Positions 1-64,000 of a stretch of DNA of 64,000 nt are shown here, one piece after another; positions within the stretch are counted from its first letter, which is position 1, and each line of letters starts with the position of its first letter. The notes below the pieces were generated by a model, which was given only the letters and a program-made list of their open reading frames with translations, did no database searches and was not told the origin of the DNA. The stretch lies in the IMG/VR virus record IMGVR_UViG_3300027896_004848; one strand, written 5' to 3'. Source of the DNA: an uncultured virus (IMG/VR IMGVR_UViG_3300027896_004848) (Duplodnaviria > Heunggongvirae > Uroviricota > Caudoviricetes). Both the position numbers and the translations under genes were made by a program.

Positions 1-47
1 CGATCTAGGAGGCCGTATAGTCAAGAAGGTACCGGCGGGTAAAGCCA

Positions 48-1118
48 TTAAAACAGATATCCCTGTTTTATGAAAGATAATAGAGCCTCTCTATTTTCTT
101 CCCAGTAAGTGTCAAGTTCTGAAAAAGGAGGCCACTTTCTTTCCGATAGCTCAACCGTGAAATTCATAGACTTTTGATAATAGTAAAACCAATCCTGCAT
201 ACTACCATCTACTTCATACCAAGCATACCCGTTAGTGACACCGTCTTGAAACTCCTCAGATTTAAACATCTCAGCGTTTTTTGAAGCATAGTTGTGCGCT
301 ATTTGCATTATAAGATCATTTTGTGGCGGAAGCTCAGGAACGGTATCCCATAAGGTACTTACGACCACAGCGCCTCCGTGATAGTTTAGGCCAAGTACAA
401 AGTTTTTTGACCAAACAAATTTCATTACATTTTGTGTCTCTAAAGCTCTATGCTCAGTTATATTATTAGGATCAGTTTTGAAATTTGGAAAATCTCTATT
501 TAGATCTGTACCATCAGCTGTGTATCTTGTTTGATGTGCTGTTCCATCAGGATTCATGTTTGGTAAAATCCATATCTCAAAGTCGTCTATGACTTTTGTG
601 ATGTCTGCAATTTTACCATAATTGGAAGCCAAATAATCTATCATTTTCAATAAGATTTCTTGTCCTATAATTTCATCACCGTGCATTGTAGCTATTAAAA
701 TTAACTTACGTTTTTCTTGTTCAGTTTTTGTGCTTGAGGACACTTTCATTATCCACTGTTCTCTATTTTCTTCAGTTTTACCTATAGATATAAGTGTTGT
801 AAGATTGGTATAGGTCGTTGCTAGAGTTTTGAGTTCTTGTGTAAGTCTATTATAATCATGATATCCAGCATCTCTTGTAGATAGCTTATAGTTTTTGGGG
901 TCGTCTTTTTTATACTTAAAACCTAAGGCTTTTAGGATTTTTATATCTCTTTCGTTTATATAGGCCGTTACGTAACGGTCTCCTATATCATCTATTTTTA
1001 ATGACTTAATTCTGTTTACTAGAAAAGGTATTTTATCATCGAGACACTTGATTTTTATATATTCGGTATTGGCCTGTAATGCAAAGGCAATTAAAAAAAT
1101 AAAAATAAATAGTCTCAC
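48..1118 (-). CDS. Secreted M14 zinc carboxypeptidase
   Basis: N-terminal signal peptide; HGDE zinc motif, PNMNPDG, DLNRDFP, NYHGG, C-terminal VELS catalytic Glu. Confidence 0.9.
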   Translation of the reverse strand: MRLFIFIFLIAFALQANTEYIKIKCLDDKIPFLVNRIKSLKIDDIGDRYVTAYINERDIKILKALGFKYKKDDPKNYKLSTRDAGYHDYNRLTQELKTLATTYTNLTTLISIGKTEENREQWIMKVSSSTKTEQEKRKLILIATMHGDEIIGQEILLKMIDYLASNYGKIADITKVIDDFEIWILPNMNPDGTAHQTRYTADGTDLNRDFPNFKTDPNNITEHRALETQNVMKFVWSKNFVLGLNYHGGAVVVSTLWDTVPELPPQNDLIMQIAHNYASKNAEMFKSEEFQDGVTNGYAWYEVDGSMQDWFYYYQKSMNFTVELSERKWPPFSELDTYWEENREALLSFIKQGYLF

Positions 1119-1127
1119 GGACTCCCC

Positions 1128-1283
1128 CTAATCAAAAATTTTAATTTTACCGCAATACCTGCATTGACAATAATATCTCGTCCATTTTTCGACAGCTTCT
1201 GTGTTGCAACACTGTACTTGTTTTATAATAGCGTATTTATGTGGGCATTTTATCAGTCTTAAAATTTTATATAACCATTTCAT
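1128..1283 (-). CDS. Small Cys-rich protein (51 aa, below ORF-track cutoff)
   Basis: Read manually: MKWLYKILRLIKCPHKY...CQCRYCGKIKIFD; start overlaps the upstream stop. Confidence 0.55.
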   Translation of the reverse strand: MKWLYKILRLIKCPHKYAIIKQVQCCNTEAVEKWTRYYCQCRYCGKIKIFD

Positions 1284-1957
1284 AGATCTTCCTCATCCAT
1301 ATTTATAGGCTTAGCCTTATTTTGGCAAGCTCTTTTTTTAGTTGTTGCTTTGCTTTCTCTTATTAGATTTAAGATATCATTGGAATTTACGGGCTTATAA
1401 TCCCAAGCATCTACGCAGACGTTTATATTTTTACCTTCTTTTTTAACTGTGAAATGGGTATGTCCATGTAAATGAGGAAATTTACCAAAAGCAAAATACA
1501 TTTTCCATTCTCTTTTTAGTCTTTGCCATATCTGTGTTGCGCTTCTATTTTTTGACCACATTTTTTTAGTATATGTCCAGAATAGTCTTAGTATTCTGAG
1601 TTTATTTCTACACGGATAATGGGATAGACTTACAAAGGTATCTCCTATGTTAATTATTGCGCCTTTTAATACTGCTGCAAATCCACATTCTAAATAAAAA
1701 TTCAGACTTTCTTTATCGTGGTTACCTAGTATAAGAATCTTGACTCCATGCATCATAGGTATAACAGTTTTTATTTCGCTGTTAAAGCCCACATCACCGA
1801 GCACGTATACGATATCGTTTGGCTTTACTAGTTTATTATGATTTTTTATTAAAGTTTCAGTTTGCTCCTGAGAATTTTTAAAAGGTCTATTGCAATAAAA
1901 AATAATTTTTTCATGTCCGAAATGCCAGTCCGATATAAACCAAATATCACGTCTCAT
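1280..1957 (-). CDS. Calcineurin-like metallophosphoesterase (phage type)
   Basis: SDWHFGH, LGDV, GNHD, SHYP, HGHTH motifs. Confidence 0.9.
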   Translation of the reverse strand: MRRDIWFISDWHFGHEKIIFYCNRPFKNSQEQTETLIKNHNKLVKPNDIVYVLGDVGFNSEIKTVIPMMHGVKILILGNHDKESLNFYLECGFAAVLKGAIINIGDTFVSLSHYPCRNKLRILRLFWTYTKKMWSKNRSATQIWQRLKREWKMYFAFGKFPHLHGHTHFTVKKEGKNINVCVDAWDYKPVNSNDILNLIRESKATTKKRACQNKAKPINMDEEDL

Positions 1958-2271
1958 CAGGGCCCCCTTTCTTCATCAGTGTAGATGCTTTGTTAATCTA
2001 AGTCTAATTTTCTTTCAATATCCGTTATTACTTTTCCAGTAGGATCAGTGGCGTAAGACCCCTCTAGTATAAAAGTGATAAGTTTGGGAACGGGTTTACA
2101 ATTATCTAATTCACACACTACGGTGTATTTACCAGAACTTTCTCTGGCAGCTAAAATATACATAGAGATTTCTTTTGTTTTTGTATTATATTCCTGCACA
2201 AATCCAATCATATTATTGTGCGCATCAAAGACTTTGCAACCGGTATGTATATCGGCTTTTAAAATCATATG

Positions 2272-2490
2272 TTACTCTATTTCTGCCACTATTATACCAT
2301 TATTACCAAGGCGTATTGTGGCTTCGCATTGATAATCTTTTAAAAGAGCTATCATTTCTTTTTGCATTTTCCCCTGCCCAGTGACTAGTTCTAAAGTAAT
2401 AGTACTTCTATTTAGCCTTGTTTTATCAATGATTTCAAGTACTATTTTTGTGGCTTCCGCTATTGTCAATCCGTGAAGGTCAGTTTTCAT
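2272..2490 (-). CDS. Stand-alone Smr domain protein
   Basis: DLHGLT..EA, VTGQG, GNNG pattern in 72 aa. Confidence 0.8.
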   Translation of the reverse strand: MKTDLHGLTIAEATKIVLEIIDKTRLNRSTITLELVTGQGKMQKEMIALLKDYQCEATIRLGNNGIIVAEIE

Positions 2491-3327
2491 ACGACTATAA
2501 TATCAATTTTTTAGATTTAGTTTGACTAATTTTTTGCTTTTTATAATATATAGACCAATATCAGGGGATTAAGATGAAATTAGTTATGCTATGTGATTGT
2601 TGTAGGATGGGTAGTACTCCAATTAAAGGGGAAATTTATAAAAGAGTTGTAAAGATAAATAGTCAAGGAGACTGTGCTCTTTGTGGTCATGCTGTTTTTA
2701 CAAAAAGAGTAGATAATAATTGGGAGCCTAACTGGGGACTAAGTGTGGCTAAACAAAATATGTATAAGGGGGATAAATAATGTTATATATAATGTTATCT
2801 ATTGCAGGGGGTATTTTTGGTATTAGCTGGCTGACTAAACAACTTATAAGTTGTAGTAGGGCTATAAAAATAAAAAAATGGAGGAGAAGGATAAAACTAG
2901 GACAAAATTGTTATAAAATGGGAGCAGCCAAAGAAGGTGGTATTTTCGGTACTGTGATTAAGATAGATCCAACAGAGGTGATTCTACAGACCCGTAGAGG
3001 TGCTTTTTTTAATGTGCTTATTTCTGACTTATGTCCTGTGAATATTGATCAATTAGACAAAAAGAAATTAGCGAAGATAAGATATTACCTTTCAGACTAT
3101 AATATTTAGGAGTATATTGTGCTATATCGTACAACTAAAATGGAAGATGTAGAGTTTTATGATGTGACCTGTGATATGTGTACTTATGCAGAGCAGTTTG
3201 AGTCAGAGTTTGGATTTAAAGATATCCTGCAACAGATGCAGGGTGTCGGCTGGCTATCAAAATACATAGACGGGGAATGGCAACATTACTGCGCAGAATG
3301 TAAGATTAAATTGTAAGGAGGAAGCTA

Positions 3328-3957
3328 ATGCCTACAGGATATACAGCTAGATTAGAAGAGATGGACTATGATGTAAAAAGATGGTTGAAAGAGTCTATTG
3401 TACGTAATTTTGGTGTAACAGCAGCGTTTAGAGATGAGGGCTGGAACATGACTGAAGAAGAACTTAAAATTAAATTGGGTAAAAAAGACCCTTATCATGA
3501 AGATTCTTTGAAAGAATACGAAACTGAATTAAAGACTGCACTGAACTACACAGAAGAAGACTGGCAGAAAAAATATAAAGAGGAGTCTGAGAAAGCTTTA
3601 GCGGAATATCATAAATCTCTTACAGAATATAAAGATAAAAAAGAGAAGTATATCAAAGTTCTTAAAGAACTAGAATTAATAAAACAAAAAATCATATCAG
3701 AGGATTCTGAGCTAATACACAATGTCCTTAAATTTGCCTATAACCAGTTGAAGGAAGTACTTGCATACGATTTTTCTGTAGAACCTAAGCCTCAGGATAT
3801 TGTAAAACAGACTTTAACTGAATATAAAGAGTATTGGATTGCTTTTATAATACGAGAGATCGACTACCATAAAGAGCGTATAGATGAGAAAAATGATGAT
3901 AAAAGTGATAAACTAGAGTGGTACTTGGATTTTGTAGAATTTATTAATAAGGCTTAA
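3328..3957 (+). CDS. Conserved phage coiled-coil protein (MPTGYT-start type)
   Basis: AGGAGG RBS, MPTGYTA N-terminus, charged helical body. Confidence 0.55.
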   Translation: MPTGYTARLEEMDYDVKRWLKESIVRNFGVTAAFRDEGWNMTEEELKIKLGKKDPYHEDSLKEYETELKTALNYTEEDWQKKYKEESEKALAEYHKSLTEYKDKKEKYIKVLKELELIKQKIISEDSELIHNVLKFAYNQLKEVLAYDFSVEPKPQDIVKQTLTEYKEYWIAFIIREIDYHKERIDEKNDDKSDKLEWYLDFVEFINKA

Positions 3958-4603
3958 ATGGTGATAGGAGAAAGTATGAGTGGCGGATCTTACGATTATT
4001 TTTATGGACGTATGCAGGATTGCGTAGAGGAGATAAAACATAAGCATCCTCATTCCAGACCACATTTGCAGTTCTATAAGCTTATGAAAGCTGCTGCTCA
4101 AGTATTTTATGAAATAGAGTGGGCAGATTCGGGTGACACTGGGCCAGAAGACGCTAAGAAAGCTATTAACGATTACTTAACATTTCTCAAGCAGCCTAAT
4201 TGCACAGACTGCGAGATATTAAAGGCTATTAGGGAATTAGTTAAATAAGGTTTAAATGAGAATAAGTCATAAAAAAATTAAAGATCTTATAAGTAGAAAA
4301 TGTACAGCTTGTTCTGGTAGCGGTCTTATGTTATTACGCCCGACTAAAAGATTAAAATTTAAGGGTGTGGTCGCACATAATTCTAATATTGGATTAGATT
4401 TAGAGGGTCCCTTGTAAATTTTGTAAGGGTAAAGGGTTGGTAAGTATAAAAACAAAGCTAGCTGAGATTAGTGAGAGTATTGCTTATCTGACAGCTTGTA
4501 GTAAACTAGATAGTATAGGTAAAGAAAGCCTTTTAAGAATACGGCAGAATATAAAAAAGTATAAGACTCAGAAAAAAGATCTAAAGAAGAAAAAGGGGTA
4601 GTA

Positions 4604-5131
4604 ATGGCTTTTGAATTTAAAAAATTAGATATTGAAGGTTTGATTTTAATTACACCTAAGCACTACTATGACCCTCGCGGGGTATTTTTTGAGACATATA
4701 AAAAATCAGATTTTTATGAAAACGGTATCACAGAAGAATTTGTGCAAGATAACTGTTCTTATTCGATGAAGGATGTGCTACGTGGCCTACACTATCAGAA
4801 AGACCCTAAGGCGCAATCAAAACTTGTACGTTGTATAAAAGGAACAATTTGGGATGTGGCTGTAGATTTTAGACAGGATTCTCCTACCTATAAAAAATGG
4901 GTGGGTGTAAAGCTTACGTCAGAGAATGATAAGATGCTATTTATACCAAAAGGATTCTTACACGCCTTCTGTGCTTTGACTGAGGCGACTATCCATTACA
5001 AATGTACTGAGCTTTATGATCCTTCTTTAGATGCAGGTATACGTTGGGATGATCCGTCTATAGGGATTAGGTGGCCAATACAGTACCCAATTGTGTCTGA
5101 CAAAGACAAAAACTTGCCTACAGCTCCCTAG
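4604..5131 (+). CDS. rfbC: dTDP-4-dehydrorhamnose 3,5-epimerase
   Basis: DPRGVFFE, FVQDNCSYS, LRGLHYQ, QSKLVRC, DVAVD, PKGFLHAF, S.KD motifs. Confidence 0.95.
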   Translation: MAFEFKKLDIEGLILITPKHYYDPRGVFFETYKKSDFYENGITEEFVQDNCSYSMKDVLRGLHYQKDPKAQSKLVRCIKGTIWDVAVDFRQDSPTYKKWVGVKLTSENDKMLFIPKGFLHAFCALTEATIHYKCTELYDPSLDAGIRWDDPSIGIRWPIQYPIVSDKDKNLPTAP

Positions 5132-5247
5132 CTTTCATTTTTGCTTTTTTTGAGTAACCGTTTCCAGCAGCCAGTTTTCTGACTTTTCTAATTAGCTTTC
5201 TTATCTTCTTTTCAATAGGATCAATGTCTTTAAGAGATTCCAATAAG

Positions 5248-5706
5248 TCAGCGTTTAGAAGTGCCATGTTTTTTTCCATTTTTCTTTTCCTTTTCTTCTT
5301 TCTCAAGTATGGTGACTACGCTCTCAAGTTGCTGTACTTTGTCCATTAAACTATATATTTTCTCAATTTTATTGAGGATTTGCTTGGAGCTTTCAGCGTT
5401 TTGACAATCCATAGCCAATGATTTTTTATCTAACTCAACACCTTCTATGAGCTTTTTACGATCTAACTCAGTTGCTCTGTTAGAAGATATCATGACTATA
5501 CTAGCTTGTGTACCTGCAAACCAGCTGAGAAATAGGTTCCATTTTATAAAATCAACGGTGTCTATATGTAGAATTCCTGCTAAATGGAGGCCAATCCATA
5601 GAAACATAGCACAAGTATATAATAACACAAACGTCCAAGAGGCTATCCACTTGGCTATGAAATCAGAGGCTTTATATCTGAGTGCTCTAAAAAACTTAGA
5701 TGTCAT
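5248..5706 (-). CDS. DUF1003-like membrane protein
   Basis: Two TM segments, SWTF...NLFLSWFAGTQASIVMISSNR then coiled coil. Confidence 0.65.
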   Translation of the reverse strand: MTSKFFRALRYKASDFIAKWIASWTFVLLYTCAMFLWIGLHLAGILHIDTVDFIKWNLFLSWFAGTQASIVMISSNRATELDRKKLIEGVELDKKSLAMDCQNAESSKQILNKIEKIYSLMDKVQQLESVVTILEKEEKEKKNGKKHGTSKR

Positions 5707-6232
5707 ATCAAAACAGATAAATTAATTAATAAAAAGGTAATACAGACCTATAAATAAGGGGTGAAGGCTATGAGAAAACTGAATATATATGATGATGACT
5801 ATGAAAAAAAGGATGATACAGAAGAAACAATTGTAAGATTAGAGAAGCAAAACATAATTATGAGAGAGACCTTGGAAAAGTACGCTGATGAAACAAATTG
5901 GAAAATTCATAAGAATCAGGTGAAGGGTATATGGTATTATGATGAGGATGGCTATATTCTTGCTAAGCAGGCATTAAAAGATGTAGATGGTGTAAATTGG
6001 CAAAAATAAAAATAATACTGATCAATGATTTTTTACACGAAGATAAGATATTACAATCTGTGACTTCAAAAACATTAGATTTGAAATCTATTAAAATTTT
6101 GTATGAGCAGCTTGTGAATCTTATAAATACTTTTAATAAAAATGAAAAAGAAAAAGAAAAAAATTATGTTGATAAATAGTATTCGGTCTTGTACTATTGC
6201 GGTTGGGGGAATTTTTGTCTTGGGGGTAATAC

Positions 6233-6575
6233 AATGAAAAAAAAGTGTCCAGCTTGTGAGTCTGCAGTTCTAGTAGACTGTGGCCGCGTAGGTAAAACAA
6301 AGGCCAAGGAATACCGTTGTGATGACTGCGGGGAAGTTTTTATTTTAACTGAAAAAACAACAGATAAGCTTTGTGATTGTGATGATGACTGTGTAGACAC
6401 TCTTAATGAGACTGTCGGGCTAGATGAAGAATTCGCTGAAGAAGATGAAGACGAAGATGAAGAGACTTTTTTAGAGTATGAAGATGGGCTTGATGAGGAA
6501 GAGTGTCTAGAATATGATGAAGATGAAGAAGAATCTGAAGAAGAATTAGAAGAAGACGATGAGAAGGATAATTAA
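6233..6575 (+). CDS. Zn-ribbon protein with long acidic tail
   Basis: CPAC...CDDC, C-terminal D/E tract; ATG after GGGGG RBS. Confidence 0.65.
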
Positions 6576-7135
6576 ATTAAATAGATATTCTGATTTGAAG
6601 ATTTTTTAAAGCCAGCTTCTTCAAATTGTTTATTCCACCAGCTTTTTGTGGCCTGAAACTTTCTATAAGGGTCGTTAAATTGAAAATTATCGTCTAAATA
6701 AGGAGTCCAGAGATATACTGCCTTTTTTACTATCTTTTTTAATTTCTTTAAAACAGCTATTACCTCCTGCGGGAATACGTACATAAGGGAATTAGCATAA
6801 GTTATATCAAATTTCAAGGGATGTAGATCACTTATATTTCTTAAATCTAATTGTTTACAACATTCTGGAATCACATTTTTTTTAAGAATATACTCATTGT
6901 TGTCTATTCCAAATGCTTTTATTCCAAGTTTTCTAAGATCCCTTACAAGCTCTCCACTAGCACAGCCAATATCTAGAAAAGTCTCAAAATCTAAGCCAAC
7001 ATCTACAAGTTCCTTTATAAGATATTCTGCGGGGATAGTATAAGTTTTGTAATTATCAGCATAAGAAGCACCACCATAATTATCAAAATATTTATTATCG
7101 ATCTCTATGTTGTTGTAAAGCTTAATCGGCTTCAT
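6572..7135 (-). CDS. Class I SAM-dependent methyltransferase
   Basis: LDIGCASG motif I, GID motif II. Confidence 0.85.
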   Translation of the reverse strand: MKPIKLYNNIEIDNKYFDNYGGASYADNYKTYTIPAEYLIKELVDVGLDFETFLDIGCASGELVRDLRKLGIKAFGIDNNEYILKKNVIPECCKQLDLRNISDLHPLKFDITYANSLMYVFPQEVIAVLKKLKKIVKKAVYLWTPYLDDNFQFNDPYRKFQATKSWWNKQFEEAGFKKSSNQNIYLI

Positions 7136-7436
7136 TGGTACCCTTTATGTTATTGATAAGCTTCTCTAAATTATTGACTTTATTAAGCATTTTCTTTATG
7201 TCGACTATATATAAATGATGGTGATTAAAGTGACGGACAGCTATATTTATTAAGAACAGTTGTATCACTATTACCATACCCATTTCTATAGATGCTCTGA
7301 AGTATATCCAAGGCAGTGTTAATATAAGTCCTAAAGAAAGCTGATAAAATATCATGTTATTGGACTTTTTAATTAATGGATAATTATCCACTAATAAGAT
7401 TCTATTTTTGAGTTAAGTTATATTTAGGGGAAGACT

Positions 7437-9281
7437 ATGCAAGAAATGAAATGGGTGTCAGTATTAAATGAGATTTTTAAGACATTAGAGGCTGTGAAGG
7501 TCGCTAAGGAATATAATCCTTATTCAAGGGATCCAGAAAAGGAAAGACTTAAAGATCCCGCGATGACCCAAAATGAAGAGAAAATAGTATTTCCAAAGCA
7601 GACACTTTCTGCTGATCATAAAAAATTATGGTTCCCAGACACTGTTGAGTTTTTATTAGAATTTATTAGTATCAATAGACGTCCTTTTGAGTCTTCTCAA
7701 AAAAGGTTTATAGACAACCTTGAAAAGGCTTTGACCTCTGAGGGTAAAAAATCAGGACGAGTATTTAATGATACTGTAGCTATTGCTAAATCCGGCTACC
7801 CAACAGATGCTCCTAAATACGGTATGTATGGGGTAGAAGAGTTTTTAAAAGATGCAAAAAAAGAAAAAGGCTCTTTAAAGACATTTATAGAAAATGTAGG
7901 CAAGACTTTTGAGGAAGGTGCTCTTAGAAAAATAGTACCTGCTGGCGGTTATTCCACTTTAATAAATCATCTTAATGCTGTGTCTGAAGGTATGTCTGGT
8001 TTTTTAAGTCAAATAAAGCGTATAGGCGTAAAGGCTGTATTTTTAGAAAATCTAGCTGATGTTACAGAATCTGGTGTTAAGCACACCAAACAGTACTTCT
8101 CGGAAGATATCAAATACTTACCAGCAGTAATGGCCGTTGTTTATGAAGCCTTCAGGCTTCTTACAAAAGAGTGGAAAAGATTAGACAGAAGGTTAGAGGT
8201 AGGTTTTGTAAAGGGAGCATCAGGACTTGAGAGCTTTATAGCTGATATGGAAGACTTTGCAGAGTCTTCTGGTATATCTTTGGATGTCACGTCATATGCT
8301 GCAGAGCTTGGTAAATTAAAACTTACAAATTTAGAGAAGTCTTTATTAGATTTTTATGAAGAGAGTAAGAAAAAAATAGATAAGACTGAAGAGTTTGTGG
8401 AATCAGAAAAAGGTAAGGAAAGTATCATGCAGATACAGGAATACCACAAGCACGGTCCAAAAGATGAGGAAGAGGGCGCAGAAAAGACAGATAAGCCAAA
8501 AAAGACAAAAGAAGATAAGCTAAAAGAATACTTGGATATTGTATCTGAGCTTACTCTTACCGAAAAAAAGATAGAAGACCTTAAAGAGACACATGCTCTT
8601 TTAAGGGGTCTTCGTGAAGCTGCTACTCCTTATTTAAATTTTATTAAGTCTAAAGCTGTGATGGAAGACGTAATTAAGGATATTGTAAAATCTAATAAGA
8701 TAGATAAAAAAGCACTAGATGCTCTAAAGGTATGGTTTAAGTCATTAGATCTATTGGTACATAAATCCTCAAAATTCTTTACGTTAGATTTTGGTATTCC
8801 TCAAGCTAAATTAGATAAACTAAAAGGCCTTATTGAAAATCCTGATGAGAAAGCCGTGGCTGAGGTTCTTGCTATATTAAAAGAAATAAAGCCTATAAAA
8901 ATTAATTTTGCAGATAGTGATCTTAAAGACGAGTTTGAGGAAATAAAAAGTGTAGATGACATAAAGAAGTTAAATCATCAATTGACTTTATTATCAGAGC
9001 AGCTATCTCGATTATATGACGCTGTCTTAAAACTTAGAAAAAAGATAATGCCTATCTTGGGAATAAAGCCTGGTGAATCAGCATCTGAAAAAGAAAAAGA
9101 AATCATACAGAAGCTTAGGCATTGGGTAGATTCTATTCCTAAACTAAAGATATCTATGATGATTTGTGAATATGAAGGATCTCTTTTAGGAAGATTGGAA
9201 AAAACAGCCCAAATCTGCCCAAGTAATTTGGTTAAAAACGAGCTTTTAAGTATTTGTAAAGATTTGAAAAATTTTTATTAA
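7437..9281 (+). CDS. Large helical protein, possibly virion-associated
   Basis: 614-aa ORF upstream of the tail-tube-like gene; no catalytic motifs recognised. Confidence 0.4.
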   Translation: MQEMKWVSVLNEIFKTLEAVKVAKEYNPYSRDPEKERLKDPAMTQNEEKIVFPKQTLSADHKKLWFPDTVEFLLEFISINRRPFESSQKRFIDNLEKALTSEGKKSGRVFNDTVAIAKSGYPTDAPKYGMYGVEEFLKDAKKEKGSLKTFIENVGKTFEEGALRKIVPAGGYSTLINHLNAVSEGMSGFLSQIKRIGVKAVFLENLADVTESGVKHTKQYFSEDIKYLPAVMAVVYEAFRLLTKEWKRLDRRLEVGFVKGASGLESFIADMEDFAESSGISLDVTSYAAELGKLKLTNLEKSLLDFYEESKKKIDKTEEFVESEKGKESIMQIQEYHKHGPKDEEEGAEKTDKPKKTKEDKLKEYLDIVSELTLTEKKIEDLKETHALLRGLREAATPYLNFIKSKAVMEDVIKDIVKSNKIDKKALDALKVWFKSLDLLVHKSSKFFTLDFGIPQAKLDKLKGLIENPDEKAVAEVLAILKEIKPIKINFADSDLKDEFEEIKSVDDIKKLNHQLTLLSEQLSRLYDAVLKLRKKIMPILGIKPGESASEKEKEIIQKLRHWVDSIPKLKISMMICEYEGSLLGRLEKTAQICPSNLVKNELLSICKDLKNFY

Positions 9282-9343
9282 AGGATGAGTTTTAATAAAG
9301 AACTAATTTAAAGGATATATTATCTTAGCTAAGGAGGATTTCT

Positions 9344-9994
9344 ATGGATACGAAGGGCTATATTTATCGTGAGGGCGTAGCGCCACAAACGCATACGATT
9401 ATAAGTACGAAGAATAAGATTTATGGTCAACCTGCCGGTCAAAGTGATTTTAAACAAATTGGGGTCATTGCTTCTTTTGAGCCAAGTGATAGTAGGGCTG
9501 TTGAGGCTATCTACGGTATTGGCTACGGTGACCAAGTAGCAGAGCTTATCCCAAACGTATCTGATCCTATTACCGTCAGTGTAACACGTTCGGCTTTGTA
9601 TTTGGCCTTATTGATGCAGACTTTTGGCTATAATGCTGGTGTTGATGGCTTAGTAAGAGCTTTGAAACATCATCGTTGGCCTTTTGATGTCAAACAAGAG
9701 ATTGTCTTCTCAGAACTTGATACAAAAGGTACACAAGCATCAGGAGCTGTTCAGTCAGGTAATTATAAAGCTTTATTGACTTTCTATGAGGCTTGCTGGA
9801 TGACTAGCTATAGCTGGTCTTTTGCTGCAGACACTGCTCTGGTACAAGAAAACTGTGAAATGTCTTGTTCAGATATTGTTGATGGCAAAACCAACTACCA
9901 TAACTTCTCTCAGATTGCCTTTGGGATTACCGATACTGGTAATAATCCTAATGGTGGTAAGGGCTTTTCGAGAAGATTTGCAGGAACAATCTAG
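9344..9994 (+). CDS. Tail tube-like structural protein
   Basis: AAGGAGG RBS; IGVI.SF...SR...IYGIG..AELIP, WPFD, YEACWMTSYS pattern resembling large myophage tube proteins. Confidence 0.6.
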   Translation: MDTKGYIYREGVAPQTHTIISTKNKIYGQPAGQSDFKQIGVIASFEPSDSRAVEAIYGIGYGDQVAELIPNVSDPITVSVTRSALYLALLMQTFGYNAGVDGLVRALKHHRWPFDVKQEIVFSELDTKGTQASGAVQSGNYKALLTFYEACWMTSYSWSFAADTALVQENCEMSCSDIVDGKTNYHNFSQIAFGITDTGNNPNGGKGFSRRFAGTI

Positions 9995-10008
9995 GAACGG
10001 GCTTCTAA

Positions 10009-10473
10009 ATGAATAATGTCATATTTAGGATTGCTTCTGAGCATATAGCTAAAACAGAAGTTGAGCCAGAGGTTCAACTAGAGAATCCTAATAAGAAAAA
10101 AAAGGGCCCTGATAAAATAGATGAAATTATAAAAACAGCTTTAAAAAGACACTCCTCTACTACGTTGGGTGTCTTTTTAAAGACATTAGATGTAGACAAT
10201 CTTTTACCTGCTTCTAATTATATAGTACAAGAATTGTCTAAACTTTCAACAGGTCCTAGAGATCAACTAAAGGCTTTTCTAACACCTTTTAGAACAAGAC
10301 TCATAACTACTGTACTGAATATAACCGAATCACCAGATGTGATAGCTTATATAAGATCCTTAATTCCAGAAGATACAGAAGATTGGCGAGTTGAAGGTCT
10401 TGTAAGAAATCATATTATAGAATTAAGAAAGACGTCTCAAAGATATCTTAGACGAATTCAGAATCTTCTTTAG
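10009..10473 (+). CDS. Hypothetical, putative virion protein
   Basis: Follows tube gene; N-terminal VIFRIA leader motif. Confidence 0.35.
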   Translation: MNNVIFRIASEHIAKTEVEPEVQLENPNKKKKGPDKIDEIIKTALKRHSSTTLGVFLKTLDVDNLLPASNYIVQELSKLSTGPRDQLKAFLTPFRTRLITTVLNITESPDVIAYIRSLIPEDTEDWRVEGLVRNHIIELRKTSQRYLRRIQNLL

Positions 10474-11095
10474 TTTCTTGATTAATAAAAGGTATTTCAG
10501 AAGACTCAATAAGATCAGAAGGTTCGATATAATGTTCTGGTAAGCCGTCCTCTAAGTCTGCCTGAATTACTGCTGCATTTTTAGTTTTTAAACAAGCTGA
10601 TAATAGTCCCAAGGTAAAATAAAGTTTTTGTATTAACTCATCATCTATATAGGCTATATTTTTTCTTAGTCGGGCATACAGATTTGCTAAGACTTTTAAA
10701 TCTGTCTCAGTTACGCTTATTGATTCTTTTTTACGAGTCTGCTTTTTTTTAGTCTCTTTGGGGATCTTTTTAGGTATTTCCTTAAGAATTTCTTTAGGGA
10801 TTTCCTTTTTTAAAGTAAAAACCTTGGTTTTTTTTATTTTAAGTTCGGCTCTTTTTATTGAGCGCAGTTGGTTTAAAGCAAAAGAGTCTTGTTTAGCTTT
10901 CGGTAATGTAACATAAACCGTATACGCAGCAATCCAATCTCTCACGGTATTTGGGTGTAGTGAGATAGACTCTGCAAATTTTTTTATAGTAAGATTTAGG
11001 TCTGCTTTTTTTGCCTCTAAATAAGCTTTGCCTACTAAGAGTTTTCCTTCTTTTGTAGACTTATCTGCTGTTTTTAACATTTCAATTGTTGTCAT
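10448..11095 (-). CDS. HTH DNA-binding protein
   Basis: TIKKFAESISLHPNTVRDWI helix-turn-helix; basic KEIPK repeats. Confidence 0.6.
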   Translation of the reverse strand: MTTIEMLKTADKSTKEGKLLVGKAYLEAKKADLNLTIKKFAESISLHPNTVRDWIAAYTVYVTLPKAKQDSFALNQLRSIKRAELKIKKTKVFTLKKEIPKEILKEIPKKIPKETKKKQTRKKESISVTETDLKVLANLYARLRKNIAYIDDELIQKLYFTLGLLSACLKTKNAAVIQADLEDGLPEHYIEPSDLIESSEIPFINQETKEDSEFV

Positions 11096-11195
11096 AGTAT
11101 CCTCGCTTTTTGTGCCGCAGGATTAGCATAGTGTGTCATCAAGGTCAAGCTATTTTTTATTTAAGTGTGGCTATTTGTGCCAGTATAATTTGTTT

Positions 11196-12758
11196 ATGCC
11201 TATGCTGAGTCTTTGTGTCATTTGTAAGAATGAAGAAGAAAATATAAAGAATCTTTTGGAGTCTGTCAAAGGGCCCTTATTTGATGAGATCATTATAGTA
11301 GACACAAATTCGACAGATAAGACAGTTGAAGTAGCTAGAAAGTACACTCCACACATCTATAACTTTGAATGGGTGGATGATTTTAGTGCAGCGCGTAACT
11401 ACTCTTTTAGTAAAGCTACTTGTGAGTTTGTGGGATGGCTAGATGCAGATGACGCTGTGCTTCCAAAAGACTATCAGAAGTTATTGGCTTTAAAAGAACG
11501 CCTAAATGAAGCAGATACGTGGCTTCTTAAGTATGAGTATGCCCATGATGAGCTGGGCAGGTCGATTTGTAGCTTTTATAGGGAAAGGATAGTACGCCGA
11601 TCCCTTAACCTTAAATGGCAAGAGCCCATCCATGAGTATCTGCCTCTTACTGGTATAATTAAAAAAGAGGATATAGAGATACATCATTATAAGAAACACA
11701 GTACTTCTGCTAGAAATATACCAATGCTAGAAAAATCTGTAAAAGCTAATCCGAATAGTGCTCGTAATGTTTTTTATTTAGGTAAGGAGTACATGGATAA
11801 TGGACAACTTGAAGAAGCACTCAAGACCTTAGAGAAATATGTAGATATGCCAGATGCTTGGGTAGAAAATAAGTATTCTGCTTACATCAGGCTGTCTAAT
11901 ATCATAATGCGCTTAAATAATAAGGATATAGAAAAAGCAAGAAGTATGTGCTTTGCTGCCATAAAGACTTTTCCTACTAGAATAGAGGCATACTGTAGAT
12001 TAGGAGAACTATGTTTTGATAAGAGTGATTGGGAAGAAGCGGTACATTGGTATAAAATAGCTTCTAATATGAAAAGAGACACAAAGATTTTGGATTTAAT
12101 TGAGCCGAGATATTACACATGGCTTCCTCATTTACAGCTTTGTGTAGCCTATAATAACATAGGAGAGGTCAAAAAGTCAGCCTTACATAATGAATTAGCA
12201 CACAGGTACGCCTCAGAAGATTCTAGGATGCTGAATAATAAAAGAATTTTTGAGAAGACTTTAGGTAACGATTACCCAATACCAGAAAAGATTTCTCTAA
12301 AACTTTTATTTGATAAGGATATTAATATAGGAGATTTTGAAATAATAGCATTTAAAGAAGAAAAACAGGCATTTGTTGGTAAGATTGGCTGGTGTGTAGC
12401 TAATATAATAGATGCCGGTACTATAAGGATACGTACTTTAAATATACAAAAGACCTTAAAAAATATGGGAGTAGTCTCAGAATTGTGTACATTTGAGACT
12501 GCTCAGAATTATGATTATGTTATTATAGGTAAGCTATTCTCTGAAGAGGTACTCCAACAAGTAAGACGATTAAAGGATCTCGGTAAGACTGTGCTTTGTG
12601 ACTTAAGTGAGGATATCTTAGGTTATGCTTTTGTTGATGATATTTTGAAAGAATCTGATTTAGTTGTCTGTTGTAGTAAAGAGCTTCAAAAGAAAGTAGC
12701 TAGAATTAACAGTAATGCACTTGTAATTGAGGATGCTGTTGATTATATGCTTGCTTAA
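11196..12758 (+). CDS. GT2 glycosyltransferase + TPR + N-terminal half of a GT-B domain (split GT part 1)
   Basis: LSLCVICKNEE, DFSAARN, WLDADD, IHE; TPR repeats; ends AGTIRIR...DLSED...VVCCSKEL...VIEDAVD; start placed after TATAAT. Confidence 0.85.
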   Translation: MPMLSLCVICKNEEENIKNLLESVKGPLFDEIIIVDTNSTDKTVEVARKYTPHIYNFEWVDDFSAARNYSFSKATCEFVGWLDADDAVLPKDYQKLLALKERLNEADTWLLKYEYAHDELGRSICSFYRERIVRRSLNLKWQEPIHEYLPLTGIIKKEDIEIHHYKKHSTSARNIPMLEKSVKANPNSARNVFYLGKEYMDNGQLEEALKTLEKYVDMPDAWVENKYSAYIRLSNIIMRLNNKDIEKARSMCFAAIKTFPTRIEAYCRLGELCFDKSDWEEAVHWYKIASNMKRDTKILDLIEPRYYTWLPHLQLCVAYNNIGEVKKSALHNELAHRYASEDSRMLNNKRIFEKTLGNDYPIPEKISLKLLFDKDINIGDFEIIAFKEEKQAFVGKIGWCVANIIDAGTIRIRTLNIQKTLKNMGVVSELCTFETAQNYDYVIIGKLFSEEVLQQVRRLKDLGKTVLCDLSEDILGYAFVDDILKESDLVVCCSKELQKKVARINSNALVIEDAVDYMLA

Positions 12759-12890
12759 GGGTTGGGCAGGGGTGATGTTTAGAATTGTAGGATGTAGTAT
12801 AGTAGCTGATTTTGTTTTGTTAAATTTAAATAAAATTTTTTATTTACAGCCGTCAATATGTTGCTATAGTTAAATATGTACGAGGGGGGA

Positions 12891-12924
12891 ATGTGGGCTT
12901 TGTGCTTTAGCGTAAGGCTCACAT
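12891..12924 (+). promoter_or_regulatory. Strong leader hairpin downstream of a sigma70-like promoter
   Basis: AATGTGGGCTT...AGGCTCACATT stem; TTTACA-17-TATAGT at about 12844-12872. Confidence 0.5.
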
Positions 12925-12984
12925 TGGGGGAGAGACAATCACGCTATCTAAAATACACTTTAAAAAATAATATAGGAGGAAAAA

Positions 12985-13665
12985 ATGAGAGTTGTGTTGT
13001 TGTTTTTGCTAATTGGAATTGTGTCTTGTAGTACTGCAAATCAGACTTTGAGTCCAGATGTTGTTTATATGGATGATATAGGTATTCAAGCAAACGGTTA
13101 TCAGGGAATAGGAATTCTTGCTTTACCTCAAGCATCTTCTTATGACATTAAACTTGATGCAGCTGGAAAGATAAATTTATTGGATTTTTCTAGTTGTCAC
13201 AGAACAATTATAAAACAGAAAAGTGGAAGTGGTAATATTTTTAATCCTGGGGACAAAATAGAAATAAATTATGTTCCTGCTGCGGGCATAGAAGACAATG
13301 GAAATTGTGATATAGATATAAGAACTTATAATATTCAATCTAAGAATAGTGTAGGTTATATTGTTTTTCAAAATCCAAAATACCAGCTTCCTGCTACTTT
13401 AAACTGTAATGGTTCAACTATTCAATCTCCGGGGGAATCAGTATGCTCAGCTAAACAAACTTTATATCAGACTATATCTTTTACTGTTCCTGTGAAGGTT
13501 ACTGATAAGGATGCTCAACTTTATAATCTAACAACTACAGATAATAAAGCGTTTAGATATCAGATGCCTCTTGGTACTCATAAAATAGAATTTATCGACC
13601 AAACAACTTTTAAACTTCATAGACTTGTTACTCGTGGTTTTCAACAGGCAAGGATTAATTTATAG
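12985..13665 (+). CDS. Lipoprotein of unknown function
   Basis: AGGAGG RBS, hydrophobic signal with IVSC lipobox, paired Cys. Confidence 0.65.
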   Translation: MRVVLLFLLIGIVSCSTANQTLSPDVVYMDDIGIQANGYQGIGILALPQASSYDIKLDAAGKINLLDFSSCHRTIIKQKSGSGNIFNPGDKIEINYVPAAGIEDNGNCDIDIRTYNIQSKNSVGYIVFQNPKYQLPATLNCNGSTIQSPGESVCSAKQTLYQTISFTVPVKVTDKDAQLYNLTTTDNKAFRYQMPLGTHKIEFIDQTTFKLHRLVTRGFQQARINL

Positions 13666-13673
13666 GGGGTTTT

Positions 13674-13982
13674 ATGAGTTCACTATTAGGAAATTTATTT
13701 GGAATTGGAATTAATGTAGCTGCTAAAGTAGGTGTATCAAGCGGCACAATCTGGTCTCTTGGAATAATGGTTTTTCTTAAAGTATTAGATCTAGTTATAG
13801 ATTGGAAAAACGCTTCTGATGCTCAGAAAAAAGCATATTTAGATCTTGTTATAGCTGCTCAGAATTTAGCTCCAATACCGGTGAGTATTATGCAAGATTC
13901 TGAGAGCACTTATAATCAGCTTATAAAAGAAGCTAAGGAAGCTCAGGCTGCCGCACAGGCTGCAGCAGCAAAGCCTAAATAG
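13674..13982 (+). CDS. Small membrane protein (holin-like candidate)
   Basis: One or two N-terminal TM segments, Ala/Lys-rich tail. Confidence 0.35.
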   Translation: MSSLLGNLFGIGINVAAKVGVSSGTIWSLGIMVFLKVLDLVIDWKNASDAQKKAYLDLVIAAQNLAPIPVSIMQDSESTYNQLIKEAKEAQAAAQAAAAKPK

Positions 13983-13995
13983 TTATAGGTGGCTC

Positions 13996-14203
13996 ACCGA
14001 CCTCCTAATGGCTGCTGCTGTTGGGTGATGGGTTAGAATGACTATTCCGTCGGTAATTGGTGGAAGTGCTCGCCAACTTTGGAAAAGCAGCTTGAGGCTG
14101 CCAGTAACATATTTTAGGTTGAAATGATATATACCTAATTTGATGTTGACCTAAATGTGGTTGAAGGTGATTTGGGGTTCGCACCTGAAATATAACCCCA
14201 CCA
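13996..14203 (+). ncRNA. Unassigned structured RNA upstream of tRNA-Gly
   Basis: GC-elevated gap with several helices containing G-U pairs on the + strand and a 3' H-type pseudoknot ending CCACCA. Confidence 0.55.
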
Positions 14204-14206
14204 TGT

Positions 14207-14281
14207 GCGGGAGTAGCTAAGTGGTATAGCTCAACGTTGCCAACGTTGAGGCCGTGGGTTCGAGCCCCATCTCCCGCTCCA
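14207..14281 (+). tRNA. tRNA-Gly(GCC)
   Basis: Acceptor GCGGGAG/CTCCCGC, anticodon arm CAACG-TTGCCAA-CGTTG, T loop TTCGAGC, encoded CCA. Confidence 0.97.
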
Positions 14282-14594
14282 TTTTTAGGAGAGATTATGC
14301 TTTCGGAAAAAGAAATGATAAATCAAATAGCAGACGCATTTACAAAATTAGAAGAAAAGGATGAGCGCGTATCTAAAATTTATAGTTCTAATTTAATAGA
14401 TAATATAATGGCAGCCGCTAAAAGCATAGATGCACTAGATATACCCTACAAGTTAGGTGACTGCAATATGGTATGGGGAGCTTATATAATTCCTGATGCC
14501 TCTGTTCCCAAGAATATTATTAGAGTACGTTCTGATTCTGGTTATTTCTTTGATTTTAAAATCAAAGAATCAGATTAAGAGGAGGTGAAATAAA

Positions 14595-14714
14595 ATGAAA
14601 AAATTACTTATTCTGATCTGCTTAGTTATTATGTTTGGGTGTATAACAACAGAGAAGCATGGTTATTTTTGGTGTGCCAAGAAAATACAAGGCACAAATA
14701 TACTCTGTCCCTAA
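14595..14714 (+). CDS. 39-aa lipoprotein (not in ORF track)
   Basis: AGGAGGTG RBS; MKKLLILICLVIMFGC lipobox then ITTEKHGYFWCAKKIQGTNILCP. Confidence 0.65.
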   Translation: MKKLLILICLVIMFGCITTEKHGYFWCAKKIQGTNILCP

Positions 14715-15904
14715 AAAAGGAGATATATATGGAAATAATTATTAAAGGAAAAAGAAGAGAAGGAAAAACAACAATAGCTGCATTATTATTTAATCTTTTT
14801 AAAGGAAATAATAATGTAGCTGTTCACGACAGTTGTGAGGAGAGTGATATTTATATTGGTGATGTTTCTATTCCTGAAAAAATTAAAAATAAAAACATTA
14901 TAATTACAACAATTGATGAAGACCAGCCCAACATTCCTGATTCTTCTACAAATTTTAAAAAATGGTTTGATACTTTTATGGATGAACCAAGAAAAACCAA
15001 TGCCTTTGCATATAGAGAAAAAGACCAAGAAGAATTTCAATTTGCCCAGAAAATTAAAGATACCATAATTTATAAAAAAATAGAATGTGGTAATATAAAA
15101 AAGTGTGAAGAAGGTTTTTATATTGAAAGCCTAGAACTTGAAAATGGTAAAAAATTAATTGCAGATAATAATAAAATTTTAATTTTGGAGGAATTATGAT
15201 GGATAAACTGAGAGTTTGAAGATGGTTACTATTCTGTTCAAATTTAAGGAGGATTTAATATGGCTAAAGAGTCATCGGTATACGGTAGTCCACCAGCAAT
15301 AAAAAAACTAATAAAGTTATATGCCTATATTGATGGTGATTTTAGATTGGCTTTTTCTCCTAAGCTTGAATCTGCTGAAAGGTATAATTCAAGGTATCCA
15401 AGTCTTGATACTGTGCAGGAAGTTGAAATGACAGATCCAGATTATGTCTACCCAAATGGAAGAAAACCAGATATTAAATATAGTATGATAATAAAGGTAA
15501 AATAAAAAATAAATTTGTCGAGGGAGGGTCTATCATGGAAACTCAGAAAATTTGTGAAAAAAAACTTAAATGGCCAATTAATACTATTTGGGAGAGGAAA
15601 TATAATATAACAAAAGGTTCGTTAGATATGAGTTATAGTTTAATACAAAATATTAAAGGAGATTGGCAAACTTCTTGGACGGGAGTAATAAGTTATCTTA
15701 CAGCGGAAAATGGCATTGCTTTTTCATTTGATAAAGTAAAAAATATATTTTTTGATTCTCCTAATTTATTTAAATTAATTAAAGATACGATAGAGGAAAA
15801 ACGATTAGAACAGATTTTACTAGAATTAGCTGAAGTAGAAAAAGAGAGTAATGAAAAAATAACTAAAGCTATGATAAGTATTGAAATAAAAGGAAGTACT
15901 ATAA

Positions 15905-16576
15905 ATGCTTAAGGTATATTGGTTCGGTTACGGCGGTCACAGCTGGATGGCTGAAAAGCTTCGTAATTTAATTGAAGATGAACTAGGTATGCAGCTAGTG
16001 ACTATTCATGAGCATCCTAATGCTGATGTCAAATGGAATTTAGAGACTGTATTTGAGGAATTAAAAAAAGCTGATATAATAATAGTCTCTGCAAATTATA
16101 AAAGACAGCCTTGTAAATCTAATAATAAACTCACACAAGCAATGGCTCTCGGTAAGCCTATAGTGTGCTCCCCACTTCCAGCTTATCAAGATATTGTAAA
16201 GCATGGCATAAATTCTTTTATATTATTAAACGACTCTGAAGAAGAATGGCGGAAGTACCTAACAATCCTACGAGATAATCCTGATGTTAGGCAGAAGATG
16301 GGCGTGGAGGCTTTAAAAACAGCTAGAAATTATACACAGGAAGTGGCAGCCGAAAGCTGGCTTAAAGCCCTATCACAAATAGAAAAGAAAGTAGATCCTA
16401 AGGCTATTGACGTGATAATACCCACAAAGGGTAATCCAGAGATTTTAGCAGAGTGTCTGAAATCTTTTGAAAACTCTAGTATGAAAGAAGATATTTATAT
16501 TATCGATAACGGTAATGACATCACCGAGGAATCTCTTAGTTATTTGAAAGTGCCTATTAAGATTGTGGAGGTATAA
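15905..16576 (+). CDS. C-terminal half of GT-B domain + start of a GT2 domain (split GT part 2)
   Basis: KVYWFGY, KSNNKLTQAMALGKPIV.S..PAY, then IDVIIPTKG...IYIIDNG. Confidence 0.85.
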   Translation: MLKVYWFGYGGHSWMAEKLRNLIEDELGMQLVTIHEHPNADVKWNLETVFEELKKADIIIVSANYKRQPCKSNNKLTQAMALGKPIVCSPLPAYQDIVKHGINSFILLNDSEEEWRKYLTILRDNPDVRQKMGVEALKTARNYTQEVAAESWLKALSQIEKKVDPKAIDVIIPTKGNPEILAECLKSFENSSMKEDIYIIDNGNDITEESLSYLKVPIKIVEV

Positions 16577-16577
16577 G

Positions 16578-16856
16578 ATGAGCTTTTTAGAAAAGGTAGC
16601 TAAGAAATTAAAAAAAGATAAAGTTGAAAAGGGGCAGGTACGCAACACTGTCTTACGAAAAATTAAAGAGCTAAAGCAGATAGCTAAAGTCTTAGAACAA
16701 TCTATTAAAATCAAAGAGGAAGAGTTACCAGAATATAAGGGTACTCCGAAAGCAAAACAGTTAAAAAAACAAATAAAAATAATGTTAAATGGGCTTATCT
16801 ATGTACAAGAGTCTATTAAACGGTTGGAAGGATATAGGGAAGTGACTACCTCATGA
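16578..16856 (+). CDS. Basic helical protein inserted within the GT2 domain
   Basis: GGAGGT RBS; MSFLEKVAKKL; stop overlaps next start (ATGA). Confidence 0.6.
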   Translation: MSFLEKVAKKLKKDKVEKGQVRNTVLRKIKELKQIAKVLEQSIKIKEEELPEYKGTPKAKQLKKQIKIMLNGLIYVQESIKRLEGYREVTTS

Positions 16857-18568
16857 TAAGGTCTATTACAATTTTAAAACCCAAAAAGTCTCTTAATTTC
16901 AGTGAAAGCTGTAACTTAGGTATAAAAAGTTCCAAGAACAAATATATATTTGTCGCAAATGATGATATTATCATAACGAAAAACAGTATTGAAGAGCTGG
17001 TCAAAAACACAGATGATGACACTATTACTGGGCCAGACTCTAACTGCAATCTAGGATTTCAGACTGATTATGCTTATACTGTAAAAGACGTTAAGCTTGT
17101 TCCTGCTATGACATTAGATCAGGTGAAGCACATAATACCCGATATCTATAATATAAAGCCAGTAAAACAGGATGTGCTAAAAAGAGACTGGCTGGCTTTT
17201 TTTGCTACAATGTTTACTAGGAAATGTTTTAATGATGTCGGTTTTATGGATGAAAGTTTTATCTATGATCGCGAAGATCTTGATTGGTGCATTGCGGCAA
17301 AGAAACTTGGGAAGAATTTTAAGCAGATTTTTGGGAGTTATTGTTTTCATTTTGGCGGGATATCCAGAAAAAGAAAGCATCAAGAATTGGGACTTAAGCA
17401 CGATTTAGATCAGGAGCATAACTATTTATATTACGCAAACAAGTATGGTATAAAAGACAAGCCTATTTTAGGCATATTTTGTAGTGACGCTTGGGAGCCT
17501 TGGGATGAAAATTCTTTGAATTCATCTGTTTCAAATAAGCCTAGCGGAATAGGCGGATCTGAGACACAGGTTATTTATTTATCACGGGAGTTTTCTAAAT
17601 TAGGATATAAGGTAAAGATATTTAATAAGTGTAAAGAACAGCATTTTGATAAGGGCTATGATGTGGAGTATATTCCTTTTCAAAATTTTGGAGAATATTC
17701 AAAGAAGTTGGAGTATGACTATTTTATAGCTAGTAGATATTTAGATTGTTTTGATATACCTTTTAAAAGTAAGCGTAATTTCGTGATGGCACACGATGTT
17801 TTTCTTATCATGAATGGAAAGCACCAACATGACGTAAAACAAGATAGGGTAGAAAAATACTTTTGTTTGAGTAATCGTCATAAGCAGTTTTTTAGTGAAT
17901 ATCATAATATTCCTATGGATAAGATATTGATGACATCCAACGGCTTAGATTTTTCAAGATTTGAAAATAAAAATATTAAAAAAGATCCTAATAGGCTTAT
18001 ATACAGCTCATCACCAGACAGGGGATTAGAGTACATGATGCCTGTACTAGATCAAGTCTACAAACAACATCCTCAAATGAGACTGCATGTCTATTATGGT
18101 TTTGAGAATTTCAGAGATCAGGATTATATTACAAAGATAAAAGCTGAAATGACTAAGAGGTCTTATATTACCTATCATGGCCGGGTTGGGCAGGATAGGC
18201 TAGCAGAAGAGTTTTTAAGAAGCGGTATTTGGAGTTACTTTTCTGGATTTAGTGAGACATTTTCAATTACGGCCCTTGAGGCCATGCAAAGCGGGGCATG
18301 CGTGCTTTCTTCTGCGTATTGGGGTTTGATTGACACGGTGGGCAATGCAGGTATTTTAATTGACTTACATGACAACTACAACAATATACACACAGATGCT
18401 TATAAAAATAAATGGAAAGAAGAATGTCTTAGATTGTTAAAAGATCAAAAATATGCTGATTCTTGGCGGGCTAAGGGCCTAGAAAGAGTCAAAAAATTTT
18501 CATGGACTGCTGTGACAGAACAATGGTCAGATCTGTTTTTAAAAGGCACATGGAAGGAAATCCAATAG
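16853..18568 (+). CDS. Remainder of GT2 domain + complete GT4-like domain (split GT part 3)
   Basis: NFSESCNLG, VANDD, EDLD, HFGG; then GIGGSE, YSSSPDRGL, ETFSITALEAM. Confidence 0.9.
   Translation: MIRSITILKPKKSLNFSESCNLGIKSSKNKYIFVANDDIIITKNSIEELVKNTDDDTITGPDSNCNLGFQTDYAYTVKDVKLVPAMTLDQVKHIIPDIYNIKPVKQDVLKRDWLAFFATMFTRKCFNDVGFMDESFIYDREDLDWCIAAKKLGKNFKQIFGSYCFHFGGISRKRKHQELGLKHDLDQEHNYLYYANKYGIKDKPILGIFCSDAWEPWDENSLNSSVSNKPSGIGGSETQVIYLSREFSKLGYKVKIFNKCKEQHFDKGYDVEYIPFQNFGEYSKKLEYDYFIASRYLDCFDIPFKSKRNFVMAHDVFLIMNGKHQHDVKQDRVEKYFCLSNRHKQFFSEYHNIPMDKILMTSNGLDFSRFENKNIKKDPNRLIYSSSPDRGLEYMMPVLDQVYKQHPQMRLHVYYGFENFRDQDYITKIKAEMTKRSYITYHGRVGQDRLAEEFLRSGIWSYFSGFSETFSITALEAMQSGACVLSSAYWGLIDTVGNAGILIDLHDNYNNIHTDAYKNKWKEECLRLLKDQKYADSWRAKGLERVKKFSWTAVTEQWSDLFLKGTWKEIQ
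18551..18564 (+). repeat. Putative attL core
   Basis: TGGAAGGAAATCCA encoding WKEIQ at the GT 3' end. Confidence 0.7.
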
Positions 18569-19635
18569 CCTATATAACTATTTGATTTGTTTAATTAAAA
18601 ACTCAAAATAGGGATAGAACAATGGCACCTTATCCCTACCGTTAGTATTTGAGTAAATTCTTTTAAATCTATATAATGCAGAGCGAGGTGAATTATGAAT
18701 TGGTTTAAAAAATTAAGAGCTACCATTGAAGAAGCACCTCTTTACCGTGAGCCTATTCTGCTTCTAACAGAAAAACAATATATTGATGTGTTAGAAAATT
18801 TTTACGGGAGAAAACTAACAAAAAAAGAATTACAAAAAGTCAGCATTAAAATTGAATATCAAATTAAAAAAGAAGATGAGAAATTTAAAGCAGCAATGAA
18901 TCCAAAAGGAGCCTTATGAAAAAGAAAATAGATAAAATAGAAAAAATGCCCTCATTATTAGACCGTCTGAATACTGTTGGGGTTAAACCCCTATAATTTT
19001 GTTAGATTAAAAGATAAGAGAAAAGGAGAATAAAATGGATGATGGTTGGGGTCATTGTGATAAGTGTAATGAAGGATTTACTAGTGACTATGAACTTCCA
19101 ACGGATAGCTATTTTGATGGGGGTTACTTTACACCTTTTAATAAAACTCTTTGTAAGAAATGCTATCCTAAAAATTGGAAAGAGCTACATGAAGAATATG
19201 ATAAATATCAAGATGAATTTAATAAAAGAGTAGAACAGAAATACAGGAATAGAATTGAAGAGCTGATTGGAAAATCTTTAGATGATGAAACCTTTAGATT
19301 TATTCGTGAAGGTCGTACAGCTTGCTATAACCAAATACAAAGAGAATTTCCTAATCCTTTTACTGAAAAAGAGCCAAATGAGGTTAATAATGAATAAAGA
19401 ATTGTTTGATAATTGGTTTGTTGAAAAATATGGTTTAAAATATGAAGAAATTTATGATGGATTCAAATTTAATAAAAACGATATGTTAAATATTTTTCAA
19501 ATTTGTGAAAAGCACTATAGATTAAAAATTATTGAAACTTTAGAATTATTAAATAACCCCTTAAATGATAATGGAGCAAGTTGTAGAACAACTATAACTA
19601 GAGCTATTAAAATATTAAAAGATTGAGGTATATAA

Positions 19636-19782
19636 ATGCTCATAGAATTAAATTGTCCTAAATGTGAAACAACTTTTGAAGCTAATCCTTTTAAAGTTGA
19701 ATATACCTGCTGTCCTAAATGTGATTTACCGTTCGAGTGGGAATGTTCAATGGAGAATTGGTGGGCTGAATGGGAACAGTAA
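19636..19782 (+). CDS. 48-aa Zn-ribbon protein (not in ORF track)
   Basis: GAGG RBS; CPKC...CPKC. Confidence 0.55.
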   Translation: MLIELNCPKCETTFEANPFKVEYTCCPKCDLPFEWECSMENWWAEWEQ

Positions 19783-20229
19783 GGCTATACCTTGAACTTT
19801 AATGAATTAAAAAAATCTGATAAGGAATATGACATTAAAGATTTAAATAATTCCGATGGATCACCGTTTATGGTAGATCGTTATATAGACCTAAAAAACA
19901 ACAGGTTTTATGAGTATAACAAAAAGACAAATGTTTATAGGGAGATTTTTGATTTAGGAACAGAAAAAAACCCTACGGATTGGATTAAAAATACATATAC
20001 CAAATGACTAAAAAGGGTTTATTTTATAAATTTATTAGAAAGCATTTTCCAACACTATTGGGGTTGGTAAATAAAAAAATATATAGAAAAAGACTTGCTG
20101 AAGAAAAGCAAAGAAAATTAGATCGCTGCACACACGCTGAAGCTTATGCTTTTGACGATGATGGTGGGGATTGGGTAGTGTATTATTGTCCTACCTGTAA
20201 AATAGAGTTTGGTAGCAACGGATCATGTA

Positions 20230-20643
20230 CTAGATAATAGATTGATAATTATACCCATGCTCCCAAAACTCTGATTTACCCATATCTGAAATAGGTGCTT
20301 TAAAGACTTCAAGATTCATTAGTCCTGGGATCTCCGACCTTCTAGGTTCATTGCTATGTCGAGATATTGCTTTCTTAAATGACTTTTCATTAAAATTCTT
20401 ATTCATTGCTCTACTAGATGTAGCCTTTAAAGAGGTAATAGCCCCCGTAATATTCACATTTATTTTATACTCTATTGTAAAAATCAATTTTTCTGCTTCA
20501 TAACTAAAATCCCCCACCCATATACCTAGTTTTGAAGCTGCTTTCTTAAAAGCACTTTCCAGAATACTTCTGTCGGGTATTTCAATCTTAGAAAAAGCTT
20601 TAAAGGTCACTTTGAGTTTAATTGATCCTTCTGGCCTTGCCAT
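20230..20643 (-). CDS. IS200/IS605 TnpA (Y1)-like protein lacking catalytic motifs
   Basis: LKATSSR and FWEHGY match the TnpA LKG.SSR and FW..GY motifs; no HUH and no C-terminal catalytic Tyr helix. Confidence 0.55.
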   Translation of the reverse strand: MARPEGSIKLKVTFKAFSKIEIPDRSILESAFKKAASKLGIWVGDFSYEAEKLIFTIEYKINVNITGAITSLKATSSRAMNKNFNEKSFKKAISRHSNEPRRSEIPGLMNLEVFKAPISDMGKSEFWEHGYNYQSII

Positions 20644-20779
20644 ATCTCACCTCTCTAACTCTTATTTTAGTCCAAAGTTAAGAGAATGTCGAGTAGATTC
20701 GTTGGGGATATAGCTAACTCATTGTATTTATTAGTATAGCACACCTTTTTTAAAAAATTAATTGAATGCCTAATAGAAC

Positions 20780-20807
20780 TTGACTTTTAGCGTCATTATG
20801 CTATAAT
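20780..20807 (+). promoter_or_regulatory. sigma70 promoter of the integrase
   Basis: TTGACT-16-TATAAT with extended -10 TG. Confidence 0.7.
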
Positions 20808-20826
20808 GAATAAATAGGGGGAAAAC

Positions 20827-22764
20827 ATGAAGGGATTATACGAAAGAAGAACCAAAACGGGTGAAAAAAGATATCGTGGAAAATATAATAGTAAACACAC
20901 ACCTTGGACTACTTATGAAGAAGCTTGTAGACTGTTAGCGATACTCCAGACAGAAGGTATCCAGCGTAGAAAATCAAGAAAAGAAAAAATAAAGCAATTA
21001 AAAGCAAATATAAAAGTTAAAAAAGGCATAGAAAGTTGGGTAAACTTTAGGGGAGAAACATTTTATAGGGCAAGAACTACTGTAAATAGAAAGGCTATAC
21101 AATCAGATTGGACAACTTCTTATGAAGAAGCCTGTAACCAATTAGAAAATGCAAAGTCTAAAAAAATCTATGCTTCTGAAAAACAAAAAGAAGCTATAAA
21201 ACAATTGGAACTTGATGAACAGAAATACTTAGAAAAGCATTCAGAACCTAAAGAACTTTTAAATATTCCTGTTGATGTAAACGGAAAAATAAAAGGTATT
21301 GAAGAAAGAACTACAAAACAGGGTGAAACTAAATATAGGGCAGCTACTTTTGTTAATGGAAAGCGTGTTAGAACAGCTTGGACTTCTTCTTATGAAGAAG
21401 CCTATAAACAATTTATTAAAATGAGTTCATTTAGAGTAGCTGTACCACATAAAAACAGATATACAGTAAATGATAAAGATATAAGAATGTCAGAATTTTT
21501 AGAGTTATACTTTGAGTATATAAAAACAAGATATAAACCAAACACTCAAAGAAATATACGCTCAGTATTAACTAAAATTTATAGGCATAAAATGGACATG
21601 CCTCTTAGTGAAATATCAAAAGTCGATGTAATGCCTCACCTAAGAGTTTTAGTAAAAAAGATATCAGCAGCTCGTAATATTTCGGTTTTAAAAATGTTAC
21701 AGGAATATGCTAAAGCTTTTGAATATCCTTACACAATAAATATTGCAAGATTGTGGGAAGAAATCCGCAACTATGCTGCATCTGATGAAAAAATAAAATT
21801 TATTTCAAAAGAAGAAGTAGCTGAAATTTTTAAGTATATAGATGATAGTATTGTAAAAATTAAAGCTAGAAAAAAGTTTACAATTCATGCTGAGAAAAGC
21901 ATTAAAGACTATCAGCATTTTAAATTGGCAATAAAGATAGCTTTATATGGGGGTCTGCGTAGAAGTGAAGTTTTGGGATTACGCTACAAAGATATTCAAT
22001 TAGATAAAAGAATTATTAATGTTATTTCAGTTCAAAATTTAGATGGCACATACAAAATTGGAACTAAAAATGGAAAGACCAGGATTGTTCCAATGGCAGA
22101 TCATGTAAAATTAGAACTACAAGAATTTATGAATAAAGATTACAAGGCAGACAGTTACATTTTTGAAGGATATAATTATCATTTTATTCAAGTCAGAATG
22201 GATGCTCTTAATGTAGCTGTAAAGTTTAGAGATACATATGGCTTCCATACTTTCAGACATACTTTTGCTAGTTTATTCTTTAAGTTAAAAGGCACATCTC
22301 CCGAAGCTCTTGTAGATTTACAACAGATATTAGGTCATCAGCATATCAATACAACTATGCACTATGTCCATGTTTATAAAACTTACACAGGAAATATTTT
22401 AGATGGTCTAAGCTATGGTGAAGCAGAAAAGATAGAAGCTCAGAGAAAAGAAGAAGAAAAAGAAACTCTCATTAGTGCAACAGTAGCTTTAAAAATATTA
22501 TCTGACCAAATCAGAGTTGAAACACCTTATGACAAGGATCTCATTCCTGTATATGAAGGAATGGGGGGAGTATTTAATAAAGAAAGTAGATGTTGGATAT
22601 TTGATTTAAGCACAGAGAAAAATATTAGGAATATTTTAAAAGAAAGATTTGGATATGAGCCTACTGAAACGATAGAAGATAAAATAAAAGAAATGCAAAA
22701 ACAGTTGGCGACTTTAATAAGTATTGCTCAATCTAATAATGGTTTGTCTAATAAAATATCATAG
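20827..22764 (+). CDS. Tyrosine integrase with three N-terminal arm-binding repeats and a C-terminal extra domain
   Basis: GLRRSE, TKNGK, HTFRH, LGH, TTMHY catalytic set; 3x KG..ER.TK.GE..YR...WT.SYEEA-like repeats. Confidence 0.92.
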   Translation: MKGLYERRTKTGEKRYRGKYNSKHTPWTTYEEACRLLAILQTEGIQRRKSRKEKIKQLKANIKVKKGIESWVNFRGETFYRARTTVNRKAIQSDWTTSYEEACNQLENAKSKKIYASEKQKEAIKQLELDEQKYLEKHSEPKELLNIPVDVNGKIKGIEERTTKQGETKYRAATFVNGKRVRTAWTSSYEEAYKQFIKMSSFRVAVPHKNRYTVNDKDIRMSEFLELYFEYIKTRYKPNTQRNIRSVLTKIYRHKMDMPLSEISKVDVMPHLRVLVKKISAARNISVLKMLQEYAKAFEYPYTINIARLWEEIRNYAASDEKIKFISKEEVAEIFKYIDDSIVKIKARKKFTIHAEKSIKDYQHFKLAIKIALYGGLRRSEVLGLRYKDIQLDKRIINVISVQNLDGTYKIGTKNGKTRIVPMADHVKLELQEFMNKDYKADSYIFEGYNYHFIQVRMDALNVAVKFRDTYGFHTFRHTFASLFFKLKGTSPEALVDLQQILGHQHINTTMHYVHVYKTYTGNILDGLSYGEAEKIEAQRKEEEKETLISATVALKILSDQIRVETPYDKDLIPVYEGMGGVFNKESRCWIFDLSTEKNIRNILKERFGYEPTETIEDKIKEMQKQLATLISIAQSNNGLSNKIS

Positions 22765-23160
22765 GAGGTATTATGAAAACAATAAGGGTATTTTTTAAAT
22801 GGTTTCGTTCATTAAAGGAAAAATGCAATTCCAAAGTCTATAAGAGAGGTAAGGTGATTTTCTTAACTGATAGTATACCTTCTGAAAAAATAGAAGAATT
22901 TGTTATTTCTGTCCGTAAAGATAGTGGTCAGCGTGTAGATTGGCATTATATGGGTGGCCGTGCAGTTATTAAATATTTGGGTGATAAAAATAAAGTAATA
23001 GAATCTCTTAAAAAATTTAGAAACATTCATGATGAAGCCTATGAAAAAATGATGATAGAGTCCCCTGTGCCCACTACAAAAGAATATATTACCAAAAGAA
23101 TTAATGGATATTGGGATATGCTGAAATAGAATTTTGGAGATAATAAAAAAACTTGACATA

Positions 23161-23225
23161 ATACCCCCGATGCGTTTCAATAATTCATGTAGGTTTATAT
23201 AAATTAGAAACATATCGGGGGGTAT
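23161..23225. promoter_or_regulatory. Long inverted repeat over the parA promoter region and RBS
   Basis: ATACCCCCGATGCGTTTC...GAAACATATCGGGGGGTAT, just after TTGACA at 23153. Confidence 0.6.
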
Positions 23226-23230
23226 CGTTC

Positions 23231-24196
23231 ATGCAAGTCGCTATATCATCCACAGAAATAGGGAGTATTTTAGATATTACTCCACAAGGACTAGCTCAAT
23301 ACATTAGAGGTCTGGAATTAGATAAGGAAAAAGAAGAGTTTTTTGGGGGTAAAACAAGGTATCTTACACACGCAGGAGCTAGAAAACTTTTTACTGCCAG
23401 AGGTTTTAAATACCCAAAAAAGAATATTTGTTTTTATGCTAATAAAGGTGGCGTTGGAAAAACAACCTTAGCTATTAATATGGCTTATAGGGCTGCACAA
23501 TTAGGCGCAAGGGTATTACTTTTTGACCTAGATATGCAAGCCAATGCTACTAATACCTTTATAAGTCATATCCCAAAGCATGTTTTTTATGATGTTATTA
23601 CTAAGAATACAACCGTTGATAAAGTGATAATTCCATTAGATAATGGTTTAGATATTCTTCCAAGCTCTCTTACAAATACTCGCCTAGAGCTTGAATTAAT
23701 TACAAAACAATTCAACCAAGAAAGCTATTTTAAAAGCATCTTAGAACCAATCAGAGATAACTATGACTTGGTAATTATTGATTTGGCTCCAAGTCTTTCC
23801 CATGCTTCTTATTTGGCAGTTCTGGCTTCGGATCTCGTCTATATCCCTGCAACACCAGATATCTATTCAGCACAAGGAATTGATATAACCTGGGGAACAA
23901 TACAGGATATTGAAAAGAATTTTCCAAACAAGAAATTTGAAGTCAATGTTGTGTGGAATAAGTATAACAGTAAAGAAACAAACTCTCTTAAATTTATTAC
24001 TGACATGAAGAAATATGAGGGTATGGGAATAGCCCCTGTTATTATTAGAGTAGATGCTGCTTTAAAGAATGCTCAAGCTGAAGGAAAAACAACCTTTGAG
24101 TTTAAGAGCAAAGGCAATTCTCTTGAGGATATTGATGTATTGACTAAAGACATGCTTGGTATTGATTCTTTCTTTAATAAGAAGGCAAATGCATGA
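23231..24196 (+). CDS. parA: ParA ATPase with N-terminal HTH
   Basis: KGGVGKTT, DLDMQANAT, IIDLAP; N-terminal HTH extension. Confidence 0.9.
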   Translation: MQVAISSTEIGSILDITPQGLAQYIRGLELDKEKEEFFGGKTRYLTHAGARKLFTARGFKYPKKNICFYANKGGVGKTTLAINMAYRAAQLGARVLLFDLDMQANATNTFISHIPKHVFYDVITKNTTVDKVIIPLDNGLDILPSSLTNTRLELELITKQFNQESYFKSILEPIRDNYDLVIIDLAPSLSHASYLAVLASDLVYIPATPDIYSAQGIDITWGTIQDIEKNFPNKKFEVNVVWNKYNSKETNSLKFITDMKKYEGMGIAPVIIRVDAALKNAQAEGKTTFEFKSKGNSLEDIDVLTKDMLGIDSFFNKKANA

Positions 24197-25299
24197 ATAA
24201 GAGTAAAACGCTTTGCCTTGCTGATTTAATGAAGAAAGAAACTAAAGGCATAAACCCTATGAAACATAGAGAAGGTTTGGATAAACCTAGTTCTTCTTTT
24301 TTATTCAAGGATAAACAGGTAACAAACGGGCAACAAACAGATAACAATATAGATAGCAATCAGATAACAAACGGGCAACAAACAGATAACAATGAAAACT
24401 TGGAAAAAGAGAAACAGATAACACAAGGGATAACCATTAGGCAACAAACAGATAACAAACGGATAACAGATTTTAAGGTAGACGCACTTGTTGGGCATGA
24501 GAAAAAATTACTTTTTTTTATTAAAGAAAAATGCAGTTTAATAGGTGATTTAATCACGCCTCCAATTACAAATGAGCTAACAAGAGAAGCCTTAGAGTGT
24601 AGTATGGATACAGCTAAGATGATTGTTTATAGGTTAGTAAAAAAGGGTTTTATTAAAAGACATTCCAGCAAAACAGGTCGAGGTGGCTGGACTAGATTCT
24701 CTATATCAAAAGATTTATACCAAACCTTAAACAGGCAACAAACGGATAACAAACAGGGTACACAAGGGATAACACAAGGGATAACAAGCCCCTCTAGTAG
24801 TAGTAGTCTTAATATATTAAATAATACTACTACTGAAGGATGGTCTGAAATAGATATTGCCCCTCTTGAACAATTTGGCTTTACTGACACCCATATTAAA
24901 CAAATAATCAGTTCCAATAAGAGCAACCCTACACTTTTACAAAAGTCTATTGAGTATTTTGTTTATATGCTGGAAAACAAAACTCAAGATATCAGAGAAC
25001 CTATAGGATTTTTTATGTCTATTATGAGAAATGAAGGCATGATAGCGAAGCCATTAGGCTATAAAACCAAACTTGAAAGAAATCTTGAGATTCTTGATCA
25101 AGAAAGAAAAGCTGAACAGGATAAAGTTAAAAAATATATTGAAGAAAATTATGAAACTTTAACAAGGCATCCTAGTATAATAGCAGAGAAGGAAAAATTA
25201 TCTCAAAATGGGTTTATGTCGGAAGACTCCAGGGCATATTTGGAAACCATGAAAGGGATACTGTTTGATAGGATACAAAAAGGCGAATTACAAGCGTAG
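24193..25299 (+). CDS. Replication initiator-like (wHTH) protein with intragenic iterons
   Basis: Central wHTH (AKMIVYRLVKKGFIKR...GRGGW) flanked by QQTDN repeats, SSSSS linker, coupled to parA. Confidence 0.7.
   Translation: MNKSKTLCLADLMKKETKGINPMKHREGLDKPSSSFLFKDKQVTNGQQTDNNIDSNQITNGQQTDNNENLEKEKQITQGITIRQQTDNKRITDFKVDALVGHEKKLLFFIKEKCSLIGDLITPPITNELTREALECSMDTAKMIVYRLVKKGFIKRHSSKTGRGGWTRFSISKDLYQTLNRQQTDNKQGTQGITQGITSPSSSSSLNILNNTTTEGWSEIDIAPLEQFGFTDTHIKQIISSNKSNPTLLQKSIEYFVYMLENKTQDIREPIGFFMSIMRNEGMIAKPLGYKTKLERNLEILDQERKAEQDKVKKYIEENYETLTRHPSIIAEKEKLSQNGFMSEDSRAYLETMKGILFDRIQKGELQA
24311..24787 (+). repeat. Iteron-like 11-bp repeats in two clusters
   Basis: G(G/A)(C/T)AACAAAC(A/G) units; 29-mer duplicated at 24320-24348 and 24365-24393; second cluster about 24730-24787. 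Confidence 0.75.
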
Positions 25300-25371
25300 G
25301 GATAGCTTCTCCTATCCCCAACAAGTATATAAGTCGTTGAAACTATTTATTATTTTGGTCACAATGTGACT

Positions 25372-25385
25372 TGGAAGGAAATCCA
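25372..25385 (+). repeat. Putative attR core
   Basis: Identical 14-mer, followed by GTGA overlap into the next gene. Confidence 0.7.
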
Positions 25386-28200
25386 GTGAAAACACAACTA
25401 TCTATTCCTATAGAACAAATTTTAATGTCCTCTAAAAGTCCAAAACAATTCATAAAACAAAAAATTAAATCATTTTTTAAAAATGATAAAAAAATTTATA
25501 AGCGTCTTAAAATGGAAAGTATAGAATTCTCTTATTATGAAGATACCTCAGTTTATTATAATATAGTATATACAGGAGATCCTATAGCCATGAGGTGTAT
25601 GAGTAAGATTCTACACTTCTGGGGCAGATGCTCCAGCTCCCAAGAGTTAGGTAAGCTATGAAAGCTACCTTGGGCAAAAGAACGAAAAATGGACGGAAAT
25701 TCAATAAGGAGATTTTATGAAATTAATAATATCTTTAGATAAAGCTCTTGTTCTTGATTTAATTTGTCTTTTTGAGCAAGCTTTAGACGCAACAGAACCA
25801 CTTGGAAAATTAAGAACTAAAAAGTCTTTATTTCATGATAAAGTCATGAAAGAAGTTATTGATAAATTAGAACTTAAAGATTGGTCTAAAAAAATAATAG
25901 AAATTGCAAAATCTTTTGATTTAGAAATTGTTGAATAAACTTTTGAAGAAGGCTATGATAAAAAATTTTATGACGTATATTTATCCTTACTTTAAAAAAG
26001 TTCCCAAGAATATTGAAGTATTAGATCCACTTAATCATCCTAAACATAAATTAATGGGTAAATCTGAATTGATTTGGGCGAGTTCTGATTGGGTTTGTTT
26101 TGGACAACATTATATTGAAAATCATGTTCGTAAATGTGTAGATAATTCTGTATACAGCATGACTTATAGTACATTTTGGAGATATGTTAGAGAAGGAAAA
26201 ATAAAAGTTTTAAAGTCGCCGTGTTTAAAAAAATTTGATAAAGAAATACAGGAGATGCTTAAATGAGTTGGGTAGAAACTAAATTAAAAGCAGCTATAGA
26301 TGGTTTTATTGCGTGACACAACCTATTTTAAAACGGGGTATGGAAAGAAATTCAGTGAGGTAATTATGAAAAAAGAAGAATTTTCTTATTATAAGGTAGT
26401 TTGGGAAAAAGATATTGTAACTTATGAACGAATAGATAATGTACATCGACCTGAAAATGTTGCTGGGATAATTTTGCGTGAACAAGAAACTGAGAGATCC
26501 CATATAAACTGTTGCTCTGAAAAAAAATTAAAATCATTTAATTTAATTTCTAAACAAGAATTTTATTCCAGTCATAAATGAGGAGATTTTATGGATTTAA
26601 AAGACGATATACTAAATTTAAAAATAATTAAAGATCGCTGTAGGGCTATAAGGATGGACAAATATTCTTGTTCTGTATGTTCTTTTTATATAGATGAATA
26701 TGTAAATCCTGGGGATGTACAAGCTAAAGAAAAAGATTGTTTATTAGGCCGTCCTTGTGGGTGGAATGAATATACAAGTTTAACAATAAAAAAGGAAGAT
26801 AGAAAATTGGGAGCAGTGGCTCCTGTGCCCAGACCCCCAGTAAGCGTGTGAAATAATGAGAGAATATGTCAATCCAAGAGGTTGGAAGGAGATACAATGA
26901 GTGAATTAGGTAAATATATGTATAATAAATACCATGACGATGAAGATGATACTGATGAAACCAATATAGAAGAAGTTTTAAATTTAGAAATAAAATATAC
27001 TGAGACAATGAAAAAAGAAATAGAAAATTTAATAGACGAAATTAATAATAAATCTATAAAACTTTTTTATATTTTAGCAGATGATAAAATGAATAAATGT
27101 GGTCATTCAGGAACTAAAGGTCTTGGGGGAAACGATTCATCACCTTGGGATGGCACTAAAGCAACATTAGAAAGTACTTTAGAAACACTTAAGATATGTT
27201 TAGAAAGATATGAGGTTTTAGTTACTTCTGTCCCCAAGGACTAGGTAAGTTGTGAAAAGTATTATGTTATCTAGGCTTTACTTCCAAGAAGGCCCTAGCG
27301 CCATTGACAAGAAGGGTCTTAAGTATTATAAGGTATTTTTAGTTTTAATGAGGTGTTTATGACATTAGAAAACGCTATGGAAAGTAATGCTAAGTTGGCT
27401 GAAGTTATTGCCCAAAAGAAAAGGGATGCTCTTGTACCCTGTGAGTCACGTTTGTCATTTTTGGGTGCTGTACCAACTACTGAAAAAAAGGATTCTGATC
27501 TTGGTAAAACTATCGTTTTGGCTATTCTTGCTATAGGGACTGTAGTAGCAGGAGGTAGATATATACAAAATAAAGTCAGGGAAAACAGAGCTTCGAAGTA
27601 TGCTCGTAGGTTAGCATATAAAAAATACGGCTATGATGTCTCGAATGAAGAAGCTTCCGAAGCAGGAATAGGATTAAATAAGCATAAAAGCAGGCTTTAA
27701 AAAGTTATTGACAACACTAAATGAGGTGCTTATGATAAAAATAAGTAAAAAGGATCTTAATAAATTGGTTTCTGAAAAAATATTTGGCTGTTCTGATCAA
27801 CCTGCTGATTATTGTGGTAATATTTTGGAAGCTAGAAAAATTCTTACAAAAATAAGACAAACTCAGGCAAATTTAAATTATAATAAAGCTGTTGGACAAC
27901 CGATTCCAATTCAAATTTGTTTAGCTGCATTATTTATAGTTACGGGCAATGAATACGATGTTGAGGAACTATAGTCATGAATAAAAAAGAAAAACTAAGA
28001 GGACAGACAAAAGAGTTTTGTCATTTTGATGAAAGCGCATTTGAAGATCGGTCTATTAAATTTGGAGTATCCGGCTATGAAAAGCCTATATTGGAATTAA
28101 AAGCTAACGGTGATATTTTTGTAAAAGGTAAGGCAGTAGTAAATGATATAGAAGTCTATTGGGCTTTAAAAGAATTTCTTTTAAAAGCAAAGGAAGAATT

Positions 28201-28413
28201 ATGAAAAATGATATTTTAGAAAAATTAGCCGAAATAGAACACGACCAGTGGGTAGAATGGTCAAAAGATGTAGCCAATAAAGAAAATATAAGTGAAGAAC
28301 GTAAGAAGCGTTGGAAACAGTATTGGATTCCTTATTCTGAATTATCAGAAGATGTGAAAGAACAAGATAGAAAGTATGCTAGGAAGGTTTTGAAGGCATT
28401 AGCTGGTAAATAA
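28201..28413 (+). CDS. RyR-like small domain protein
   Basis: LAEIEHDQW...PYSELSEDVKEQDR pattern. Confidence 0.55.
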   Translation: MKNDILEKLAEIEHDQWVEWSKDVANKENISEERKKRWKQYWIPYSELSEDVKEQDRKYARKVLKALAGK

Positions 28414-28940
28414 ATAGCTAGGAACGGTTGAAAACATTAGAACAATATAAGTCAAATGAATAACCAATCAGATTATTTAAAATATAGAGGTAAATGTAAA
28501 GAGCTGTGTGAAGGGCTTATTAAAAAAGATAGTTCTTTAAGATTAGTACGTGGTTATTATTATTGTCCAATGTGGGGTGAGCAGCCCCATTGGTGGTGTG
28601 AAAATAAAAATAAAAAGATAATAGATCCTACTAGATTACAATTTCCTTCAAAGGGTTTGGGAGAATATATAGAATTCAACGGTATGCTTCAGTGTGCTGA
28701 GTGTGGTAAAGAAGTTGCGGAGAAAGATGCAGATATAGCTGGCAATTATGCTTTTTGTTCATACAACTGTCATGGTAAGTTTGTGGGGATATTTTAATGA
28801 CTGCTAAAGGGTTAATAGAGTATGCTAATAAAAACTAAGACAGTAGAACTAAAAAAACAAGGTAATATATTAACACCTAAATAATTTAATATTATCAAAT
28901 ATTTTAATAGTATTATGTATACTTTAAACAAGGGGGAATC

Positions 28941-29312
28941 ATGACAAATTATGGTAAAGAATTGATATTAGATTTACATGAGTGTGATCCAAGCACTTTT
29001 ACAAGAGCCAGCATAGAAGAATACTTTGTACAGATGTGCAAGAAGATTGATATGAAGCGCTGTGATCTTTTCTTTTGGGACGACTTTGGACTACCGCCAG
29101 AAGAATGCCAGACTTTGCCTCATTTAAAAGGGACTTCTGCTGTACAGTTTATAATGACTTCAAATATCACAATACACACTTTGGATATCATGAAGCGGGT
29201 ATACTTGAATATCTTCTCATGTAAAGATTTTGACCCTAAAGTAGCTGAAGGATTTTCTCTTGAGTGGTTTAAGGGAAAGACTGTAAACAAAGTAATCGTA
29301 GACAGGATATAA
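28941..29312 (+). CDS. speD: Pyruvoyl-dependent AdoMet decarboxylase-like proenzyme
   Basis: G..LILDL..C, GTSAVQFIMTSNITIHT, LNIFSCK.FD. Confidence 0.8.
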   Translation: MTNYGKELILDLHECDPSTFTRASIEEYFVQMCKKIDMKRCDLFFWDDFGLPPEECQTLPHLKGTSAVQFIMTSNITIHTLDIMKRVYLNIFSCKDFDPKVAEGFSLEWFKGKTVNKVIVDRI

Positions 29313-29314
29313 TA

Positions 29315-30304
29315 ATGAATATTGTGTTTATAATACCAACTGGGATTGGTGCTGATATAGGTGGTCATGCAGGAGATGCTACTCCAGCAGCAAAATTAAT
29401 AGCCTCTTGTTGTGACAATTTAATTATACACCCTAACGTAGTCAACGCTTCTGATATAAATGAGATGTCTGAAAATATGTGGTATACTGAAGGAAGTATT
29501 TTAAATAGATTTTTGACCGGATCTATAAAGCTACAAAGGCCACACAAAAATAAAATACTTTTAGCAGTCAATAAACCTGTATGGATAGAGACTATAAATT
29601 CAGCATCCTCTGCAAGAGCAACTGTTGGGGCTGATATTTCTATATTAGAGTTAAATGAGCCTTTAGAAATGATAGCAACAATGGAAGATGGAAAGGCTTC
29701 GGGAATAGTAAATGGTTGGGAAAGCCTAGTAAAGCAGGTATCTGATTATTCTTTTGACGCACTAGCTCTTGCTACACCCATAGATGTCGATAAAGAAGTT
29801 GCATTAAAATATATGCATGATGGTGGTGTAAATCCTTGGGGTGGTGTAGAGGCAAAAGCTTCTAAACTGATTGCTAGTGCAATCAATAAGCCTGTAGCAC
29901 ATGCACCTGTAGGACATACACTTAAAGATTGGAAAGAGATAGCAGATCCTAGAATGGCAGCTGAGACTGTATCTGTATGTTATTTGCATTGTGTACTTAG
30001 AGGCCTTCACCGGGCTCCTAGAATAGAACCAAAAGAAGGTAATAAAGGACTATCTTATGAAGATATAGATTGTCTGATATCACCGTGGGGATGCTGGGGA
30101 GAACCACATGAAGCTTGTTATAATAGAGGCATACCTGTAATAGCTGTAAAAGAAAATAAGACCTGTCTGAATGAGCCTATGACAAAAGCGATTGCTGTAG
30201 AAAATTATCTGGAAGCTGCTGGTTTGGTCATGTCTTGGAAGGCTGGGGTAAGTATGGAATCTCTAAGAAGACCGTTAGCTCATACAACTGTTATAAAAGC
30301 TTAA
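29315..30304 (+). CDS. DUF3326 family protein
   Basis: IIPTGIGADIGGHAGDA, HPNVVNA, NPWGGVEA, AHAP, L.GL.RAP, NYLEAAG. Confidence 0.8.
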   Translation: MNIVFIIPTGIGADIGGHAGDATPAAKLIASCCDNLIIHPNVVNASDINEMSENMWYTEGSILNRFLTGSIKLQRPHKNKILLAVNKPVWIETINSASSARATVGADISILELNEPLEMIATMEDGKASGIVNGWESLVKQVSDYSFDALALATPIDVDKEVALKYMHDGGVNPWGGVEAKASKLIASAINKPVAHAPVGHTLKDWKEIADPRMAAETVSVCYLHCVLRGLHRAPRIEPKEGNKGLSYEDIDCLISPWGCWGEPHEACYNRGIPVIAVKENKTCLNEPMTKAIAVENYLEAAGLVMSWKAGVSMESLRRPLAHTTVIKA

Positions 30305-30322
30305 AGAGTTTATGGAGAAATT

Positions 30323-30820
30323 ATGTCGGAGACCGGTTTAGCTAGGGGCTCTTTATCAAAGTGGTGTAAGGGGTACGGAATAGATTTGGGCTTTGGGGGG
30401 GATAAGATAGTACCTCATGCTATTGCTGTTGATTTAGCTGTACCGTATACTAAGACTGGGATGGATCCTGTACAGCTTGGTGGGGATGCTAGAGATCTTT
30501 ATTGGTTTAAAGATGGTGTTTTAGGGTGGGTCTACTCAAGCCACCTTTTAGAGGACTTCACGGACACTACTTCAGTTTTAGCTGAATGGACAAGGGTCTT
30601 AAAAAAAGATGGTTTTTTGATTCTATATTTACCTGATGAGCAAGCTTATAGAGCGTACTGCCAGAAAAATGGGCAAGGTAGAAACCCAAATCACAAAAAT
30701 GAAAATTTTAATGCTGAGTGGGTTAAGAAATGCGCAGAGTCCTTAGGTAATCTGGAATTAGTACACTGTTCAGAAATAGTAAACGGTTATTCTTTTGAAA
30801 TTGTTTTTAAAAAGAAATAG
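30323..30820 (+). CDS. Methyltransferase (type 11-like)
   Basis: DLGFGG, VYSSHLLE, EWTRVLKKDG.L.LYLPD. Confidence 0.8.
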   Translation: MSETGLARGSLSKWCKGYGIDLGFGGDKIVPHAIAVDLAVPYTKTGMDPVQLGGDARDLYWFKDGVLGWVYSSHLLEDFTDTTSVLAEWTRVLKKDGFLILYLPDEQAYRAYCQKNGQGRNPNHKNENFNAEWVKKCAESLGNLELVHCSEIVNGYSFEIVFKKK

Positions 30821-30822
30821 TG

Positions 30823-31743
30823 CTAATTTAAAATATCTTTTAAATAAAAGATAAATCTGTCTGCCATAAACTGCTTGCAGCAATTTATGTGCTCTAGGTA
30901 ACAGCTTTCAAAATTCCAAAAATGTGCTAGCCACTTAGACTCACAAGAAATACAAGGTATGTCAGGACAAATAGGATAGGTCTTTCCTATTTTTCTATTA
31001 GGTATCCTATATTTTGGATCTACTGAAGTATAACCACAAATTATAGGTGTCTTTGTTGTACCTGCTAAATGTATTGGCCCACTGTCTATACCGCAGACGA
31101 CTTTAGCTTTTCCTATTATTGTAGCAAGCTCAGGTATAGTTGTTTTATTTCTTAGATCTATTCCAAAATTATCAATGTTATCAGGTAAAGAGGATTCTGT
31201 CTTAAGATGCTCTGCTAAATCTTTATCTGTTTTTCCTATAAAAACAGGAGTATACCCTTTTGATTTAATATATTCTGCTGTCTCCAGCATATAGTCTGCG
31301 TGCCAACATCTTGTTTTATCACGATAAGAGGAAATTAAAATTACTGACTTTGAAAAATCAATGTTAAATTTGGAGACATCTACCTCAATTAAGGGGACGT
31401 AATCTAACTGCTCTAAGGGTATGATTCTATCTGTCAATTTTATAGACGCAAACTGAGAAAGGTTCATGTGCTTTGGGGTATTTCTGATGATCTTTCCATT
31501 AGCTTTGGTATTTAAAAGAGCAACAGCTTCTTTATTAGTGAGGCCCCAAGGCTTATCAAAATCTCTGAATTTATCATCTGGTACAAAGTGCAGTATGGGG
31601 CGAAATACTTGCTTAGCGGTGACTATATAGGTATCTGTTTTGTGATGATAGTGGTCTATCATCCACTTTATAACAGGAGCGGTAGCTATTACATCTCCTA
31701 AAGCATAAGAATTTAATGAATAGCAAATAGAGTTTAAAACCAC
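30823..31743 (-). CDS. GT9 (heptosyltransferase-like) glycosyltransferase
   Basis: ALGDVI..P, DLRNKTTI.EL, GIDSGPIHLAG. Confidence 0.85.
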   Translation of the reverse strand: MVLNSICYSLNSYALGDVIATAPVIKWMIDHYHHKTDTYIVTAKQVFRPILHFVPDDKFRDFDKPWGLTNKEAVALLNTKANGKIIRNTPKHMNLSQFASIKLTDRIIPLEQLDYVPLIEVDVSKFNIDFSKSVILISSYRDKTRCWHADYMLETAEYIKSKGYTPVFIGKTDKDLAEHLKTESSLPDNIDNFGIDLRNKTTIPELATIIGKAKVVCGIDSGPIHLAGTTKTPIICGYTSVDPKYRIPNRKIGKTYPICPDIPCISCESKWLAHFWNFESCYLEHINCCKQFMADRFIFYLKDILN

Positions 31744-31815
31744 TCTGTTATGATACTGTCGATATTTTAAAAACTATACTTGAAAATATAAGCAGTATTT
31801 CGTATAATTTCTTTT

Positions 31816-32463
31816 ATGGTAGATCTCTTATTAAAAGATGACAGAATCGACAGGCTTCCTTTGCCAAGGGTGACTGTTGTGGTAGCAGACTGTATTGACT
31901 TTCGTCGAGCTAGAAGGACTTTACAACATTGTGTAAATCTTTGCTCATTTGGTGAGGCTAAGTTTTTTACACATTTTGAAAAACCTGATGATCCTTATAT
32001 TGTCTCTATTGAAAAATTGGATTCTGTACACAAGTATTCAGATTTTATGATCAAAAAGATGGTAAACTATATAAAAACAGATTTTGTACTTACCATACAG
32101 CATGACGGTTTTGTAGTGAATACTAAAATGTGGACAGATGAGTTTTTAAATTATGATTATATAGGGGCCCCTTGGCATCAGTCTCAGTTAAAATATAGAG
32201 ATAATCTAGATTATAGGGTAGGTAATGGAGGGTTTAGTCTTCAGTCTCGTAAGTTTTTAGAATTTTTAAGAGATGATCCAAAATTTGATAACTGCTATCC
32301 TGCAGGGGATGCTATTATTTGTCAGAAATATAGGCCTTATTTAGAAGAGCATGGGTTTAAATTTGCCCCTGTGGATCTAGCCCATAAATTTAGTTGTGAG
32401 AATTATATTTGGAATGGGGCTTTTGGGCAGCATGCTTATTTTATGCTGCACCCTTTACGGTAG
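31816..32463 (+). CDS. DUF5672-like GT-A-type protein
   Basis: QHDGFV, FL.YDYIGAPW, VGNGGFSL.S, A.KFS.E. Confidence 0.75.
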   Translation: MVDLLLKDDRIDRLPLPRVTVVVADCIDFRRARRTLQHCVNLCSFGEAKFFTHFEKPDDPYIVSIEKLDSVHKYSDFMIKKMVNYIKTDFVLTIQHDGFVVNTKMWTDEFLNYDYIGAPWHQSQLKYRDNLDYRVGNGGFSLQSRKFLEFLRDDPKFDNCYPAGDAIICQKYRPYLEEHGFKFAPVDLAHKFSCENYIWNGAFGQHAYFMLHPLR

Positions 32464-32970
32464 CTTTATGTTAAGATGGTTGCATCGTAAACTTGATAGA
32501 TATTATCGTTCAAAAGATAATAGACAATTAAAAAAATTGATAAAAAAGCATGTCTTAGAGTTTAAGCAAAAATGGCCCAATTGTCCTATAGAAGTATGGA
32601 AGTACAATGATGAATGGTTTCCTAGGATAGGTAGCTGGGACATTTACAAAACTGAAGAATATACAGACTGGTGTTGTGATATTAGCGATGAATATTTTGA
32701 TACTGGCTTTTGTCATGTCGTTTGGGGCTGTTCTAGTTCTATAAAAGAAGATGACTATAAAATTTTAGATTAAATTAAGGAGCCCGCATGCTACACCTTT
32801 ACGGGGATTTGTACGAGCCCCTTATGGTCAAAATGCCAGCTGCAGCTAGCACCCAAGAAGTAAATTTACTATATATAAGTGCAGTATTAATGTCAAGTCC
32901 TGTATAATGACTTTGAGGTAGGCTATCTCACACGACTATCTAGGGGTAAGATAGCGTGAAAGGAGTCATT

Positions 32971-33186
32971 ATGAAATTAAAAAAAGATCTGGATATTCAA
33001 TTACTAGAACTCGAAGTAGAACAGCATAAACAACAAAGTGAATGGGAACCTATCTATCAGAAACAAGAGATGCTTCGTCGAAACTTAGAAGTCCTAATTT
33101 CATTAAAAAAACTTAATTTAGACATTGAAATGATACACCAATTAGATGATAAAATACTCCAAATTATCACTAATTTAAACGCTTAA
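32971..33186 (+). CDS. Small coiled-coil protein in a structured transcript
   Basis: AAGGAG RBS; flanked by inverted repeats. Confidence 0.55.
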   Translation: MKLKKDLDIQLLELEVEQHKQQSEWEPIYQKQEMLRRNLEVLISLKKLNLDIEMIHQLDDKILQIITNLNA

Positions 33187-33230
33187 TTTAAACGCCTACC
33201 TCATAAAGTACTAATCTTAGCCTTTATATC

Positions 33231-33938
33231 ATGACGAAGCAAGCTGTTGAATTTATGTTATTTATTTTAAATCAGTCTCGTAACTCTCTAGAAAACTATT
33301 TATTAAAACACTCCTTCAAAAATATAAATAGCTGCCTTGTCTTAGGTAATGGCCCTATAGTGCTTACTGCACATATGGATACTATAAATACTAAGGCTTT
33401 AGAAGCCAGTGAAGATCTGTTTTTTCCTTTACCTTTGCTGGTAGAGCGTGGGGTAATACGTAAACAGAACGAAATAATAACTAGCCCCATGCAACGGTTA
33501 ATGGTCTTAGGCGGTGATGATAGATGTGGTATATTTCTGGCGCTGATGCTTTATAAGACTCATCCTGATTGGTATACTGTGTTTTTTACAGATGAAGAGG
33601 AACGTGGAGGTACTTTTAATACAGCTAATTATGCCCCAAGGAGCCTCTGGTATCATAAATTTGTATTATGTCTAGATACCCATGCTAAGTCGGTATTCCC
33701 ATATCATGACCCTTTTACTCATATTTTTAATAGATTAAATGCTAAGTACGACTATAGATATAGAGCACATAGCCTTTCAAACGTACAGCATATGGCCGGT
33801 GCTTATGGTATTAATCTTGGTGTTGGGTATCATAAAGAGCACACTTCCTATGAGCACATTGTACTAAAAGAGCTTTATGAAGCTTATCTGTATTCCTTAG
33901 AACTATCAGACATTATTATAAATAAAAAGGCTACTTAA
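33231..33938 (+). CDS. M20/M28-like zinc peptidase
   Basis: AHMDT, GGDDRCG, DEEERGG, GVGY..EHT. Confidence 0.8.
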   Translation: MTKQAVEFMLFILNQSRNSLENYLLKHSFKNINSCLVLGNGPIVLTAHMDTINTKALEASEDLFFPLPLLVERGVIRKQNEIITSPMQRLMVLGGDDRCGIFLALMLYKTHPDWYTVFFTDEEERGGTFNTANYAPRSLWYHKFVLCLDTHAKSVFPYHDPFTHIFNRLNAKYDYRYRAHSLSNVQHMAGAYGINLGVGYHKEHTSYEHIVLKELYEAYLYSLELSDIIINKKAT

Positions 33939-34557
33939 AAAACTCGACTCTATTACGGCCTTTTGCTTTAGCTTGGTATAGTGCTTTATCTGCTTCTGAT
34001 TCTGTATGACCTACTCCAATAGAAGCACCTAAAGTAATTTCAGAAAGCTCATCTTTTACAGATTTTTCACCCTTATAATGGTCTGAGATTTTTTGTTTTT
34101 GAATGCTTTCCAAAATTCTATGGGCTATTTTTACTCCAGTCGCTATAGATACATCTTTTATATGTACCACAAACTCATCACCACCAAATCTAGTCACTTT
34201 TGTCTCATCTTTTCCTCTAAGGACAGCTTTTATACCTGCTGCTAGAGCTTCTATAGCTGCATGGCCAGCTGCATGACCATGTGTGTCATTGACTTTTTTA
34301 ATTCCATCGCCGTCAATGTACAGGTACATACCTTTTTCTTTCTCTAGCTGTTCAAAATGTTGTTTATGTAAAAGGCCTGTCATAGGGTCTTGACTGATTA
34401 CTCCTATCAGTTTCTTTATATACTTAAGATACTCTACATCACGTTTAGAAGTAGTATGTTCAAGGTCTTTGGGAATTTTGGGGATTTCATAGGTGTGTTC
34501 TGGCTCAGCAGCACTAAGTTTGGTCATCACCTTTTTAAGAATATTTAGTCTATTCAT
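33931..34557 (-). CDS. Stand-alone GGDEF-domain nucleotide cyclase (atypical specificity site)
   Basis: DPMTGL, IDGDGIKKVNDTHGH, RFGGDEF, SIG, ADKALYQAK..GRN. Confidence 0.92.
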   Translation of the reverse strand: MNRLNILKKVMTKLSAAEPEHTYEIPKIPKDLEHTTSKRDVEYLKYIKKLIGVISQDPMTGLLHKQHFEQLEKEKGMYLYIDGDGIKKVNDTHGHAAGHAAIEALAAGIKAVLRGKDETKVTRFGGDEFVVHIKDVSIATGVKIAHRILESIQKQKISDHYKGEKSVKDELSEITLGASIGVGHTESEADKALYQAKAKGRNRVEFFK

Positions 34558-34997
34558 ATCATTTGTGGTTTGATTACTAAATTATGATGATATTTTACTA
34601 ATTAACTACCTAGGACAAGGGGGATTTTATGCAGTTATCGATGAATGGGAAAGAAATAGGTCAGATTTATTTTAATATACAATTAGATAAAGAGCATTTC
34701 GCTTCTATAAGTGTCTTAAAAGAACAGCTAAATAATGGATCTTTTAAGGTTAGTATAGGAGCAGCTAGTTTTATAGTTAAGTCTTTTAGAAAAGTATATT
34801 TTACAGAACACAAAATTTATATTGAAGGTGCAGAACTTCAATTTTAGGGGGTCTTAGTGAATTCATCTACTCAAGCCTTTTACATTTCACCAGGGCTAGG
34901 TAAGTTAGTTACTCAAACAATTATCTTAACATTAGACCCAAACACTGCGGTTTTGTTAAAAATAGCTTCTAAAGTGGTAATTTCGTAAGGAGATATT

Positions 34998-35702
34998 ATG
35001 TTACCGACCATTAATACGTTTCATGTAGATAGAGATAAATTTGGGTTGTATTGGAAAGCTTCTCCTTTATCTAATATAAGAGGCTGGAATCTGTATGCAG
35101 CACCACAAGTAACAATAGATTTTATTCCTCCTAATAAGGGTGTCGTGCTGCCAGGAGTTGCTCCTGCGATTTTTACTCAGATAAGAACAAATCTTCCTAA
35201 TGTGGCTAACGAAATGACGCCAGGTAGTTGTTTTGTAGAGATCACAAGAGCTGAGCTGGGCATCGGCCCCTTAGATCCTTATCATTTTCTTATTACATCT
35301 TTGACAGAAGTGGCTGGAGTAATTGTAGAATCTGCAATGGAAGTACCCAACGTGCATGCTTGTCCATTTTATGATGATCAGTATGTCGACGAAGCTGGTT
35401 GGCCTTGTAATTTAGTATATAGAGAATTTGAAGTAGATTTGTGGCCTTTAACAGGTTGGGACCCAGATCGTTATCTTGATATTGTATCTTTGTTAGGGCG
35501 TCCGGCTAGACAAATAAAAGTAGATTCTGTGGGTTCTGATATTTATATTAAGTTTAATTCAATAGCTTCTGACACCATTAGTGTCAGGGATAGCCAGCCA
35601 TATCAATTTGACCTTAAAAGAGGTGAATTGATGATTTATAAGATTTTTGTACACAACCCAACGGTAGACGACGCTACTATAAGAGTTTTTGTAGCAGCAT
35701 AA
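34998..35702 (+). CDS. Beta-rich protein, possibly structural
   Basis: AAGGAG RBS; FnIII-like LYWKASP..NIRGWNLY start. Confidence 0.35.
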   Translation: MLPTINTFHVDRDKFGLYWKASPLSNIRGWNLYAAPQVTIDFIPPNKGVVLPGVAPAIFTQIRTNLPNVANEMTPGSCFVEITRAELGIGPLDPYHFLITSLTEVAGVIVESAMEVPNVHACPFYDDQYVDEAGWPCNLVYREFEVDLWPLTGWDPDRYLDIVSLLGRPARQIKVDSVGSDIYIKFNSIASDTISVRDSQPYQFDLKRGELMIYKIFVHNPTVDDATIRVFVAA

Positions 35703-35927
35703 CAGTTAAATTAAATCTATCTTTTTAGTAGTATAGGTCATGGAACTTTCTGTACGTAGCATAATTATTCCTTTGACAGATTTTCTTATTATCTCTTTTT
35801 GTCGTCATATGAAATACGAATTTATAAAAGAAATTGATGGTGTATCCTATTTTAAGATACCCCATAAACATTTATGTAAATTACACATTAATGCAGCTTC
35901 TTGGAAAGCTGGTAATTTTAAAGTTGG

Positions 35928-36773
35928 GTGAGACAGGTGATTGACTATTATAGCATATTAGGCTTATCTGCTGGAGCTTCTGAAGAAGATATAAAAAAAG
36001 CTTATAGAAAATTAGCTTTGAAATATCATCCTGATAAAAATCCAAATAACAAAGAGGCTGAGGAAAAATTTAAGAAGCTTAGCGAAGCTTATACTGCTTT
36101 GACAAAAGGAAAAGAAGAAGGGTCTATGCCTTTTGGAGGATTCCAACAAGGTTTTAATTTTGGATTTCCAAACGGCTTTGGAGGATTCAACTTTAGAAAT
36201 ATTTTTGAAGATTTTTTTAATGGGGCTAACCGAAGATCTGTCAAAAAAATAAAATTAAATATTTCCTTAAAGGAAGCTTATTTTGGGGCTACTAAAGTTG
36301 TAGACGTGTTTGTGAATAAGCCCTGCTCTTGTATACAGGGTTGTCCCGCATGTGGATTTTTAGGTTGTATAAAAGAAACAAAACGCTTAAATATACAAAT
36401 AAACCCAAAAACTCGTACGGGGACATCTTTACATCTAAAAACTATAACTGATAATACTGATTTGCAGATAAGTCTTAACATAATGCCAGAGGCACCTTTC
36501 TTTATAGCGGACAATAACATAATTACCTATGAGACAATCAATGTTTTTAAAGCTATATTAGGTGGAGAATATACTATCAAAACTATTGACGGAGATGAAA
36601 AAATTGTTTTGGCTAAGGGTATGCAAGAAGGAGCTAAATGTGTGATAAAGGGTAAAGGTCTTGGTGGAGATCATGTTGCTCTTTTTAAAATACAGATACC
36701 AAAAAATTTATCTGAAGGTCATCTTGAAATGATAGAGAAGATTGCGAAAGATTTAAATGCGGCTAAAGCTTAA
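35928..36773 (+). CDS. dnaJ: DnaJ-like co-chaperone
   Basis: J domain with HPD, G/F-rich region, reduced Cys region, C-terminal domain. Confidence 0.9.
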
Positions 36774-37287
36774 CACAACGAGATTAAATGAAAATCCTAT
36801 TTTTATAAAATTTCTTAATTGGAAACGTGATACTTTCACAATTGAAGGCATACTGAAGCTATTAGAAGAATCCTTTACTGACACGGTTTCTAAAGAGATA
36901 GTGCGGGAAAGGTTGCTTTCTATAACAGAAGACTTTTTAAACAATGCTGAAATTTTTCAAAAGTACTTTCAAGAGTATATGGATTCTTTAATAACTACAA
37001 AAACAGTATCCGAAGAATTTCTTTTATTTTTAAATAATGCTTATAAGTATATTGAGGACAGTGTTACTAAAAATATAAATGATATAGAGCACTGCGCAAC
37101 CATTAAAAATAAAGATGGACGCTGGTTTGAGGCACTGATGTGTTATAATTTTATTTTAACTTTTAACTATTTTGGCAGTAGTATTATAAAAAGATGTCCT
37201 TTGTGCCAAGACTATTTTTGCCATAAGGGTAAATACGCCAAATATTGTTCTGACGGGTGTAAGACGAAAGGTATTTCTAGTGACTGA
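36757..37287 (+). CDS. Protein with C-terminal CGNR-like zinc finger
   Basis: CPLC...F......KYCSDGC. Confidence 0.55.
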
Positions 37288-37600
37288 TCTTAACATTTTG
37301 TTATCAAATATAATAAAAGAAGAATTTAATAAGCTGGGTCTTAAAGAGAAGATGATAAAATTTCTAGTCACTAAGAAGCATAGGGGTACTTATCAGGCTA
37401 TGCTTGAGTGTGATAATCTTGAAAAAGAACTTTCGGATCAACTGCTTGCGTACTTATTAAACTGGACAATTTCGGATATTTGTACCGGTGATTTTCGAAA
37501 ACTTATAGTTCGAGAATTCATAACTCAGCTTTTTTCGGAGCTGTCTGGAAAAGGCTTTAGAGAAATACTCGACTAATATAGATTTATAATACAATGTATC

Positions 37601-38695
37601 TTGGGGGTGGTGATGGCAAAATGGACTCAAGAGGATATTTTAAAAGATTTACGAAGAGTATATGATGAGACTGGCGACCTGACAAGAGACTCGTATAGGC
37701 GAAAAGGAAAAATAGCAACAAGTATAATTGATGGTCATTTTAAAGATTTTACCGATGCGAAAGCGCTGATGATTCAGCAGATCTTTGAAGAAAAATTATT
37801 AAAAATTATAAAAGTAAGTAAGTCTCTTTTGGATTTGGAAGGCGTTTGCGATGCCCTAGATGCAAGTCCTAGACGCGTAAAAGAGACTCTTGATATTTTG
37901 GTAAAGCGGGGTTATAACATAAAACTAAGAAATAAAAAATTAGTTTTAGATAATGTACCTGATTTTAGTGTAGGCGAGCAATATAAAATAGATATCGAAA
38001 AGCCAAAGAAATTTATAGAATTCGCAGTGGTGTCCGATACGCATTTAGCTAGTATACACGAAAAGGTAAAAGAATTATCATTTTTTTATAAGACTGTATA
38101 CAACGATTTTGGGATTACGAATATTTTTCATGCGGGAGATTTGGTTGCTGGAATAAATATGTATCTTGGGCAAGAGAATGAATTAAAATATTGGGGATCT
38201 GATAATCAAGTTTCTTATTTTGTAGATAACTATCCTGAGATAAAGGGTGTCAAAACCTATTTCATAACAGGTAATCATGACTTATGTTATTTAAAGACAA
38301 GTGGCAAAGATATTGGAAAAGATATAGAAAATCAGCGAAAAGACATGACATATTTAGGGCAGTATCTTGCAAGTATCGATATGGGTGGTGTAAATATAGA
38401 GCTTCATCATATAGATCGGGGCATTTCCTACGCGTGGAGTTATCCGCTTCAAAAAACAATTGAAAGTACCCCTGATGAAAAAAAGCCAGATCTATTATTT
38501 GCGGGGCATCTACATCAAAAATTATGGATTGAAGAAAGAGGAATTGACGCGTTTTTGGCGGGCTGTTTTGAGGGCCAAAGTCTTTGGCTGAAAAGAAAAA
38601 AGCTATATCCTGCAATTGGCGGTTTTGTAATCAAAATTGGACTTGATGCTGGGAAAATCCGAACAATTACACCGACTTTTATTAGCTGCGCTTAG
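37601..38695 (+). CDS. HTH-fused metallophosphoesterase
   Basis: SDTH, AGDLV, GNHD, HH, GHLH; N-terminal helical repeat and HTH. Confidence 0.85.
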   Translation: MGVVMAKWTQEDILKDLRRVYDETGDLTRDSYRRKGKIATSIIDGHFKDFTDAKALMIQQIFEEKLLKIIKVSKSLLDLEGVCDALDASPRRVKETLDILVKRGYNIKLRNKKLVLDNVPDFSVGEQYKIDIEKPKKFIEFAVVSDTHLASIHEKVKELSFFYKTVYNDFGITNIFHAGDLVAGINMYLGQENELKYWGSDNQVSYFVDNYPEIKGVKTYFITGNHDLCYLKTSGKDIGKDIENQRKDMTYLGQYLASIDMGGVNIELHHIDRGISYAWSYPLQKTIESTPDEKKPDLLFAGHLHQKLWIEERGIDAFLAGCFEGQSLWLKRKKLYPAIGGFVIKIGLDAGKIRTITPTFISCA

Positions 38696-38757
38696 ATTTC
38701 AAAACTCTTGATTTTATAAAAATTATAAAGTAGGCTATTTATCTCGGGGGGAAATTC

Positions 38758-39528
38758 GTGTTATCTACCTTTGTTGATAAATGCCATAATAATTTATTTT
38801 CTTCAAAAATAGCATTAGCTTATCTTGTATCTAGAAGTATCACAGTAGATGATATGAAAAAATATAAAATTGGATTTATCGGTAATTTGATCAGTAATGT
38901 CAACGGTTCGGATAGCGAAGCCCTTAGATTTAATAAAGAGTGGCTTGGAAAGCAGGGTCATTATGTACGCTATAGAATTGTAATTCCTATATTTGACGAA
39001 TTAGGAAATGTTAAAGGATTAGAGACTAGGGCTTTGGATAAGTCTGCTGTCGAAATACTAAAACCTGAATATAAGAAATCTTTACAAACTGAGATAGCGG
39101 CTTTACCGGATTCTTCTGTTCGTTATAAAAAATTTTATTATGAGAAAAGTAAATTTTCGGCATGTTTTTTTGGTCTTCCGACCATTTTAAAAGATATATG
39201 GGAGACTAAAACAGTTTTTCTTACAGAAGGTGTTTTTGACTGCCTATCGGCTTTAAGGTGCTACCCCAATTGTCTATCTACGCTTACTGCTAACATAAAT
39301 GAGTATCAGCTGAATTGGCTGAGAAGATACGTAAAAAAGATAATACTTTTATACGATAGTGATAAGCGTGGAAATAAAGCTGTTGAGAATATTTTGAAGT
39401 ATCAAAGTAATGATTTTTTGATTTACTCTATTGGGCTTAAAGGGTTAGATGTCAATGAACTGGAAATTAAGTGTGGTCTTAGGGAATTAAAGAGTATAAT
39501 AGACTATAAACTGTCTACGATATACTAA
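38758..39528 (+). CDS. DnaG-type primase catalytic/Toprim core lacking the Zn finger
   Basis: YL..R, RIVIPI, EGVFD, YDSD..G. Confidence 0.8.
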   Translation: MLSTFVDKCHNNLFSSKIALAYLVSRSITVDDMKKYKIGFIGNLISNVNGSDSEALRFNKEWLGKQGHYVRYRIVIPIFDELGNVKGLETRALDKSAVEILKPEYKKSLQTEIAALPDSSVRYKKFYYEKSKFSACFFGLPTILKDIWETKTVFLTEGVFDCLSALRCYPNCLSTLTANINEYQLNWLRRYVKKIILLYDSDKRGNKAVENILKYQSNDFLIYSIGLKGLDVNELEIKCGLRELKSIIDYKLSTIY

Positions 39529-39538
39529 AGGGGGTATT

Positions 39539-40438
39539 ATGTCTTTTTTGTCGTCCAATTTTAATCTGTGTGTTTTGGAATTACCTAAAGAGTTTAAATT
39601 AAAGCCAGCAGAAATTTATGATAAGCTGGCTACTAAAAGATTTAAAGAAATTACGGCTCTTGAAAAAAGCTGTAATGGCTGGGTAGCCATACATAATATG
39701 TTTAAGAGTAATTTTACCTATGAAGAGACTTGTGCAGGGTCTAATGTTATTGCGGCTTTTCGTCAAGATGTTAAAAAGGTATCCGGAAAGCTAGTCAAAA
39801 AACTTTATTTGGAAAGACTGGCAGAAAGAAAAAAAGATGGTATAAAGCTTTTGAAAGACGATAAAAAGATTCTTAAAGAAGCCTGTCAAGAAGATCTAGT
39901 TTTAAAAGCTCTTCCTACTCCAAATGCGTTTCACTTTATAATTGATATGGATAAAAATCTTATATATTTAGATACTAAAAGTCTTAATGTAGTCGATGCC
40001 TTTTCTAATCTTTTTGAAGCTACTTTTTCAGCGAGGCCTTTTTTAAAAGATATGGAAGTGACGGACTATGATAAATTTTTAGAATGGCTTTGGAACAGCA
40101 TATCTTCATTGGAAGAGATAGGAGTCTATTCTAATATCGTAATAAAAGATGATAACAATTCCTTTTCTTTGAACAGTGAGTCTTTGCAAAAATACGCTGA
40201 GCAAATTAATAAGTTAAAAGAAGGAAAGGTTATTAAAAAGCTAGGGCTTAGCATGTATAAAGATGTAGATTATAATGTTATGATAAATGATAAGAATTTT
40301 ATCTTGTCCATAAAGACTTTACCGAAAATTAAACACGAATCGGTTGAGACAGCGATTATTGATAACGTAGGACGTATAGATTATGTTACTACAAAGATAC
40401 AGGATATTATTAAAAAGTTTTCTAAAAAGAAAAATTAA
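39539..40438 (+). CDS. RdgC-like recombination-associated protein
   Basis: S.NGWV, FRQDVKKVS, K..LKE....DL..KALP pattern. Confidence 0.6.
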   Translation: MSFLSSNFNLCVLELPKEFKLKPAEIYDKLATKRFKEITALEKSCNGWVAIHNMFKSNFTYEETCAGSNVIAAFRQDVKKVSGKLVKKLYLERLAERKKDGIKLLKDDKKILKEACQEDLVLKALPTPNAFHFIIDMDKNLIYLDTKSLNVVDAFSNLFEATFSARPFLKDMEVTDYDKFLEWLWNSISSLEEIGVYSNIVIKDDNNSFSLNSESLQKYAEQINKLKEGKVIKKLGLSMYKDVDYNVMINDKNFILSIKTLPKIKHESVETAIIDNVGRIDYVTTKIQDIIKKFSKKKN

Positions 40439-40449
40439 AGGGAGGTTTT

Positions 40450-40578
40450 ATGTTTATTGATACTTTTACAACTTATTTTGCGGGAGCCTTGGGTATTTGT
40501 ACAGCTGTTTTTATGTATCTTTTTGTGAGTTTCATGATACTTACAACGGTAGGACTCTTCATTAAAAAGAAGGGATAA
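40450..40578 (+). CDS. 42-aa single-TM protein (not in ORF track)
   Basis: GGAGG RBS, hydrophobic core, KKKG tail. Confidence 0.5.
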   Translation: MFIDTFTTYFAGALGICTAVFMYLFVSFMILTTVGLFIKKKG

Positions 40579-41670
40579 ATGTTTTTAAAAATTTCTAGAG
40601 CTGTCTTAAAAGACGCCATAACTAAAACAAAATATGCTTTGCCTAAAAAGCCACTTAATCCAGTGTTAAGTCATTTTGTTTTTGAGGTGACTAAAAACAA
40701 TCTTGTTATTAAAACAACAGACGGTACCTTATCTTGTTTTTGGAAAGGGGCTGTTGAGTCCGATAAAGCCTTTAGTTTTACAATAGACAACGCTCTAATA
40801 AAAGGAATCCTTACTTCTTTAAAAGATGAATATGTAACAATTGAGTGGCAGGATGACTCTAAAAATTCAGACGCCTTTAAACTGACCTGCGGCAGATATG
40901 AGCTTATATTTTCATCAGGAAATTTACGGGACTATCCTAAAATAGACCTACCAAATGATGAAAGTATGATTGCTCTTCCTAATAATTTCTCTGATATACT
41001 TGAATCTGTATATTTTTCAATAGGCAACCCGAAGATACAGACTAATTATAAAGGTCTTTGTCTGGAGGTAAATAGACAGACAGGTATCTTGGAAGTCACA
41101 GGGACTGATAATTTTAGATTAAGCCACGCTTCCTGTGTAATTGAAACAGCCTCTTCATTTAAAATAGTAGTGCCAAAAGAAGCTGTTTCAGAGGTGATTA
41201 AGCTTTCTCCAAATTATATGTATTATGATCAGGTACAGAACAAGATACACTTTAAACTTGCTACGGAAGCTACAATCTTTTTGACAGCAATTACTAGAAA
41301 CTTAGCCTTTCCAAATGTATATAAATTTGTGGATTCTTCTTATGAGGGAGAGCCTCTTTGCTTGAAGACCTCGGATTTTTTGGACATGCTAAAAAGATTA
41401 AGGCATTCGTCTGATAAGGATGATAAAAAAATAAATATACAAATATCAAATAATAATCTTGTAGCCTGTACCAGTAGCTTTAAGGTAAAGGCCAAGGAGT
41501 CTATTCCTATTTCAGCAATAGGGGAATATAAATTCACTTTAAATATCGATTTTATAATAGAATATTTCTCTAAAGCTAAAGAAGACGAAGTGACTTTTAA
41601 AATAGTAAATAATGATTTTATTCTATTTGAAAAACCAAGTTATCGTCATATTTTATCAGTTACTGCCTGA
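40579..41670 (+). CDS. dnaN: DNA polymerase III beta sliding clamp
   Basis: 363 aa; P.LS, TTD, DYP, GTDNFRL, FPN motifs. Confidence 0.85.
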   Translation: MFLKISRAVLKDAITKTKYALPKKPLNPVLSHFVFEVTKNNLVIKTTDGTLSCFWKGAVESDKAFSFTIDNALIKGILTSLKDEYVTIEWQDDSKNSDAFKLTCGRYELIFSSGNLRDYPKIDLPNDESMIALPNNFSDILESVYFSIGNPKIQTNYKGLCLEVNRQTGILEVTGTDNFRLSHASCVIETASSFKIVVPKEAVSEVIKLSPNYMYYDQVQNKIHFKLATEATIFLTAITRNLAFPNVYKFVDSSYEGEPLCLKTSDFLDMLKRLRHSSDKDDKKINIQISNNNLVACTSSFKVKAKESIPISAIGEYKFTLNIDFIIEYFSKAKEDEVTFKIVNNDFILFEKPSYRHILSVTA

Positions 41671-41690
41671 AAATGTAGTGGGGGGAAATA

Positions 41691-43013
41691 ATGTCATTGA
41701 CCAATAAGTACCGGCCTATGCAGTTTAAGGATATTGTCGACCAAGACACAAATATAAAGATACTAAAAGGCTTGATAAGTTTTAAAAAGTTTAAGCAGCC
41801 TATAATGCTCACAGGATTTTCTGGAGCTGGTAAAACGACATTAGCAAGAGTATATGCAAAGACTATTCTTTGTAAAAATAGAAGCGAAGCATTAGAACCC
41901 TGTAATACTTGCGACAGCTGTAAATCTTTTTTATCAGATTCTCATATATCTTATCTTGAAATAGATGCCGCCAGTAATGGGGGGGTAGATGACATAAAAC
42001 AACTAAAAGAAGATTCTTTTTTTAAATCCTTGGGAGAGTGTGACTTTAGAATAGTTGTGATAGACGAGTGTCATGCAATGTCCAATCAGGCTAACAAGGC
42101 TTTATTTAAACAGCTAGAAGACAATACCCAAAATCAAATTTATATATTTTGTACAACAGAGCCAGACAGCATGGCCCCAGAGATTCGTTCAAGATGCTTT
42201 GAGTTGCCCATAAATAAAGTCTCAAAAGAAGCTTTATTAAAAAGACTACAAGAAATATGCCTAACTGAAAATATAGAATTTGAAGAAAAAGCTTTGGAGC
42301 TAATAGCTACGGTAAAGGCACCTAATGTCAGAAATGCTATAAAGACACTAGATTATTTACATCATTTGGGCAAGATAACGAAAGTGAATGTTGAAAATCA
42401 TTTAGGAATTGATAAAGAAAGTGCTTATTTGACTTTACTTCATAACATAAAAACTAACATGAAACAGGTATTCTCTGACTTAGAAGATCTACTAAAAAGA
42501 GAGACGTCTCGCAATATCTATGAAGGACTGATTGAAAACACGCTTAAATGTCTAAAATTAAAATACGACTTAAACTATTTTTTCAATGATAATTCAGTAT
42601 TATTGGCGAGAAATATATTAGGTATATATCGAAAAGAGGAGCTTCTTATTATGCTAGACGTGCTCTCTCATAGAAACATATATGCTGATAGAAGCATGTT
42701 GGAAGCCGATCTTTATATTATTCATCAAGAAATACAGATAGAAAATACTGATAAAAAACCCAACTCTGGAGAAAGCGGTCCCACCAATTACAAGCCTATG
42801 CCTAAAAAAGATAATCCAGTGAACACAGCAGAAATTTTAGAAAGATATAAAGCTTTTTCACCAGAAGTAGCATTGATGATGCATAAATGTAAAAATTCTA
42901 CTTTAAAAAACACTGAGGTATCTGTAAAATTATTACAGGATGTTATTGATTATAAAAAGAATATTTCAAAAATGGCTTTGAAAAAACTCCTAGAAACGGG
43001 AAATAAGACTTGA
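41691..43013 (+). CDS. dnaX: Clamp loader gamma/tau subunit
   Basis: KYRP, G..GAGKTT, PC..C.SC, EIDAAS, IDECH, SRC. Confidence 0.92.
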   Translation: MSLTNKYRPMQFKDIVDQDTNIKILKGLISFKKFKQPIMLTGFSGAGKTTLARVYAKTILCKNRSEALEPCNTCDSCKSFLSDSHISYLEIDAASNGGVDDIKQLKEDSFFKSLGECDFRIVVIDECHAMSNQANKALFKQLEDNTQNQIYIFCTTEPDSMAPEIRSRCFELPINKVSKEALLKRLQEICLTENIEFEEKALELIATVKAPNVRNAIKTLDYLHHLGKITKVNVENHLGIDKESAYLTLLHNIKTNMKQVFSDLEDLLKRETSRNIYEGLIENTLKCLKLKYDLNYFFNDNSVLLARNILGIYRKEELLIMLDVLSHRNIYADRSMLEADLYIIHQEIQIENTDKKPNSGESGPTNYKPMPKKDNPVNTAEILERYKAFSPEVALMMHKCKNSTLKNTEVSVKLLQDVIDYKKNISKMALKKLLETGNKT

Positions 43014-43732
43014 AGAAGTGGATAATACTCCAGTTGACATTAAAGGGTGAGAATCTTTTAGAAGAGGATCCGGCAGTCATTGAATCAGTCATAAAAAGAA
43101 ATTTTAATGGAGGCTACTTTCTACCGCTTTTCTATGATAAAAATAAGAATTACAATAATAAGATTTTTTTGATGAGGGGTTACGTGTTCTTGGAGCACTC
43201 AGAAGCTTATGCTAAAGCTTATATTAAGCTTGTAAATACACCCTATTTTAGTAGCTTTTTACCCAACAATATCAAATTTCATTTAATATCAGATTATGAA
43301 GTAAATAAGCTGAAGAAAAAGTTGAAGGTGCTGCTTAACCCTAAAATTAAGGCAGGAGACTTGGTCAGAGTACTTGACGGCAAATTTAAGAATTTGAAAG
43401 CTTATGTAACCGAATGTCACTTAAAGGAAAATTCGGCTGATTTGGAAATAAAATTGAGATGTTTAAGTATTATAGCTCCATCTGTACCTTTAATGTTTTT
43501 AGAAAAAGCTGATGTAAATGAGGCCGATGTTTCTAAAATCTATTCTATTCGAGATAAAATTTTAGATATTTTGGCAAATATACCTAAAGGATTGACTAAA
43601 ACAGATATGGCAGATTATTTGTCTTTATCAGAAGAAGAAATAAAACTTTTGCCTTCTTATCTTTCTAAGCTTCTTAAAATGAAAAAAATTATATACGACT
43701 CGCAAAATGAGGCTTATATCTACAAGACCTAA
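43010..43732 (+). CDS. NusG-like factor (NGN+KOW) with C-terminal wHTH
   Basis: W.IL, GYVFLE, GDLVRVLDGKFKNLKAYV; extra C-terminal helix-turn-helix. Confidence 0.75.
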   Translation: MKKWIILQLTLKGENLLEEDPAVIESVIKRNFNGGYFLPLFYDKNKNYNNKIFLMRGYVFLEHSEAYAKAYIKLVNTPYFSSFLPNNIKFHLISDYEVNKLKKKLKVLLNPKIKAGDLVRVLDGKFKNLKAYVTECHLKENSADLEIKLRCLSIIAPSVPLMFLEKADVNEADVSKIYSIRDKILDILANIPKGLTKTDMADYLSLSEEEIKLLPSYLSKLLKMKKIIYDSQNEAYIYKT

Positions 43733-43756
43733 ATTGCCATCTGTGGGGGGTGTTTT

Positions 43757-44386
43757 TTGGGAATTTATATAAAACATATGGACTCCAATGAGCTGGAGAC
43801 CAGATTCTCAAATGAGAATAAAATCAAGTATTTAGACAAGGATTTTTCATATACTTTTCAGGATCTTGAGCCCTATTTGGATTTGCTACCTGAAAAGGAA
43901 TATGACCTCATTGTTATGTATTATCTTTTGAAAAAAGAGCAAAAAGAGATTGCTAAGATTTTAAACCTTACTCAAGGTGGGGTATCCCACAGGTTGTCTA
44001 GGGCTAAAAGTAGATTAAAATTTTTAATAAAGATACCCAAGTTTACAAAGGAAGATCTTTTTGAGGATTTAAAAGAACTTTTTTGTGAGCTTGACTTGCA
44101 AATTTTATGGGGTCTTTATGAAACAACCTGCCAAAGTGTTGTAGCTAAGCAGGTAGGGATGACTCAAAGTAGAGTAAGACATCGCTTTGTGAAAGATTTG
44201 GCTATACTAAAAAAGCATAATAAGGACAAGAGATATCAAAAATACTATAAAGCTTTTGACCTGATAAGTAATGATAATTTCAATATTCTTCGGGAAATCA
44301 AATTACCTAAGTGGGAATATAAAAATAAGTCATATTTAGATTATGTAGGTCAAAGTGCAATTAAAGTGCCGCGAAAAAAAGAATAA
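43757..44386 (+). CDS. Tandem sigma70 region-4 HTH protein
   Basis: LPEKE....Y....QKEIA..L..TQGGVSHRL.RA and a second QSVVA..GMTQSRVRHR. Confidence 0.75.
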   Translation: MGIYIKHMDSNELETRFSNENKIKYLDKDFSYTFQDLEPYLDLLPEKEYDLIVMYYLLKKEQKEIAKILNLTQGGVSHRLSRAKSRLKFLIKIPKFTKEDLFEDLKELFCELDLQILWGLYETTCQSVVAKQVGMTQSRVRHRFVKDLAILKKHNKDKRYQKYYKAFDLISNDNFNILREIKLPKWEYKNKSYLDYVGQSAIKVPRKKE

Positions 44387-45099
44387 GATTCTAGATTCTG
44401 ATAGAGGAATACGGGTCTTATCCAGAGCAATTTACCGTAAGCTTAAGGATAATAATTTCAGCAGAGAAGAAATCCTAAAACTAATAGGGGAGATTATGGG
44501 TCTGGTAACAGCTGACATAAAGAAGTCACAACAGTAACTGTTGGTATTCTACTAATAAAATTAAGGTATTAGGGTGTAGCTATGCAAAGACCGGTATATA
44601 GAATTATCAAAGCTTTTTATAACAACTATTGTGAACCTCTTAATCAAATGATGTATCCCGATAGACAAATACCGTACTATCCAGAACAAGAAGAAACCTA
44701 TACTGATCTATCTCAACTAGATTCTGAACACGGTGGACTTACAATGAAGGAAAGATATCCTTTTAATTATCCTCCTACCGTATGGAATAACCCCTCTTGG
44801 GCTGATGGGGATCTTCGCAGTCCTTACAAAAATGACTGGCTTCAATATGAAAATTTTGCGCCATATGATAACTTCTCTATATTTGATCATTTAAAGGGTG
44901 GCAAAATAAAGGTAAAAGATAATACAGTTAAGGTTGCTTGTATGGATTTAACTGACTTTTTTAAGTGCTCTTCTGATATTCTAATACATAAAAGTAAGCA
45001 TGATTTATGGAAAGTGTTAAAGGATGAAACAGGAGAGATTTACATAAAAAGACTATTTCCTGATAATAAAATTTTAAAAGACTAATTGGAGGCGCTGAG

Positions 45100-46851
45100 A
45101 TGGCTACTTTAGGTGATATTAGTAAATTTTTAGGGGATTCAAATAAGATAACTGATTATAGCTGGTTGGATATTGACCCAAAAGACTATAAAAATATGCC
45201 ATTTGATCCAATACCTCAGTATGTTGTTATTCCTAAACTACAAGAAGCTTGGAGGCATACTAACGATTCAAATGCTAATCCTAATTTAGTACCTAATATA
45301 GATCTTAATTTTAATAAGACTCCAGCTAAAGCTGCTCCTGCCCCTACTCCAGAAAATATTCATAATTTTATAAATTTTTTAAAGACACAGTCGGTGACTT
45401 TAAAGAAAAAAGATGATTTACTAGATATTATAAAAAACTGCTCGTCATCTGAGTTAAGAAAAGCTGCAAAAGCAGACTTGGAAAAACTGGCTTCTGAATA
45501 TGGCCTTTTATGGAATGTCTATATTGATCCTAGTATCTTTTCAAATTGTCAGCAGGGTGCTGCTTTTTTAAATAAAAAAGCTAAGTCAGCACTTTATGTC
45601 AAAGCCATGAGTAAATGTGCTGATTGTATCCACAATACAAATAACAGATGTGCTTCGTATAAAAAAGATATAGTAAGTGAAATACCTTTTAATGATAGCT
45701 TATTTGGCTTCTATTCAGCCCATTTAAGCGGTGTACACGGTATGCCTATAAGGGTATCTTCGGTATCTGAGTTAAGAAATGCTTTTCTTACTACGCCAAA
45801 ATATGATGTACCGGTAGCAGAATTTAAACCTTCTATGCTTGAGAGAGAAGGTATGACTCTAGAAGAAAAAGAACAAGAATTTAAAGAAGAGCTTGCAGAA
45901 ATAAAACAGGATCTTTTAAATATAGATAAAGAAAAGGTATCCAAAGATCTGGGATTACAGCTTTCTTTAGGATATAAAGGTAAGGTTTTAAAAGGCTATA
46001 TAAATCAAAAATATTCAAAAGAAGAACTATCTATATATAAGGATGTCTTTACAGCGGTACTTTCTAAACAGGGTTCTTTAGGGCAAGTGTATTTTGACCC
46101 AACATATTTACCTTTTAAAAATTGTCGTGAAGCTCGGGTGCTTAAAAATACCAAGAATCAACTTGTTAAATTTATAGTGATCCCAAATGGAAAAGAAGAT
46201 TTTTGTAATTGTGGTGAGCCTTCCTGTAAAAATCTTAATGTAACGAAAATACCGAATTTAAAGAGTCTACCTAAAGTCGAATGGGAACAGGCTATAAAAA
46301 GCTATCCAAAAGAAATAGTGGGTAAAGTGTTACCTATATATAAGGCTAATCCTGAAAAAGGTATAAGGCTGGCATGTCTGCAAAATGACCTTATAGACTA
46401 TATTTATAAAAAAGAAGAGACTTATGATCTAAAGACTTCTTGTGATTCTTGCGACACTTGTGCTGCTGAGACTTCTAAATATAATATTACAGTAGATAAA
46501 ATCATAGTTGCTTTAAAAGATAAAAAATTGCCTATAAGTAGTATAATTCGTGCCGGTAAGAAGCTTGCTGCCGATGACAAAGTAATAGCTAAAATTGAAG
46601 AAGCTCTTACCAAGCTTCCTTTTATAAGAGCCTATCAGCTGGATAGAGAAGTGAAAGTACCAGAAAGTCTAAAAGTTGTATCTTCAGATAAAGAAATAGC
46701 TAATGCAAAGACTGGAGTAGTCTCATCTATTGAGGCTCCTGTAACAAATTCTGTTATGGATTACGGTCTTGTGACATCTGAGGTTACGATTGAGGCTTCA
46801 GAGAAAAAGGACGATATTGAAATATCTGGTTTGGCTGAATTTAATATTTGA
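45100..46851 (+). CDS. Large Cys-containing protein of the head gene cluster
   Basis: Two related GL.G/W.VY.DP..F.NC repeats; upstream of terminase. Confidence 0.4.
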   Translation: MATLGDISKFLGDSNKITDYSWLDIDPKDYKNMPFDPIPQYVVIPKLQEAWRHTNDSNANPNLVPNIDLNFNKTPAKAAPAPTPENIHNFINFLKTQSVTLKKKDDLLDIIKNCSSSELRKAAKADLEKLASEYGLLWNVYIDPSIFSNCQQGAAFLNKKAKSALYVKAMSKCADCIHNTNNRCASYKKDIVSEIPFNDSLFGFYSAHLSGVHGMPIRVSSVSELRNAFLTTPKYDVPVAEFKPSMLEREGMTLEEKEQEFKEELAEIKQDLLNIDKEKVSKDLGLQLSLGYKGKVLKGYINQKYSKEELSIYKDVFTAVLSKQGSLGQVYFDPTYLPFKNCREARVLKNTKNQLVKFIVIPNGKEDFCNCGEPSCKNLNVTKIPNLKSLPKVEWEQAIKSYPKEIVGKVLPIYKANPEKGIRLACLQNDLIDYIYKKEETYDLKTSCDSCDTCAAETSKYNITVDKIIVALKDKKLPISSIIRAGKKLAADDKVIAKIEEALTKLPFIRAYQLDREVKVPESLKVVSSDKEIANAKTGVVSSIEAPVTNSVMDYGLVTSEVTIEASEKKDDIEISGLAEFNI

Positions 46852-46874
46852 TTTAAAAAGAGACTGAGACAGTT

Positions 46875-47399
46875 ATGGCGAGTGAGAAAAAAGACAAAGA
46901 TATCATTATAGTACCACCCTCAACAGAAATAGCCGCAGTACCTTCTATTATAACATTGCCTAATAAAGAAGAATTGTTGAAAAATGACGATATTATAAAG
47001 GGTATTGTAGAAGGTAGTAGTACCTTTGAATTAATAGATCTTGTGTTAGCAGAGCTTGCCGCTGACTGTACTCATTTAAAATATGAGCGTATGAAGAGGG
47101 ATGCTAACAATCAGGACGTAGACCGTGTTGTCTTGAGACATGCTAATATTCTTAAGATGATCAACGACGCTTTAATCCAAAAAAGGACTCTAGCACTTAA
47201 TGACATAATTAATCTGAGATCGCCACAATGGCAGCTTGTTTTTGAGGAGCTTCTCAAGAAGATGAAGCAGACTTTAATGGATATAAGTTTAAGCTCGGAG
47301 CAGATGGAATTGTTTTTTGAAAAATTTAATAAAAATATTGAGGGGTTTGAGGAGCAGACAGAGCTTAAATTGAAAGATACCCTTACCAATGCAGGGTAA
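46875..47399 (+). CDS. Putative terminase small subunit
   Basis: Helical 174-aa ORF immediately upstream of the large subunit (position only). Confidence 0.4.
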   Translation: MASEKKDKDIIIVPPSTEIAAVPSIITLPNKEELLKNDDIIKGIVEGSSTFELIDLVLAELAADCTHLKYERMKRDANNQDVDRVVLRHANILKMINDALIQKRTLALNDIINLRSPQWQLVFEELLKKMKQTLMDISLSSEQMELFFEKFNKNIEGFEEQTELKLKDTLTNAG

Positions 47400-50300
47400 T
47401 TGATGGCAGAGAGCACATTAAGTAAGCTAACAGCTAATTATGTAAAGTCTTTAAATGACGTCACTGATGTAAAAGATATAATCACATTCTTAGAAGCTCC
47501 TTGGGGTCTTAATCTTAATGAGACCACACAGCCTCTATTACCGGTACAAAAATTTATATTGAGACTGTATTACAAGCTACCTTTAAATGAAAAAGATTTT
47601 ACCATAACTGTGACAGATAAATATAATGAAAGAGCTTTGTATAAATTTACTGAAACAGAATACTTACAGTTTTTATATAAAGAAGGGCGCTGTAATATAC
47701 AATATCAAGATAATAAGCCAAGAAATGAATTGGTGCTTGTCATTGGAAGAAGAGGAAGTAAATGTTTTACTTTTGATTCTTTTATTACAACAACAGTAGG
47801 CACTATAACAGTTAAAGAGCTTTTTGATAGGCTGTCTTTAAAAGAAAAAATTGGTATTTTTACATATAATAAAGATACTTGGAAAAAATATATAACCTAT
47901 AACATAAAAGCAGAATATAATGGACTAAAACCTTCTTTAAAAATAACAACGGGTTGTGGTAGATCGGACAGTATAACAACAGAACATCCATATTTTGTTT
48001 GGAGAGATAGCTGGCTAGAGCCACAATGGATTAATGCTTCGGAGTTACAAATTGGAGATTCTTTAGCAGTAGCACGATCTCAAGAATTATTTGGCAACAC
48101 ATCTATAGGTGCTCATAAGGCAAAATTATTAGGATATTTATTAGGTGATGGTGGTTTGACTTCTGGTGTTAAATTTACTAATATGAATAAAGCTATTATT
48201 AATGAAATTCAAGAAATATTAACAAAAGATTTTCCTAATCATAAATGTATAGGATCTAAAAAAAATAAAGTTCTCTTGTGGCTAAAAGAAATAAATGAGT
48301 ATAATAAAAAATCGAAAGAAAAAAGAATTCCAGATTGTATTAAAAAAGCACCAAAAGATGAAATATCTTTATTTTTAAATAGACTTTTTAGTTGTGACGG
48401 CTATGTAGCTATAGATATTCCTAGAAAAAGTCATAAATCACCAAAATGTATAATTGCTATAACATCAGCTTCAAAATTTTTTATAGAGGATATTCAAAGA
48501 GAACTGTTAAAATTTGGAATTATGTCTTATTGTACGTATATAAAACCTACTTTTAAAGATAAAGTTTATGATGCTTGGAAGCTTTGTATAGCCGATAGTG
48601 CTTCTATTATAAAATTTGCTAATGAAATAAATATTTATCAAAAAGAAGATAAAATAAATAAAGCTAAAGAAATTTGTTTAATTAAGGGTAAAAATAAATT
48701 TAAGCTTGGGTATCTGCCAAAAGGTGCTTTAACTAGAGTTTTAAAAATAAAAAAAGATAAAAATTTAAAAAACTATGAAATTTATGGGGGTACCTCAAAA
48801 GATAATGAAAGACTAAAAAACTATACTTTGCAAAAAGAAAAAGCAATTAAATATGCTAAAAATATAGGAGATACTCTTTTAGAAAATATTGCTGGATCAG
48901 AAATTTGTTGGGATAAAATAAAAACTATTGAAAATTTAGGCATAAGAGAGACAGTAGCTTTAGAGGTTGCTGATACAAACATTATTGGGAATGACATAAT
49001 ATCTCATAATTCCACACTCTCATCTTGGATAGCCGCTTACGAGGTATACCGTCTTTTAAGGTTGTATCATCCTCAAAAATTTTATAGTATGCTCCCTGAT
49101 GATGAAATTCATCTTACAGCAATAGCTACTGCAGAAGATCAAGCCAATCTTCTTTTTAGACAAATTACTTCACATTTTGCAAAATGCACATATTTTCATA
49201 GGTACATGAATAAGCCGACACTTGATAGAGTGTCTATAAGAAGCCGTCGGGATCTTGAAAAGTATGGAGAAGAGGGCAGGGCTTCTATTTTGATTAAATC
49301 AGCTGCTTGTTCTGCTAGAGCTGTCCGTGGTGCTGGTAATATTTTAGTAATAATGGATGAGCAAGCTCATTTTTTGGAAGAAAAGTCCCAGTCTAATAGG
49401 TCAGATAAATCTGTATATGATGCTATTACTCCTTCAGTTGCCCAGTTTGGGATGGATGGTAAAATCATAAATATATCCTCACCTTTAAATAAATCAGGGG
49501 TACTTTGGGATTTATATAATCAGGCATTGAGTGGGGCAGAGCATTTACTAATGATAAAAGCACCAAGTTGGGAAGTAAATACAACACTTTCCTCAAACTT
49601 TTTAAAAGCTCGTCATAACTCCGACCCTGTTATGTATGACTGTGAATTTGGGGCTGATTTTTCAGATAGAGTGAAGTCATGGATGCCTGAAGATTATTTA
49701 AGACAAGTAATAGACAAGCAATTAAAACCAAAATCAAATGGTCGGCAAAAGACTCCTTATTTTATGGGTGTAGATATAGGTCTAAAAGGTGATGGTACTT
49801 CTATTGCTATTACTCATGTAGAAAAAGTGCGAGAAGAGATTAAAGAGACAATAGTGTTTACTGATAAAATAGAATTGGATTTGTGTGATGTAATATACGC
49901 TGGCGAAGGCGCTTATGAAAAAGCTGAGATACTTGATTTTGAATTGGTAGCTGACTGGATTCAAAATCTTTGTAATAAGTTTTATATAGTAAAGGGACTC
50001 ATTGACCAACATAACGGTGTCTTGGCAGTACAGAATTTAATGAAAAGGGGTCTTTCACAATTTGATATGGTCTATCATACAAGGACTTTTAATTCCGATC
50101 TTTATCAAAATTTTATGATGTTAGTGATAGATAAGAAGTTAAGACTGTATAATGACGTAAAGGATCCTTATTCTGATAGTGAGTTGATTGAGGAGTTACT
50201 AAAATTGCAAGTAAAACAATATTCTAGACATACGATAGAAGTAGAGGCACCTAAGATTACTGGAGCCCATGATGATAGAGCTGACGCACTTGTAAGAAGT

Positions 50301-50492
50301 GTCTGGCTTGCTACAGAAGCATTAAGAAATGGGCATATAGGGTCTGGCTTGAGTCTTGCTAATAATAGATATACTGGAATACGAGATGCTAATCAGTATG
50401 CTTTAATGAAATCCCGTATTCATAATATTACAGATAATACTAGGCTTATTAAAAAGCATAAATTGCATAATTGGGCCAAGAAGTATGGATAG
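47400..50492 (+). CDS. terL: Terminase large subunit containing an intein
   Basis: Walker A GRRGSK/S, IMDEQAH, ISSP, EFGADF, GVDIG..D, HDDRAD. Confidence 0.92.
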   Translation: MMAESTLSKLTANYVKSLNDVTDVKDIITFLEAPWGLNLNETTQPLLPVQKFILRLYYKLPLNEKDFTITVTDKYNERALYKFTETEYLQFLYKEGRCNIQYQDNKPRNELVLVIGRRGSKCFTFDSFITTTVGTITVKELFDRLSLKEKIGIFTYNKDTWKKYITYNIKAEYNGLKPSLKITTGCGRSDSITTEHPYFVWRDSWLEPQWINASELQIGDSLAVARSQELFGNTSIGAHKAKLLGYLLGDGGLTSGVKFTNMNKAIINEIQEILTKDFPNHKCIGSKKNKVLLWLKEINEYNKKSKEKRIPDCIKKAPKDEISLFLNRLFSCDGYVAIDIPRKSHKSPKCIIAITSASKFFIEDIQRELLKFGIMSYCTYIKPTFKDKVYDAWKLCIADSASIIKFANEINIYQKEDKINKAKEICLIKGKNKFKLGYLPKGALTRVLKIKKDKNLKNYEIYGGTSKDNERLKNYTLQKEKAIKYAKNIGDTLLENIAGSEICWDKIKTIENLGIRETVALEVADTNIIGNDIISHNSTLSSWIAAYEVYRLLRLYHPQKFYSMLPDDEIHLTAIATAEDQANLLFRQITSHFAKCTYFHRYMNKPTLDRVSIRSRRDLEKYGEEGRASILIKSAACSARAVRGAGNILVIMDEQAHFLEEKSQSNRSDKSVYDAITPSVAQFGMDGKIINISSPLNKSGVLWDLYNQALSGAEHLLMIKAPSWEVNTTLSSNFLKARHNSDPVMYDCEFGADFSDRVKSWMPEDYLRQVIDKQLKPKSNGRQKTPYFMGVDIGLKGDGTSIAITHVEKVREEIKETIVFTDKIELDLCDVIYAGEGAYEKAEILDFELVADWIQNLCNKFYIVKGLIDQHNGVLAVQNLMKRGLSQFDMVYHTRTFNSDLYQNFMMLVIDKKLRLYNDVKDPYSDSELIEELLKLQVKQYSRHTIEVEAPKITGAHDDRADALVRSVWLATEALRNGHIGSGLSLANNRYTGIRDANQYALMKSRIHNITDNTRLIKKHKLHNWAKKYG
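47763..49010 (+). mobile_element. 416-aa intein with LAGLIDADG homing endonuclease
   Basis: K/CFT start, T.EHP block B, LLGYLLGDG and LFSCDG motifs, SHN/S end. Confidence 0.93.
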
Positions 50493-50947
50493 AAAAATTT
50501 TAGACGCTTATCAGACAGCTAGAAGAAGTATTGACTTTCTTTTAGAGGAATTTCGTAAATTTTATGGTAAAGAATATGAAAAGAGGACTAGTAATTCACT
50601 TATTTTTATTAAAAAGAATGTAGAGAAGCTTTCCTTTATTAATAAGCTATTATCGGGGATATCTACAGAAGCTTCTGGCGTAAAAGTGGATGCTGCTATA
50701 ATGAATAAAATAGCGACTTTACAACGAAATATACAGGTAGATTTAAAGAGTCTTTCTGATGCTTTTTCTGATCTCAGAGGACAATATGTTAAGGCATCAG
50801 TGACAGATTCCCAAAAACTTAAAGATAGTATGGATAGACTACTTTTGTCTTATAGAACCGTGAAAGGATTATATATTGATTTTGAGATAGCTGAAGATAG
50901 ACCTGTCCGTACGACATTTTCAAAGAATAAAAAGAGGGTGGACGAAT

Positions 50948-52576
50948 ATGAACAAGAATAGCTCATTTAAAAACAGAAGATATGTGGTATCATCCACTTC
51001 ATCAAAATTTCAAAAGAAAGCTGATTCTCCTAATATTTCTGAAAGTGGATTCTTTGACTTTTATTCACCAGTTCTTTCTAAGGACTTTCTAGAATTACCA
51101 CAAAATTTAAAAGAACGTAGAGCTTGGTATAGATTCTTTTATACTTTTAATGAAATGGTAAGAAGAGCAATAGACTTACATAGTGAATTACCTTTATCAA
51201 AGATTCGGCTCACACCACCTAAATGTGCCGATTATGATAAAGCACAATATATACAGACCTTTTTTCAGAACATGTGTGATAGGCTAAAGCTGTTTAAAAA
51301 GCTTTTAGCTATTAGTCATGAGTATTATTTAATGGGTCTGTGTTATGTGTTTTTAGAAGACGGTAATGAGAAGGGTGCCAAAAATAACCCCCTATTGAGC
51401 ATAGATGAAGAACTGCAAATGCCTGAAGAGGCTATGAATCTTAGAAAAAAATATGATAAGTTGCCTGATTATCAAGGTTGGGAGAGGCTACAAATTTTAC
51501 CACCAGATATGGTAAAGATATCGAGGTGGCAGTTTTCAGATAAAGTAAGAGCGGAATTGTTGATACCTACAGACAGTCGTAATCTATTAAAAGACTTACG
51601 GTTCAATCCTCATATGCAGGATGAGACTGAGAAAATGCTGGAAGATGTTCCATCTGAAATTAGAGAAAAGTTAGAGACAAGTGAGCCGATAGTGTTTGAT
51701 ACAGACCCCTATTCAGGGTCTCATTTAGTAGAGATACTTCGTAAGACTGAAAACTATGAAGAATCTGGATCATCTATATTAGATGCCTGTCTACGTTCTT
51801 TACTGCTTCTTGATAAATACAGGCAGGCTCAGTCAATTATAGCTTCTAGACACATGACTCCTATCAGGGTTGTGTCGGCAGCTAAAGCGTCTTTAGATGA
51901 TATAGAATATCTTAGAGAACAGGTAGATGCAGCTCTTGTAGATCCTGATTATTCCATTATTGCAAATTACGATATTACATGGAATGAGATGGGTTCTGAT
52001 AACAGAATTTTACATCTAGCTGATGAGTATGCAGAGCTTGAGAAAAAACTTACATGCGGTCTAGGTGTGACTATAGGTCTCTTGACGGGTGAATCTACTT
52101 ATGGTGGAGAAAGAGTCTCTTTAGAAATTATAAACACACAATATATGTTGTTTAGGGAAGTAATACAGGATTTTGTTGAAAGTCATATTTTTAAGCCAAT
52201 AGCTCTTAAAAAAGGCTTCTGGGAATATGATAAATTTGGTAATAAGACACTTCTTTATCCTAAACTTTCCTTTACTAGACTTGCAATTAGAGACAATGAT
52301 GCGATATTTGGACAGTTGTTTGATTTATATCAAAAGGGATCAATTTCTTTGTCTTATATATTAGATCTATTGGGTATAGACCCTACAGCGGTAAGAGAAG
52401 AGATGGAAAAGGATGTGTTTACCGTAAATGATAGTAGATTTAATGATGTTATAAATTCTGCAGCCACAACAGTAGGGCCTATGCTGGCCGAGCAGACTGA
52501 TTTAATGGCTAAGGTTGCAGAATATCTAAAATTAAAGGTAAAGGCAGAATCAACAGAAGAGGAACGATTCAAATGA
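50948..52576 (+). CDS. Portal protein
   Basis: 542 aa after terL; V.RAIDLH.ELP, EY..G.C.V, S.L..C.R.L, GL......GE.TY. Confidence 0.75.
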   Translation: MNKNSSFKNRRYVVSSTSSKFQKKADSPNISESGFFDFYSPVLSKDFLELPQNLKERRAWYRFFYTFNEMVRRAIDLHSELPLSKIRLTPPKCADYDKAQYIQTFFQNMCDRLKLFKKLLAISHEYYLMGLCYVFLEDGNEKGAKNNPLLSIDEELQMPEEAMNLRKKYDKLPDYQGWERLQILPPDMVKISRWQFSDKVRAELLIPTDSRNLLKDLRFNPHMQDETEKMLEDVPSEIREKLETSEPIVFDTDPYSGSHLVEILRKTENYEESGSSILDACLRSLLLLDKYRQAQSIIASRHMTPIRVVSAAKASLDDIEYLREQVDAALVDPDYSIIANYDITWNEMGSDNRILHLADEYAELEKKLTCGLGVTIGLLTGESTYGGERVSLEIINTQYMLFREVIQDFVESHIFKPIALKKGFWEYDKFGNKTLLYPKLSFTRLAIRDNDAIFGQLFDLYQKGSISLSYILDLLGIDPTAVREEMEKDVFTVNDSRFNDVINSAATTVGPMLAEQTDLMAKVAEYLKLKVKAESTEEERFK

Positions 52577-53499
52577 TGGACAGAATTTCCGTAATAAAAA
52601 AAGTGACTCAAAAGCTTTGGTATGACCGCTCGATGGCCTTACGAGAAGAGCTAATTAGTCTTTTTAAAAGGACACCTTATCCAAAAGACTTACAGCTAAG
52701 AGATTTTGCAAGTCGTTTTAATATGGATAAGGATGAGCTTAAGACTGAGGTATATAAGCTTCTTTCTGATTTTATTTGGGGTCGTGTATTCAAGCATTGG
52801 AATGTGTCTGATGACCAGTTTGATCCAAAAGAATTAGCTATGGGTATAGAGGTAGAACAAGAACATATAAATGACCCAATCATAGCTAAAGCGATAGCAA
52901 AAGCTCATTTAATGGAAATTTCAGACTATTACACACGACTAAAAAAGATGGAGGACGGGGCTAAAAACAAGACAGCATCTAAAAAATATATTTTTAAGAT
53001 GGCTATTGTATCTAAAAAATCGTTGTCTGACCCAAATCAATATAAGACTCCTGCAAAATTTACAGAGAAAGAGACATTAGCAGCTGTCAGGCAATCTATT
53101 ATAGCTGAAATGGATGCTATTAATTTATATGAGGCGATGAAAGCTTCTTCTGATAATGAAGAATTTAGAGATTTACTGGATCATATTATTGAAGAAGAAA
53201 AAGAGCATTCTGCAGAACTGTTTGTATATTTACACAAGGTAGATCCCGAGCAACAAGATGCTTTTAAAGAGGAAGAGGCATCAGAGGAAGATGTTGTACT
53301 AGCAGATAGAAGAAAATATGTTGAGGATGGCCGGAACGAATACATACCACCTAAGATTAAGCCACCTAGACAAGATTGTCGTAATAAGCATAAAAGAATA
53401 ATAGATGATGAGGTGGCACTAAAAGATAAGAGAGAGCAGGATAAGGATTTAAAGTTATCAGAAATTTCTGCAAAAATAATAGAAAAAATCAGAGAATAG
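52573..53499 (+). CDS. DUF5661-like domain fused to ferritin-like four-helix domain
   Basis: ELAMGIEVEQEH...IAKAHL.E..DYYTRL; AEMDAINLYE...EEEKEH. Confidence 0.75.
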   Translation: MMDRISVIKKVTQKLWYDRSMALREELISLFKRTPYPKDLQLRDFASRFNMDKDELKTEVYKLLSDFIWGRVFKHWNVSDDQFDPKELAMGIEVEQEHINDPIIAKAIAKAHLMEISDYYTRLKKMEDGAKNKTASKKYIFKMAIVSKKSLSDPNQYKTPAKFTEKETLAAVRQSIIAEMDAINLYEAMKASSDNEEFRDLLDHIIEEEKEHSAELFVYLHKVDPEQQDAFKEEEASEEDVVLADRRKYVEDGRNEYIPPKIKPPRQDCRNKHKRIIDDEVALKDKREQDKDLKLSEISAKIIEKIRE

Positions 53500-53580
53500 A
53501 GTTGACTAAAATTAGTTAAAATTATATTCTTATTTTATAGGGGGATCTAATAATAATAATTTTTTAAGAAAGGGATTTTC

Positions 53581-53871
53581 ATGAAGTTGTACGTTGGGAA
53601 TTTGAATTGGAGTCTTACGGAAGAAGAATTAAAAGCTGTTTTTACAGAATGTAGTACTGTTAAATCTGTTAAGATCATTCGGGATAGAGAGACTGATAGA
53701 TCTAAAGGTTTTGGTTTTGTAGAAATTGAAGGTACTGAGGAGAGCGTAGAAAGTCTACAGGGCAAAGAAGTAATGGGTAGGCCCATTAATATACAGCCAG
53801 CAGTAGAGAAGCCAAAGACTTTTAAGCCTAGGGATGATACAGACAAAAAACCCCATTGGGTTATGTCTTAG
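53581..53871 (+). CDS. RRM RNA-binding protein
   Basis: RNP2 LYVGNL, RNP1 KGFGFVE. Confidence 0.92.
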   Translation: MKLYVGNLNWSLTEEELKAVFTECSTVKSVKIIRDRETDRSKGFGFVEIEGTEESVESLQGKEVMGRPINIQPAVEKPKTFKPRDDTDKKPHWVMS

Positions 53872-54046
53872 TTTTAAAAATAAATAAAATTTTAAGGAAT
53901 TGCTTATCCAATAAAAGATTTTGTATATTCTTGTAAAATATTTTTGATATCATTTTTAAAAGCTTCATGTTGTTTATTTTATATTAGTAGTTAAGCGTAG
54001 CACTACGGTTTTAATATACTAATATACTAATTTACTTTATTTTACT

Positions 54047-54382
54047 ATGAATCGCAAAACTATAATTAGTAAGGTAATGGCTAAGCTTGGTATGGGTTTA
54101 GTCACTCCAAAAGATATTAAAGATTTTATTAAAGAAAATCCCGCTAGTATAAAGGATTATATTAACAAACACTATCCTCTTACAGGAATGGGTTTTATAC
54201 GTAGTCTAACTAAGTATTTGGATAGCATGCCCATGCATGCTTTACCACCGTTACAGCTAGGGGATATCCTCAGGAAGCTCATTAAAGAGGACTATTATAC
54301 AGAAAAGCAGCTTATTGAAAAGCTTCCCAGTCATAAGAAGTTTATTGAGATGTCTTTAGGCCAGAAATACGTGGATATTTAA
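54047..54382 (+). CDS. Hypothetical, putative virion protein
   Basis: MNRKTIISKVMAKLG leader; candidate late promoter upstream. Confidence 0.4.
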   Translation: MNRKTIISKVMAKLGMGLVTPKDIKDFIKENPASIKDYINKHYPLTGMGFIRSLTKYLDSMPMHALPPLQLGDILRKLIKEDYYTEKQLIEKLPSHKKFIEMSLGQKYVDI

Positions 54383-55524
54383 GAGTATCTGCACCGTTTT
54401 GATATTTTTTTAAAGTCTATTAAATAGTCAACGCTTCGTAAAAAATCTCTGCCGTCTTCTTTTCCTGTCATTACAATTTCTACAAATTTCTTTATAATAT
54501 GAAATTCGGTAATAGTGTTTTTAGGATTTTTAGATTTTGTTAGTGCTATTGCCTTCAGATAAGCTATTGCATTATTAGCTTTTTCTAAAGATGCTCCATC
54601 TACAAGTAATCGTACTATTTTACCAATATTTGTATTTTTTATGATATATTCAGGGACTAGCACTTCCCAAACAAGTGTAGAATCAAATTTAGCAGCATTA
54701 ATTAGCTTATAAGCTAAATAAACAACATCTTCTACGCTAAATGGTAATTTGGGTAGTTTTAGATTAATTTGTGGAGTTTTGTAATTAAAAGGTTTTTTAT
54801 CTAAAAATTCTATAAAGCTGTCTGTTCTTACCAGTAATAGCCCAATACAATATTCTAAATAAGTACTACCGGCAGCAATACCTTCTTTATCTTTTACATA
54901 TGTTGCATTTGACGACATTTTATATAATTCTGTTTGAATTGCAATTTCTAAATTTTTTTCAGAATCATCATTCTGTTTTTTAAATTCTTTATATAGTATA
55001 GTTGCCGCTTCTTCACAATTGAAATGTCTATAAATCGCAATAGTAAAAGGATAGATAAGTTCTCCATGTGAAAATGGATTTTTCTTAACTAAATCTGCCA
55101 GCTTTTGAATAACGGTTGGTGTTTTCACAGTCACCTCTCTTATAAAATTGTAATTTTTATTAATGACAATAGACTAATTTTAAATTATAAAGTGCCCAAC
55201 TTGCTAGTTCAGGATCATTTTCTTTAAGTTGTTTAAGAAGCTCTAATTTAGTCCAGAAGGTATTATTCATCTTTTCTAATTGATTTTCGTCTATTGTATT
55301 TTCCATAGCTTTTTCTATTGCCAACATACTCGCTTCTAGAGTCTCAAGATATTCCTCTTTTTTTCCACCCCAGCTCATCTGATTATAATAACCACCATGA
55401 TCCATAAAATCTAATATATTTTTTATCATATTCCCCCCTACTCTTATAATATACCATAAAAACATAAGAAAGTCAAGTTGCCTAGGCCGAATAGAGTAAT
55501 AAAATCAAGTAGTTATGCCTTAAA

Positions 55525-56571
55525 TTACGCTGCTTTTTTAATAAATTCAAGAGCCTCTGGGAGGCTTTTATTATAGTTATTAAGGCTATTAGAAATGCGT
55601 TTCATGTTTAGAATACCTTTTTTATTGATATGTCTTTTAAATAAAAATTGTTTAAAGGTAAGTGTTTTAACAAAGCCTGCCTGATTAGCCCAAGCCGCTA
55701 AATCGATATAAAACTCTCTATTTTCAGAATTCCAACATTTCTCATGTCTCATGATATAAGGCAAAATCTTTCGTTCTAAGCACCATAGGATCCTTCCTAT
55801 ATCTTCTCCTAAAGTGGATTTCCAGCCTACAAGAAGACACATTTTTAATTCCCATTTTTTATTGATATATTTTTTTACTAATTTAGCCTTTTCTGTAATT
55901 TCATTATGCTGTTTTGGTAAGTCAAAACTAAACAGATAGTTACCGTAATAATTTAATTCTGAGAGAAGTTTTAAATTAGTATCAGTAGCTAATCGAATAT
56001 CTAGGCCAGAATTAAAATGTACTTGTATTTTTCGATCCCTTAATTCTGTCAAAATTTTTTCATGATCTGGATAAGCTAAAATATTATTATCCATTAAATA
56101 AAGTATTTTATGAGTATTAGGATTGAATATGTCATCAATATCGTTGACTTTATGTATCATACCTTCTTTTTCAGGTACTACACAAAATCCACATTTTCTT
56201 ATACAGCCTCTAGTTATAAAGCCGTAGGCTATTTTAGAATCAGAGTATACTGAATAATCTTCAGATTCTGCGTCGACCTCAGGTGGTAATTTACTATGAA
56301 TATCGTAGCCTGTTCCACCAATTAGTACATTAGACATATCAGAAAACTTTAAGACATCTTTATTCCAATTATATAAGACAGAGGCATATACTTTTAAATA
56401 TTTAGAAGAGTCAATAAAAACCTCTTTTTTTAATGCAGGATATCCGCCTTTTTCTAATCTAAGTATTTCAACATCGTGTTTCATTCTTTTATGATAGGCG
56501 CTTAATCTCATTAAGGCTAGGTTGGGTATCTTGCCGTCTACATCAATTAACAAAACTTTTTTATTTGACAC
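55525..56571 (-). CDS. Radical SAM protein (phage-associated type)
   Basis: PNLALM, GGTG, RGCIRKCGFC (CxxxCxxC), DNNILA, GLDIRL. Confidence 0.9.
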   Translation of the reverse strand: MSNKKVLLIDVDGKIPNLALMRLSAYHKRMKHDVEILRLEKGGYPALKKEVFIDSSKYLKVYASVLYNWNKDVLKFSDMSNVLIGGTGYDIHSKLPPEVDAESEDYSVYSDSKIAYGFITRGCIRKCGFCVVPEKEGMIHKVNDIDDIFNPNTHKILYLMDNNILAYPDHEKILTELRDRKIQVHFNSGLDIRLATDTNLKLLSELNYYGNYLFSFDLPKQHNEITEKAKLVKKYINKKWELKMCLLVGWKSTLGEDIGRILWCLERKILPYIMRHEKCWNSENREFYIDLAAWANQAGFVKTLTFKQFLFKRHINKKGILNMKRISNSLNNYNKSLPEALEFIKKAA

Positions 56572-56573
56572 AA

Positions 56574-57053
56574 TTACTCCTTATGTGGTCTTTGTTTTCC
56601 GCCATTAGGTGCAATATCTCCTACTAATCTTTCTTGATAACCAAAAGGAAATCTAAAATTAGTAGTTGGTATTGCCCATAAATGGTATTGATTAGCCCCA
56701 TCAACAAGCCTTGATTCTGCAGGATATAGTTCTACTGCCTCACATTCTTCTCCAACTAACTCATTCTTAATTCTTTGAAAATGTCTCCAATCATGTATAG
56801 GGTTCTTATCTAGTCTTTTAATAGATAGATGCAACATTTCAAAACCAACATCGTTTGTTGTTATTTTGTTAATTGCTACTTCGTATAAATTATTTTTAAA
56901 AACTATGCTTTCAAGCATTCGCTTGTGTTGTTCTTTAGCTGGTTTGATATCTATATTCATTCTAGTAGCCAGATCCTCAGGAGTAAATTCAGGATAATAA
57001 GCCCTTTGAAAAGGCTGCCAAGGTGTTTTTTGTTTTTTATTTTTTCGACTCAT
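56574..57053 (-). CDS. Conserved phage protein
   Basis: HLSIKR.D....DW...Q.IKNELVG.E.EAVELYP.ES.LVD.AN.YHLW. Confidence 0.7.
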   Translation of the reverse strand: MSRKNKKQKTPWQPFQRAYYPEFTPEDLATRMNIDIKPAKEQHKRMLESIVFKNNLYEVAINKITTNDVGFEMLHLSIKRLDKNPIHDWRHFQRIKNELVGEECEAVELYPAESRLVDGANQYHLWAIPTTNFRFPFGYQERLVGDIAPNGGKQRPHKE

Positions 57054-57394
57054 ATTAACCTCCGATTAACTCTTTAATAGGTATAATTATATAACCTTCT
57101 TTTAAGCTATATTCTATAAACTGGGTTTTACAGATCTTCACATTAAGAGACTTTAATAATTTTTTTATAGAAAGTACTCCTGCAGTTATTGTGAAATCTC
57201 CAGTGTCTATTGGTCTGATTGCTAGTTCTTGTGTATTCTCATTGAAAAAAACATCAGCTTTAGAAGCTTGTGCTATTTCTAAAGGTAAAGCTATTCGTCC
57301 ATTTGGACGTATTGCTATCTGTCCTTCTTTTCTTTTCTGCTGTCCTGATAATTTTTTAAAGCCTTCTATCATGTATTACTTCCTTCTATGATTT

Positions 57395-57493
57395 TAGAAT
57401 AACATACTTATGTCCTTTTGTCAATATAAAAAAAATATCAATAAAAACAATAAGATAAATAAATATTGACTTTTTCTTTGGGTGTGTTATAAT
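57395..57493. promoter_or_regulatory. Divergent sigma70 promoters
   Basis: Minus strand TTGACA-17-TATTCT; plus strand TTGACT(57466)-16-TATAAT(57488) with extended -10. Confidence 0.65.
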
Positions 57494-57613
57494 AAGTTAT
57501 TGAAATTAAAGAGGAATGTTGTTATGCAAAATGTTAAGTCATTGAATTTAAAGGTTTTGTTAAAACAAGCCTCCTTAGCGTAACTAGTTGTTTTTATTAA
57601 TGAAAGGAGTTTT

Positions 57614-58144
57614 ATGAGAGTTAGGGATTCTCAAAGAAGTAAAGTCTACAGGGCTGAAAAAATTCTTGAGGGGCGCAGCAAAAAACAATTTAAACCACTT
57701 GATGAGGTAGTCACCTATATAAAGGATGTGTATACCAGTAAGTGGTTTAGGAAGCATTTTACAGGTTTACCATATACTATACTAGACGGTAGAGGTAATC
57801 GATGTGCTTCTGCTTCCACTGGTGTTGCTGCTGTTACATTTAGATTCCCGAGATGGTCAAGAAAAGATTGGGTGATTTTACATGAGATATCCCATGCTGT
57901 AATAGACCATGAAGTGGCTTGGCACGGTAGAGAGTTTTGTATGGCGTATCTTAAACTTGTAAAACATTTTATGGGAGACTTGGCTTTTAAAGCGCTGAAG
58001 GATTCTTTTAAAAAGAACAAAGTAAAATATAAGAAGAAGAAACAACTATCTGAGGAGACGAGACAAAAACTTTCTGAAGCTCTTAAAGGAAAACTTTATA
58101 TTGCTAAGACTTTTTCAGTATCTAGAAAACTAGACTTAGATTGA
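57614..58144 (+). CDS. HExxH metallohydrolase (SprT-like/Rv0185-like)
   Basis: RDSQRSKVY.AE, ILHEISH, HGREF. Confidence 0.8.
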   Translation: MRVRDSQRSKVYRAEKILEGRSKKQFKPLDEVVTYIKDVYTSKWFRKHFTGLPYTILDGRGNRCASASTGVAAVTFRFPRWSRKDWVILHEISHAVIDHEVAWHGREFCMAYLKLVKHFMGDLAFKALKDSFKKNKVKYKKKKQLSEETRQKLSEALKGKLYIAKTFSVSRKLDLD

Positions 58145-58719
58145 TAACTTATTAATTTTTATTCATACTCTGAGTAGTATTACAGGTGGAGGTTTTTGTG
58201 TACGAAAATGATTATGAAATTGCTAAAAAGATAGCTAAACAGAAGATAAAGACGGCTGGAAGAGTAGAGCATATTAAAGATCATTCAGATACTAAAGATA
58301 AAAGAGAACATCTGGAAGGCTATCAATTTAATGAAAAGGGATTAAAAGCTGTAGCGGAGACCTATAATCACCTAGCTAAGGCGTTCGCTAGTATGATTCA
58401 AGCCAGTAATACTTTTAATAAAATAAAATCTTCTCAAATATCGCCAGACGGTAGGCTTGGTGGAACGGGGTTTGTTCAGCCTATACATAATATAAGAACA
58501 TCATTTTCAAATTCTGTAAATACCATAAGTGAGCTTATTGATACTTTTTATGATGAAATAAATTCACCTTATTGGAAAAAACAAACTTTTGAAGATCATC
58601 CAATTGTGAAATCAATTTTAAATGAAGCTGATACTATTATAGATAAAGCTGAGGAAAAAGAAGAACAGCCTCTTGAGGTGAAAAAACCTTAGATAGTTTG
58701 TGATATGTGAAAGTAACAT

Positions 58720-58772
58720 ACCCGCCACGCCTCTAGCTCTTTTGGGCTATGCGCATTTTGGGCGGGTTTTTT
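58720..58772 (+). terminator. Intrinsic terminator with nested inner stems upstream of rfbA
   Basis: ACCCGCC/GGCGGGT stem followed by a T run; inner TAGCTC/GGGCTA stem. Confidence 0.6.
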
Positions 58773-58786
58773 GTGAAGGAGAGAAC

Positions 58787-59551
58787 GTGCAAGGATTGAC
58801 GATCCTGGGTGGAGACGGAAAGCGACTAGGACTACTTACGCGGCGTGTTACAAATAAGGCGCTAACCTTAGTCTATGATCATCTCGTTATAGAGTACCCC
58901 CTTAATACATTAGTAAAAGCTGGAATTAAAGAAATGGTAGCTGTCATAGGTGGTAGACACAATGGAAGTATTGTGAATACTTTGGGAGATTCTGTTGAAT
59001 TCGGTGTTACTAAAATGAGTTACGTCTATCAAAAGGACCCAAAAGGAATAAGTCATGCAATTTATCAAGCAAAAGGTCATATATCCAATAAAGTTGCTGT
59101 AATTCTAGGTGACAACTTCTTTGAAGATGACATAACCCCTTATGTAAAAGAATTTGAGAAACAGGAAAAGGGATGTGCTATCTTTACTAAAGAAGTACCT
59201 GATCCTGAACGCTATGGGGTAGCTGAAGTAGATAACTTAGGTAATGTTTTAAATATTATTGAAAAACCTAAAAATCCAAAAACTAACTTAGCTGTAACTG
59301 GCCTTTATTTTTATGACAATACTCTCTTTGATAAAATAGAGACATTAAAACCTTCAGCTAGGGGCGAGTTAGAAGTAACTGACTTAAATATGCTTTATGT
59401 TAAGGAAGGTACCTGTAAAGCTTATCCCATTAAAGGTTATTGGAATGATATGGGTACCTTTGATAGTCTCTTAGAAACAGCCAATTTTGTAAAGGATAAG
59501 AAGTTTGAGCTGAGTTATAAGATTGATGCTTGGTCTAACACAAACTCTTAG
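58787..59551 (+). CDS. rfbA: Glucose-1-phosphate thymidylyltransferase-like
   Basis: GTG after GAAGGAG; LGG.G.RL, Q..P.G, LGDN, YGV, EKP, TGLYFYD, SARGELE, W.D.GT. Confidence 0.88.
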   Translation: MQGLTILGGDGKRLGLLTRRVTNKALTLVYDHLVIEYPLNTLVKAGIKEMVAVIGGRHNGSIVNTLGDSVEFGVTKMSYVYQKDPKGISHAIYQAKGHISNKVAVILGDNFFEDDITPYVKEFEKQEKGCAIFTKEVPDPERYGVAEVDNLGNVLNIIEKPKNPKTNLAVTGLYFYDNTLFDKIETLKPSARGELEVTDLNMLYVKEGTCKAYPIKGYWNDMGTFDSLLETANFVKDKKFELSYKIDAWSNTNS

Positions 59552-59994
59552 CCGCGATTTTCTATTAATATCTATTGACTAACAGAGTGTTTTTACAACT
59601 TAAAGGTGGGCTTTTAATGGAAAAAGCGCATAAAATTGTTCTTGCCTTCTTAAATTCTGCAGAAGGCTATTTTCATTGCAAAAGGATTTTAGAAGATCAA
59701 GTCAAACAGCCGAGAGGTCAGTTTGGACCGTTAAGTGACCGTCCAGAGAGATGGGATTATACTGATATCAGAGACATTAAAAAAGAAGACTATGATAATA
59801 TAGTCAATAAGGCTGTTAAATTTATAGATAAAGATCTTTATAAAGTCATTCCTGATGTAGCTCTTAGAGCTGCTTTAGATTTTGCCATATACACTTTTGA
59901 TAAATTTCGTTTTCGTTCAAAGATTAATGCTCCTACTTATGAGTTATTGTTTAATATTTTAAAATCAAAAGTGTAGAATTTCAAAGGAGTCTGA

Positions 59995-60828
59995 ATGTTA
60001 GTATATAAGCTTTTGGGTGACAAAATTAATGCTGTAGAGAATGATAAAGTCACCGCTGAAATGCCTATGGCAGATTTTGTCAGTGATGAGCTTGATTTAG
60101 TAGAGACTTTAGTTCTAGAATTAAAAGATAGGATTTATTTAGGTGAAGGTGCCCTTGATGAATTAGAGGGTATTGTAAATGAGCATCTTATTGAATATTT
60201 TAAGAAGCTCTTTAAAGATAACAAAAATGAACTGGAATCAAGAAAGGTCATGAGTGAGATATCTAAATTGAGATCTCATTTCAAAGCCCTTGAAAAAGAG
60301 TTACAAAAAGAATTATTGGCTTACTCAAAAATTGCGTTACACAAACTTTTGAAAAAGGATTTAAAAACTGGAGGAAGTATTATGTTTAAGACCCTTAAAG
60401 AAGCGAAAAAGTTTACATCTCATTTAGATGCTCTGGCTACCGAAATCCAGACACTTAATGACATTGACGAACAAGTAAAAATGCATTTGGCAGAAAGACT
60501 CGATAAGATATCTAATCTTATTGAAGAAGAGTCTTCAAATAACGAAAAAATAGCTAATGGCGTAGGCTCTGGCTCTTGGGCCTTTGATGCTGATGAAGCT
60601 CGTTATATGAGTACTTTCGGTGGTACAGGCGCTCTTAAGAGAGATGCTGATGAACCATATATGGATCAATATATGCATGATGATCATAAAGAAGTACTGC
60701 AGCGTAAAGAACCCCAACTGATCAGGGATGACGGCGCAAAAGTATTGCAGCCAAGTGATAACTATAATGAAGCAGAAGTTGCTCAGAAACTAAAAACGGC
60801 TGTAAAAGAATATTTAAAAACAAAGTAA
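59995..60828 (+). CDS. Head-cluster hypothetical protein
   Basis: Two DADE.YM repeats; located before the protease-like gene. Confidence 0.4.
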   Translation: MLVYKLLGDKINAVENDKVTAEMPMADFVSDELDLVETLVLELKDRIYLGEGALDELEGIVNEHLIEYFKKLFKDNKNELESRKVMSEISKLRSHFKALEKELQKELLAYSKIALHKLLKKDLKTGGSIMFKTLKEAKKFTSHLDALATEIQTLNDIDEQVKMHLAERLDKISNLIEEESSNNEKIANGVGSGSWAFDADEARYMSTFGGTGALKRDADEPYMDQYMHDDHKEVLQRKEPQLIRDDGAKVLQPSDNYNEAEVAQKLKTAVKEYLKTK

Positions 60829-60842
60829 TAATAAGGTAAGCT

Positions 60843-61667
60843 ATGAAGAGGTATTCTACCGATCTCTTTCCTATGCAGACAAATCCCTTTAATTTTCAAA
60901 AGGGAGATGTTGTAAAAAAGATTTACTCTGACAAGGTTGTAACACCTTATGTTGGTGTGGTGACTGCCGTCATACCTTCTACTAATAAGCTAGAAGTACA
61001 GTGGCCTTACGGCATGGGAATGGAAGATCCTTGGGATCTCTTAAAAATGAATCCTTTGATTTTTCCTCCAGTAGTGAATGAGGATAAAGCATATAAGACT
61101 TACCAAAACGAATTAAGTCACAAGTATTTTGAAAAGCTGCAGCCTTATAACGTACTTAAAAATTATTTGGAAGATCAAGTAATGCCGGTCGTTGTAAGTG
61201 CTGCTGCTTTGTATAACAGTGGTTGTAATAAATCAGATGCTTACATTAGACTTTCGTCAGACTTTGATAATAGACGAATTATTGTTGAAGCTTTAAATAA
61301 AGTCTTCAATGATCATATTGAAATGGTAAAAGTCCTTCATAAAGAGAAAGATATTTCTGTTTCCTTAGCAGGTACTAGCGATAAAGGCTTTAAAATTGTC
61401 GTAAAACATGGACACGATAAAGAAGTGTTTAATTATGATAATTTGAAAATTGCCATAAAAGCATATCACAGATTTAGTGAGTTACTTGAAAGGCATTATA
61501 AAGAAGACGAAGAGACTGTCTATAAAGATTTAGTAAAAGCTGCTTCTTTAAAATTGGCTGCTATAAAACAGGAATCTTCAGAAATAAAAAAGCTCGGTGG
61601 GAGCAACAGTCTTGTGAAGGATACTATAAAGAAAAATCATCCTGAGGCATCGGATTTAATTACCTAA
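60843..61667 (+). CDS. Head-cluster protein with SH3/KOW-like N-terminus
   Basis: FQKGDVV...GVVTAV.....LEVQWPYG. Confidence 0.4.
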   Translation: MKRYSTDLFPMQTNPFNFQKGDVVKKIYSDKVVTPYVGVVTAVIPSTNKLEVQWPYGMGMEDPWDLLKMNPLIFPPVVNEDKAYKTYQNELSHKYFEKLQPYNVLKNYLEDQVMPVVVSAAALYNSGCNKSDAYIRLSSDFDNRRIIVEALNKVFNDHIEMVKVLHKEKDISVSLAGTSDKGFKIVVKHGHDKEVFNYDNLKIAIKAYHRFSELLERHYKEDEETVYKDLVKAASLKLAAIKQESSEIKKLGGSNSLVKDTIKKNHPEASDLIT

Positions 61668-61682
61668 CCGAGGTAATTAACT

Positions 61683-63203
61683 ATGGCTTTTTTAAAGCAA
61701 GCTTCTCTGACAATCGAAAATCCAGATATAAATATTAATAAATGGATTAATCGTAATCCTAAGATAAAAGTAGCTAGTCAAGAAAAGCTTGTAGATTATA
61801 AAAGTATTATTCCTGATTTTAATCCAGACGACTATCTTCTGACTCATTGTACCATTATAGCTTCTGTGAATGTTGAAAATGCTCCTACTCCAGTAAGTTT
61901 TAAGAATGAAAAGACTCAAAATAATTTTAAAAAACTTGAGGGCAGTGCTGATTATTATATTACTCCAGATACTAGTAAGTATATCAACAGTAATGGTGAT
62001 GCTTGGACAAAAGAGCTTTTAAAGAAGACCTATAAGACCTTTATAGGAGCTGAGAATTATTTAGAGCATTTACAAGATCCTAAATACTCAAAAGGTAAGA
62101 TATTAGATGCAGCTCTTAGAGAAGTTGATGATGGTAAATCTTTATTTGTGGATATCCTTGTAGCTACAAATAAAAAACATAAAGATTTAGTAAATAAGAT
62201 ATCTTCAGGTGAGCTTACTACTCTTAGTATGGGCGCTGCGGTAGATTTTACTATATGTACAAAGTGTGGTCGAGTTGCTACAGATGAGACAGAGCTTTGT
62301 GAGCATATAAAGTACGAGAAGAAAAATTCTTTTATCAGTGAGCATGACGGTAAAAAGAGGGTAGTTGCAGAGCTGTGTGGAAGTCCTTTATATGAAGACA
62401 GCAATAAGTTTATAGAGGGATCTTGGGTAGAAAATCCTGCCTTTGTAGGAGCTGTTTTGAGAAACGAAATAAAAGTATCAGAAGAAATGGTAAAGCAGGC
62501 TATTTTAAAAAATTATAGTAAAATTATTAACTCTTCTCCAGAACTTAAAGAAGCCTCTAGGATACTTGTAGCAGCTTTAAAAAAGTCTAAGGTAGCTCTT
62601 ACTCCAGTAGAGGATGCTCCAGAAGAAAAACCAGCTGATGAGCCAGTACCAGAAGTTGAAGATAAGCCAGCTGATGAGCCTGTAATACCTGATGAACTAA
62701 AGGGTATTGGTGAGCCTCCAGTTGAGGAAGAGATTCCAGAAGAAGAACTCGCAGAAGAGACTAAAAAGCCATACGATAAATTAAAAGAAGACATAAAAGA
62801 GACATTAAAACATCAAATAAAAGAAGAGATATTAAAAGAACTGGGCACTAAAATTATAAATGCTCCAGAGCTACCTCACAGGAACGACAACCTAGTACAC
62901 TCAAGTAAGCTTGAAAAAATTGCTGAAAAGATAAGGGTAGCGGCAAGTATAATGAAAAAAGAAGGCTTTACTGGTCTTTATAAGAATGGCTATTCAAGAG
63001 AAGAAGTGCTTAAGCTGGCCTTTTTATCTAATAGATATTCAATTAATAAAGATCTTTTTAAGACGGTAAATAAGCTAGGTAAATCAACTACCTTTGCTAC
63101 ATTTAGACGTTATATGAAGGCCGTAGAAGCCGATTTGAATAGAGATTTGACCATGAATGAGAGAAGGGCACTTGAATTACTTTTGCAGGATGTTGAGAGC
63201 TAA
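61683..63203 (+). CDS. Prohead protease-like protein
   Basis: NSNGDAW, TF.G..N..EH, KG.ILDA, LSMG...C..C...C.H, F.E.SWV..PA. Confidence 0.55.
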   Translation: MAFLKQASLTIENPDININKWINRNPKIKVASQEKLVDYKSIIPDFNPDDYLLTHCTIIASVNVENAPTPVSFKNEKTQNNFKKLEGSADYYITPDTSKYINSNGDAWTKELLKKTYKTFIGAENYLEHLQDPKYSKGKILDAALREVDDGKSLFVDILVATNKKHKDLVNKISSGELTTLSMGAAVDFTICTKCGRVATDETELCEHIKYEKKNSFISEHDGKKRVVAELCGSPLYEDSNKFIEGSWVENPAFVGAVLRNEIKVSEEMVKQAILKNYSKIINSSPELKEASRILVAALKKSKVALTPVEDAPEEKPADEPVPEVEDKPADEPVIPDELKGIGEPPVEEEIPEEELAEETKKPYDKLKEDIKETLKHQIKEEILKELGTKIINAPELPHRNDNLVHSSKLEKIAEKIRVAASIMKKEGFTGLYKNGYSREEVLKLAFLSNRYSINKDLFKTVNKLGKSTTFATFRRYMKAVEADLNRDLTMNERRALELLLQDVES

Positions 63204-63205
63204 TT

Positions 63206-63409
63206 GTGGAGGTTACAGCTTATAAACCCAGAATTATAAAAGTAAGAAAGCCGAAGACGCCAAGGCAGCGTATGAAAACTCGGCTTTTATATAGGAAGGA
63301 TAAATTTAAGAGACGCCTATACAATAGGATATATCGCAGAAGATATAAAGTGCAGTTATCAAGGAAGCGTAAATTGTACATGTTAAGAAAGAAGTTTAAG
63401 AAAGGGTAA
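63206..63409 (+). CDS. Very basic small protein
   Basis: About half of the 67 residues are R or K. Confidence 0.5.
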   Translation: MEVTAYKPRIIKVRKPKTPRQRMKTRLLYRKDKFKRRLYNRIYRRRYKVQLSRKRKLYMLRKKFKKG

Positions 63410-63471
63410 AGTAAGAGTCTAAGTAGACTCAATACTAACGGAAGTAAAAGAAACCAAATAGGAGGATTCTA

Positions 63472-64000
63472 ATGAGAGAAAGACTAACAAAAAAAGCTAT
63501 GGGCCTGAACGATAGCCCAACCACGATGCATGTTGATCATGCTAACCCACCTGTTGAGAAATACGAAACAGGTAATCCAGATGCTTGGGCCGAAACCCCA
63601 AATATGTCGCATCCTTGGGACGAAGAGAATGCTGCTGGTCGTGAGCCATCAGGTCATGCTAAAATGAAAAGCTATGCAGCTATGGTAAAAGAAGCAAAAG
63701 AAATGGAAGAGAAAGCTCTTCATTGCTTGAAACTTGCTCAGGATATGCTACCAGATGCTCCACAAGATTCTCAAGAAAGACAAGCTGTTGATTTTATGAC
63801 TATGTCAAATAAAGCAGTATTGGCTACTCTGCGCAGAATGAGAGAATTTGAAGCTCTGATTAATGAAGCAAAAATTGCTAAAGTAGTTGATGCTTGCTTG
63901 GATGTATTAGCTGATGAGAAAAAAGAAGATAAAAAAGAAAAAGAATACGAATACGAAGAAAAGAAAGCTTGTGATGTAAAAAAAGAAGAAGTGAAAGCTG
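63472..64000 (+). CDS. Scaffold-like protein, truncated by the window end
   Basis: AGGAGG RBS; MRERLTKKAMG...DAWAETP...; open to position 64000. Confidence 0.5.
   Translation, partial: MRERLTKKAMGLNDSPTTMHVDHANPPVEKYETGNPDAWAETPNMSHPWDEENAAGREPSGHAKMKSYAAMVKEAKEMEEKALHCLKLAQDMLPDAPQDSQERQAVDFMTMSNKAVLATLRRMREFEALINEAKIAKVVDACLDVLADEKKEDKKEKEYEYEEKKACDVKKEEVKA

Follow-up and report, generated by a model that had tools for sequence, protein, structure and literature searches.

Genes-in-pieces, in which one enzyme is encoded by separate ORFs, are described for several phage proteins. In the Aeh1 ribonucleotide reductase, NrdA-a and NrdA-b form a composite active site with neither RNA nor protein splicing, and short, new, oppositely charged terminal sequences have been proposed to aid their assembly (PMC3045599). 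T4 gp39/gp60 and the split gene 43 are further examples (PMC3045599, PMC2988022). Among glycosyltransferases, the GT-B enzymes Alg14/Alg13 and EpsE/EpsF are cut between the N- and C-terminal domains, with re-fusions and reversed-order fusions in relatives (PMC8993221), while GmaR combines GT2 and TPR in a protein glycosyltransferase acting on flagellin (PMC9638930), and glycosylation of mycobacteriophage virions is mentioned in PMC12619734.

The locus considered here lies in a window of 64,000 nucleotides (the whole stretch of DNA analysed) from an uncultured virus. It resembles Aeh1 NrdA in that an ancestral phage enzyme is divided into intact ORFs set apart by other genes, and in that the pieces tile contiguous homologues, are under selection and contain neither intron nor intein. 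Unlike NrdA, this enzyme belongs to the glycosyltransferases and is broken twice, and its assembly is proposed from sequence; its gaps contain interchangeable genes of ordinary kinds (up to seven ORFs and a tRNA) and no homing endonuclease; and the new ends resemble a duplicated beta3 strand rather than foreign tails. The three ORFs, re-located at the coordinates given in the first-pass annotation and likewise intact, tile one GT2-TPR / GT-B / GT2 / GT4 protein (table 1), and the reading of them as one ancestral multidomain glycosyltransferase in three pieces is supported by contiguous homologues and by recurrent, fixed break points.

Table 1. Positions of the three gene parts, their domains and the features of the gaps (aa, residues of the part concerned; all other positions, nucleotides of the window).
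Feature	Position	Strand	Description	Basis
Part 1 ORF	11196-12758	+	520 aa, intact	
Part 1 GT2 domain	aa 1-165		closest solved relatives GmaR, SunS	Pfam, PDB sequence search
Part 1 TPR	about aa 170-355			Pfam
Part 1 N-terminal Rossmann domain of GT-B	aa 396-515, nt 12381-12740			alignment to single ~300-aa GT-B proteins
Non-coding spacer 3' of part 1	12750-12984	+		consensus scan; fold z -2.0, borderline
Hairpin spanning part 1 stop codon	12750-12770		in spacer	
Promoter-like site	12843-12870		in spacer	consensus scan only
Gap 1 cargo	12985-15912	+	ORFs of 226, 102, 93, about 39, 156, 81, 125 aa	
tRNA-Gly(GCC)	14207-14281		in gap 1 cargo	
~39-aa ORF	14595-14714		gap 1; left out of Pfam scan	
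Part 2 ORF	15905-16576	+	223 aa, intact	
Part 2 C-terminal domain of GT-B	aa 1-157			Pfam; Atlas structure matches, residues 1-160
Part 2 first beta-alpha-beta-alpha-beta unit of second GT2	aa 167-223, nt 16403-16573			Pfam; alignment to contiguous homologues
92-aa gene	16578-16856	+	basic helical protein; stop overlaps part 3 start (ATGA)	
Part 3 ORF	16853-18568	+	571 aa, intact	
Part 3 second copy of strand beta3 and remaining GT2	aa 1-200		NDD, EDxD, HxGG	Pfam, motif counts
Part 3 complete GT4-type GT-B domain	aa 203-571			Pfam; AlphaFold model and GT-B fold matches

The layout of part 1, GT2 followed by TPR, is that of GmaR and SunS, and the GT domain of GmaR is its best PDB match (E 2e-26). 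Part 1 nevertheless scores only 55 bits, far under the SunS family cut-off of 350, lacks an antirepressor domain and carries a GT-B half. At the other end of the set, the AlphaFold model of part 3 (pLDDT 90) gives matches to GT-B folds. The GT-B matches found here are to Glycos_transf_1 / Glyco_trans_1_4 and to GT4-type structures, not to GT1/GT28 (Pfam, structure searches); BLASTP gave no match between the split GT-B N-half and the GT4 N-domain.

As previously stated, the N-half of the first GT-B closes part 1 and its C-half opens part 2 (Pfam, alignments). When parts 1 and 2 are set against single GT-B proteins of about 300 aa, only the linker between the two Rossmann domains is missing, and break 1 falls there, so that the earlier description of the gene as split mid-domain applies to break 2, inside a GT2 fold, but not to break 1. 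The position of this break is reproducible: eight stand-alone relatives of part 1 end 1-8 residues past the same ED motif, and 36 of the 37 fusions of parts 2 and 3 begin at the part 2 start. Furthermore, the GT-B halves occur in reversed order in two proteins (P0017, P0072), and the N-half is a free 145-aa gene in L013 and L036-38, arrangements that assembly at the protein level alone explains simply. A cut in the linker between Rossmann domains is shared with Alg14/Alg13 and EpsE/EpsF; unlike Alg14/Alg13, the GT-B here is GT4-like (Glycos_transf_1) rather than GT1/GT28, and each half is fused to other enzymes. By analogy, it would work like Alg13/14 without being a member of that family. Alg13/14 offers, in any case, no precedent for break 2 inside a GT-A fold.

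GT2 enzymes of the SpsA type are recognized by a beta1 xxPx motif, a beta2 Asp, a DxD after beta4, an EDxD base motif and a C-terminal His. At this locus, the set is completed only by parts 2 and 3 together. The GT2 said to begin in part 2 and to resume in part 3 does so: in Pfam, part 2 finishes with model positions 2-48 of Glycos_transf_2, and part 3 opens with positions 57-107. Break 2 thus cuts the GT-A core after strand beta3, and the nucleotide-binding Rossmann core, rather than lying in a single chain, is divided between the two parts; a contiguous homologue is predicted to fold as GT-A (pLDDT 91.6). Strand beta3 is present twice, as seen from a spacing, counted by alignment column, of 38 residues here versus 27 in 29 of 41 contiguous homologues. 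Break 2 defines one clade (21 of 37 tree rows, support 99/92), and both of its sides are fixed: fusions of parts 1 and 2 stop where part 2 stops, 21-24 residues past the beta2 Asp (15/15), and 34 of the 36 nearest part 3 proteins, counting that of the window, have the NFSES motif at residue 15-16. Each of the 10 related contigs with sufficient upstream sequence carries the end of part 2, and in these the gap varies from -4 to 996 nt and from 0 to 2 genes; in L020, L021 and L032 it holds at least three genes, including one of 699 aa in antisense orientation. In L001 the GT2 is split with no intervening DNA, stop and start overlapping. No report of a natural split inside a GT-A fold was found in the literature searched, most subscription journals lying outside that search.

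Contiguous homologues, which had been suggested as a check, were found: the fully fused form is a single ORF in 18 of 31 related viral contigs, and is present in 4 of 56 longer homologues. Stand-alone relatives are also known for part 2 (P0057, L015, L016, L017) and, with 35 proteins of the stand-alone type, for part 3. When used as sole query, part 2 gave no match in viral contigs, and its alignment recovered only the L001 contig again; the 128 pattern matches in genome contigs included no relative, and annotated phage records gave only distant GT4 matches. Each fragment, the orphan GT2 front included, is under purifying selection (pN 0.15-0.44 versus pS 0.64-0.96), the opposite of the decay in relatives that would have told against the proposal. 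Therefore, it is hardly credible that the pieces are decaying remnants or the arrangement an assembly artefact, ideas already largely refuted: the contigs of the window do derive from one sample, but synonymous sites are saturated while protein identity is still 38-78%, and the same break points recur in dozens of independent proteins. Contigs also bridge the junctions. Those of run X1, possibly the source sample of the window, run across the part 1 end (10500-14878) and the entire junction of part 2, the 92-aa gene and part 3 (14857-17087) without differences, making mis-assembly unlikely. As judged from these comparisons, the split is real and old, neither artefact nor decay. In the tree, the GT-B appears to have been split first and the GT2 afterwards, with parts 1 and 2 probably re-fused later at least twice, the basal branching behind the re-fusion order having modest support (92/76 and 90/78).

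Whether the gene could be covalently rejoined, through RNA splicing or trans-splicing, ribosomal bypass or excision of DNA at short repeats, has to be considered, as the first-pass annotation had pointed to in-frame joins at two hexamers. The hexamers are indeed present and in frame (ATGCTT at 12747 and 15905, CTATTA at 16554 and 16863), but no more so than expected by chance: they occur in 40 and 45 copies, respectively, on the + strand of the window, an in-frame match of at least 6 nt is found in 43% of 110 cross-locus end pairs, and matches within a locus (5.55 nt) equal those of cross-locus controls (5.49 nt). The CTATTA join would give a spacing of 29 residues, near the prevailing 27 of contiguous homologues, but only 0-3 of its 6 bases are matched in 10 relatives; the ATGCTT join would leave 10 residues where 58 of 58 fused homologues have 20-30, losing at least 10 residues of the linker. 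Both repeats were therefore discarded as joining sites. Moreover, columns that joining would remove (part 3 positions 1, 2 and 4; part 2 position 219) are kept in at least 90% of relatives, L001 has nothing to excise, and the gap of L021 contains an antisense gene.

Programmed DNA excision elements enclose a recombinase and are bordered by conserved repeats; here, the gaps hold no recombinase and the repeats at their edges are not conserved. With respect to group I/II introns and ribosomal bypass, which are marked by conserved structured RNA or matched codons where the pieces meet, Rfam returned only the tRNA-Gly in the window and no intron there or in 11 related loci, and, at the sequence level, gap length and content vary freely. 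Split-intein fractured genes bear at their breaks intein halves with a Cys/Ser start and a His-Asn end. These residues are absent from the termini of 24 split relatives, and Pfam gave no intein match in the three parts or the seven gap ORFs scanned, in agreement with the lack of intron or intein hallmarks noted before; the only inteins seen in relatives are of the ordinary cis type and lie in other places of the gene (L017). Fractured genes of this kind, mentioned in PMC3045599, share with the present locus a phage enzyme in separate ORFs with genes between, but differ from it in that no intein half is found at any break here. Neither of the proposed junctions shows a joint in the run X1 contigs; as rare variants are lost from contigs and X1 may be the sample from which the window came, no weight is given to this. 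Taken together, covalent rejoining is very improbable, and the suggestion of rebuilding by DNA excision or RNA joining is not upheld.

Assembly as proteins, rather than DNA or RNA joining, is most likely, because the genes are well conserved and one cut passes through the sugar-binding site. Thus, the three separately translated chains of this large tailed phage probably assemble non-covalently into a four-enzyme glycan assembly line (GT2-TPR, GT-B, GT2 and GT4), the first of the mechanisms put forward in the first-pass annotation and the one that contiguous homologues, fixed breaks and purifying selection favour. Part 2 would act as an adapter: its N-terminal domain may pair with the GT-B N-domain that ends part 1, as Alg13 does with Alg14, and its C-terminal beta1-beta3 unit may dock on the GT2 remainder of part 3, forming a nucleotide-sugar pocket from two chains.

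Both new ends at break 2 are very strongly conserved. PTKN is invariant in the split clade, most contiguous forms reading PTY(K/N)N there, and the DxxxPTK motif is kept in 15/15. The first 14 residues of part 3 carry a charge of +4.0 versus +1.4 in the contiguous equivalent, and the beta1-beta3 unit one of -4.5 versus -1.6, in both cases among related sequences, so that the bias is not independent; the stretch past the beta2 Asp shows no charge shift (-1.7 versus -1.9). Docking is probably aided by the spare beta3 copy and by what may be opposite net charges of the two new termini. The same conservation, PTKN and basic start of part 3 could also mean that the GT2 halves persist mainly as a docking module tying the GT-B to the GT4, with a rebuilt GT2 site that is inactive or weak; this is unlikely, given that the DxD-type NDD (34/34), the EDxD base motif (31/34) and HxGG (34/34) are retained, and that the C-part of the GT2 is conserved as much as the GT4 domain or more (55-73% identity). 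It also seems quite unlikely that the pieces act alone or with other partners (e.g. a GT2 front from another phage or the host), with the three genes as independently evolving fission domains. A complete catalytic domain, which could work by itself, is found in part 1 (GT2-TPR) and in part 3 (GT4), and further glycosyltransferase-type genes are found elsewhere in the window, but selection on the half-domains matches that on complete domains, and the half-domains co-occur in 10/10 informative loci. From the established chemistry of GT-A and GT-B enzymes, half-domains are not capable of independent activity.

A fuller form of the non-covalent assembly model, about as likely as not, is that of a natural GT-A with a two-polypeptide nucleotide-sugar pocket, in which part 3 would clamp the beta1-beta3 unit of part 2 between beta4 and the duplicated, basic beta3, and part 2 would be the two-sided adapter of a three-chain line with four active sites, whose modules split, re-fuse and permute across the phage lineage and may be swapped during co-infection by different phages, so diversifying the glycans of the virion. 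Judging only from the likeness to GmaR and SunS and from the gene neighbours, the most likely acceptor is a phage structural (virion) protein; a tube-like protein is encoded nearby (9344-9994). Genes-in-pieces, so far a matter of a few phage replication enzymes, would thereby come to include glycosyltransferases, with a naturally tolerated cut inside a GT-A fold on which split-enzyme reporters and modular glycan synthesis could readily be modelled. Fission, re-fusion and permutation recorded in one gene offer a clean case of multidomain enzymes becoming complexes, and one in which annotation pipelines will label the pieces as pseudogenes or partial domains.

Once a break was tolerated, the gap may have taken up ordinary phage genes. 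The first gap, from part 1 to part 2, is 3146 nt long, and its last ORF shares 8 nt with the part 2 start. No endonuclease, recombinase or intein family was matched among the gap ORFs scanned, and no free-standing homing endonuclease was found in the gaps of the window or in six gap genes of close relatives. In L013, HNH genes are found where members of this gene family are broken; only these are called HNH, because two phage-like gap genes (L010, L036) have no Pfam match at 1e-4. Promoter-like sites are not enriched, 32 being observed versus 33.1 in shuffles (consensus scan), and the two non-coding spacers folded gave borderline values (z -2.0 and -1.9). The 92-aa protein belongs to no family found here: a Pfam match was dismissed (E 0.067), Atlas feature scores do not exceed 0.80 and the structure matches are to a generic helical hairpin. 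The gene is conserved at the protein level; L014, L016 and L028 carry homologues in the equivalent gap, which in the remaining relatives is occupied by different genes or by none. Three joints listed in the run X1 contigs lie elsewhere and have short sides, and the integrase of the window is at 20827-22764, outside the gaps.

The split array is real. The three intact ORFs, the 92-aa gene and both pairs of hexamer repeats (ATGCTT and CTATTA) are found as claimed in the first-pass annotation, and its reading of a GT2 domain divided between two parts is borne out by the Pfam GT2 model, of which the first 48 positions match where part 2 ends and positions 57-107 match where part 3 starts. Contigs of run X1, possibly the source sample, span both the part 1 end and the junction of part 2, the 92-aa gene and part 3. 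Contiguous homologues, a search for which had been proposed at the same time, exist: among 56 longer homologues of part 2, four combine the three parts in a single chain, 14 carry parts 1 and 2, 37 parts 2 and 3, and one is a permutation. The whole array is likewise a single ORF in 18 of 31 viral contigs (11 repeat loci from the same contigs being omitted, and the related locus L001 handled separately); one of the 18 is cut by the contig edge, and L011, also counted among them, is split within its GT4. The GT-B halves are separated in 11 of the 31, with 0-8 genes between them, which correspond to seven distinct arrangements because two trios are near-identical; one further contig is permuted and one begins at the GT-B C-half. 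The GT-B halves are reversed in two proteins, and the N-half stands alone as a gene of 145 aa in L013 and L036-L038.

Features of the window and of related loci (L) and homologous proteins (P)
Feature	Locus	Coordinates	Remarks
Part 1	window	11196-12758 (+)	520 aa
Part 2	window	15905-16576 (+)	223 aa
92-aa gene	window	16578-16856	
Part 3	window	16853-18568 (+)	571 aa
Recurrent gap genes	L017; L022; L032	8988-9431; 938-1417; 699-1127	~150-aa Cys-rich acidic protein, 2H-phosphoesterase-like protein (weak Pfam match), ~140-aa protein
HNH domain, ~170 aa, in part 3 relatives	L027 (also L031, P0216, P0227)	2878-5106	in frame between GT2 and GT4
Independent GT4 split	L011	11083	at that domain's own inter-domain linker; TAATG stop-start overlap
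Circular permutation types	L058 (also P0017, P0072)	3825-7166	GT-B C-half, GT2, GT4, GT2-TPR within one ORF; also GT-B C-half before N-half
Same gene family in four pieces	L013 (also L036-L038)	5529-12247	other sites; break between GT2 and GT4
Dispersed sugar-modification kit	window	4604-5131, 58700-59551, 30323-32463	RmlC, RmlA-like nucleotidyltransferase, GT9, methyltransferase, DUF5672 gene
Non-coding, GC-richer segment with many hairpins	window	13980-14206	directly before tRNA-Gly; fold z -1.9
Terminase large subunit carrying LAGLIDADG intein	window	47400-50492	
Tyrosine integrase, ParA-type ATPase and 368-aa gene	window	20827-25299	adjoining genes; integrase at 20827-22764
GGDEF-domain gene	window	33931-34557	

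The description of the array as split mid-domain holds for the break between parts 2 and 3 (break 2), which lies inside a GT-A fold, but not for that between parts 1 and 2 (break 1), where part 1 at its end and part 2 at its start together cover single GT-B proteins of ~300 aa, just the linker being absent. Stand-alone relatives of part 1 terminate 1-8 residues past a common ED motif. Cuts like break 1 are already known: in Alg14/Alg13 and EpsE/EpsF (PMC8993221), the chain is cut at the inter-domain position and both chains are required, with re-fusions and reversed order also reported. The present GT-B resembles these enzymes in the place of the cut, the re-fusions and the reversed order, but its sequence family differs from that of Alg13/14, so that it works like them without membership.

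Break 2 is the unusual cut of the two. In the predicted structure of a contiguous homologue the GT-A domain is folded with confidence (pLDDT 91.6), and the break falls after its third strand, which puts the motif of beta1 and the Asp of beta2 on part 2 and the NDD, EDxD and HxGG motifs on part 3; both sets line the nucleotide-sugar pocket in established GT-A chemistry. Among the sequences compared, 31-34 of 34 retain the part 3 motifs and 15 of 15 the DxxxPTK motif. The ends do not drift: part 2-type C-termini stop 21-24 residues past the beta2 Asp (15/15), and of the 36 closest part 3 proteins, 34 have NFSES at position 15-16. Both ends together amount to 38 residues versus 27 in 29 of 41 contiguous homologues and, therefore, strand beta3 is present twice. 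The first 15 residues lack secondary structure when part 3 is modelled alone, as would be expected of a chain missing its partner. The start of part 3 is basic (+4.0 versus +1.4) and the GT2 front of part 2 acidic (-4.5 versus -1.6), in sequences that are related and not independent, the charge of the final stretch of part 2 being unshifted.

Break 2 is also old and maintained. In a tree built on the GT-B C-domain alone, so that columns belonging to the trait itself are excluded, the proteins with a split GT2 fall into a single clade (21 of 37 rows, support 99/92), whose sister consists of 10 part 2+3 fusions (100/97) chosen by the analyst out of a larger group; a quicker tree of 152 rows recovers the same clade (SH-aLRT 97). 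Selection on each part, which the first-pass annotation had suggested estimating, gave pN of 0.15-0.44 and pS of 0.64-0.96 for every fragment, including the 57-residue GT2 front (window against 2-7 relatives each). The end of part 2 is present in all 10 metagenome loci reaching that far, the others of the 21 starting in gap genes (8) or in part 3 (2) or being a weak unrelated match (1). The gaps at break 2 range in length from -4 to 996 nt, with 0-2 genes of several unrelated families in them; three loci cut by the contig end contain at least three gap genes, including, in L021, one of 699 aa encoded on the opposite strand.

Three-piece members (the window, L015, L016, P0057 and L017) are basal in the clade and not one group (p-AU 0.028), the support for basal branching being modest (92/76, 90/78). 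Their position, taken together with a sister group that is split in the GT-B, would be most simply accounted for by a single split of the GT-B, a single split of the GT2 and a minimum of two re-fusions joining parts 1 and 2; the linkers of the two fused subgroups are unrelated. Mobile elements have targeted the gene in relatives: an intein lies in that of L017, an in-frame HNH domain in that of L027, and in L013 free-standing HNH genes occupy two breaks, overlapping both. Rfam returned no intron for L013 and L036-L038. The in-frame HNH relatives gave no intein match, and their insert may be a fusion that was retained or else an intron carrying an in-frame ORF. By analogy with Aeh1 nrdA and T4 gene 60, to which PMC2988022 ascribes such an origin, the breaks may plausibly have arisen by insertion of an endonuclease that would later have been swapped for other cargo; no endonuclease gene was found in the window's two gaps.

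Covalent rejoining of the parts, which had been proposed to occur at the short repeats, appears unlikely from sequence comparison. The CTATTA join does give a near-normal 29 residues, as follows from the duplicated strand, but at the homologous positions 0-3 of the 6 bases match in 10 relatives, and joining at ATGCTT puts 10 residues between the landmark Asp and Trp versus 20-30 in 58 of 58 fused proteins. The best in-frame end match averages 5.55 nt within 11 loci versus 5.49 nt in 110 mismatched pairs, and in 43% of those pairs it attains at least 6 nt. In L001 the stop and start overlap at the split, and therefore nothing is there to be excised. In agreement with the earlier report of no intron or intein hallmarks, Rfam gives no intron match across the window and 11 related loci, and the split ends are devoid of intein motifs. 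On these comparisons exotic joining mechanisms are rejected as improbable, RNA joining among them.

The three chains quite probably assemble non-covalently, in a complex where part 2 would bridge parts 1 and 3 as a two-sided adapter. The closest tested case is Aeh1 NrdA (PMC3045599), whose halves are translated separately, form a composite site and bear charged tails. As to function, the window has a tube-like virion gene 1.2 kb upstream of the array, and L001 and L017 also have one upstream. The nearest solved relatives of the part 1 GT2-TPR are GmaR and SunS, and weak PDB matches for the GT-B and the second GT2 include the streptococcal 4w6q and 5hea, extending enzymes in adhesin glycosylation. 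GmaR glycosylates flagellin (PMC9638930), and the targets of phage glycosyltransferases reported in PMC12619734 are DNA, host surfaces, capsid and tail tube. Because of these likenesses, the upstream gene and the reported targets, glycosylation of a structural protein may, on balance, be the likeliest role. Phage enzymes of the genes-in-pieces kind are already known, and so are split GT-B enzymes; a clade-wide GT-A-fold split with a duplicated strand and freely exchanged gap genes was not found in the literature covered, which lay mostly outside subscription journals.

The window is a portion of a large tailed phage, encoding terminase large subunit, portal, head protease, clamp and clamp loader; the annotated phages nearest to its portal are an uncultured 485-kb phage, Tunturi_5 and Bacillus phage G (26-40% identity). 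Further glycosyltransferase-type genes are present, RmlC scores above its family cut-off and the RmlA-like enzyme falls below. The hairpin-rich segment gave no Rfam match. The integrase, ParA-type ATPase and GGDEF genes hint at a temperate or plasmid-like stage.

Follow-up and report, generated by a model that had tools for sequence, protein, structure and literature searches.

A probable plasmid-derived integrative element at the end of a glycosyltransferase gene in a large uncultured phage

Two copies of a 14-bp sequence flank a block of about 6.8 kb in the DNA of an uncultured member of the Caudoviricetes (IMG/VR record IMGVR_UViG_3300027896_004848). The window analysed is a stretch of 64,000 nucleotides. 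The phage contig measures at least 108,969 bp, and its terminase finds its nearest match in a 485-kb uncultured phage (36% identity); the label 'jumbo', used in a preliminary description of the locus, is weakly based. Features of the locus are listed below by window coordinates.

16853..18568, + strand, phage glycosyltransferase, 571 aa, the target gene (Pfam Glycos_transf_1, E 2.8e-9)
18551..18564, + strand, left core copy (attL), TGGA-AGGAAA-TCCA, with ATAG after it to complete Gln and stop
18565..25371, + strand, body of the putatively inserted block, between the core copies
18695-18919, 19035-19397, 19282-19626, 19636-19782, 19792-20007 and 20004-20237, + strand, six small ORFs of no family
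20230..20643, - strand, ORF of 137 aa, resembling IS200/IS605 TnpA below threshold (Y1_Tnp, E 9.8e-5)
20780..20807, + strand, promoter-like site TTGACT-16-TATAAT upstream of the integrase (11/12 consensus match, with TG)
20827..22764, + strand, tyrosine recombinase, 645 aa (PF00589, E 7e-20; phrog_1, E 1e-41)
22773..23129, + strand, 118-aa ORF of no family, missing from the related element L004
23153..23225, + strand, parA 5' region with TTGACA and the inverted repeat ATACCCCCGAT (23161-23171) / ATCGGGGGGTAT (about 23214-23225)
23231..24196, + strand, ParA ATPase, 321 aa (AAA_31, E 1.4e-40; phrog_164, E 1e-50)
24193..25299, + strand, protein X, 368 aa, translationally coupled, its start overlapping the parA stop (ATGA); no Pfam family
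24313..24468, + strand, repeat array 1 inside the X gene, about 14 units of 11 bp (AAACAGATAAC / AACAAACRGRY), found by TRF
24729..24786, + strand, repeat array 2, same 11-bp unit, downstream of the winged-helix coding part of X, found by TRF
24796..24834, + strand, inverted repeat (AGT)4 - 18-nt A+T spacer - (ACT)3, encoding SSSS...TTT
25299..25319, + strand, stem-loop GGGATAG-CTTCTC-CTATCCC, just past the X stop
25372..25385, + strand, right core copy (attR), holding AAGGA 6 nt before GTG 25386
25386..25661, + strand, downstream phage ORF, 91 aa from GTG, of no family, with its RBS inside the right core copy

The transferase reading frame ends in TWKEIQ followed by TAG, and its last five codons (W-K-E-I-Q) form the left core copy. 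A terminal WxEIQ is found in 29 homologs at 46-76% identity; in the 30 aligned transferases Q571 is invariant, and W567, E569 and I570 are conserved at 90% or more. As previously reported, TGGAAGGAAATCCA recurs 6821 bp further on. It has exactly two copies in the window, and no third match was found there at up to one mismatch. The core is a 4-6-4 dyad, in which inverted arms TGGA/TCCA surround a 6-bp spacer. Because the left copy encodes the conserved transferase C-terminus, the right copy duplicates this gene end at a place where no such gene ends. On either side the flanking gene end is intact, the transferase with WKEIQ and stop, the downstream ORF with AAGGA and GTG. Deletion of the interval in silico yields ATC CAG TGA, a stop overlapped by GTG 25386, as had been proposed, and four-base start/stop overlaps do recur in the window, in five further places (16853/16856, 20004/20007, 24193/24196, 43010/43013, 52573/52576).

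Exact repeats are frequent in this A+T-rich DNA. Since 87 maximal exact direct-repeat pairs of at least 14 bp occur in the window, the significance of the 14-mer rests on its placement, and the shuffle expectation of 0.02 is valid for that particular word only. The weight of the repeat lies in placement, TGGA/TCCA dyad and preserved gene ends, not in rarity. By our own estimate, 0.04 pairs would by chance be placed so that one copy falls within the 86-bp gap that follows the last gene of the block, and its partner at most 10 kb upstream of the integrase. Motifs of the form TAA(C/G)TNNTTG, formerly taken for arm-type sites, are present at 18575, 20715 and 25330, but are not enriched in the window (11 observed, 9.7 expected). 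The core 14-mer is missing from all 93 other loci examined, pieces of the related elements L004 and L005 included, so that conservation of the att site is not established. The repeat might be coincidental, marking an ordinary accessory region that was acquired by illegitimate recombination and has no site-specific mobility at these borders. The abundance of repeat pairs, the chance-level motif and the lack of the core in related loci favour this reading, as does the variability of the transferase-cluster region, in which the window exceeds 13/13 IMG/VR relatives by 3.1 kb and a 97-aa ORF. It is nevertheless improbable, given the placement estimate, the dyad, the intact integrase between the copies, the last five conserved codons reproduced by the right copy, and the base after each copy, which retains Gln and stop.

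The recombinase, correctly described earlier as an intact tyrosine integrase, is made of three N-terminal tandem repeats, core-binding and catalytic domains, and a conserved C-terminal extension of ~110 aa. In alignment, the catalytic boxes R, HxxR, H and Y are all present (GLRRSE, HTFRHT, GHQH, MHYVH). The family is rare, as only 5 homologs besides the protein itself were found in 5.8 billion clusters. The upstream sigma-70-like site scores highest within 16000-28000, as a consensus match only. Several of the six small ORFs to the left feature CxxC pairs; Pfam and PHROG searches with them gave nothing above noise, and homologs are absent from 23 X-family loci. The 137-aa ORF had been called a dead TnpA, an assignment that proved weakly based: it scores 22.9 bits against a cut-off of 23 for Y1_Tnp and 21.5 against 55 for the IS200 model NF033573, lacks the His-x-His motif, and finds no TnpA among PDB sequence matches. 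Profile searches of the block (Pfam, PHROG) gave no capsid, terminase or conjugation match, in agreement with the preliminary description; excisionase and recognisable replication initiator were not found either (Pfam, PHROG, NCBIfam), and the block holds zero DnaA boxes.

The presence of ParA was borne out. The protein has a type-Ia-like N-terminal extension of ~60 aa, common to 6/10 aligned ParAs, in which no HTH is detected by Pfam. The inverted repeat in the parA 5' region is a possible operator, judging from its sequence. Protein X consists of a winged helix (residues 95-187), a helical C-terminal domain and disordered stretches encoded by the DNA repeats; in the structure model pLDDT is >90 at residues 100-180 and <50 at 1-93 and 185-216. 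The X family counts 2050 representatives, and homologs were found on 108 plasmid records. ParA lies directly upstream of X in 19/19 X-family loci having upstream sequence, and resolvase, relaxase, T4CP and toxin-antitoxin genes occur in these contexts. X matches none of the Pfam Rep families, fold searches return generic winged-helix proteins only, and the leads from a protein-atlas search are RepA_N, RP-C and HTH_36 clusters, with scores of 0.92-0.95.

The 11-bp units are read in all three frames within the X gene. Strict units number 7 (0.24 expected), all within that gene, and the same 11-mer is found 4-10 times in 7/13 other loci, again confined to the X gene and spread over all three frames; the X proteins of these loci are about 37-44% identical. 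The repeat unit varies in sequence with the X subfamily. The repeats are a DNA-level feature and co-vary across the X family. In Cardinium p_A, the repeat array is upstream of parA. The arrays suit the role of centromere no less than that of origin; X is likely a centromere-binding partner of ParA, and may tentatively be viewed as a replication initiator also, or instead. Of the 'initiator with iterons' described earlier, therefore, the 11-bp repeats are real, but the initiator was not identified, and a centromere partner is at least as likely. AGT runs recur in 8/9 other loci with a detected Ser run, and an exact inverted repeat of 9-12 nt was found in three of them (L005, L015, L017). A stem similar to that past the X stop lies near the left block end (18610-18638); z values of the two stems are -2.2 and -1.3, and the window shows no enrichment of GGGATAG (7 observed, 5.1 expected).

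Relatives of the block reside in other samples. In L004, the integrase C-terminus, ParA and X follow one another as they do in the block, with 70-81% nucleotide identity. In runs X2 and X3, from two other studies, 15/16 contig pieces among the matches listed fall inside the block, at about 87-99% identity, and one X2 contig spans 19399-19561, in the small-ORF region. An alignment-derived scan of IMG/VR gave no homolog of X, and 0/53 IMG/VR contigs matching the repeat pattern encode X or ParA. X, PF00589 and PF13614 are each absent (0/5) from five related large-phage records (70-424 kb, one 98% complete), and the integrase-ParA-X trio was found within 10 kb of the transferase in 0/13 IMG/VR relatives. 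An empty site was looked for among the phage relatives compared with their context, and none was found; these are remote (28-48% identity in the transferase), with no shared synteny downstream of that gene. Closer transferase relatives exist, at 57-76% identity.

Logan contigs of run X1, possibly the data from which the record was assembled, cross both junctions with zero mismatches (17058-18622 and 25131-27273). The record is metagenomic, and a phage and a plasmid-like contig could have been joined at a shared 14-mer; as 14 bp is shorter than usual assembly k-mers, this gives no real support. Such a chimera is highly improbable in view of the contigs over attL and attR, which have similar depth, with the proviso that X1 may be the record's own data. 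Neither the 18564-to-25386 joint nor the circle joint was seen in contigs of this run, though contigs can lose rare variants, and the coverage change proposed as a sign of excision was not observed, depth being flat (14-20 outside the block, 16-22 inside). The element, if excising, is not visibly so in the likely source sample. The block stands at a tetranucleotide distance of 0.174 from the remainder of the window, a value that just 2/115 same-size sliding windows reach, and its G+C (0.29-0.35) is the same as that of the phage.

Flat depth, an excision product not seen and phage-like G+C would also fit a domesticated module, no longer mobile, by which the phage itself is maintained as a plasmid prophage in the manner of P1. 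The recombinase would then be a dimer resolvase or cyclisation enzyme, ParA-X would partition the prophage, and the repeat would be an old scar or due to chance. A serine resolvase occupies the slot upstream of ParA-X in the X-family loci L007-L010 and L012; a recombinase beside this par module can therefore serve resolution. Rep and Xis were not found in the block, and phage-plasmids that carry partition genes already form a recognised class, according to the available text of two reports (PMC7969092, PMC10879196). Domestication is still rather unlikely. The exact repeat duplicates a conserved target end with both gene ends kept, the trace of a recent site-specific insertion; the five records of related large phages are without integrase, ParA and X; other samples contain block relatives, phage flanks being not well matched among the contig pieces listed; and the recombinase, with its three N-terminal repeat domains, groups with phage integrases (phrog_1).

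The block is most likely a mobile element inserted without damage to either neighbouring phage gene, and probably an integrated plasmid-derived one. The full reading, that of a plasmid-derived integrative element of ~6.8 kb inserted site-specifically at the last codons of the large-phage glycosyltransferase, is favoured with some reserve. In its favour are the placement of the repeat, a target end that is conserved, the intact catalytic motifs and the promoter-like site of the recombinase, the ties of X to plasmids and to ParA, the DNA-level repeats co-varying across its family, the tetranucleotide distance, the junctions bridged without mismatch, and block relatives that occur elsewhere while the trio was not found in the related phage records. 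Against it stand the lack of an empty site or circle joint in the material compared, flat depth, a core not seen in 93 other loci, an arm-type motif at chance, phage-like G+C, the commonness of 14-bp exact repeats in the A+T-rich window, and failure to find excisionase, recognisable initiator or DnaA box in the block. The element's own recombinase would catalyse insertion into the transferase end, with crossover at TGGA-AGGAAA-TCCA, two 4-bp inverted arms with a 6-bp spacer; in the predicted circular attP the arms would lengthen to TTGGA/TCCAA. The element would bring its own copy of the target's end, and for this reason the transferase still reads WKEIQ-stop at attL and the next gene keeps AAGGA and GTG at attR. 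Its cargo would be a plasmid maintenance module, in which a type-Ia-like ParA is translationally coupled to the winged-helix protein X; the latter may bind both ParA and the 11-bp repeats, its cognate arrays being within its own gene and encoding its disordered linkers. Excision may continue to happen, and an episomal phase may exist. The module would secure stable inheritance of an excised circle, or of the phage genome as a whole, when the host divides, and the integrated element would travel in the phage capsid. The plasmid- or satellite-like parasite originally envisaged is upheld in so far as the block looks like a site-specifically inserted foreign element with a plasmid-type ParA module, but an initiator was looked for and not found, so that neither its 'replicon-like' nature nor episomal persistence is established. 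Overall, the earlier observation is partly confirmed, its interpretation partly supported.

Helper-embedded PICIs (HE-PICIs) are satellites integrated in late genes of the prophage that serves as their helper (Tommasini, Mageeney and Williams 2023, PMC10111431). As far as the available text of that report goes, they resemble the block in bearing an integrase and no virion genes, residing within a phage gene between att repeats, and being carried with the phage; they differ in that they occupy lambda-like prophages in bacterial chromosomes, interrupt late genes until excision, and contain AlpA, replication genes and late genes that they have captured (PMC10111431). The block, in contrast, has a ParA partition module, PICI-type replication or packaging genes were not found in it, and it resides, without disrupting its target, in a large phage of which the relatives that could be compared have no integrase.

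Integrative elements of the PAPI-1 / ICEclc family need ParA/Soj to maintain the excised circle. Like the block, they combine integrase and ParA-type ATPase in a single element, but they are conjugative islands of 100 kb that occupy tRNA genes in bacterial chromosomes, whereas the block measures 6.8 kb, lies in a phage gene and has no transfer genes. The phage-plasmid P1 encodes Cre/lox, ParA/ParB and RepA. A tyrosine recombinase and a ParA-type partition locus likewise mark the genome studied here, but P1 has scattered core genes, no flanking repeat, and RepA, while the block is a single bracketed cassette, in which Rep was not found and the ParA partner has no ParB domain; the class of phage-plasmids is described in the available text of PMC7969092.

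Initiator gene and origin are comparably arranged in RepA_N plasmids and in lambda O/ori. In pSK41 Rep (RepA_N), according to the available text, four Rep boxes central in the rep gene form the origin and encode a dispensable linker (PMC5703833). The block is similar, as binding repeats of a winged-helix protein (putatively, for X) lie in its own gene, encode a disordered linker and adjoin an A+T-rich palindrome; it differs in having 14+5 units of 11 bp, not about four longer boxes, and an X protein always coupled to ParA and matching no Pfam Rep family. Type Ib/II plasmid partition loci have centromeres made of many short helically phased repeats, such as the ten 11-bp repeats of R1 parC bound by ParR. 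These loci share with the block an operon of ATPase and small DNA-binding adaptor with direct-repeat arrays of about 11 bp, and the Cardinium p_A array lies upstream of parA as in the classical loci; in the X family, unlike these, the adaptor is a winged-helix protein of 370-450 aa instead of an RHH protein, and in most members the arrays are inside its coding sequence.

The 6.8-kb block at 18565-25371 is bordered by two copies of the 14-bp core TGGAAGGAAATCCA, 6821 bp apart; no third copy is found in the window at up to one mismatch. The block and its borders are made up as follows.

16853-18568, + strand, phage glycosyltransferase (hereafter transferase), 571 aa
18551-18564, left core copy (attL)
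18695-20237, six small ORFs
20827-22764, + strand, integrase, 645 aa
22773-23129, ORF of 118 aa
23231-24196, + strand, ParA
24193-25299, + strand, winged-helix protein X, 368 aa
25372-25385, right core copy (attR)
25386-25661, next ORF

The left core copy is the end of the transferase ORF (...G-T-W-K-E-I-Q) and is followed by ATAG. The right one lies inside the 86-bp gap downstream of the last gene of the block and is followed by GTGA, the GTG being a plausible start of the next ORF; AAGGA precedes it by six bases. The preliminary description had placed att-like direct repeats at both borders, one within the end of the target gene, and an exact match search finds them there. Its reading of the excision product holds as well: on the sequence, removal of 18565-25385 leaves ...ATC CAG TGA, with a stop overlapping the GTG. 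By itself a 14-mer repeat is unremarkable, since 87 maximal exact direct-repeat pairs of at least 14 bp occur in this A+T-rich window, and the shuffle statistic for the core concerns that single word only. Pairs with one copy in the 86-bp gap and the other no more than 10 kb upstream of the integrase are expected by chance, by an estimate of our own, about 0.04 times among the 87. In an alignment with 29 homologs (46–76% identity) the transferase ends in ...WxEIQ, Q571 being invariant, and W567, E569 and I570 conserved at 90% or more. Because this gene end is conserved, the right copy is to be viewed as its stray duplicate. The bases next to both copies complete a Gln codon and a stop, CAA TAG on the left and CAG TGA on the right. 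The core features a 4-6-4 dyad (TGGA AGGAAA TCCA), which is the layout of a tyrosine-recombinase core; in the predicted attP (25371 joined to 18565, ...GTGACT-core-ATAGCC...) the arms would lengthen to TTGGA/TCCAA, and the predicted attB (18564 joined to 25386) would read ...GGCACA-core-GTGAAAAC.... Placement, target, kept gene ends and dyad together are, as far as sequence can tell, marks of a non-disruptive site-specific insertion at a gene 3' end.

None of the 93 loci compared contains the core, and the exact 24-nt attR pattern has no match in IMG/VR. TAA(C/G)TNNTTG motifs, earlier taken for arm-type sites, are at chance level in the window (11 found, 9.7 expected), and the word GGGATAG, part of stems near both block ends, is not enriched (7 vs 5.1). 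A longer similarity between TATATAAcTatTTGA and TATATAAgTcgTTGA (12/15) was discarded, being within chance by our own estimate.

The integrase matches PF00589 at residues 360-518 (E 7.2e-20, 71.9 bits, cut-off 27.1) and phrog_1 (E 1e-41). The boxes GLRRSE, HTFRHT, GHQH and MHYVH keep the Arg, His-x-x-Arg, His and Tyr residues, presumably catalytic on the basis of tyrosine-recombinase box I/II motifs, and an alignment of 5 sequences shows no change at H474, R477, H478, H504 or Y513. Upstream of the gene lies TTGACT-16-TATAAT, which is the best sigma-70-like site in 16000-28000. Three tandem repeats at the N-terminus and a conserved C-terminal extension complete the protein. The family is rare: out of 5.8 billion clusters, a search with residues 215-645 retrieved 5 homologs besides the integrase itself (47, 35, 34, 28 and 31% identity). 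Best matches in phage records are Streptococcus satellite phage integrases (~27% identity), and no match above 28% was found in plasmid records. The N-terminal repeats (20827-21486) measure ~70–90 aa each, feature the motif G-E-x-x-Y-R ... W-T-x-x-Y-E-E-A, find no match in Pfam, and are present in one or three copies in the homologs. Over residues 154-231 the integrase shares 42% identity with an ORF fragment ending the related phage contig L027 (1-237, minus strand).

Several of the six small ORFs at 18695-20237 encode CxxC pairs, and none has a family; no family is found for the 118-aa ORF at 22773-23129. ORFs 19035-19397 and 19282-19626 share 116 nt, read in different frames; one may be spurious, or the two may be read as a pair with a frameshift. 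A 137-aa minus-strand ORF, previously called a dead TnpA, scores just below threshold with IS200/IS605 TnpA profiles (Pfam 22.9 bits, cut-off 23; NCBIfam 21.5, cut-off 55). It lacks the His-hydrophobic-His motif, its only two His residues residing in SRHSN and WEHGY, and a PDB sequence search retrieved no TnpA match; a TnpA origin is possible and weakly based. Pfam, PHROGs and NCBIfam profiles detect no capsid, terminase, conjugation, Rep or excisionase family in the block, and no Xis-type family was found among the small ORFs in Pfam and PHROGs. Genes of phage satellites (PICI/P4/PLE-like) are represented by the integrase only, as the same two collections reveal no primase, Rep, terS, capsid-remodelling or other packaging family.

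The surrounding DNA is that of a phage, encoding a large terminase (47400-50492), portal, head protease, sliding clamp, clamp loader and primase. The phage is large, and may be a jumbo phage (genome of 200 kb or more). The nearest relatives of the terminase reside in a 485-kb uncultured phage (36% identity) and in a 309-kb phage, and the protein database assigns the transferase of the window to a contig of at least 108,969 bp. Among IMG/VR relatives the nearest measures 70 kb, with an estimated completeness of 42%. Terminase relatives in IMG/VR (L020 and L021, 62–63% identity) are on contigs which stop short of the transferase region. Scanned with the transferase or the integrase as single proteins, IMG/VR yielded no relative, and a megablast of 12000-32000 against INPHARED gave no match. 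Terminase profiles match residues 520-917 of the 1030-aa ORF 47400-50492, and the stretch of residues ~100-545 matches phage genes with a helicase or RecA annotation; the ORF may be a fusion or host an inserted domain, judging from these matches.

The transferase cluster is shared by 13 IMG/VR relatives (28–48% identity, contigs up to 424 kb), and the three transferase ORFs are contiguous in all 13. Neither integrase nor ParA nor X was found within 10 kb of the transferase in any of them; five relatives searched over their whole length, one a record 98% complete, carry neither X nor PF00589 nor PF13614 (0/5 each). Since these 13 relatives are too distant and share no synteny downstream of the transferase, no empty site is definable in them. 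Closer homologs of the transferase (P0032-P0062, 57–76% identity) are encoded on contigs of up to 95 kb. Parts of the block occur elsewhere. Locus L004, from another sample, matches the gene order of the block from the integrase C-terminus through ParA to the start of X, with 70–81% nucleotide identity, and lacks ORF 22773-23129; L005, from the sample of L004, carries the end of X, followed by unrelated sequence. Sequencing runs X2 and X3, from two other studies, hold 5–7% of the sampled words of 17500-26500. Among the longest contig pieces, those listed for these runs, 15/16 fall inside the block (19399-25141) and the remaining one, of 129 nt and 88% identity, in the transferase, the flanks being partly without good cover in these runs, which is no sign of absence. 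The tetranucleotide distance of the block to the rest of the window is 0.174, a value reached by 2/115 sliding windows, and its G+C content equals that of the phage.

Logan contigs of X1, the likely source run, span both junctions with zero differences, and this run may be the record's own data. A change in coverage over the block, proposed earlier as a check, is not seen in X1 contigs, depth being flat (16–22 inside, 14–20 outside). Neither an empty-site (attB) nor a circle (attP) joint is present among those listed for contigs of X1-X3, which drop rare variants; joints from 18545 to 20250 and from 17980 to 25700 were disregarded, as their sides of 27 and 20 nt are below the reliability bar. 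These results, with the lack of a definable empty site in the relatives, of the core in the 93 loci and of an enriched arm-type motif, speak against mobility at present. On balance, the block is rather probably an integrated plasmid-derived element. The main rival reading, that it now serves as the plasmid-maintenance module of the phage itself, is considered unlikely. Terminase, portal and protease (47400-63203) reside on one molecule with ParA and X, phage structural and plasmid maintenance genes being combined as in a phage-plasmid. The integrated-element reading and its rival are compatible as successive stages.

The transferase cluster differs from that of the relatives at a further site. 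Homologs of 11133-12758 and 15905-16576 are adjacent in 13/13 IMG/VR relatives, and the window has 3.1 kb extra (12759-15904) between them, with the following features.

12985-13665, ORF
14207-14281, tRNA-Gly(GCC)
14639-15199, ORF
15260-15505, ORF
15535-15912, ORF

By this comparison, 12759-15904 looks like a second insertion in the gene cluster. A GT2 domain is split in two by a 97-aa lysine-rich ORF (16563-16856): positions 2-48 of the Pfam profile end ORF 15905-16576, and positions 57-107 open ORF 16853-18568; more distant homologs (P0067-P0076, 753–790 aa) feature whole GT2 and GT1 domains in one protein. Intein domains (PF14528, PF14890) or an HNH domain (PF13392) are found in the transferase homologs P0046, P0054, P0057, P0066, P0112 and P0142. 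The transferase gene seems, from such arrangements, to be entered by selfish elements again and again.

ParA is a Walker-type ATPase (AAA_31, E 1.4e-40) with a 60-aa N-terminal extension, and matches ParA_partition NF041546 at E 8e-26, below the cut-off of that model. An inverted repeat, ATACCCCCGAT / ATCGGGGGGTAT (23153-23225), brackets the 5' region of parA just past a TTGACA, and may be an operator of the N-terminally extended ParA. The start of X overlaps the parA stop (ATGA). X has no Pfam or NCBIfam family and no ParB/Srx N-terminal domain; by these searches it is not a member of the ParB family, and would be adaptor-like at best.

Homologs of X were identified by tblastn on 108 plasmid records, of Piscirickettsia (91), Legionella (12), Bdellovibrio (4) and Cardinium (1). 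A large protein collection holds 30 homologs, the best of which (62–65% identity) are on contigs of 3.5 and 6.4 kb. Sixteen X loci were found in JGI metagenomes and 3 in GTDB genomes, all Bdellovibrionales MAGs; a profile search retrieved 2050 representatives at E <= 1e-3, 821 of them at E <= 1e-30. parA directly precedes X in 19/19 loci with upstream sequence, the remaining 4 beginning at or within X. The surrounding genes are of plasmid kinds (serine resolvase, relaxase, TraG-type coupling protein, toxin-antitoxin pairs, IS elements). No X relative was found in IMG/VR by a scan with a pattern from the X alignment. A doubled 11-mer / 22-nt repeat pattern matched 53 IMG/VR contigs (L041-L093), and none of them encodes X or ParA; these contigs, two with a 28%-identical integrase fragment, were judged unrelated tandem repeats.

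Repeats of 11 bp form two arrays in the X gene, one spanning 24313-24468 and the other 24729-24786. There are 7 matches to the strict unit AACAAACRGRY (0.24 expected), all of them in the X gene and on the same strand. Three units make 33 bp, or 11 codons, which explains the peptide repeat ITNGQQTDNKx found throughout the X family; translation runs through the units in all three frames, and the periodicity is therefore one of the DNA, not of the protein. The identical 11-mer is found 4–10 times, confined to the X gene, in 7/13 other loci, whose proteins are ~37–44% identical. Other X subfamilies have units of their own (AAACAGATAGC, AAACAGGTAGC, AAACCTACAAC), and a GGAAC-based 45-bp unit is found in P. 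salmonis. In the Cardinium plasmid p_A (L003, 2220-2554) the whole array, made by 13.5 copies of a 12-bp unit, lies upstream of parA. Repeats of the TAGATATC type are located upstream of parA also in pLPL (L001, 12-121), and a related TTAGATAACAAC doublet is inside the X homolog (1707-1729). Within the X family, the array has changed its position. As the arrays adjoin or lie in the par operon, and co-vary across the family, they represent a candidate centromere.

In the model of X a single winged helix is confident (residues ~95-187), and the C-terminal domain is helical; the disordered parts (1-93 and 185-216) are exactly those encoded by the two arrays. The DNA that encodes the linker SSSS...TTT is an inverted repeat, in which an 18-nt A+T spacer parts (AGT)4 from (ACT)3. 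AGT runs are present in 8/9 other loci with a scripted Ser-run match, and an exact 9–12-nt inverted repeat in 3 of these (L005, L015, L017). Searches with the whole fold gave generic winged-helix matches only (MarR/ArsR Z 9–9.6, TubR Z 8.0), and Foldseek matched the model to DnaD-N and to the pNOB8 centromere-binding protein (E about 0.014–0.02). The C-terminal domain model (pLDDT 86) is uninformative, its top matches reaching no more than Z 5.5 and a Foldseek E of 2.2. Model-based fold searches, taken together, do not separate an initiator from an adaptor.

X is likely the centromere-binding partner, or adaptor, of ParA. This role is suggested by its universal, translationally coupled place behind parA, by the basic N-terminus (MxKxK) before the disordered tail, by the one member with an array upstream of parA, and by the many helically phased short repeats, as found in R1 parC. 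A role as replication initiator, alone or in addition, is conceivable, though we hold it somewhat doubtful. In favour of it, in-gene repeats with an A+T-rich palindrome, found in X, are also a feature of lambda O. The same grammar is described for pSK41 Rep in parts of PMC5703833. Protein-atlas leads from a language model point to HTH_36, RepA_N and RP-C clusters (scores 0.92–0.95), and Cardinium p_A and Bdellovibrio pBdHAGR2, two complete plasmids with X that were read from end to end, have no annotated Rep. For 3/4 plasmids of P. salmonis LF-89, which may include X-bearing ones, no replication initiator could be named, according to portions of PMC6963756. Against an initiator count the lack of matches to Rep profiles (Rep_3, RepA_N, RP-C, Phage_rep_O; Pfam, PHROGs, NCBIfam) and of DnaA-box-like sites in the block. 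The initiator with iterons of the preliminary description is therefore retained in part: the repeats are real and belong to the DNA, but neither a Rep profile match nor a DnaA box accompanies them. Since no initiator is identified, the block is replicon-like by inference.

A broader scenario, tentative and rather improbable as a whole, would have a small plasmid-like element use a large, otherwise integrase-free phage as its 'chromosome'. Harmlessly integrated at the transferase 3' end, the element would be packaged and injected with the phage, and then either be excised and persist as a ParA-segregated episome, or turn the whole phage genome into a stably partitioned plasmid; X would be the founding member of a large, so far uncharacterised family (2050 representatives) with a centromere or origin written in its own coding sequence, in three frames. 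If so, in the whole-genome outcome a lytic phage would become a phage-plasmid by a single integration event. A clean insertion of an integrase and partition cassette would by itself show that plasmid-type elements hitch-hike in, or give plasmid-like persistence to, phages usually regarded as strictly lytic, with a bearing on the origin of phage-plasmids and on plasmid-phage gene flow. Irrespective of these readings, the ParA-coupled X proteins form a sizeable family without a Pfam model, on plasmids of Legionella, Piscirickettsia, Bdellovibrio and Cardinium, and the embedded, co-varying 11-bp arrays offer a directly testable hypothesis for the maintenance of X-bearing plasmids.

A literature search found no report of an integrase and ParA cassette site-specifically placed in a large phage gene, which is not proof of absence. 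In phage-plasmids, as described in sections of PMC7969092 and PMC10879196, partition genes are part of the phage itself. Islands transduced by jumbo phages have their integration site beside tmRNA, on the chromosome of the bacterium rather than in the phage, according to passages of PMC12595487. Mobile elements integrating into phage genomes are documented, in part of PMC10111431, for satellites inside prophages. Satellites of this kind are known; an integrase and partition cassette lying cleanly in a gene of a large environmental phage would differ from them.

What the first reader, a model, noticed from the sequence alone, without database searches (positions are those of the whole stretch)
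33931..34557. Phage GGDEF cyclase with His at the guanine-specificity Asp
Seen: GGDEF and the metal-binding Asp are intact, but the usual NDxxGHxxGD reads NDTHGHAAGH (CAT at 34261-34263). The RxxD (RGKD) sits 7 rather than 5 residues before GGDEF, and there is no sensor domain. Established: this Asp (PleD D344) reads guanine, and Ser/Thr there converts Hypr GGDEF enzymes into 3',3'-cGAMP synthases. Inference: a constitutive, possibly feedback-insensitive cyclase making a non-canonical dinucleotide to rewire host signalling or jam nucleotide-based immunity. Its leader and upstream motif suggest late expression and possibly virion packaging.
Basis: partly seen in the sequence, partly recalled or inferred. 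Interest (0 to 1): 0.85.

Follow-up and report, generated by a model that had tools for sequence, protein, structure and literature searches.

The report
Phage GGDEF cyclase with switched base-reader
A family of large uncultured phages carries its own sensor-less copy of the enzyme that bacteria use to make the messenger c-di-GMP, but with the residue that chooses the nucleotide replaced by histidine (or serine, threonine), so the phage probably makes a different messenger to steer or confuse its host; the product has not been measured.

Summary
Observation confirmed: minus-strand ORF 34557-33931, 208 aa, GGDEF fold, His99 at PleD Asp344. It is no read error: in 47 family members the site is His 27, Thr 8, Asp 7, Ser 4, Glu 1, against His in 0 of 399 other GGDEF domains. 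Nine catalytic or structural residues are invariant in 47 of 47, and the cross-dimer Arg is mostly Lys. The family forms one branch; the two members with informative context are phage genes; no member was found in cultured phages or bacterial genomes. A conserved N-terminal stalk is modelled as a homodimer (0.72 against 0.00 for the best control), fitting constitutive activity. Best reading (0.5): an active phage cyclase making adenine-containing or mixed dinucleotides. The His product is inferred, not shown. 'Feedback-insensitive' is doubtful: the I-site Arg147 is kept in 43 of 47. Virion packaging is plausible (shared leader; head-module context in one relative); the promoter motif is weak. 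Phage GGDEFs and Ser/Thr Hypr enzymes are known; this family was not found in ten literature searches. The scan had no look-alike sequence, only bacterial or archaeal variants. New variant; interest 0.66.

The parts
33931..34557 (-). Gene for a 208-aa stand-alone GGDEF-family cyclase (P0001)
   Evidence: ORF; Pfam PF00990 E 2.7e-19; TIGR00254 82.7 bits against cut-off 37.4; AlphaFold2 pLDDT 90.5 and Foldseek hits to SadC, WspR, PleD, GacA
34513..34557 (-). N-terminal basic/aliphatic leader helix (residues 1-15), candidate head-targeting peptide
   Evidence: Helix 3-15 in the model. A PSSM from 8 homologue leaders (query excluded) ranks this ORF 2nd of 97, with ORF 54047 1st and the post-portal ORF 52573 3rd; null maximum 14.2, 99.9th percentile 8.8. 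Function inferred.
34396..34500 (-). Dimer stalk: P-x-x-P-x-x-L segment and helix 38-54 leading into the D57-x-x-T-G turn
   Evidence: P26, P29, L32, Y43, I47 are at least 90% conserved in A1; the same residues form the best-supported contacts of the homodimer model, score 0.72 against 0.00
34363..34365 (-). Lys65 at the cross-dimer Arg position (PleD R300, GacA Y304)
   Evidence: K 40, R 4, A 2, Q 1 of 47; role of the position from PMC6456294 section 13; GacA sequence
34288..34314 (-). D82-G-D84-G-I-K87-K-V-N90: metal ligand, phosphate-binding Lys, sugar-edge Asn
   Evidence: D82, D84, K87, N90 in 47 of 47; codons
34261..34263 (-). His99 at the base-reading position (PleD D344, GacA S347/348)
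   Evidence: Codon CAT; H27 T8 D7 S4 E1 of 47
34207..34218 (-). R114-G-K-D117, RxxD of the I-site, two residues further from GGDEF than in PleD
   Evidence: spacing 7 in 18 of 47 members, 6 in 3, 5 in 2, 8-14 in 5, no RxxD in 19
34171..34185 (-). G125-G-D127-E128-F129 signature
   Evidence: D127 and E128 in 47 of 47
34117..34119 (-). Arg147, second I-site Arg (PleD R390, GacA R393)
   Evidence: 43 of 47
34573..34579 (-). TAGTAAT, a one-mismatch variant of the ACTAAT-containing motif seen upstream of some structural genes; weak late-promoter candidate
   Evidence: pattern widened post hoc to include this gene

Best explanation
An active, sensor-less GGDEF dinucleotide cyclase of large tailed phages. 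Two copies pair through their own N-terminal stalk (modelled), so the two half-sites meet without an input signal (inferred). Metal, phosphate and general-base residues are kept (shown), so two NTPs are joined into a 3',3' cyclic dinucleotide as in other GGDEF enzymes (inferred from family). The base-reading pocket is rebuilt: Asp344 is His, the cross-dimer Arg is Lys and three neighbouring residues are changed (shown). Imidazole can donate or accept a hydrogen bond, as Ser/Thr does in Hypr enzymes, so ATP is likely accepted and the products are likely cGAMP and/or c-di-AMP, with or without c-di-GMP (inferred; no His enzyme was found tested). The protein is probably made late and may be carried in the head (weakly supported). 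Its likely use is to impose a dinucleotide signal on the host (inferred).
For: D82, D84, K87, N90, H95, G98, D127, E128, K197 in 47/47, with 0 changes on the tree. The site holds only polar hydrogen-bonding residues, H/T/D/S/E; His in 0/399 background domains. Twelve members carry Ser/Thr and all 47 have Asp at the centre of GGDEF, which meets the Hypr rule (PMC6456294 section 12). The cross-dimer Arg, whose presence skews products to c-di-GMP, is absent in 43/47. Homodimer model: score 0.72, best of 3 controls 0.00, runs agree in at least 86% of contacts, pLDDT at least 87; the mark was reached by 20 of 30 solved pairs and 1 of 23 single chains, and GGDEF dimers are solved, so likeness may help the pass. 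One branch: 100/99 for 17 representatives, SH-aLRT 86 for all 47. Phage context for L001 and L002. Leader shared with post-portal proteins in the window and in L195.
Against: No assay exists. His is larger than Asp, and the Goldilocks model shows that a distance mismatch at this site can inactivate the enzyme. Seven members keep Asp, and an S-to-D change gives c-di-GMP. The site needs 11-14 changes, the same as the median column (13 of 154 columns), so rapid diversification is not shown. Characterised GacA keeps F331 and L347, so the family's Leu/Ile there is not a known Hypr signature. The family is not sister to the Ser-type bacterial group with any support. In the window the gene is not in a structural operon and faces against its neighbours. 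The leader PSSM missed the post-portal protein of L196 (score -0.1). No receptor, riboswitch or phosphodiesterase partner was found.
Confidence: 0.5

Rival explanations
1. A constitutive ordinary diguanylate cyclase. His (and Ser/Thr) still read guanine in this rebuilt pocket, and the phage raises host c-di-GMP to change surface, motility or biofilm, as proposed for the GGDEF genes of YuA-like and Vojvodinavirus phages.
For: N90 invariant; 7/47 members keep Asp, mostly on deep branches. One D-to-S mutant stayed a pure diguanylate cyclase. The three cultured-phage GGDEFs read here (G gp350, AN14, SP-15) all have Asp. The I-site arginines are kept. Lys65 can still stack on a base. Lysogens of GGDEF-bearing Bordetella phages over-produce biofilm, gene not tested (PMC8471281 passages).
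Against: Asp is the guanine determinant in characterised enzymes. It is lost in 40/47 members, together with the cross-dimer Arg in 43/47. His occurs in 0/399 other domains.
Confidence: 0.25
2. The site has lost its base-reading job. The protein is base-agnostic or no longer cyclises: it binds or consumes NTPs or dinucleotides (a sink, or a maker of linear pppNpN).
For: Site variability equals the median column. His is bulky, and mismatched distances inactivate GGDEFs. The conserved Asn of the TGLxNR motif is mostly His (33/47). The I-site arginines could bind dinucleotides.
Against: The whole catalytic set, including the general base E128, is invariant in 47/47. Position 99 needs 13 changes among five polar states, while neighbours 92, 93 and 96 need 23-24. 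His is kept down to 35% identity.
Confidence: 0.17
3. His narrows the pocket so that a pyrimidine is read in one or both half-sites, giving cUAMP-like or other dinucleotides not reported for GGDEF enzymes.
For: His reaches further than Asp or Ser. Met59 accompanies all 27 His and 4 Ser members but none of the 7 Asp members. A minimal DAC makes cUAMP after pocket changes (PMC13640721 passage). A single residue sets purine against pyrimidine choice in CD-NTases (recalled, no call).
Against: The sugar-edge Asn, a purine contact, is invariant. The His-Met link rests on 2-3 independent pairs and cannot be tested. No ligand pose was available.
Confidence: 0.08

Closest known systems
Canonical GGDEF diguanylate cyclases (PF00990; PleD, WspR, SadC)
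   Same: Fold (Foldseek E about 1e-13 to 1e-10), catalytic residues, stalk helix before the DxxTG turn, I-site arginines
   Different: His for Asp344, Lys for Arg300, Leu/Ile/Val for Phe331, Ile for Leu347, mostly Met for Leu294; two-residue insertion after RxxD; no sensor; own dimer clamp; phage-encoded
Hypr GGDEF cGAMP synthases (GacA/GSU1658, PDB 6D9M; Bd0367)
   Same: Non-Asp residue at the specificity site, Asp at the centre of GGDEF, non-Arg cross-dimer residue; 12 of 47 family members have Ser/Thr
   Different: This protein has His. GacA and Bd0367 are bacterial signalling enzymes with an input domain (6D9M is titled a response-receiver protein). GacA keeps F331 and L347. No supported sister relation to the Ser-type bacterial group; GacA itself was not in the tree.
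GGDEF genes of cultured phages: Bacillus phage G gp350, SP-15 gp150, YuA-like AN14_48, Bordetella Vojvodinavirus
   Same: Short phage-encoded GGDEF proteins without a soluble sensor; noted in print as rare (PMC10333796, PMC8471281)
   Different: G gp350, SP-15 and AN14 all have Asp at the site; G gp350 and AN14 are 28% identical to P0001; all three fall outside the family; G gp350 and SP-15 start with hydrophobic segments
GGDEF domains in phage polyvalent proteins (Iyer 2017, PMC5512222)
   Same: Proposed to interfere with host nucleotide signalling
   Different: Domains inside very large multidomain proteins. The long viral GGDEF proteins seen here (L022, L027, L028) have Asp and lie outside the family.
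mCpol/OptS (Panoptes) and PanS (PanDA) constitutive decoy cyclases
   Same: Small, sensor-less, constitutive cyclases in phage-host conflict; OptS shares the palm fold, and its product ratio is set by one Ser/Asn residue
   Different: Bacterial defence genes paired with an effector. P0001 scores below the mCpol cut-off (21.1 against 26.4), keeps the full GGDEF motif, has no effector neighbour and is phage-encoded.

Membership tests
GGDEF domain family (PF00990) | Score above the curated cut-off and GGDEF fold | tested here: met
   70 bits against 23.8; Foldseek
Canonical diguanylate cyclase | GG[D/E]EF motif, metal Asp, Lys332, Asn335, Lys442/Arg446 | tested here: met
   D82, K87, N90, G125-F129, K197, R201
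Canonical diguanylate cyclase | Asp at PleD 344 | tested here: not met
   His99
Canonical diguanylate cyclase | Cross-dimer Arg (94% of predicted DGCs, PMC6456294) | tested here: not met
   Lys65
Canonical diguanylate cyclase | Makes c-di-GMP from GTP | not testable with these tools
   Needs an assay
Canonical diguanylate cyclase | Functional I-site (RxxD five residues before GG, plus Arg390) | tested here: inconclusive
Hypr GGDEF | Ser or Thr at PleD 344 | tested here: not met
   His in P0001; met by 12 of 47 relatives
Hypr GGDEF | Asp at the centre of GGDEF | tested here: met
   47 of 47
Hypr GGDEF | Non-Arg cross-dimer residue (Tyr, Ser, Ala, Gln in cGAMP-rich enzymes) | tested here: inconclusive
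   Lys is not Arg, but it is not among the residues listed
Hypr GGDEF | Makes 3',3'-cGAMP | not testable with these tools
   Needs an assay
mCpol / Panoptes OptS | mCpol profile above cut-off, GGDEF motif nearly absent, effector gene adjacent | tested here: not met
   21.1 against 26.4 bits; motif intact; no PADLOC hit for 7 of 7 proteins scanned
Polyvalent-protein GGDEF | Domain within a large multidomain protein | tested here: not met
   208 aa; full-length family members found are 158-327 aa; a search of 365-2000-aa proteins with residues 18-120 found none of 281 candidates, which is weak evidence
Virion-packaged head protein | Present in purified virions or cleaved by the prohead protease | not testable with these tools
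   Uncultured phage; indirect support only

The most novel reading that the evidence does not exclude
These phages carry a pre-dimerised cyclase in the head and deliver it with their DNA as a signal-forging counter-defence. Switching one residue (Asp, Ser, Thr, His, Glu) changes the dinucleotide made, and the His form makes c-di-AMP, cGAMP or a dinucleotide new to GGDEF enzymes. The forged signal keeps Panoptes/PanDA-type effectors repressed or occupies CBASS receptors with the wrong ligand: counter-defence by making a signal, not by destroying or sequestering it.
Probability: 0.15. Interest if true: 0.9.

Novelty: new variant of a known kind. Interest (0 to 1): 0.66.

Why it matters
GGDEF specificity is described as an Asp (c-di-GMP) or Ser/Thr (cGAMP) switch. 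This family puts five natural states of that site, His the commonest, on one small sensor-less scaffold, so a single panel of purified proteins can test the rule and may reveal a new product. The phage countermeasures to nucleotide immunity described in the papers read here destroy or sequester signals; a phage that makes its own would add a route, proposed for polyvalent proteins in 2017 (PMC5512222) and not found demonstrated for a GGDEF enzyme in my searches. If it makes only c-di-GMP, it is still a constitutive phage cyclase that reads guanine without the canonical Asp.

Tried and rejected
Read error or one-off mutation: rejected. Cultured-phage member: none among 11 records for P0001 or the 60 of 153 listed for P0137. 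Hypervariability of site 99: not shown. His-Met59 co-evolution: too few independent pairs. Leu331/Ile347 as a Hypr signature: shared with 31 Ser/Thr background domains but absent from GacA, so rejected as a known signature. Promoter: 9 sigma-70-like sites against 8.4 expected. ACTAAT precedes 8 of 87 genes against 2.0 expected, uncorrected for AT-rich intergenic DNA, and the exact copy near this gene faces the other way; TASTAAT occurs 29 times against 47.5 in shuffles. K/R-x-A protease-site scan: hits in 23 of 87 ORFs of all kinds, none in this one, uninformative. Riboswitch or partner: only a tRNA in the window, L001 and L002. GGDEF in five related phage records: 0 of 5, all 3-57% complete, so uninformative. 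More loci: single-protein viral scans found none; a degenerate DNA pattern gave two spurious hits and L002 again. Expression: no RNA holder listed. The ESM Atlas returned only generic GGDEF clusters. No whole genome is held, and cluster members could not be listed, so the contexts of 44 of the 47 family members are unknown. Hallberg 2016 (PNAS), which may survey other residues at this site, is not held; figure supplements of PMC6456294 were not visible, and its 8 text supplements gave no relevant hit.

Full report
OBSERVATION. The feature is a minus-strand ORF, 34557..33931, of 208 residues. It matches Pfam GGDEF at E 2.7e-19. Its AlphaFold2 model (pLDDT 90.5) matches solved GGDEF domains. Counting along the PleD chain printed, His99 (CAT, 34263-34261) is Asp344, and RGKD lies 7 residues before GGDEF instead of 5.

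THE GENOME. The window encodes an intein-bearing large terminase, a portal, a head maturation protease, a polymerase III clamp and clamp loader, a primase, ParA and an integrase. The closest portal hits among deposited phages are a 485-kb uncultured phage (40%), the 309-kb Acidobacteriota myovirus Tunturi 5 (37%) and Bacillus phage G (26%). The only run holding the DNA is a freshwater metagenome that may be its source. The host is unknown. The gene faces against its neighbours, between a peptidase-like gene and two unknown ORFs followed by DnaJ, about 10 kb from the head module.

A FAMILY, NOT AN ACCIDENT. The homologue search gave 29 proteins at 155-419 bits, then a gap to 70. The search of representatives added more distant members, and viral contigs gave L001 and L002. 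I scored 47 sequences: P0001-P0030, P0122-P0132, P0136, P0137, P0143, P0242 and the L001 and L002 products. Three fragments (P0133, P0134, P0155) were left out; L002 is a near-copy of P0126; L031 appears identical to P0129 and was not added. The family is one side of a branch (SH-aLRT 86, quick tree of 97 rows, six short rows dropped; 100/99 for 17 representatives among 56 rows, bootstrap not fully settled). A further profile search added no clear member among the 120 rows listed.

ACTIVE SITE. D82, D84, K87, N90, H95, G98, D127, E128 and K197 are present in 47 of 47. Position 99 is His 27, Thr 8, Asp 7, Ser 4, Glu 1; an earlier motif count misread P0028 as Ala, and the alignment corrects it to Asp. 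Among 399 other GGDEF domains from 296 of 320 retrieved proteins the site is Asp 353, Ser 29, Asn 9, Gly 4, Ala 2, Thr 2, His 0. His members go down to 35% domain identity. Asp and Thr dominate the deep branches and His the large crown group. With the site's column removed, the tree needs 12-13 changes at this site (11-14 over 300 bootstrap trees) against 0 at the catalytic residues. That equals the median of 154 columns, so the site is released from the Asp constraint but is not unusually fast. Other pocket changes: Lys for the cross-dimer Arg (40/47), Leu/Ile/Val for Phe331 and Ile for Leu347 (47/47), Met for Leu294 (32/47). That these last three line the base pocket in PleD is recalled, not from a call.

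WHAT THE LITERATURE ALLOWS. In GacA, Ser348 contacts the Watson-Crick edge and Asn339 the sugar edge. Ser/Thr enzymes have GGDE[F/Y] exclusively, S-to-D gives c-di-GMP, and a distance mismatch inactivates (PMC6456294 section 12). A cross-dimer Arg favours guanine and is replaced in cGAMP-rich Hypr enzymes (section 13). Bd0367 S214D makes almost only c-di-GMP, and GacA R393A removes I-site binding (PMC9140294 passages). So the 12 Ser/Thr members meet the sequence rule for cGAMP synthesis, and the His members have lost both described guanine determinants. No His variant was found tested. The step from His to 'accepts ATP' is my inference.

REGULATION. Residues 20-54 form a conserved segment. The homodimer model pairs helix 38-54 with its copy and packs P26, P29 and L32 across it; residues 58-61, 64-67 and 125-126 also touch. 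Score 0.72, best of three controls 0.00, at least 86% agreement between runs, pLDDT at least 87. The mark was reached by 20 of 30 solved pairs and 1 of 23 single chains. Those counts hold only roughly, because my own alignment was used and GTP and Mg rode along, and solved GGDEF dimers may have helped. This supports a constitutive dimer but does not show it. Feedback insensitivity is doubtful: Arg114 is kept in 44/47 and Arg147 in 43/47. Both are also common in the background set (31/31 and 24/31), and 19 of 47 members lack RxxD, so the I-site may be working or decaying.

LATE EXPRESSION AND PACKAGING. A profile built from 8 of 11 homologue leaders (3 did not fit the anchor; P0001 and P0002 excluded) scores ORF 54047 at 21.9, this gene at 16.4 and the post-portal DUF5661/ferritin-like ORF 52573 at 12.5 among 97 ORFs. 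It scores the post-portal DUF5661 ORF of the related phage L195 at 27.3. The null maximum was 14.2 in 5000 draws. It missed the equivalent ORF in L196. In L001 (Thr) the gene follows the head protease and a ferritin-like gene and precedes the major head gene. In L002 (Thr) it is 1 base after a gene with a weak virion-protein hit (E 1.5e-4) and 2 bases before an unannotated 637-aa gene. Several members without the leader have a basic C-terminal tail instead (likeness to head-protein tags judged by eye). Packaging is plausible, about even odds. The promoter motif is weak.

COMPARISON WITH WHAT IS KNOWN. Phage GGDEF genes are known but rare: YuA (PMC10333796 passages and section 5), Bordetella siphoviruses (PMC8471281 passages), G gp350 and SP-15. 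The three read here have Asp and fall outside the family. Iyer 2017 proposed that GGDEF domains of polyvalent proteins interfere with host nucleotide signalling (PMC5512222 passages). The jumbo-phage survey PMC7824862 has GGDEF only in its reference list (passages). Panoptes and PanDA show that constitutive minimal cyclases matter in phage defence (PMC12657218 passages; PMC13640721 abstract and passages). I also saw passages of PMC13725321, PMC12484599 and PMC11924767, none of which describe this family. Ten searches found no description of it; the library lacks most subscription papers, including Hallberg 2016. The scan's index had no look-alike sequence and no phage case; it had bacterial and archaeal variants.

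VERDICT. It works like a Hypr-type GGDEF cyclase in having lost the guanine determinants, but it is not a member by the Ser/Thr criterion, nor a canonical diguanylate cyclase by the Asp criterion. Shown: the gene, the family, the intact core, the five-state site and, for three members, the phage context. Modelled: the dimer. Inferred: activity, product, packaging and role. Odds: adenine-containing or mixed purine product 0.5, c-di-GMP only 0.25, base-agnostic or non-cyclising 0.17, pyrimidine product 0.08. New variant of a known kind; interest 0.66.

Noticed in passing
window 52573-53499 and 54047-54382 (+); L195 5919-6209: ORFs near the portal share the MNRxxIIxKVxxKL leader; 52573 joins DUF5661 to an encapsulin-type ferritin-like domain. 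Candidate head-cargo tag in this phage group.
   Followed up: partly
window 47400-50492 (+): Large terminase with an intein containing a LAGLIDADG-like domain.
   Followed up: no
window 20827-22764 and 23231-25299 (+): Tyrosine integrase with a three-fold repeated N-terminal segment, followed by ParA and an unknown gene with DNA repeats at 24290-24468: possible temperate or plasmid-like lifestyle.
   Followed up: no
window 4604-5131, 11133-18568, 28941-32463, 58700-59551: Many sugar-modification genes (dTDP-sugar epimerase, glycosyltransferases, methyltransferases, nucleotidyl transferase, SAM decarboxylase, DUF3326, DUF5672).
   Followed up: no
window 14207-14281 (+): tRNA-Gly(GCC); the listed ORF at 14237 overlaps it, so that start is doubtful.
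   Followed up: no
L002 14759-20059: PRPP synthetase, NUDIX/adenylyltransferase and NAMPT genes lie within 10 kb of the family gene; they resemble phage NAD-restoring counter-defence pathways (name recalled, not tested).
   Followed up: partly
L001 9986-10003: The L001 family gene has no ATG/GTG/TTG start in frame; an ATT codon just after the ferritin-like gene's stop may be the start.
   Followed up: no
P0290-P0372 (no window coordinates): A group of about 30 bacterial-type GGDEF proteins, mostly about 360 aa, with Ser/Thr at the specificity site, Met at the cross-dimer position and Leu for Phe331; product not known to me.
   Followed up: partly
L010, L022, L027, L028: GGDEF domains inside viral proteins of 1245-4009 aa, probably polyvalent proteins; L006 and L018 have Asn at the site.
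   Followed up: no
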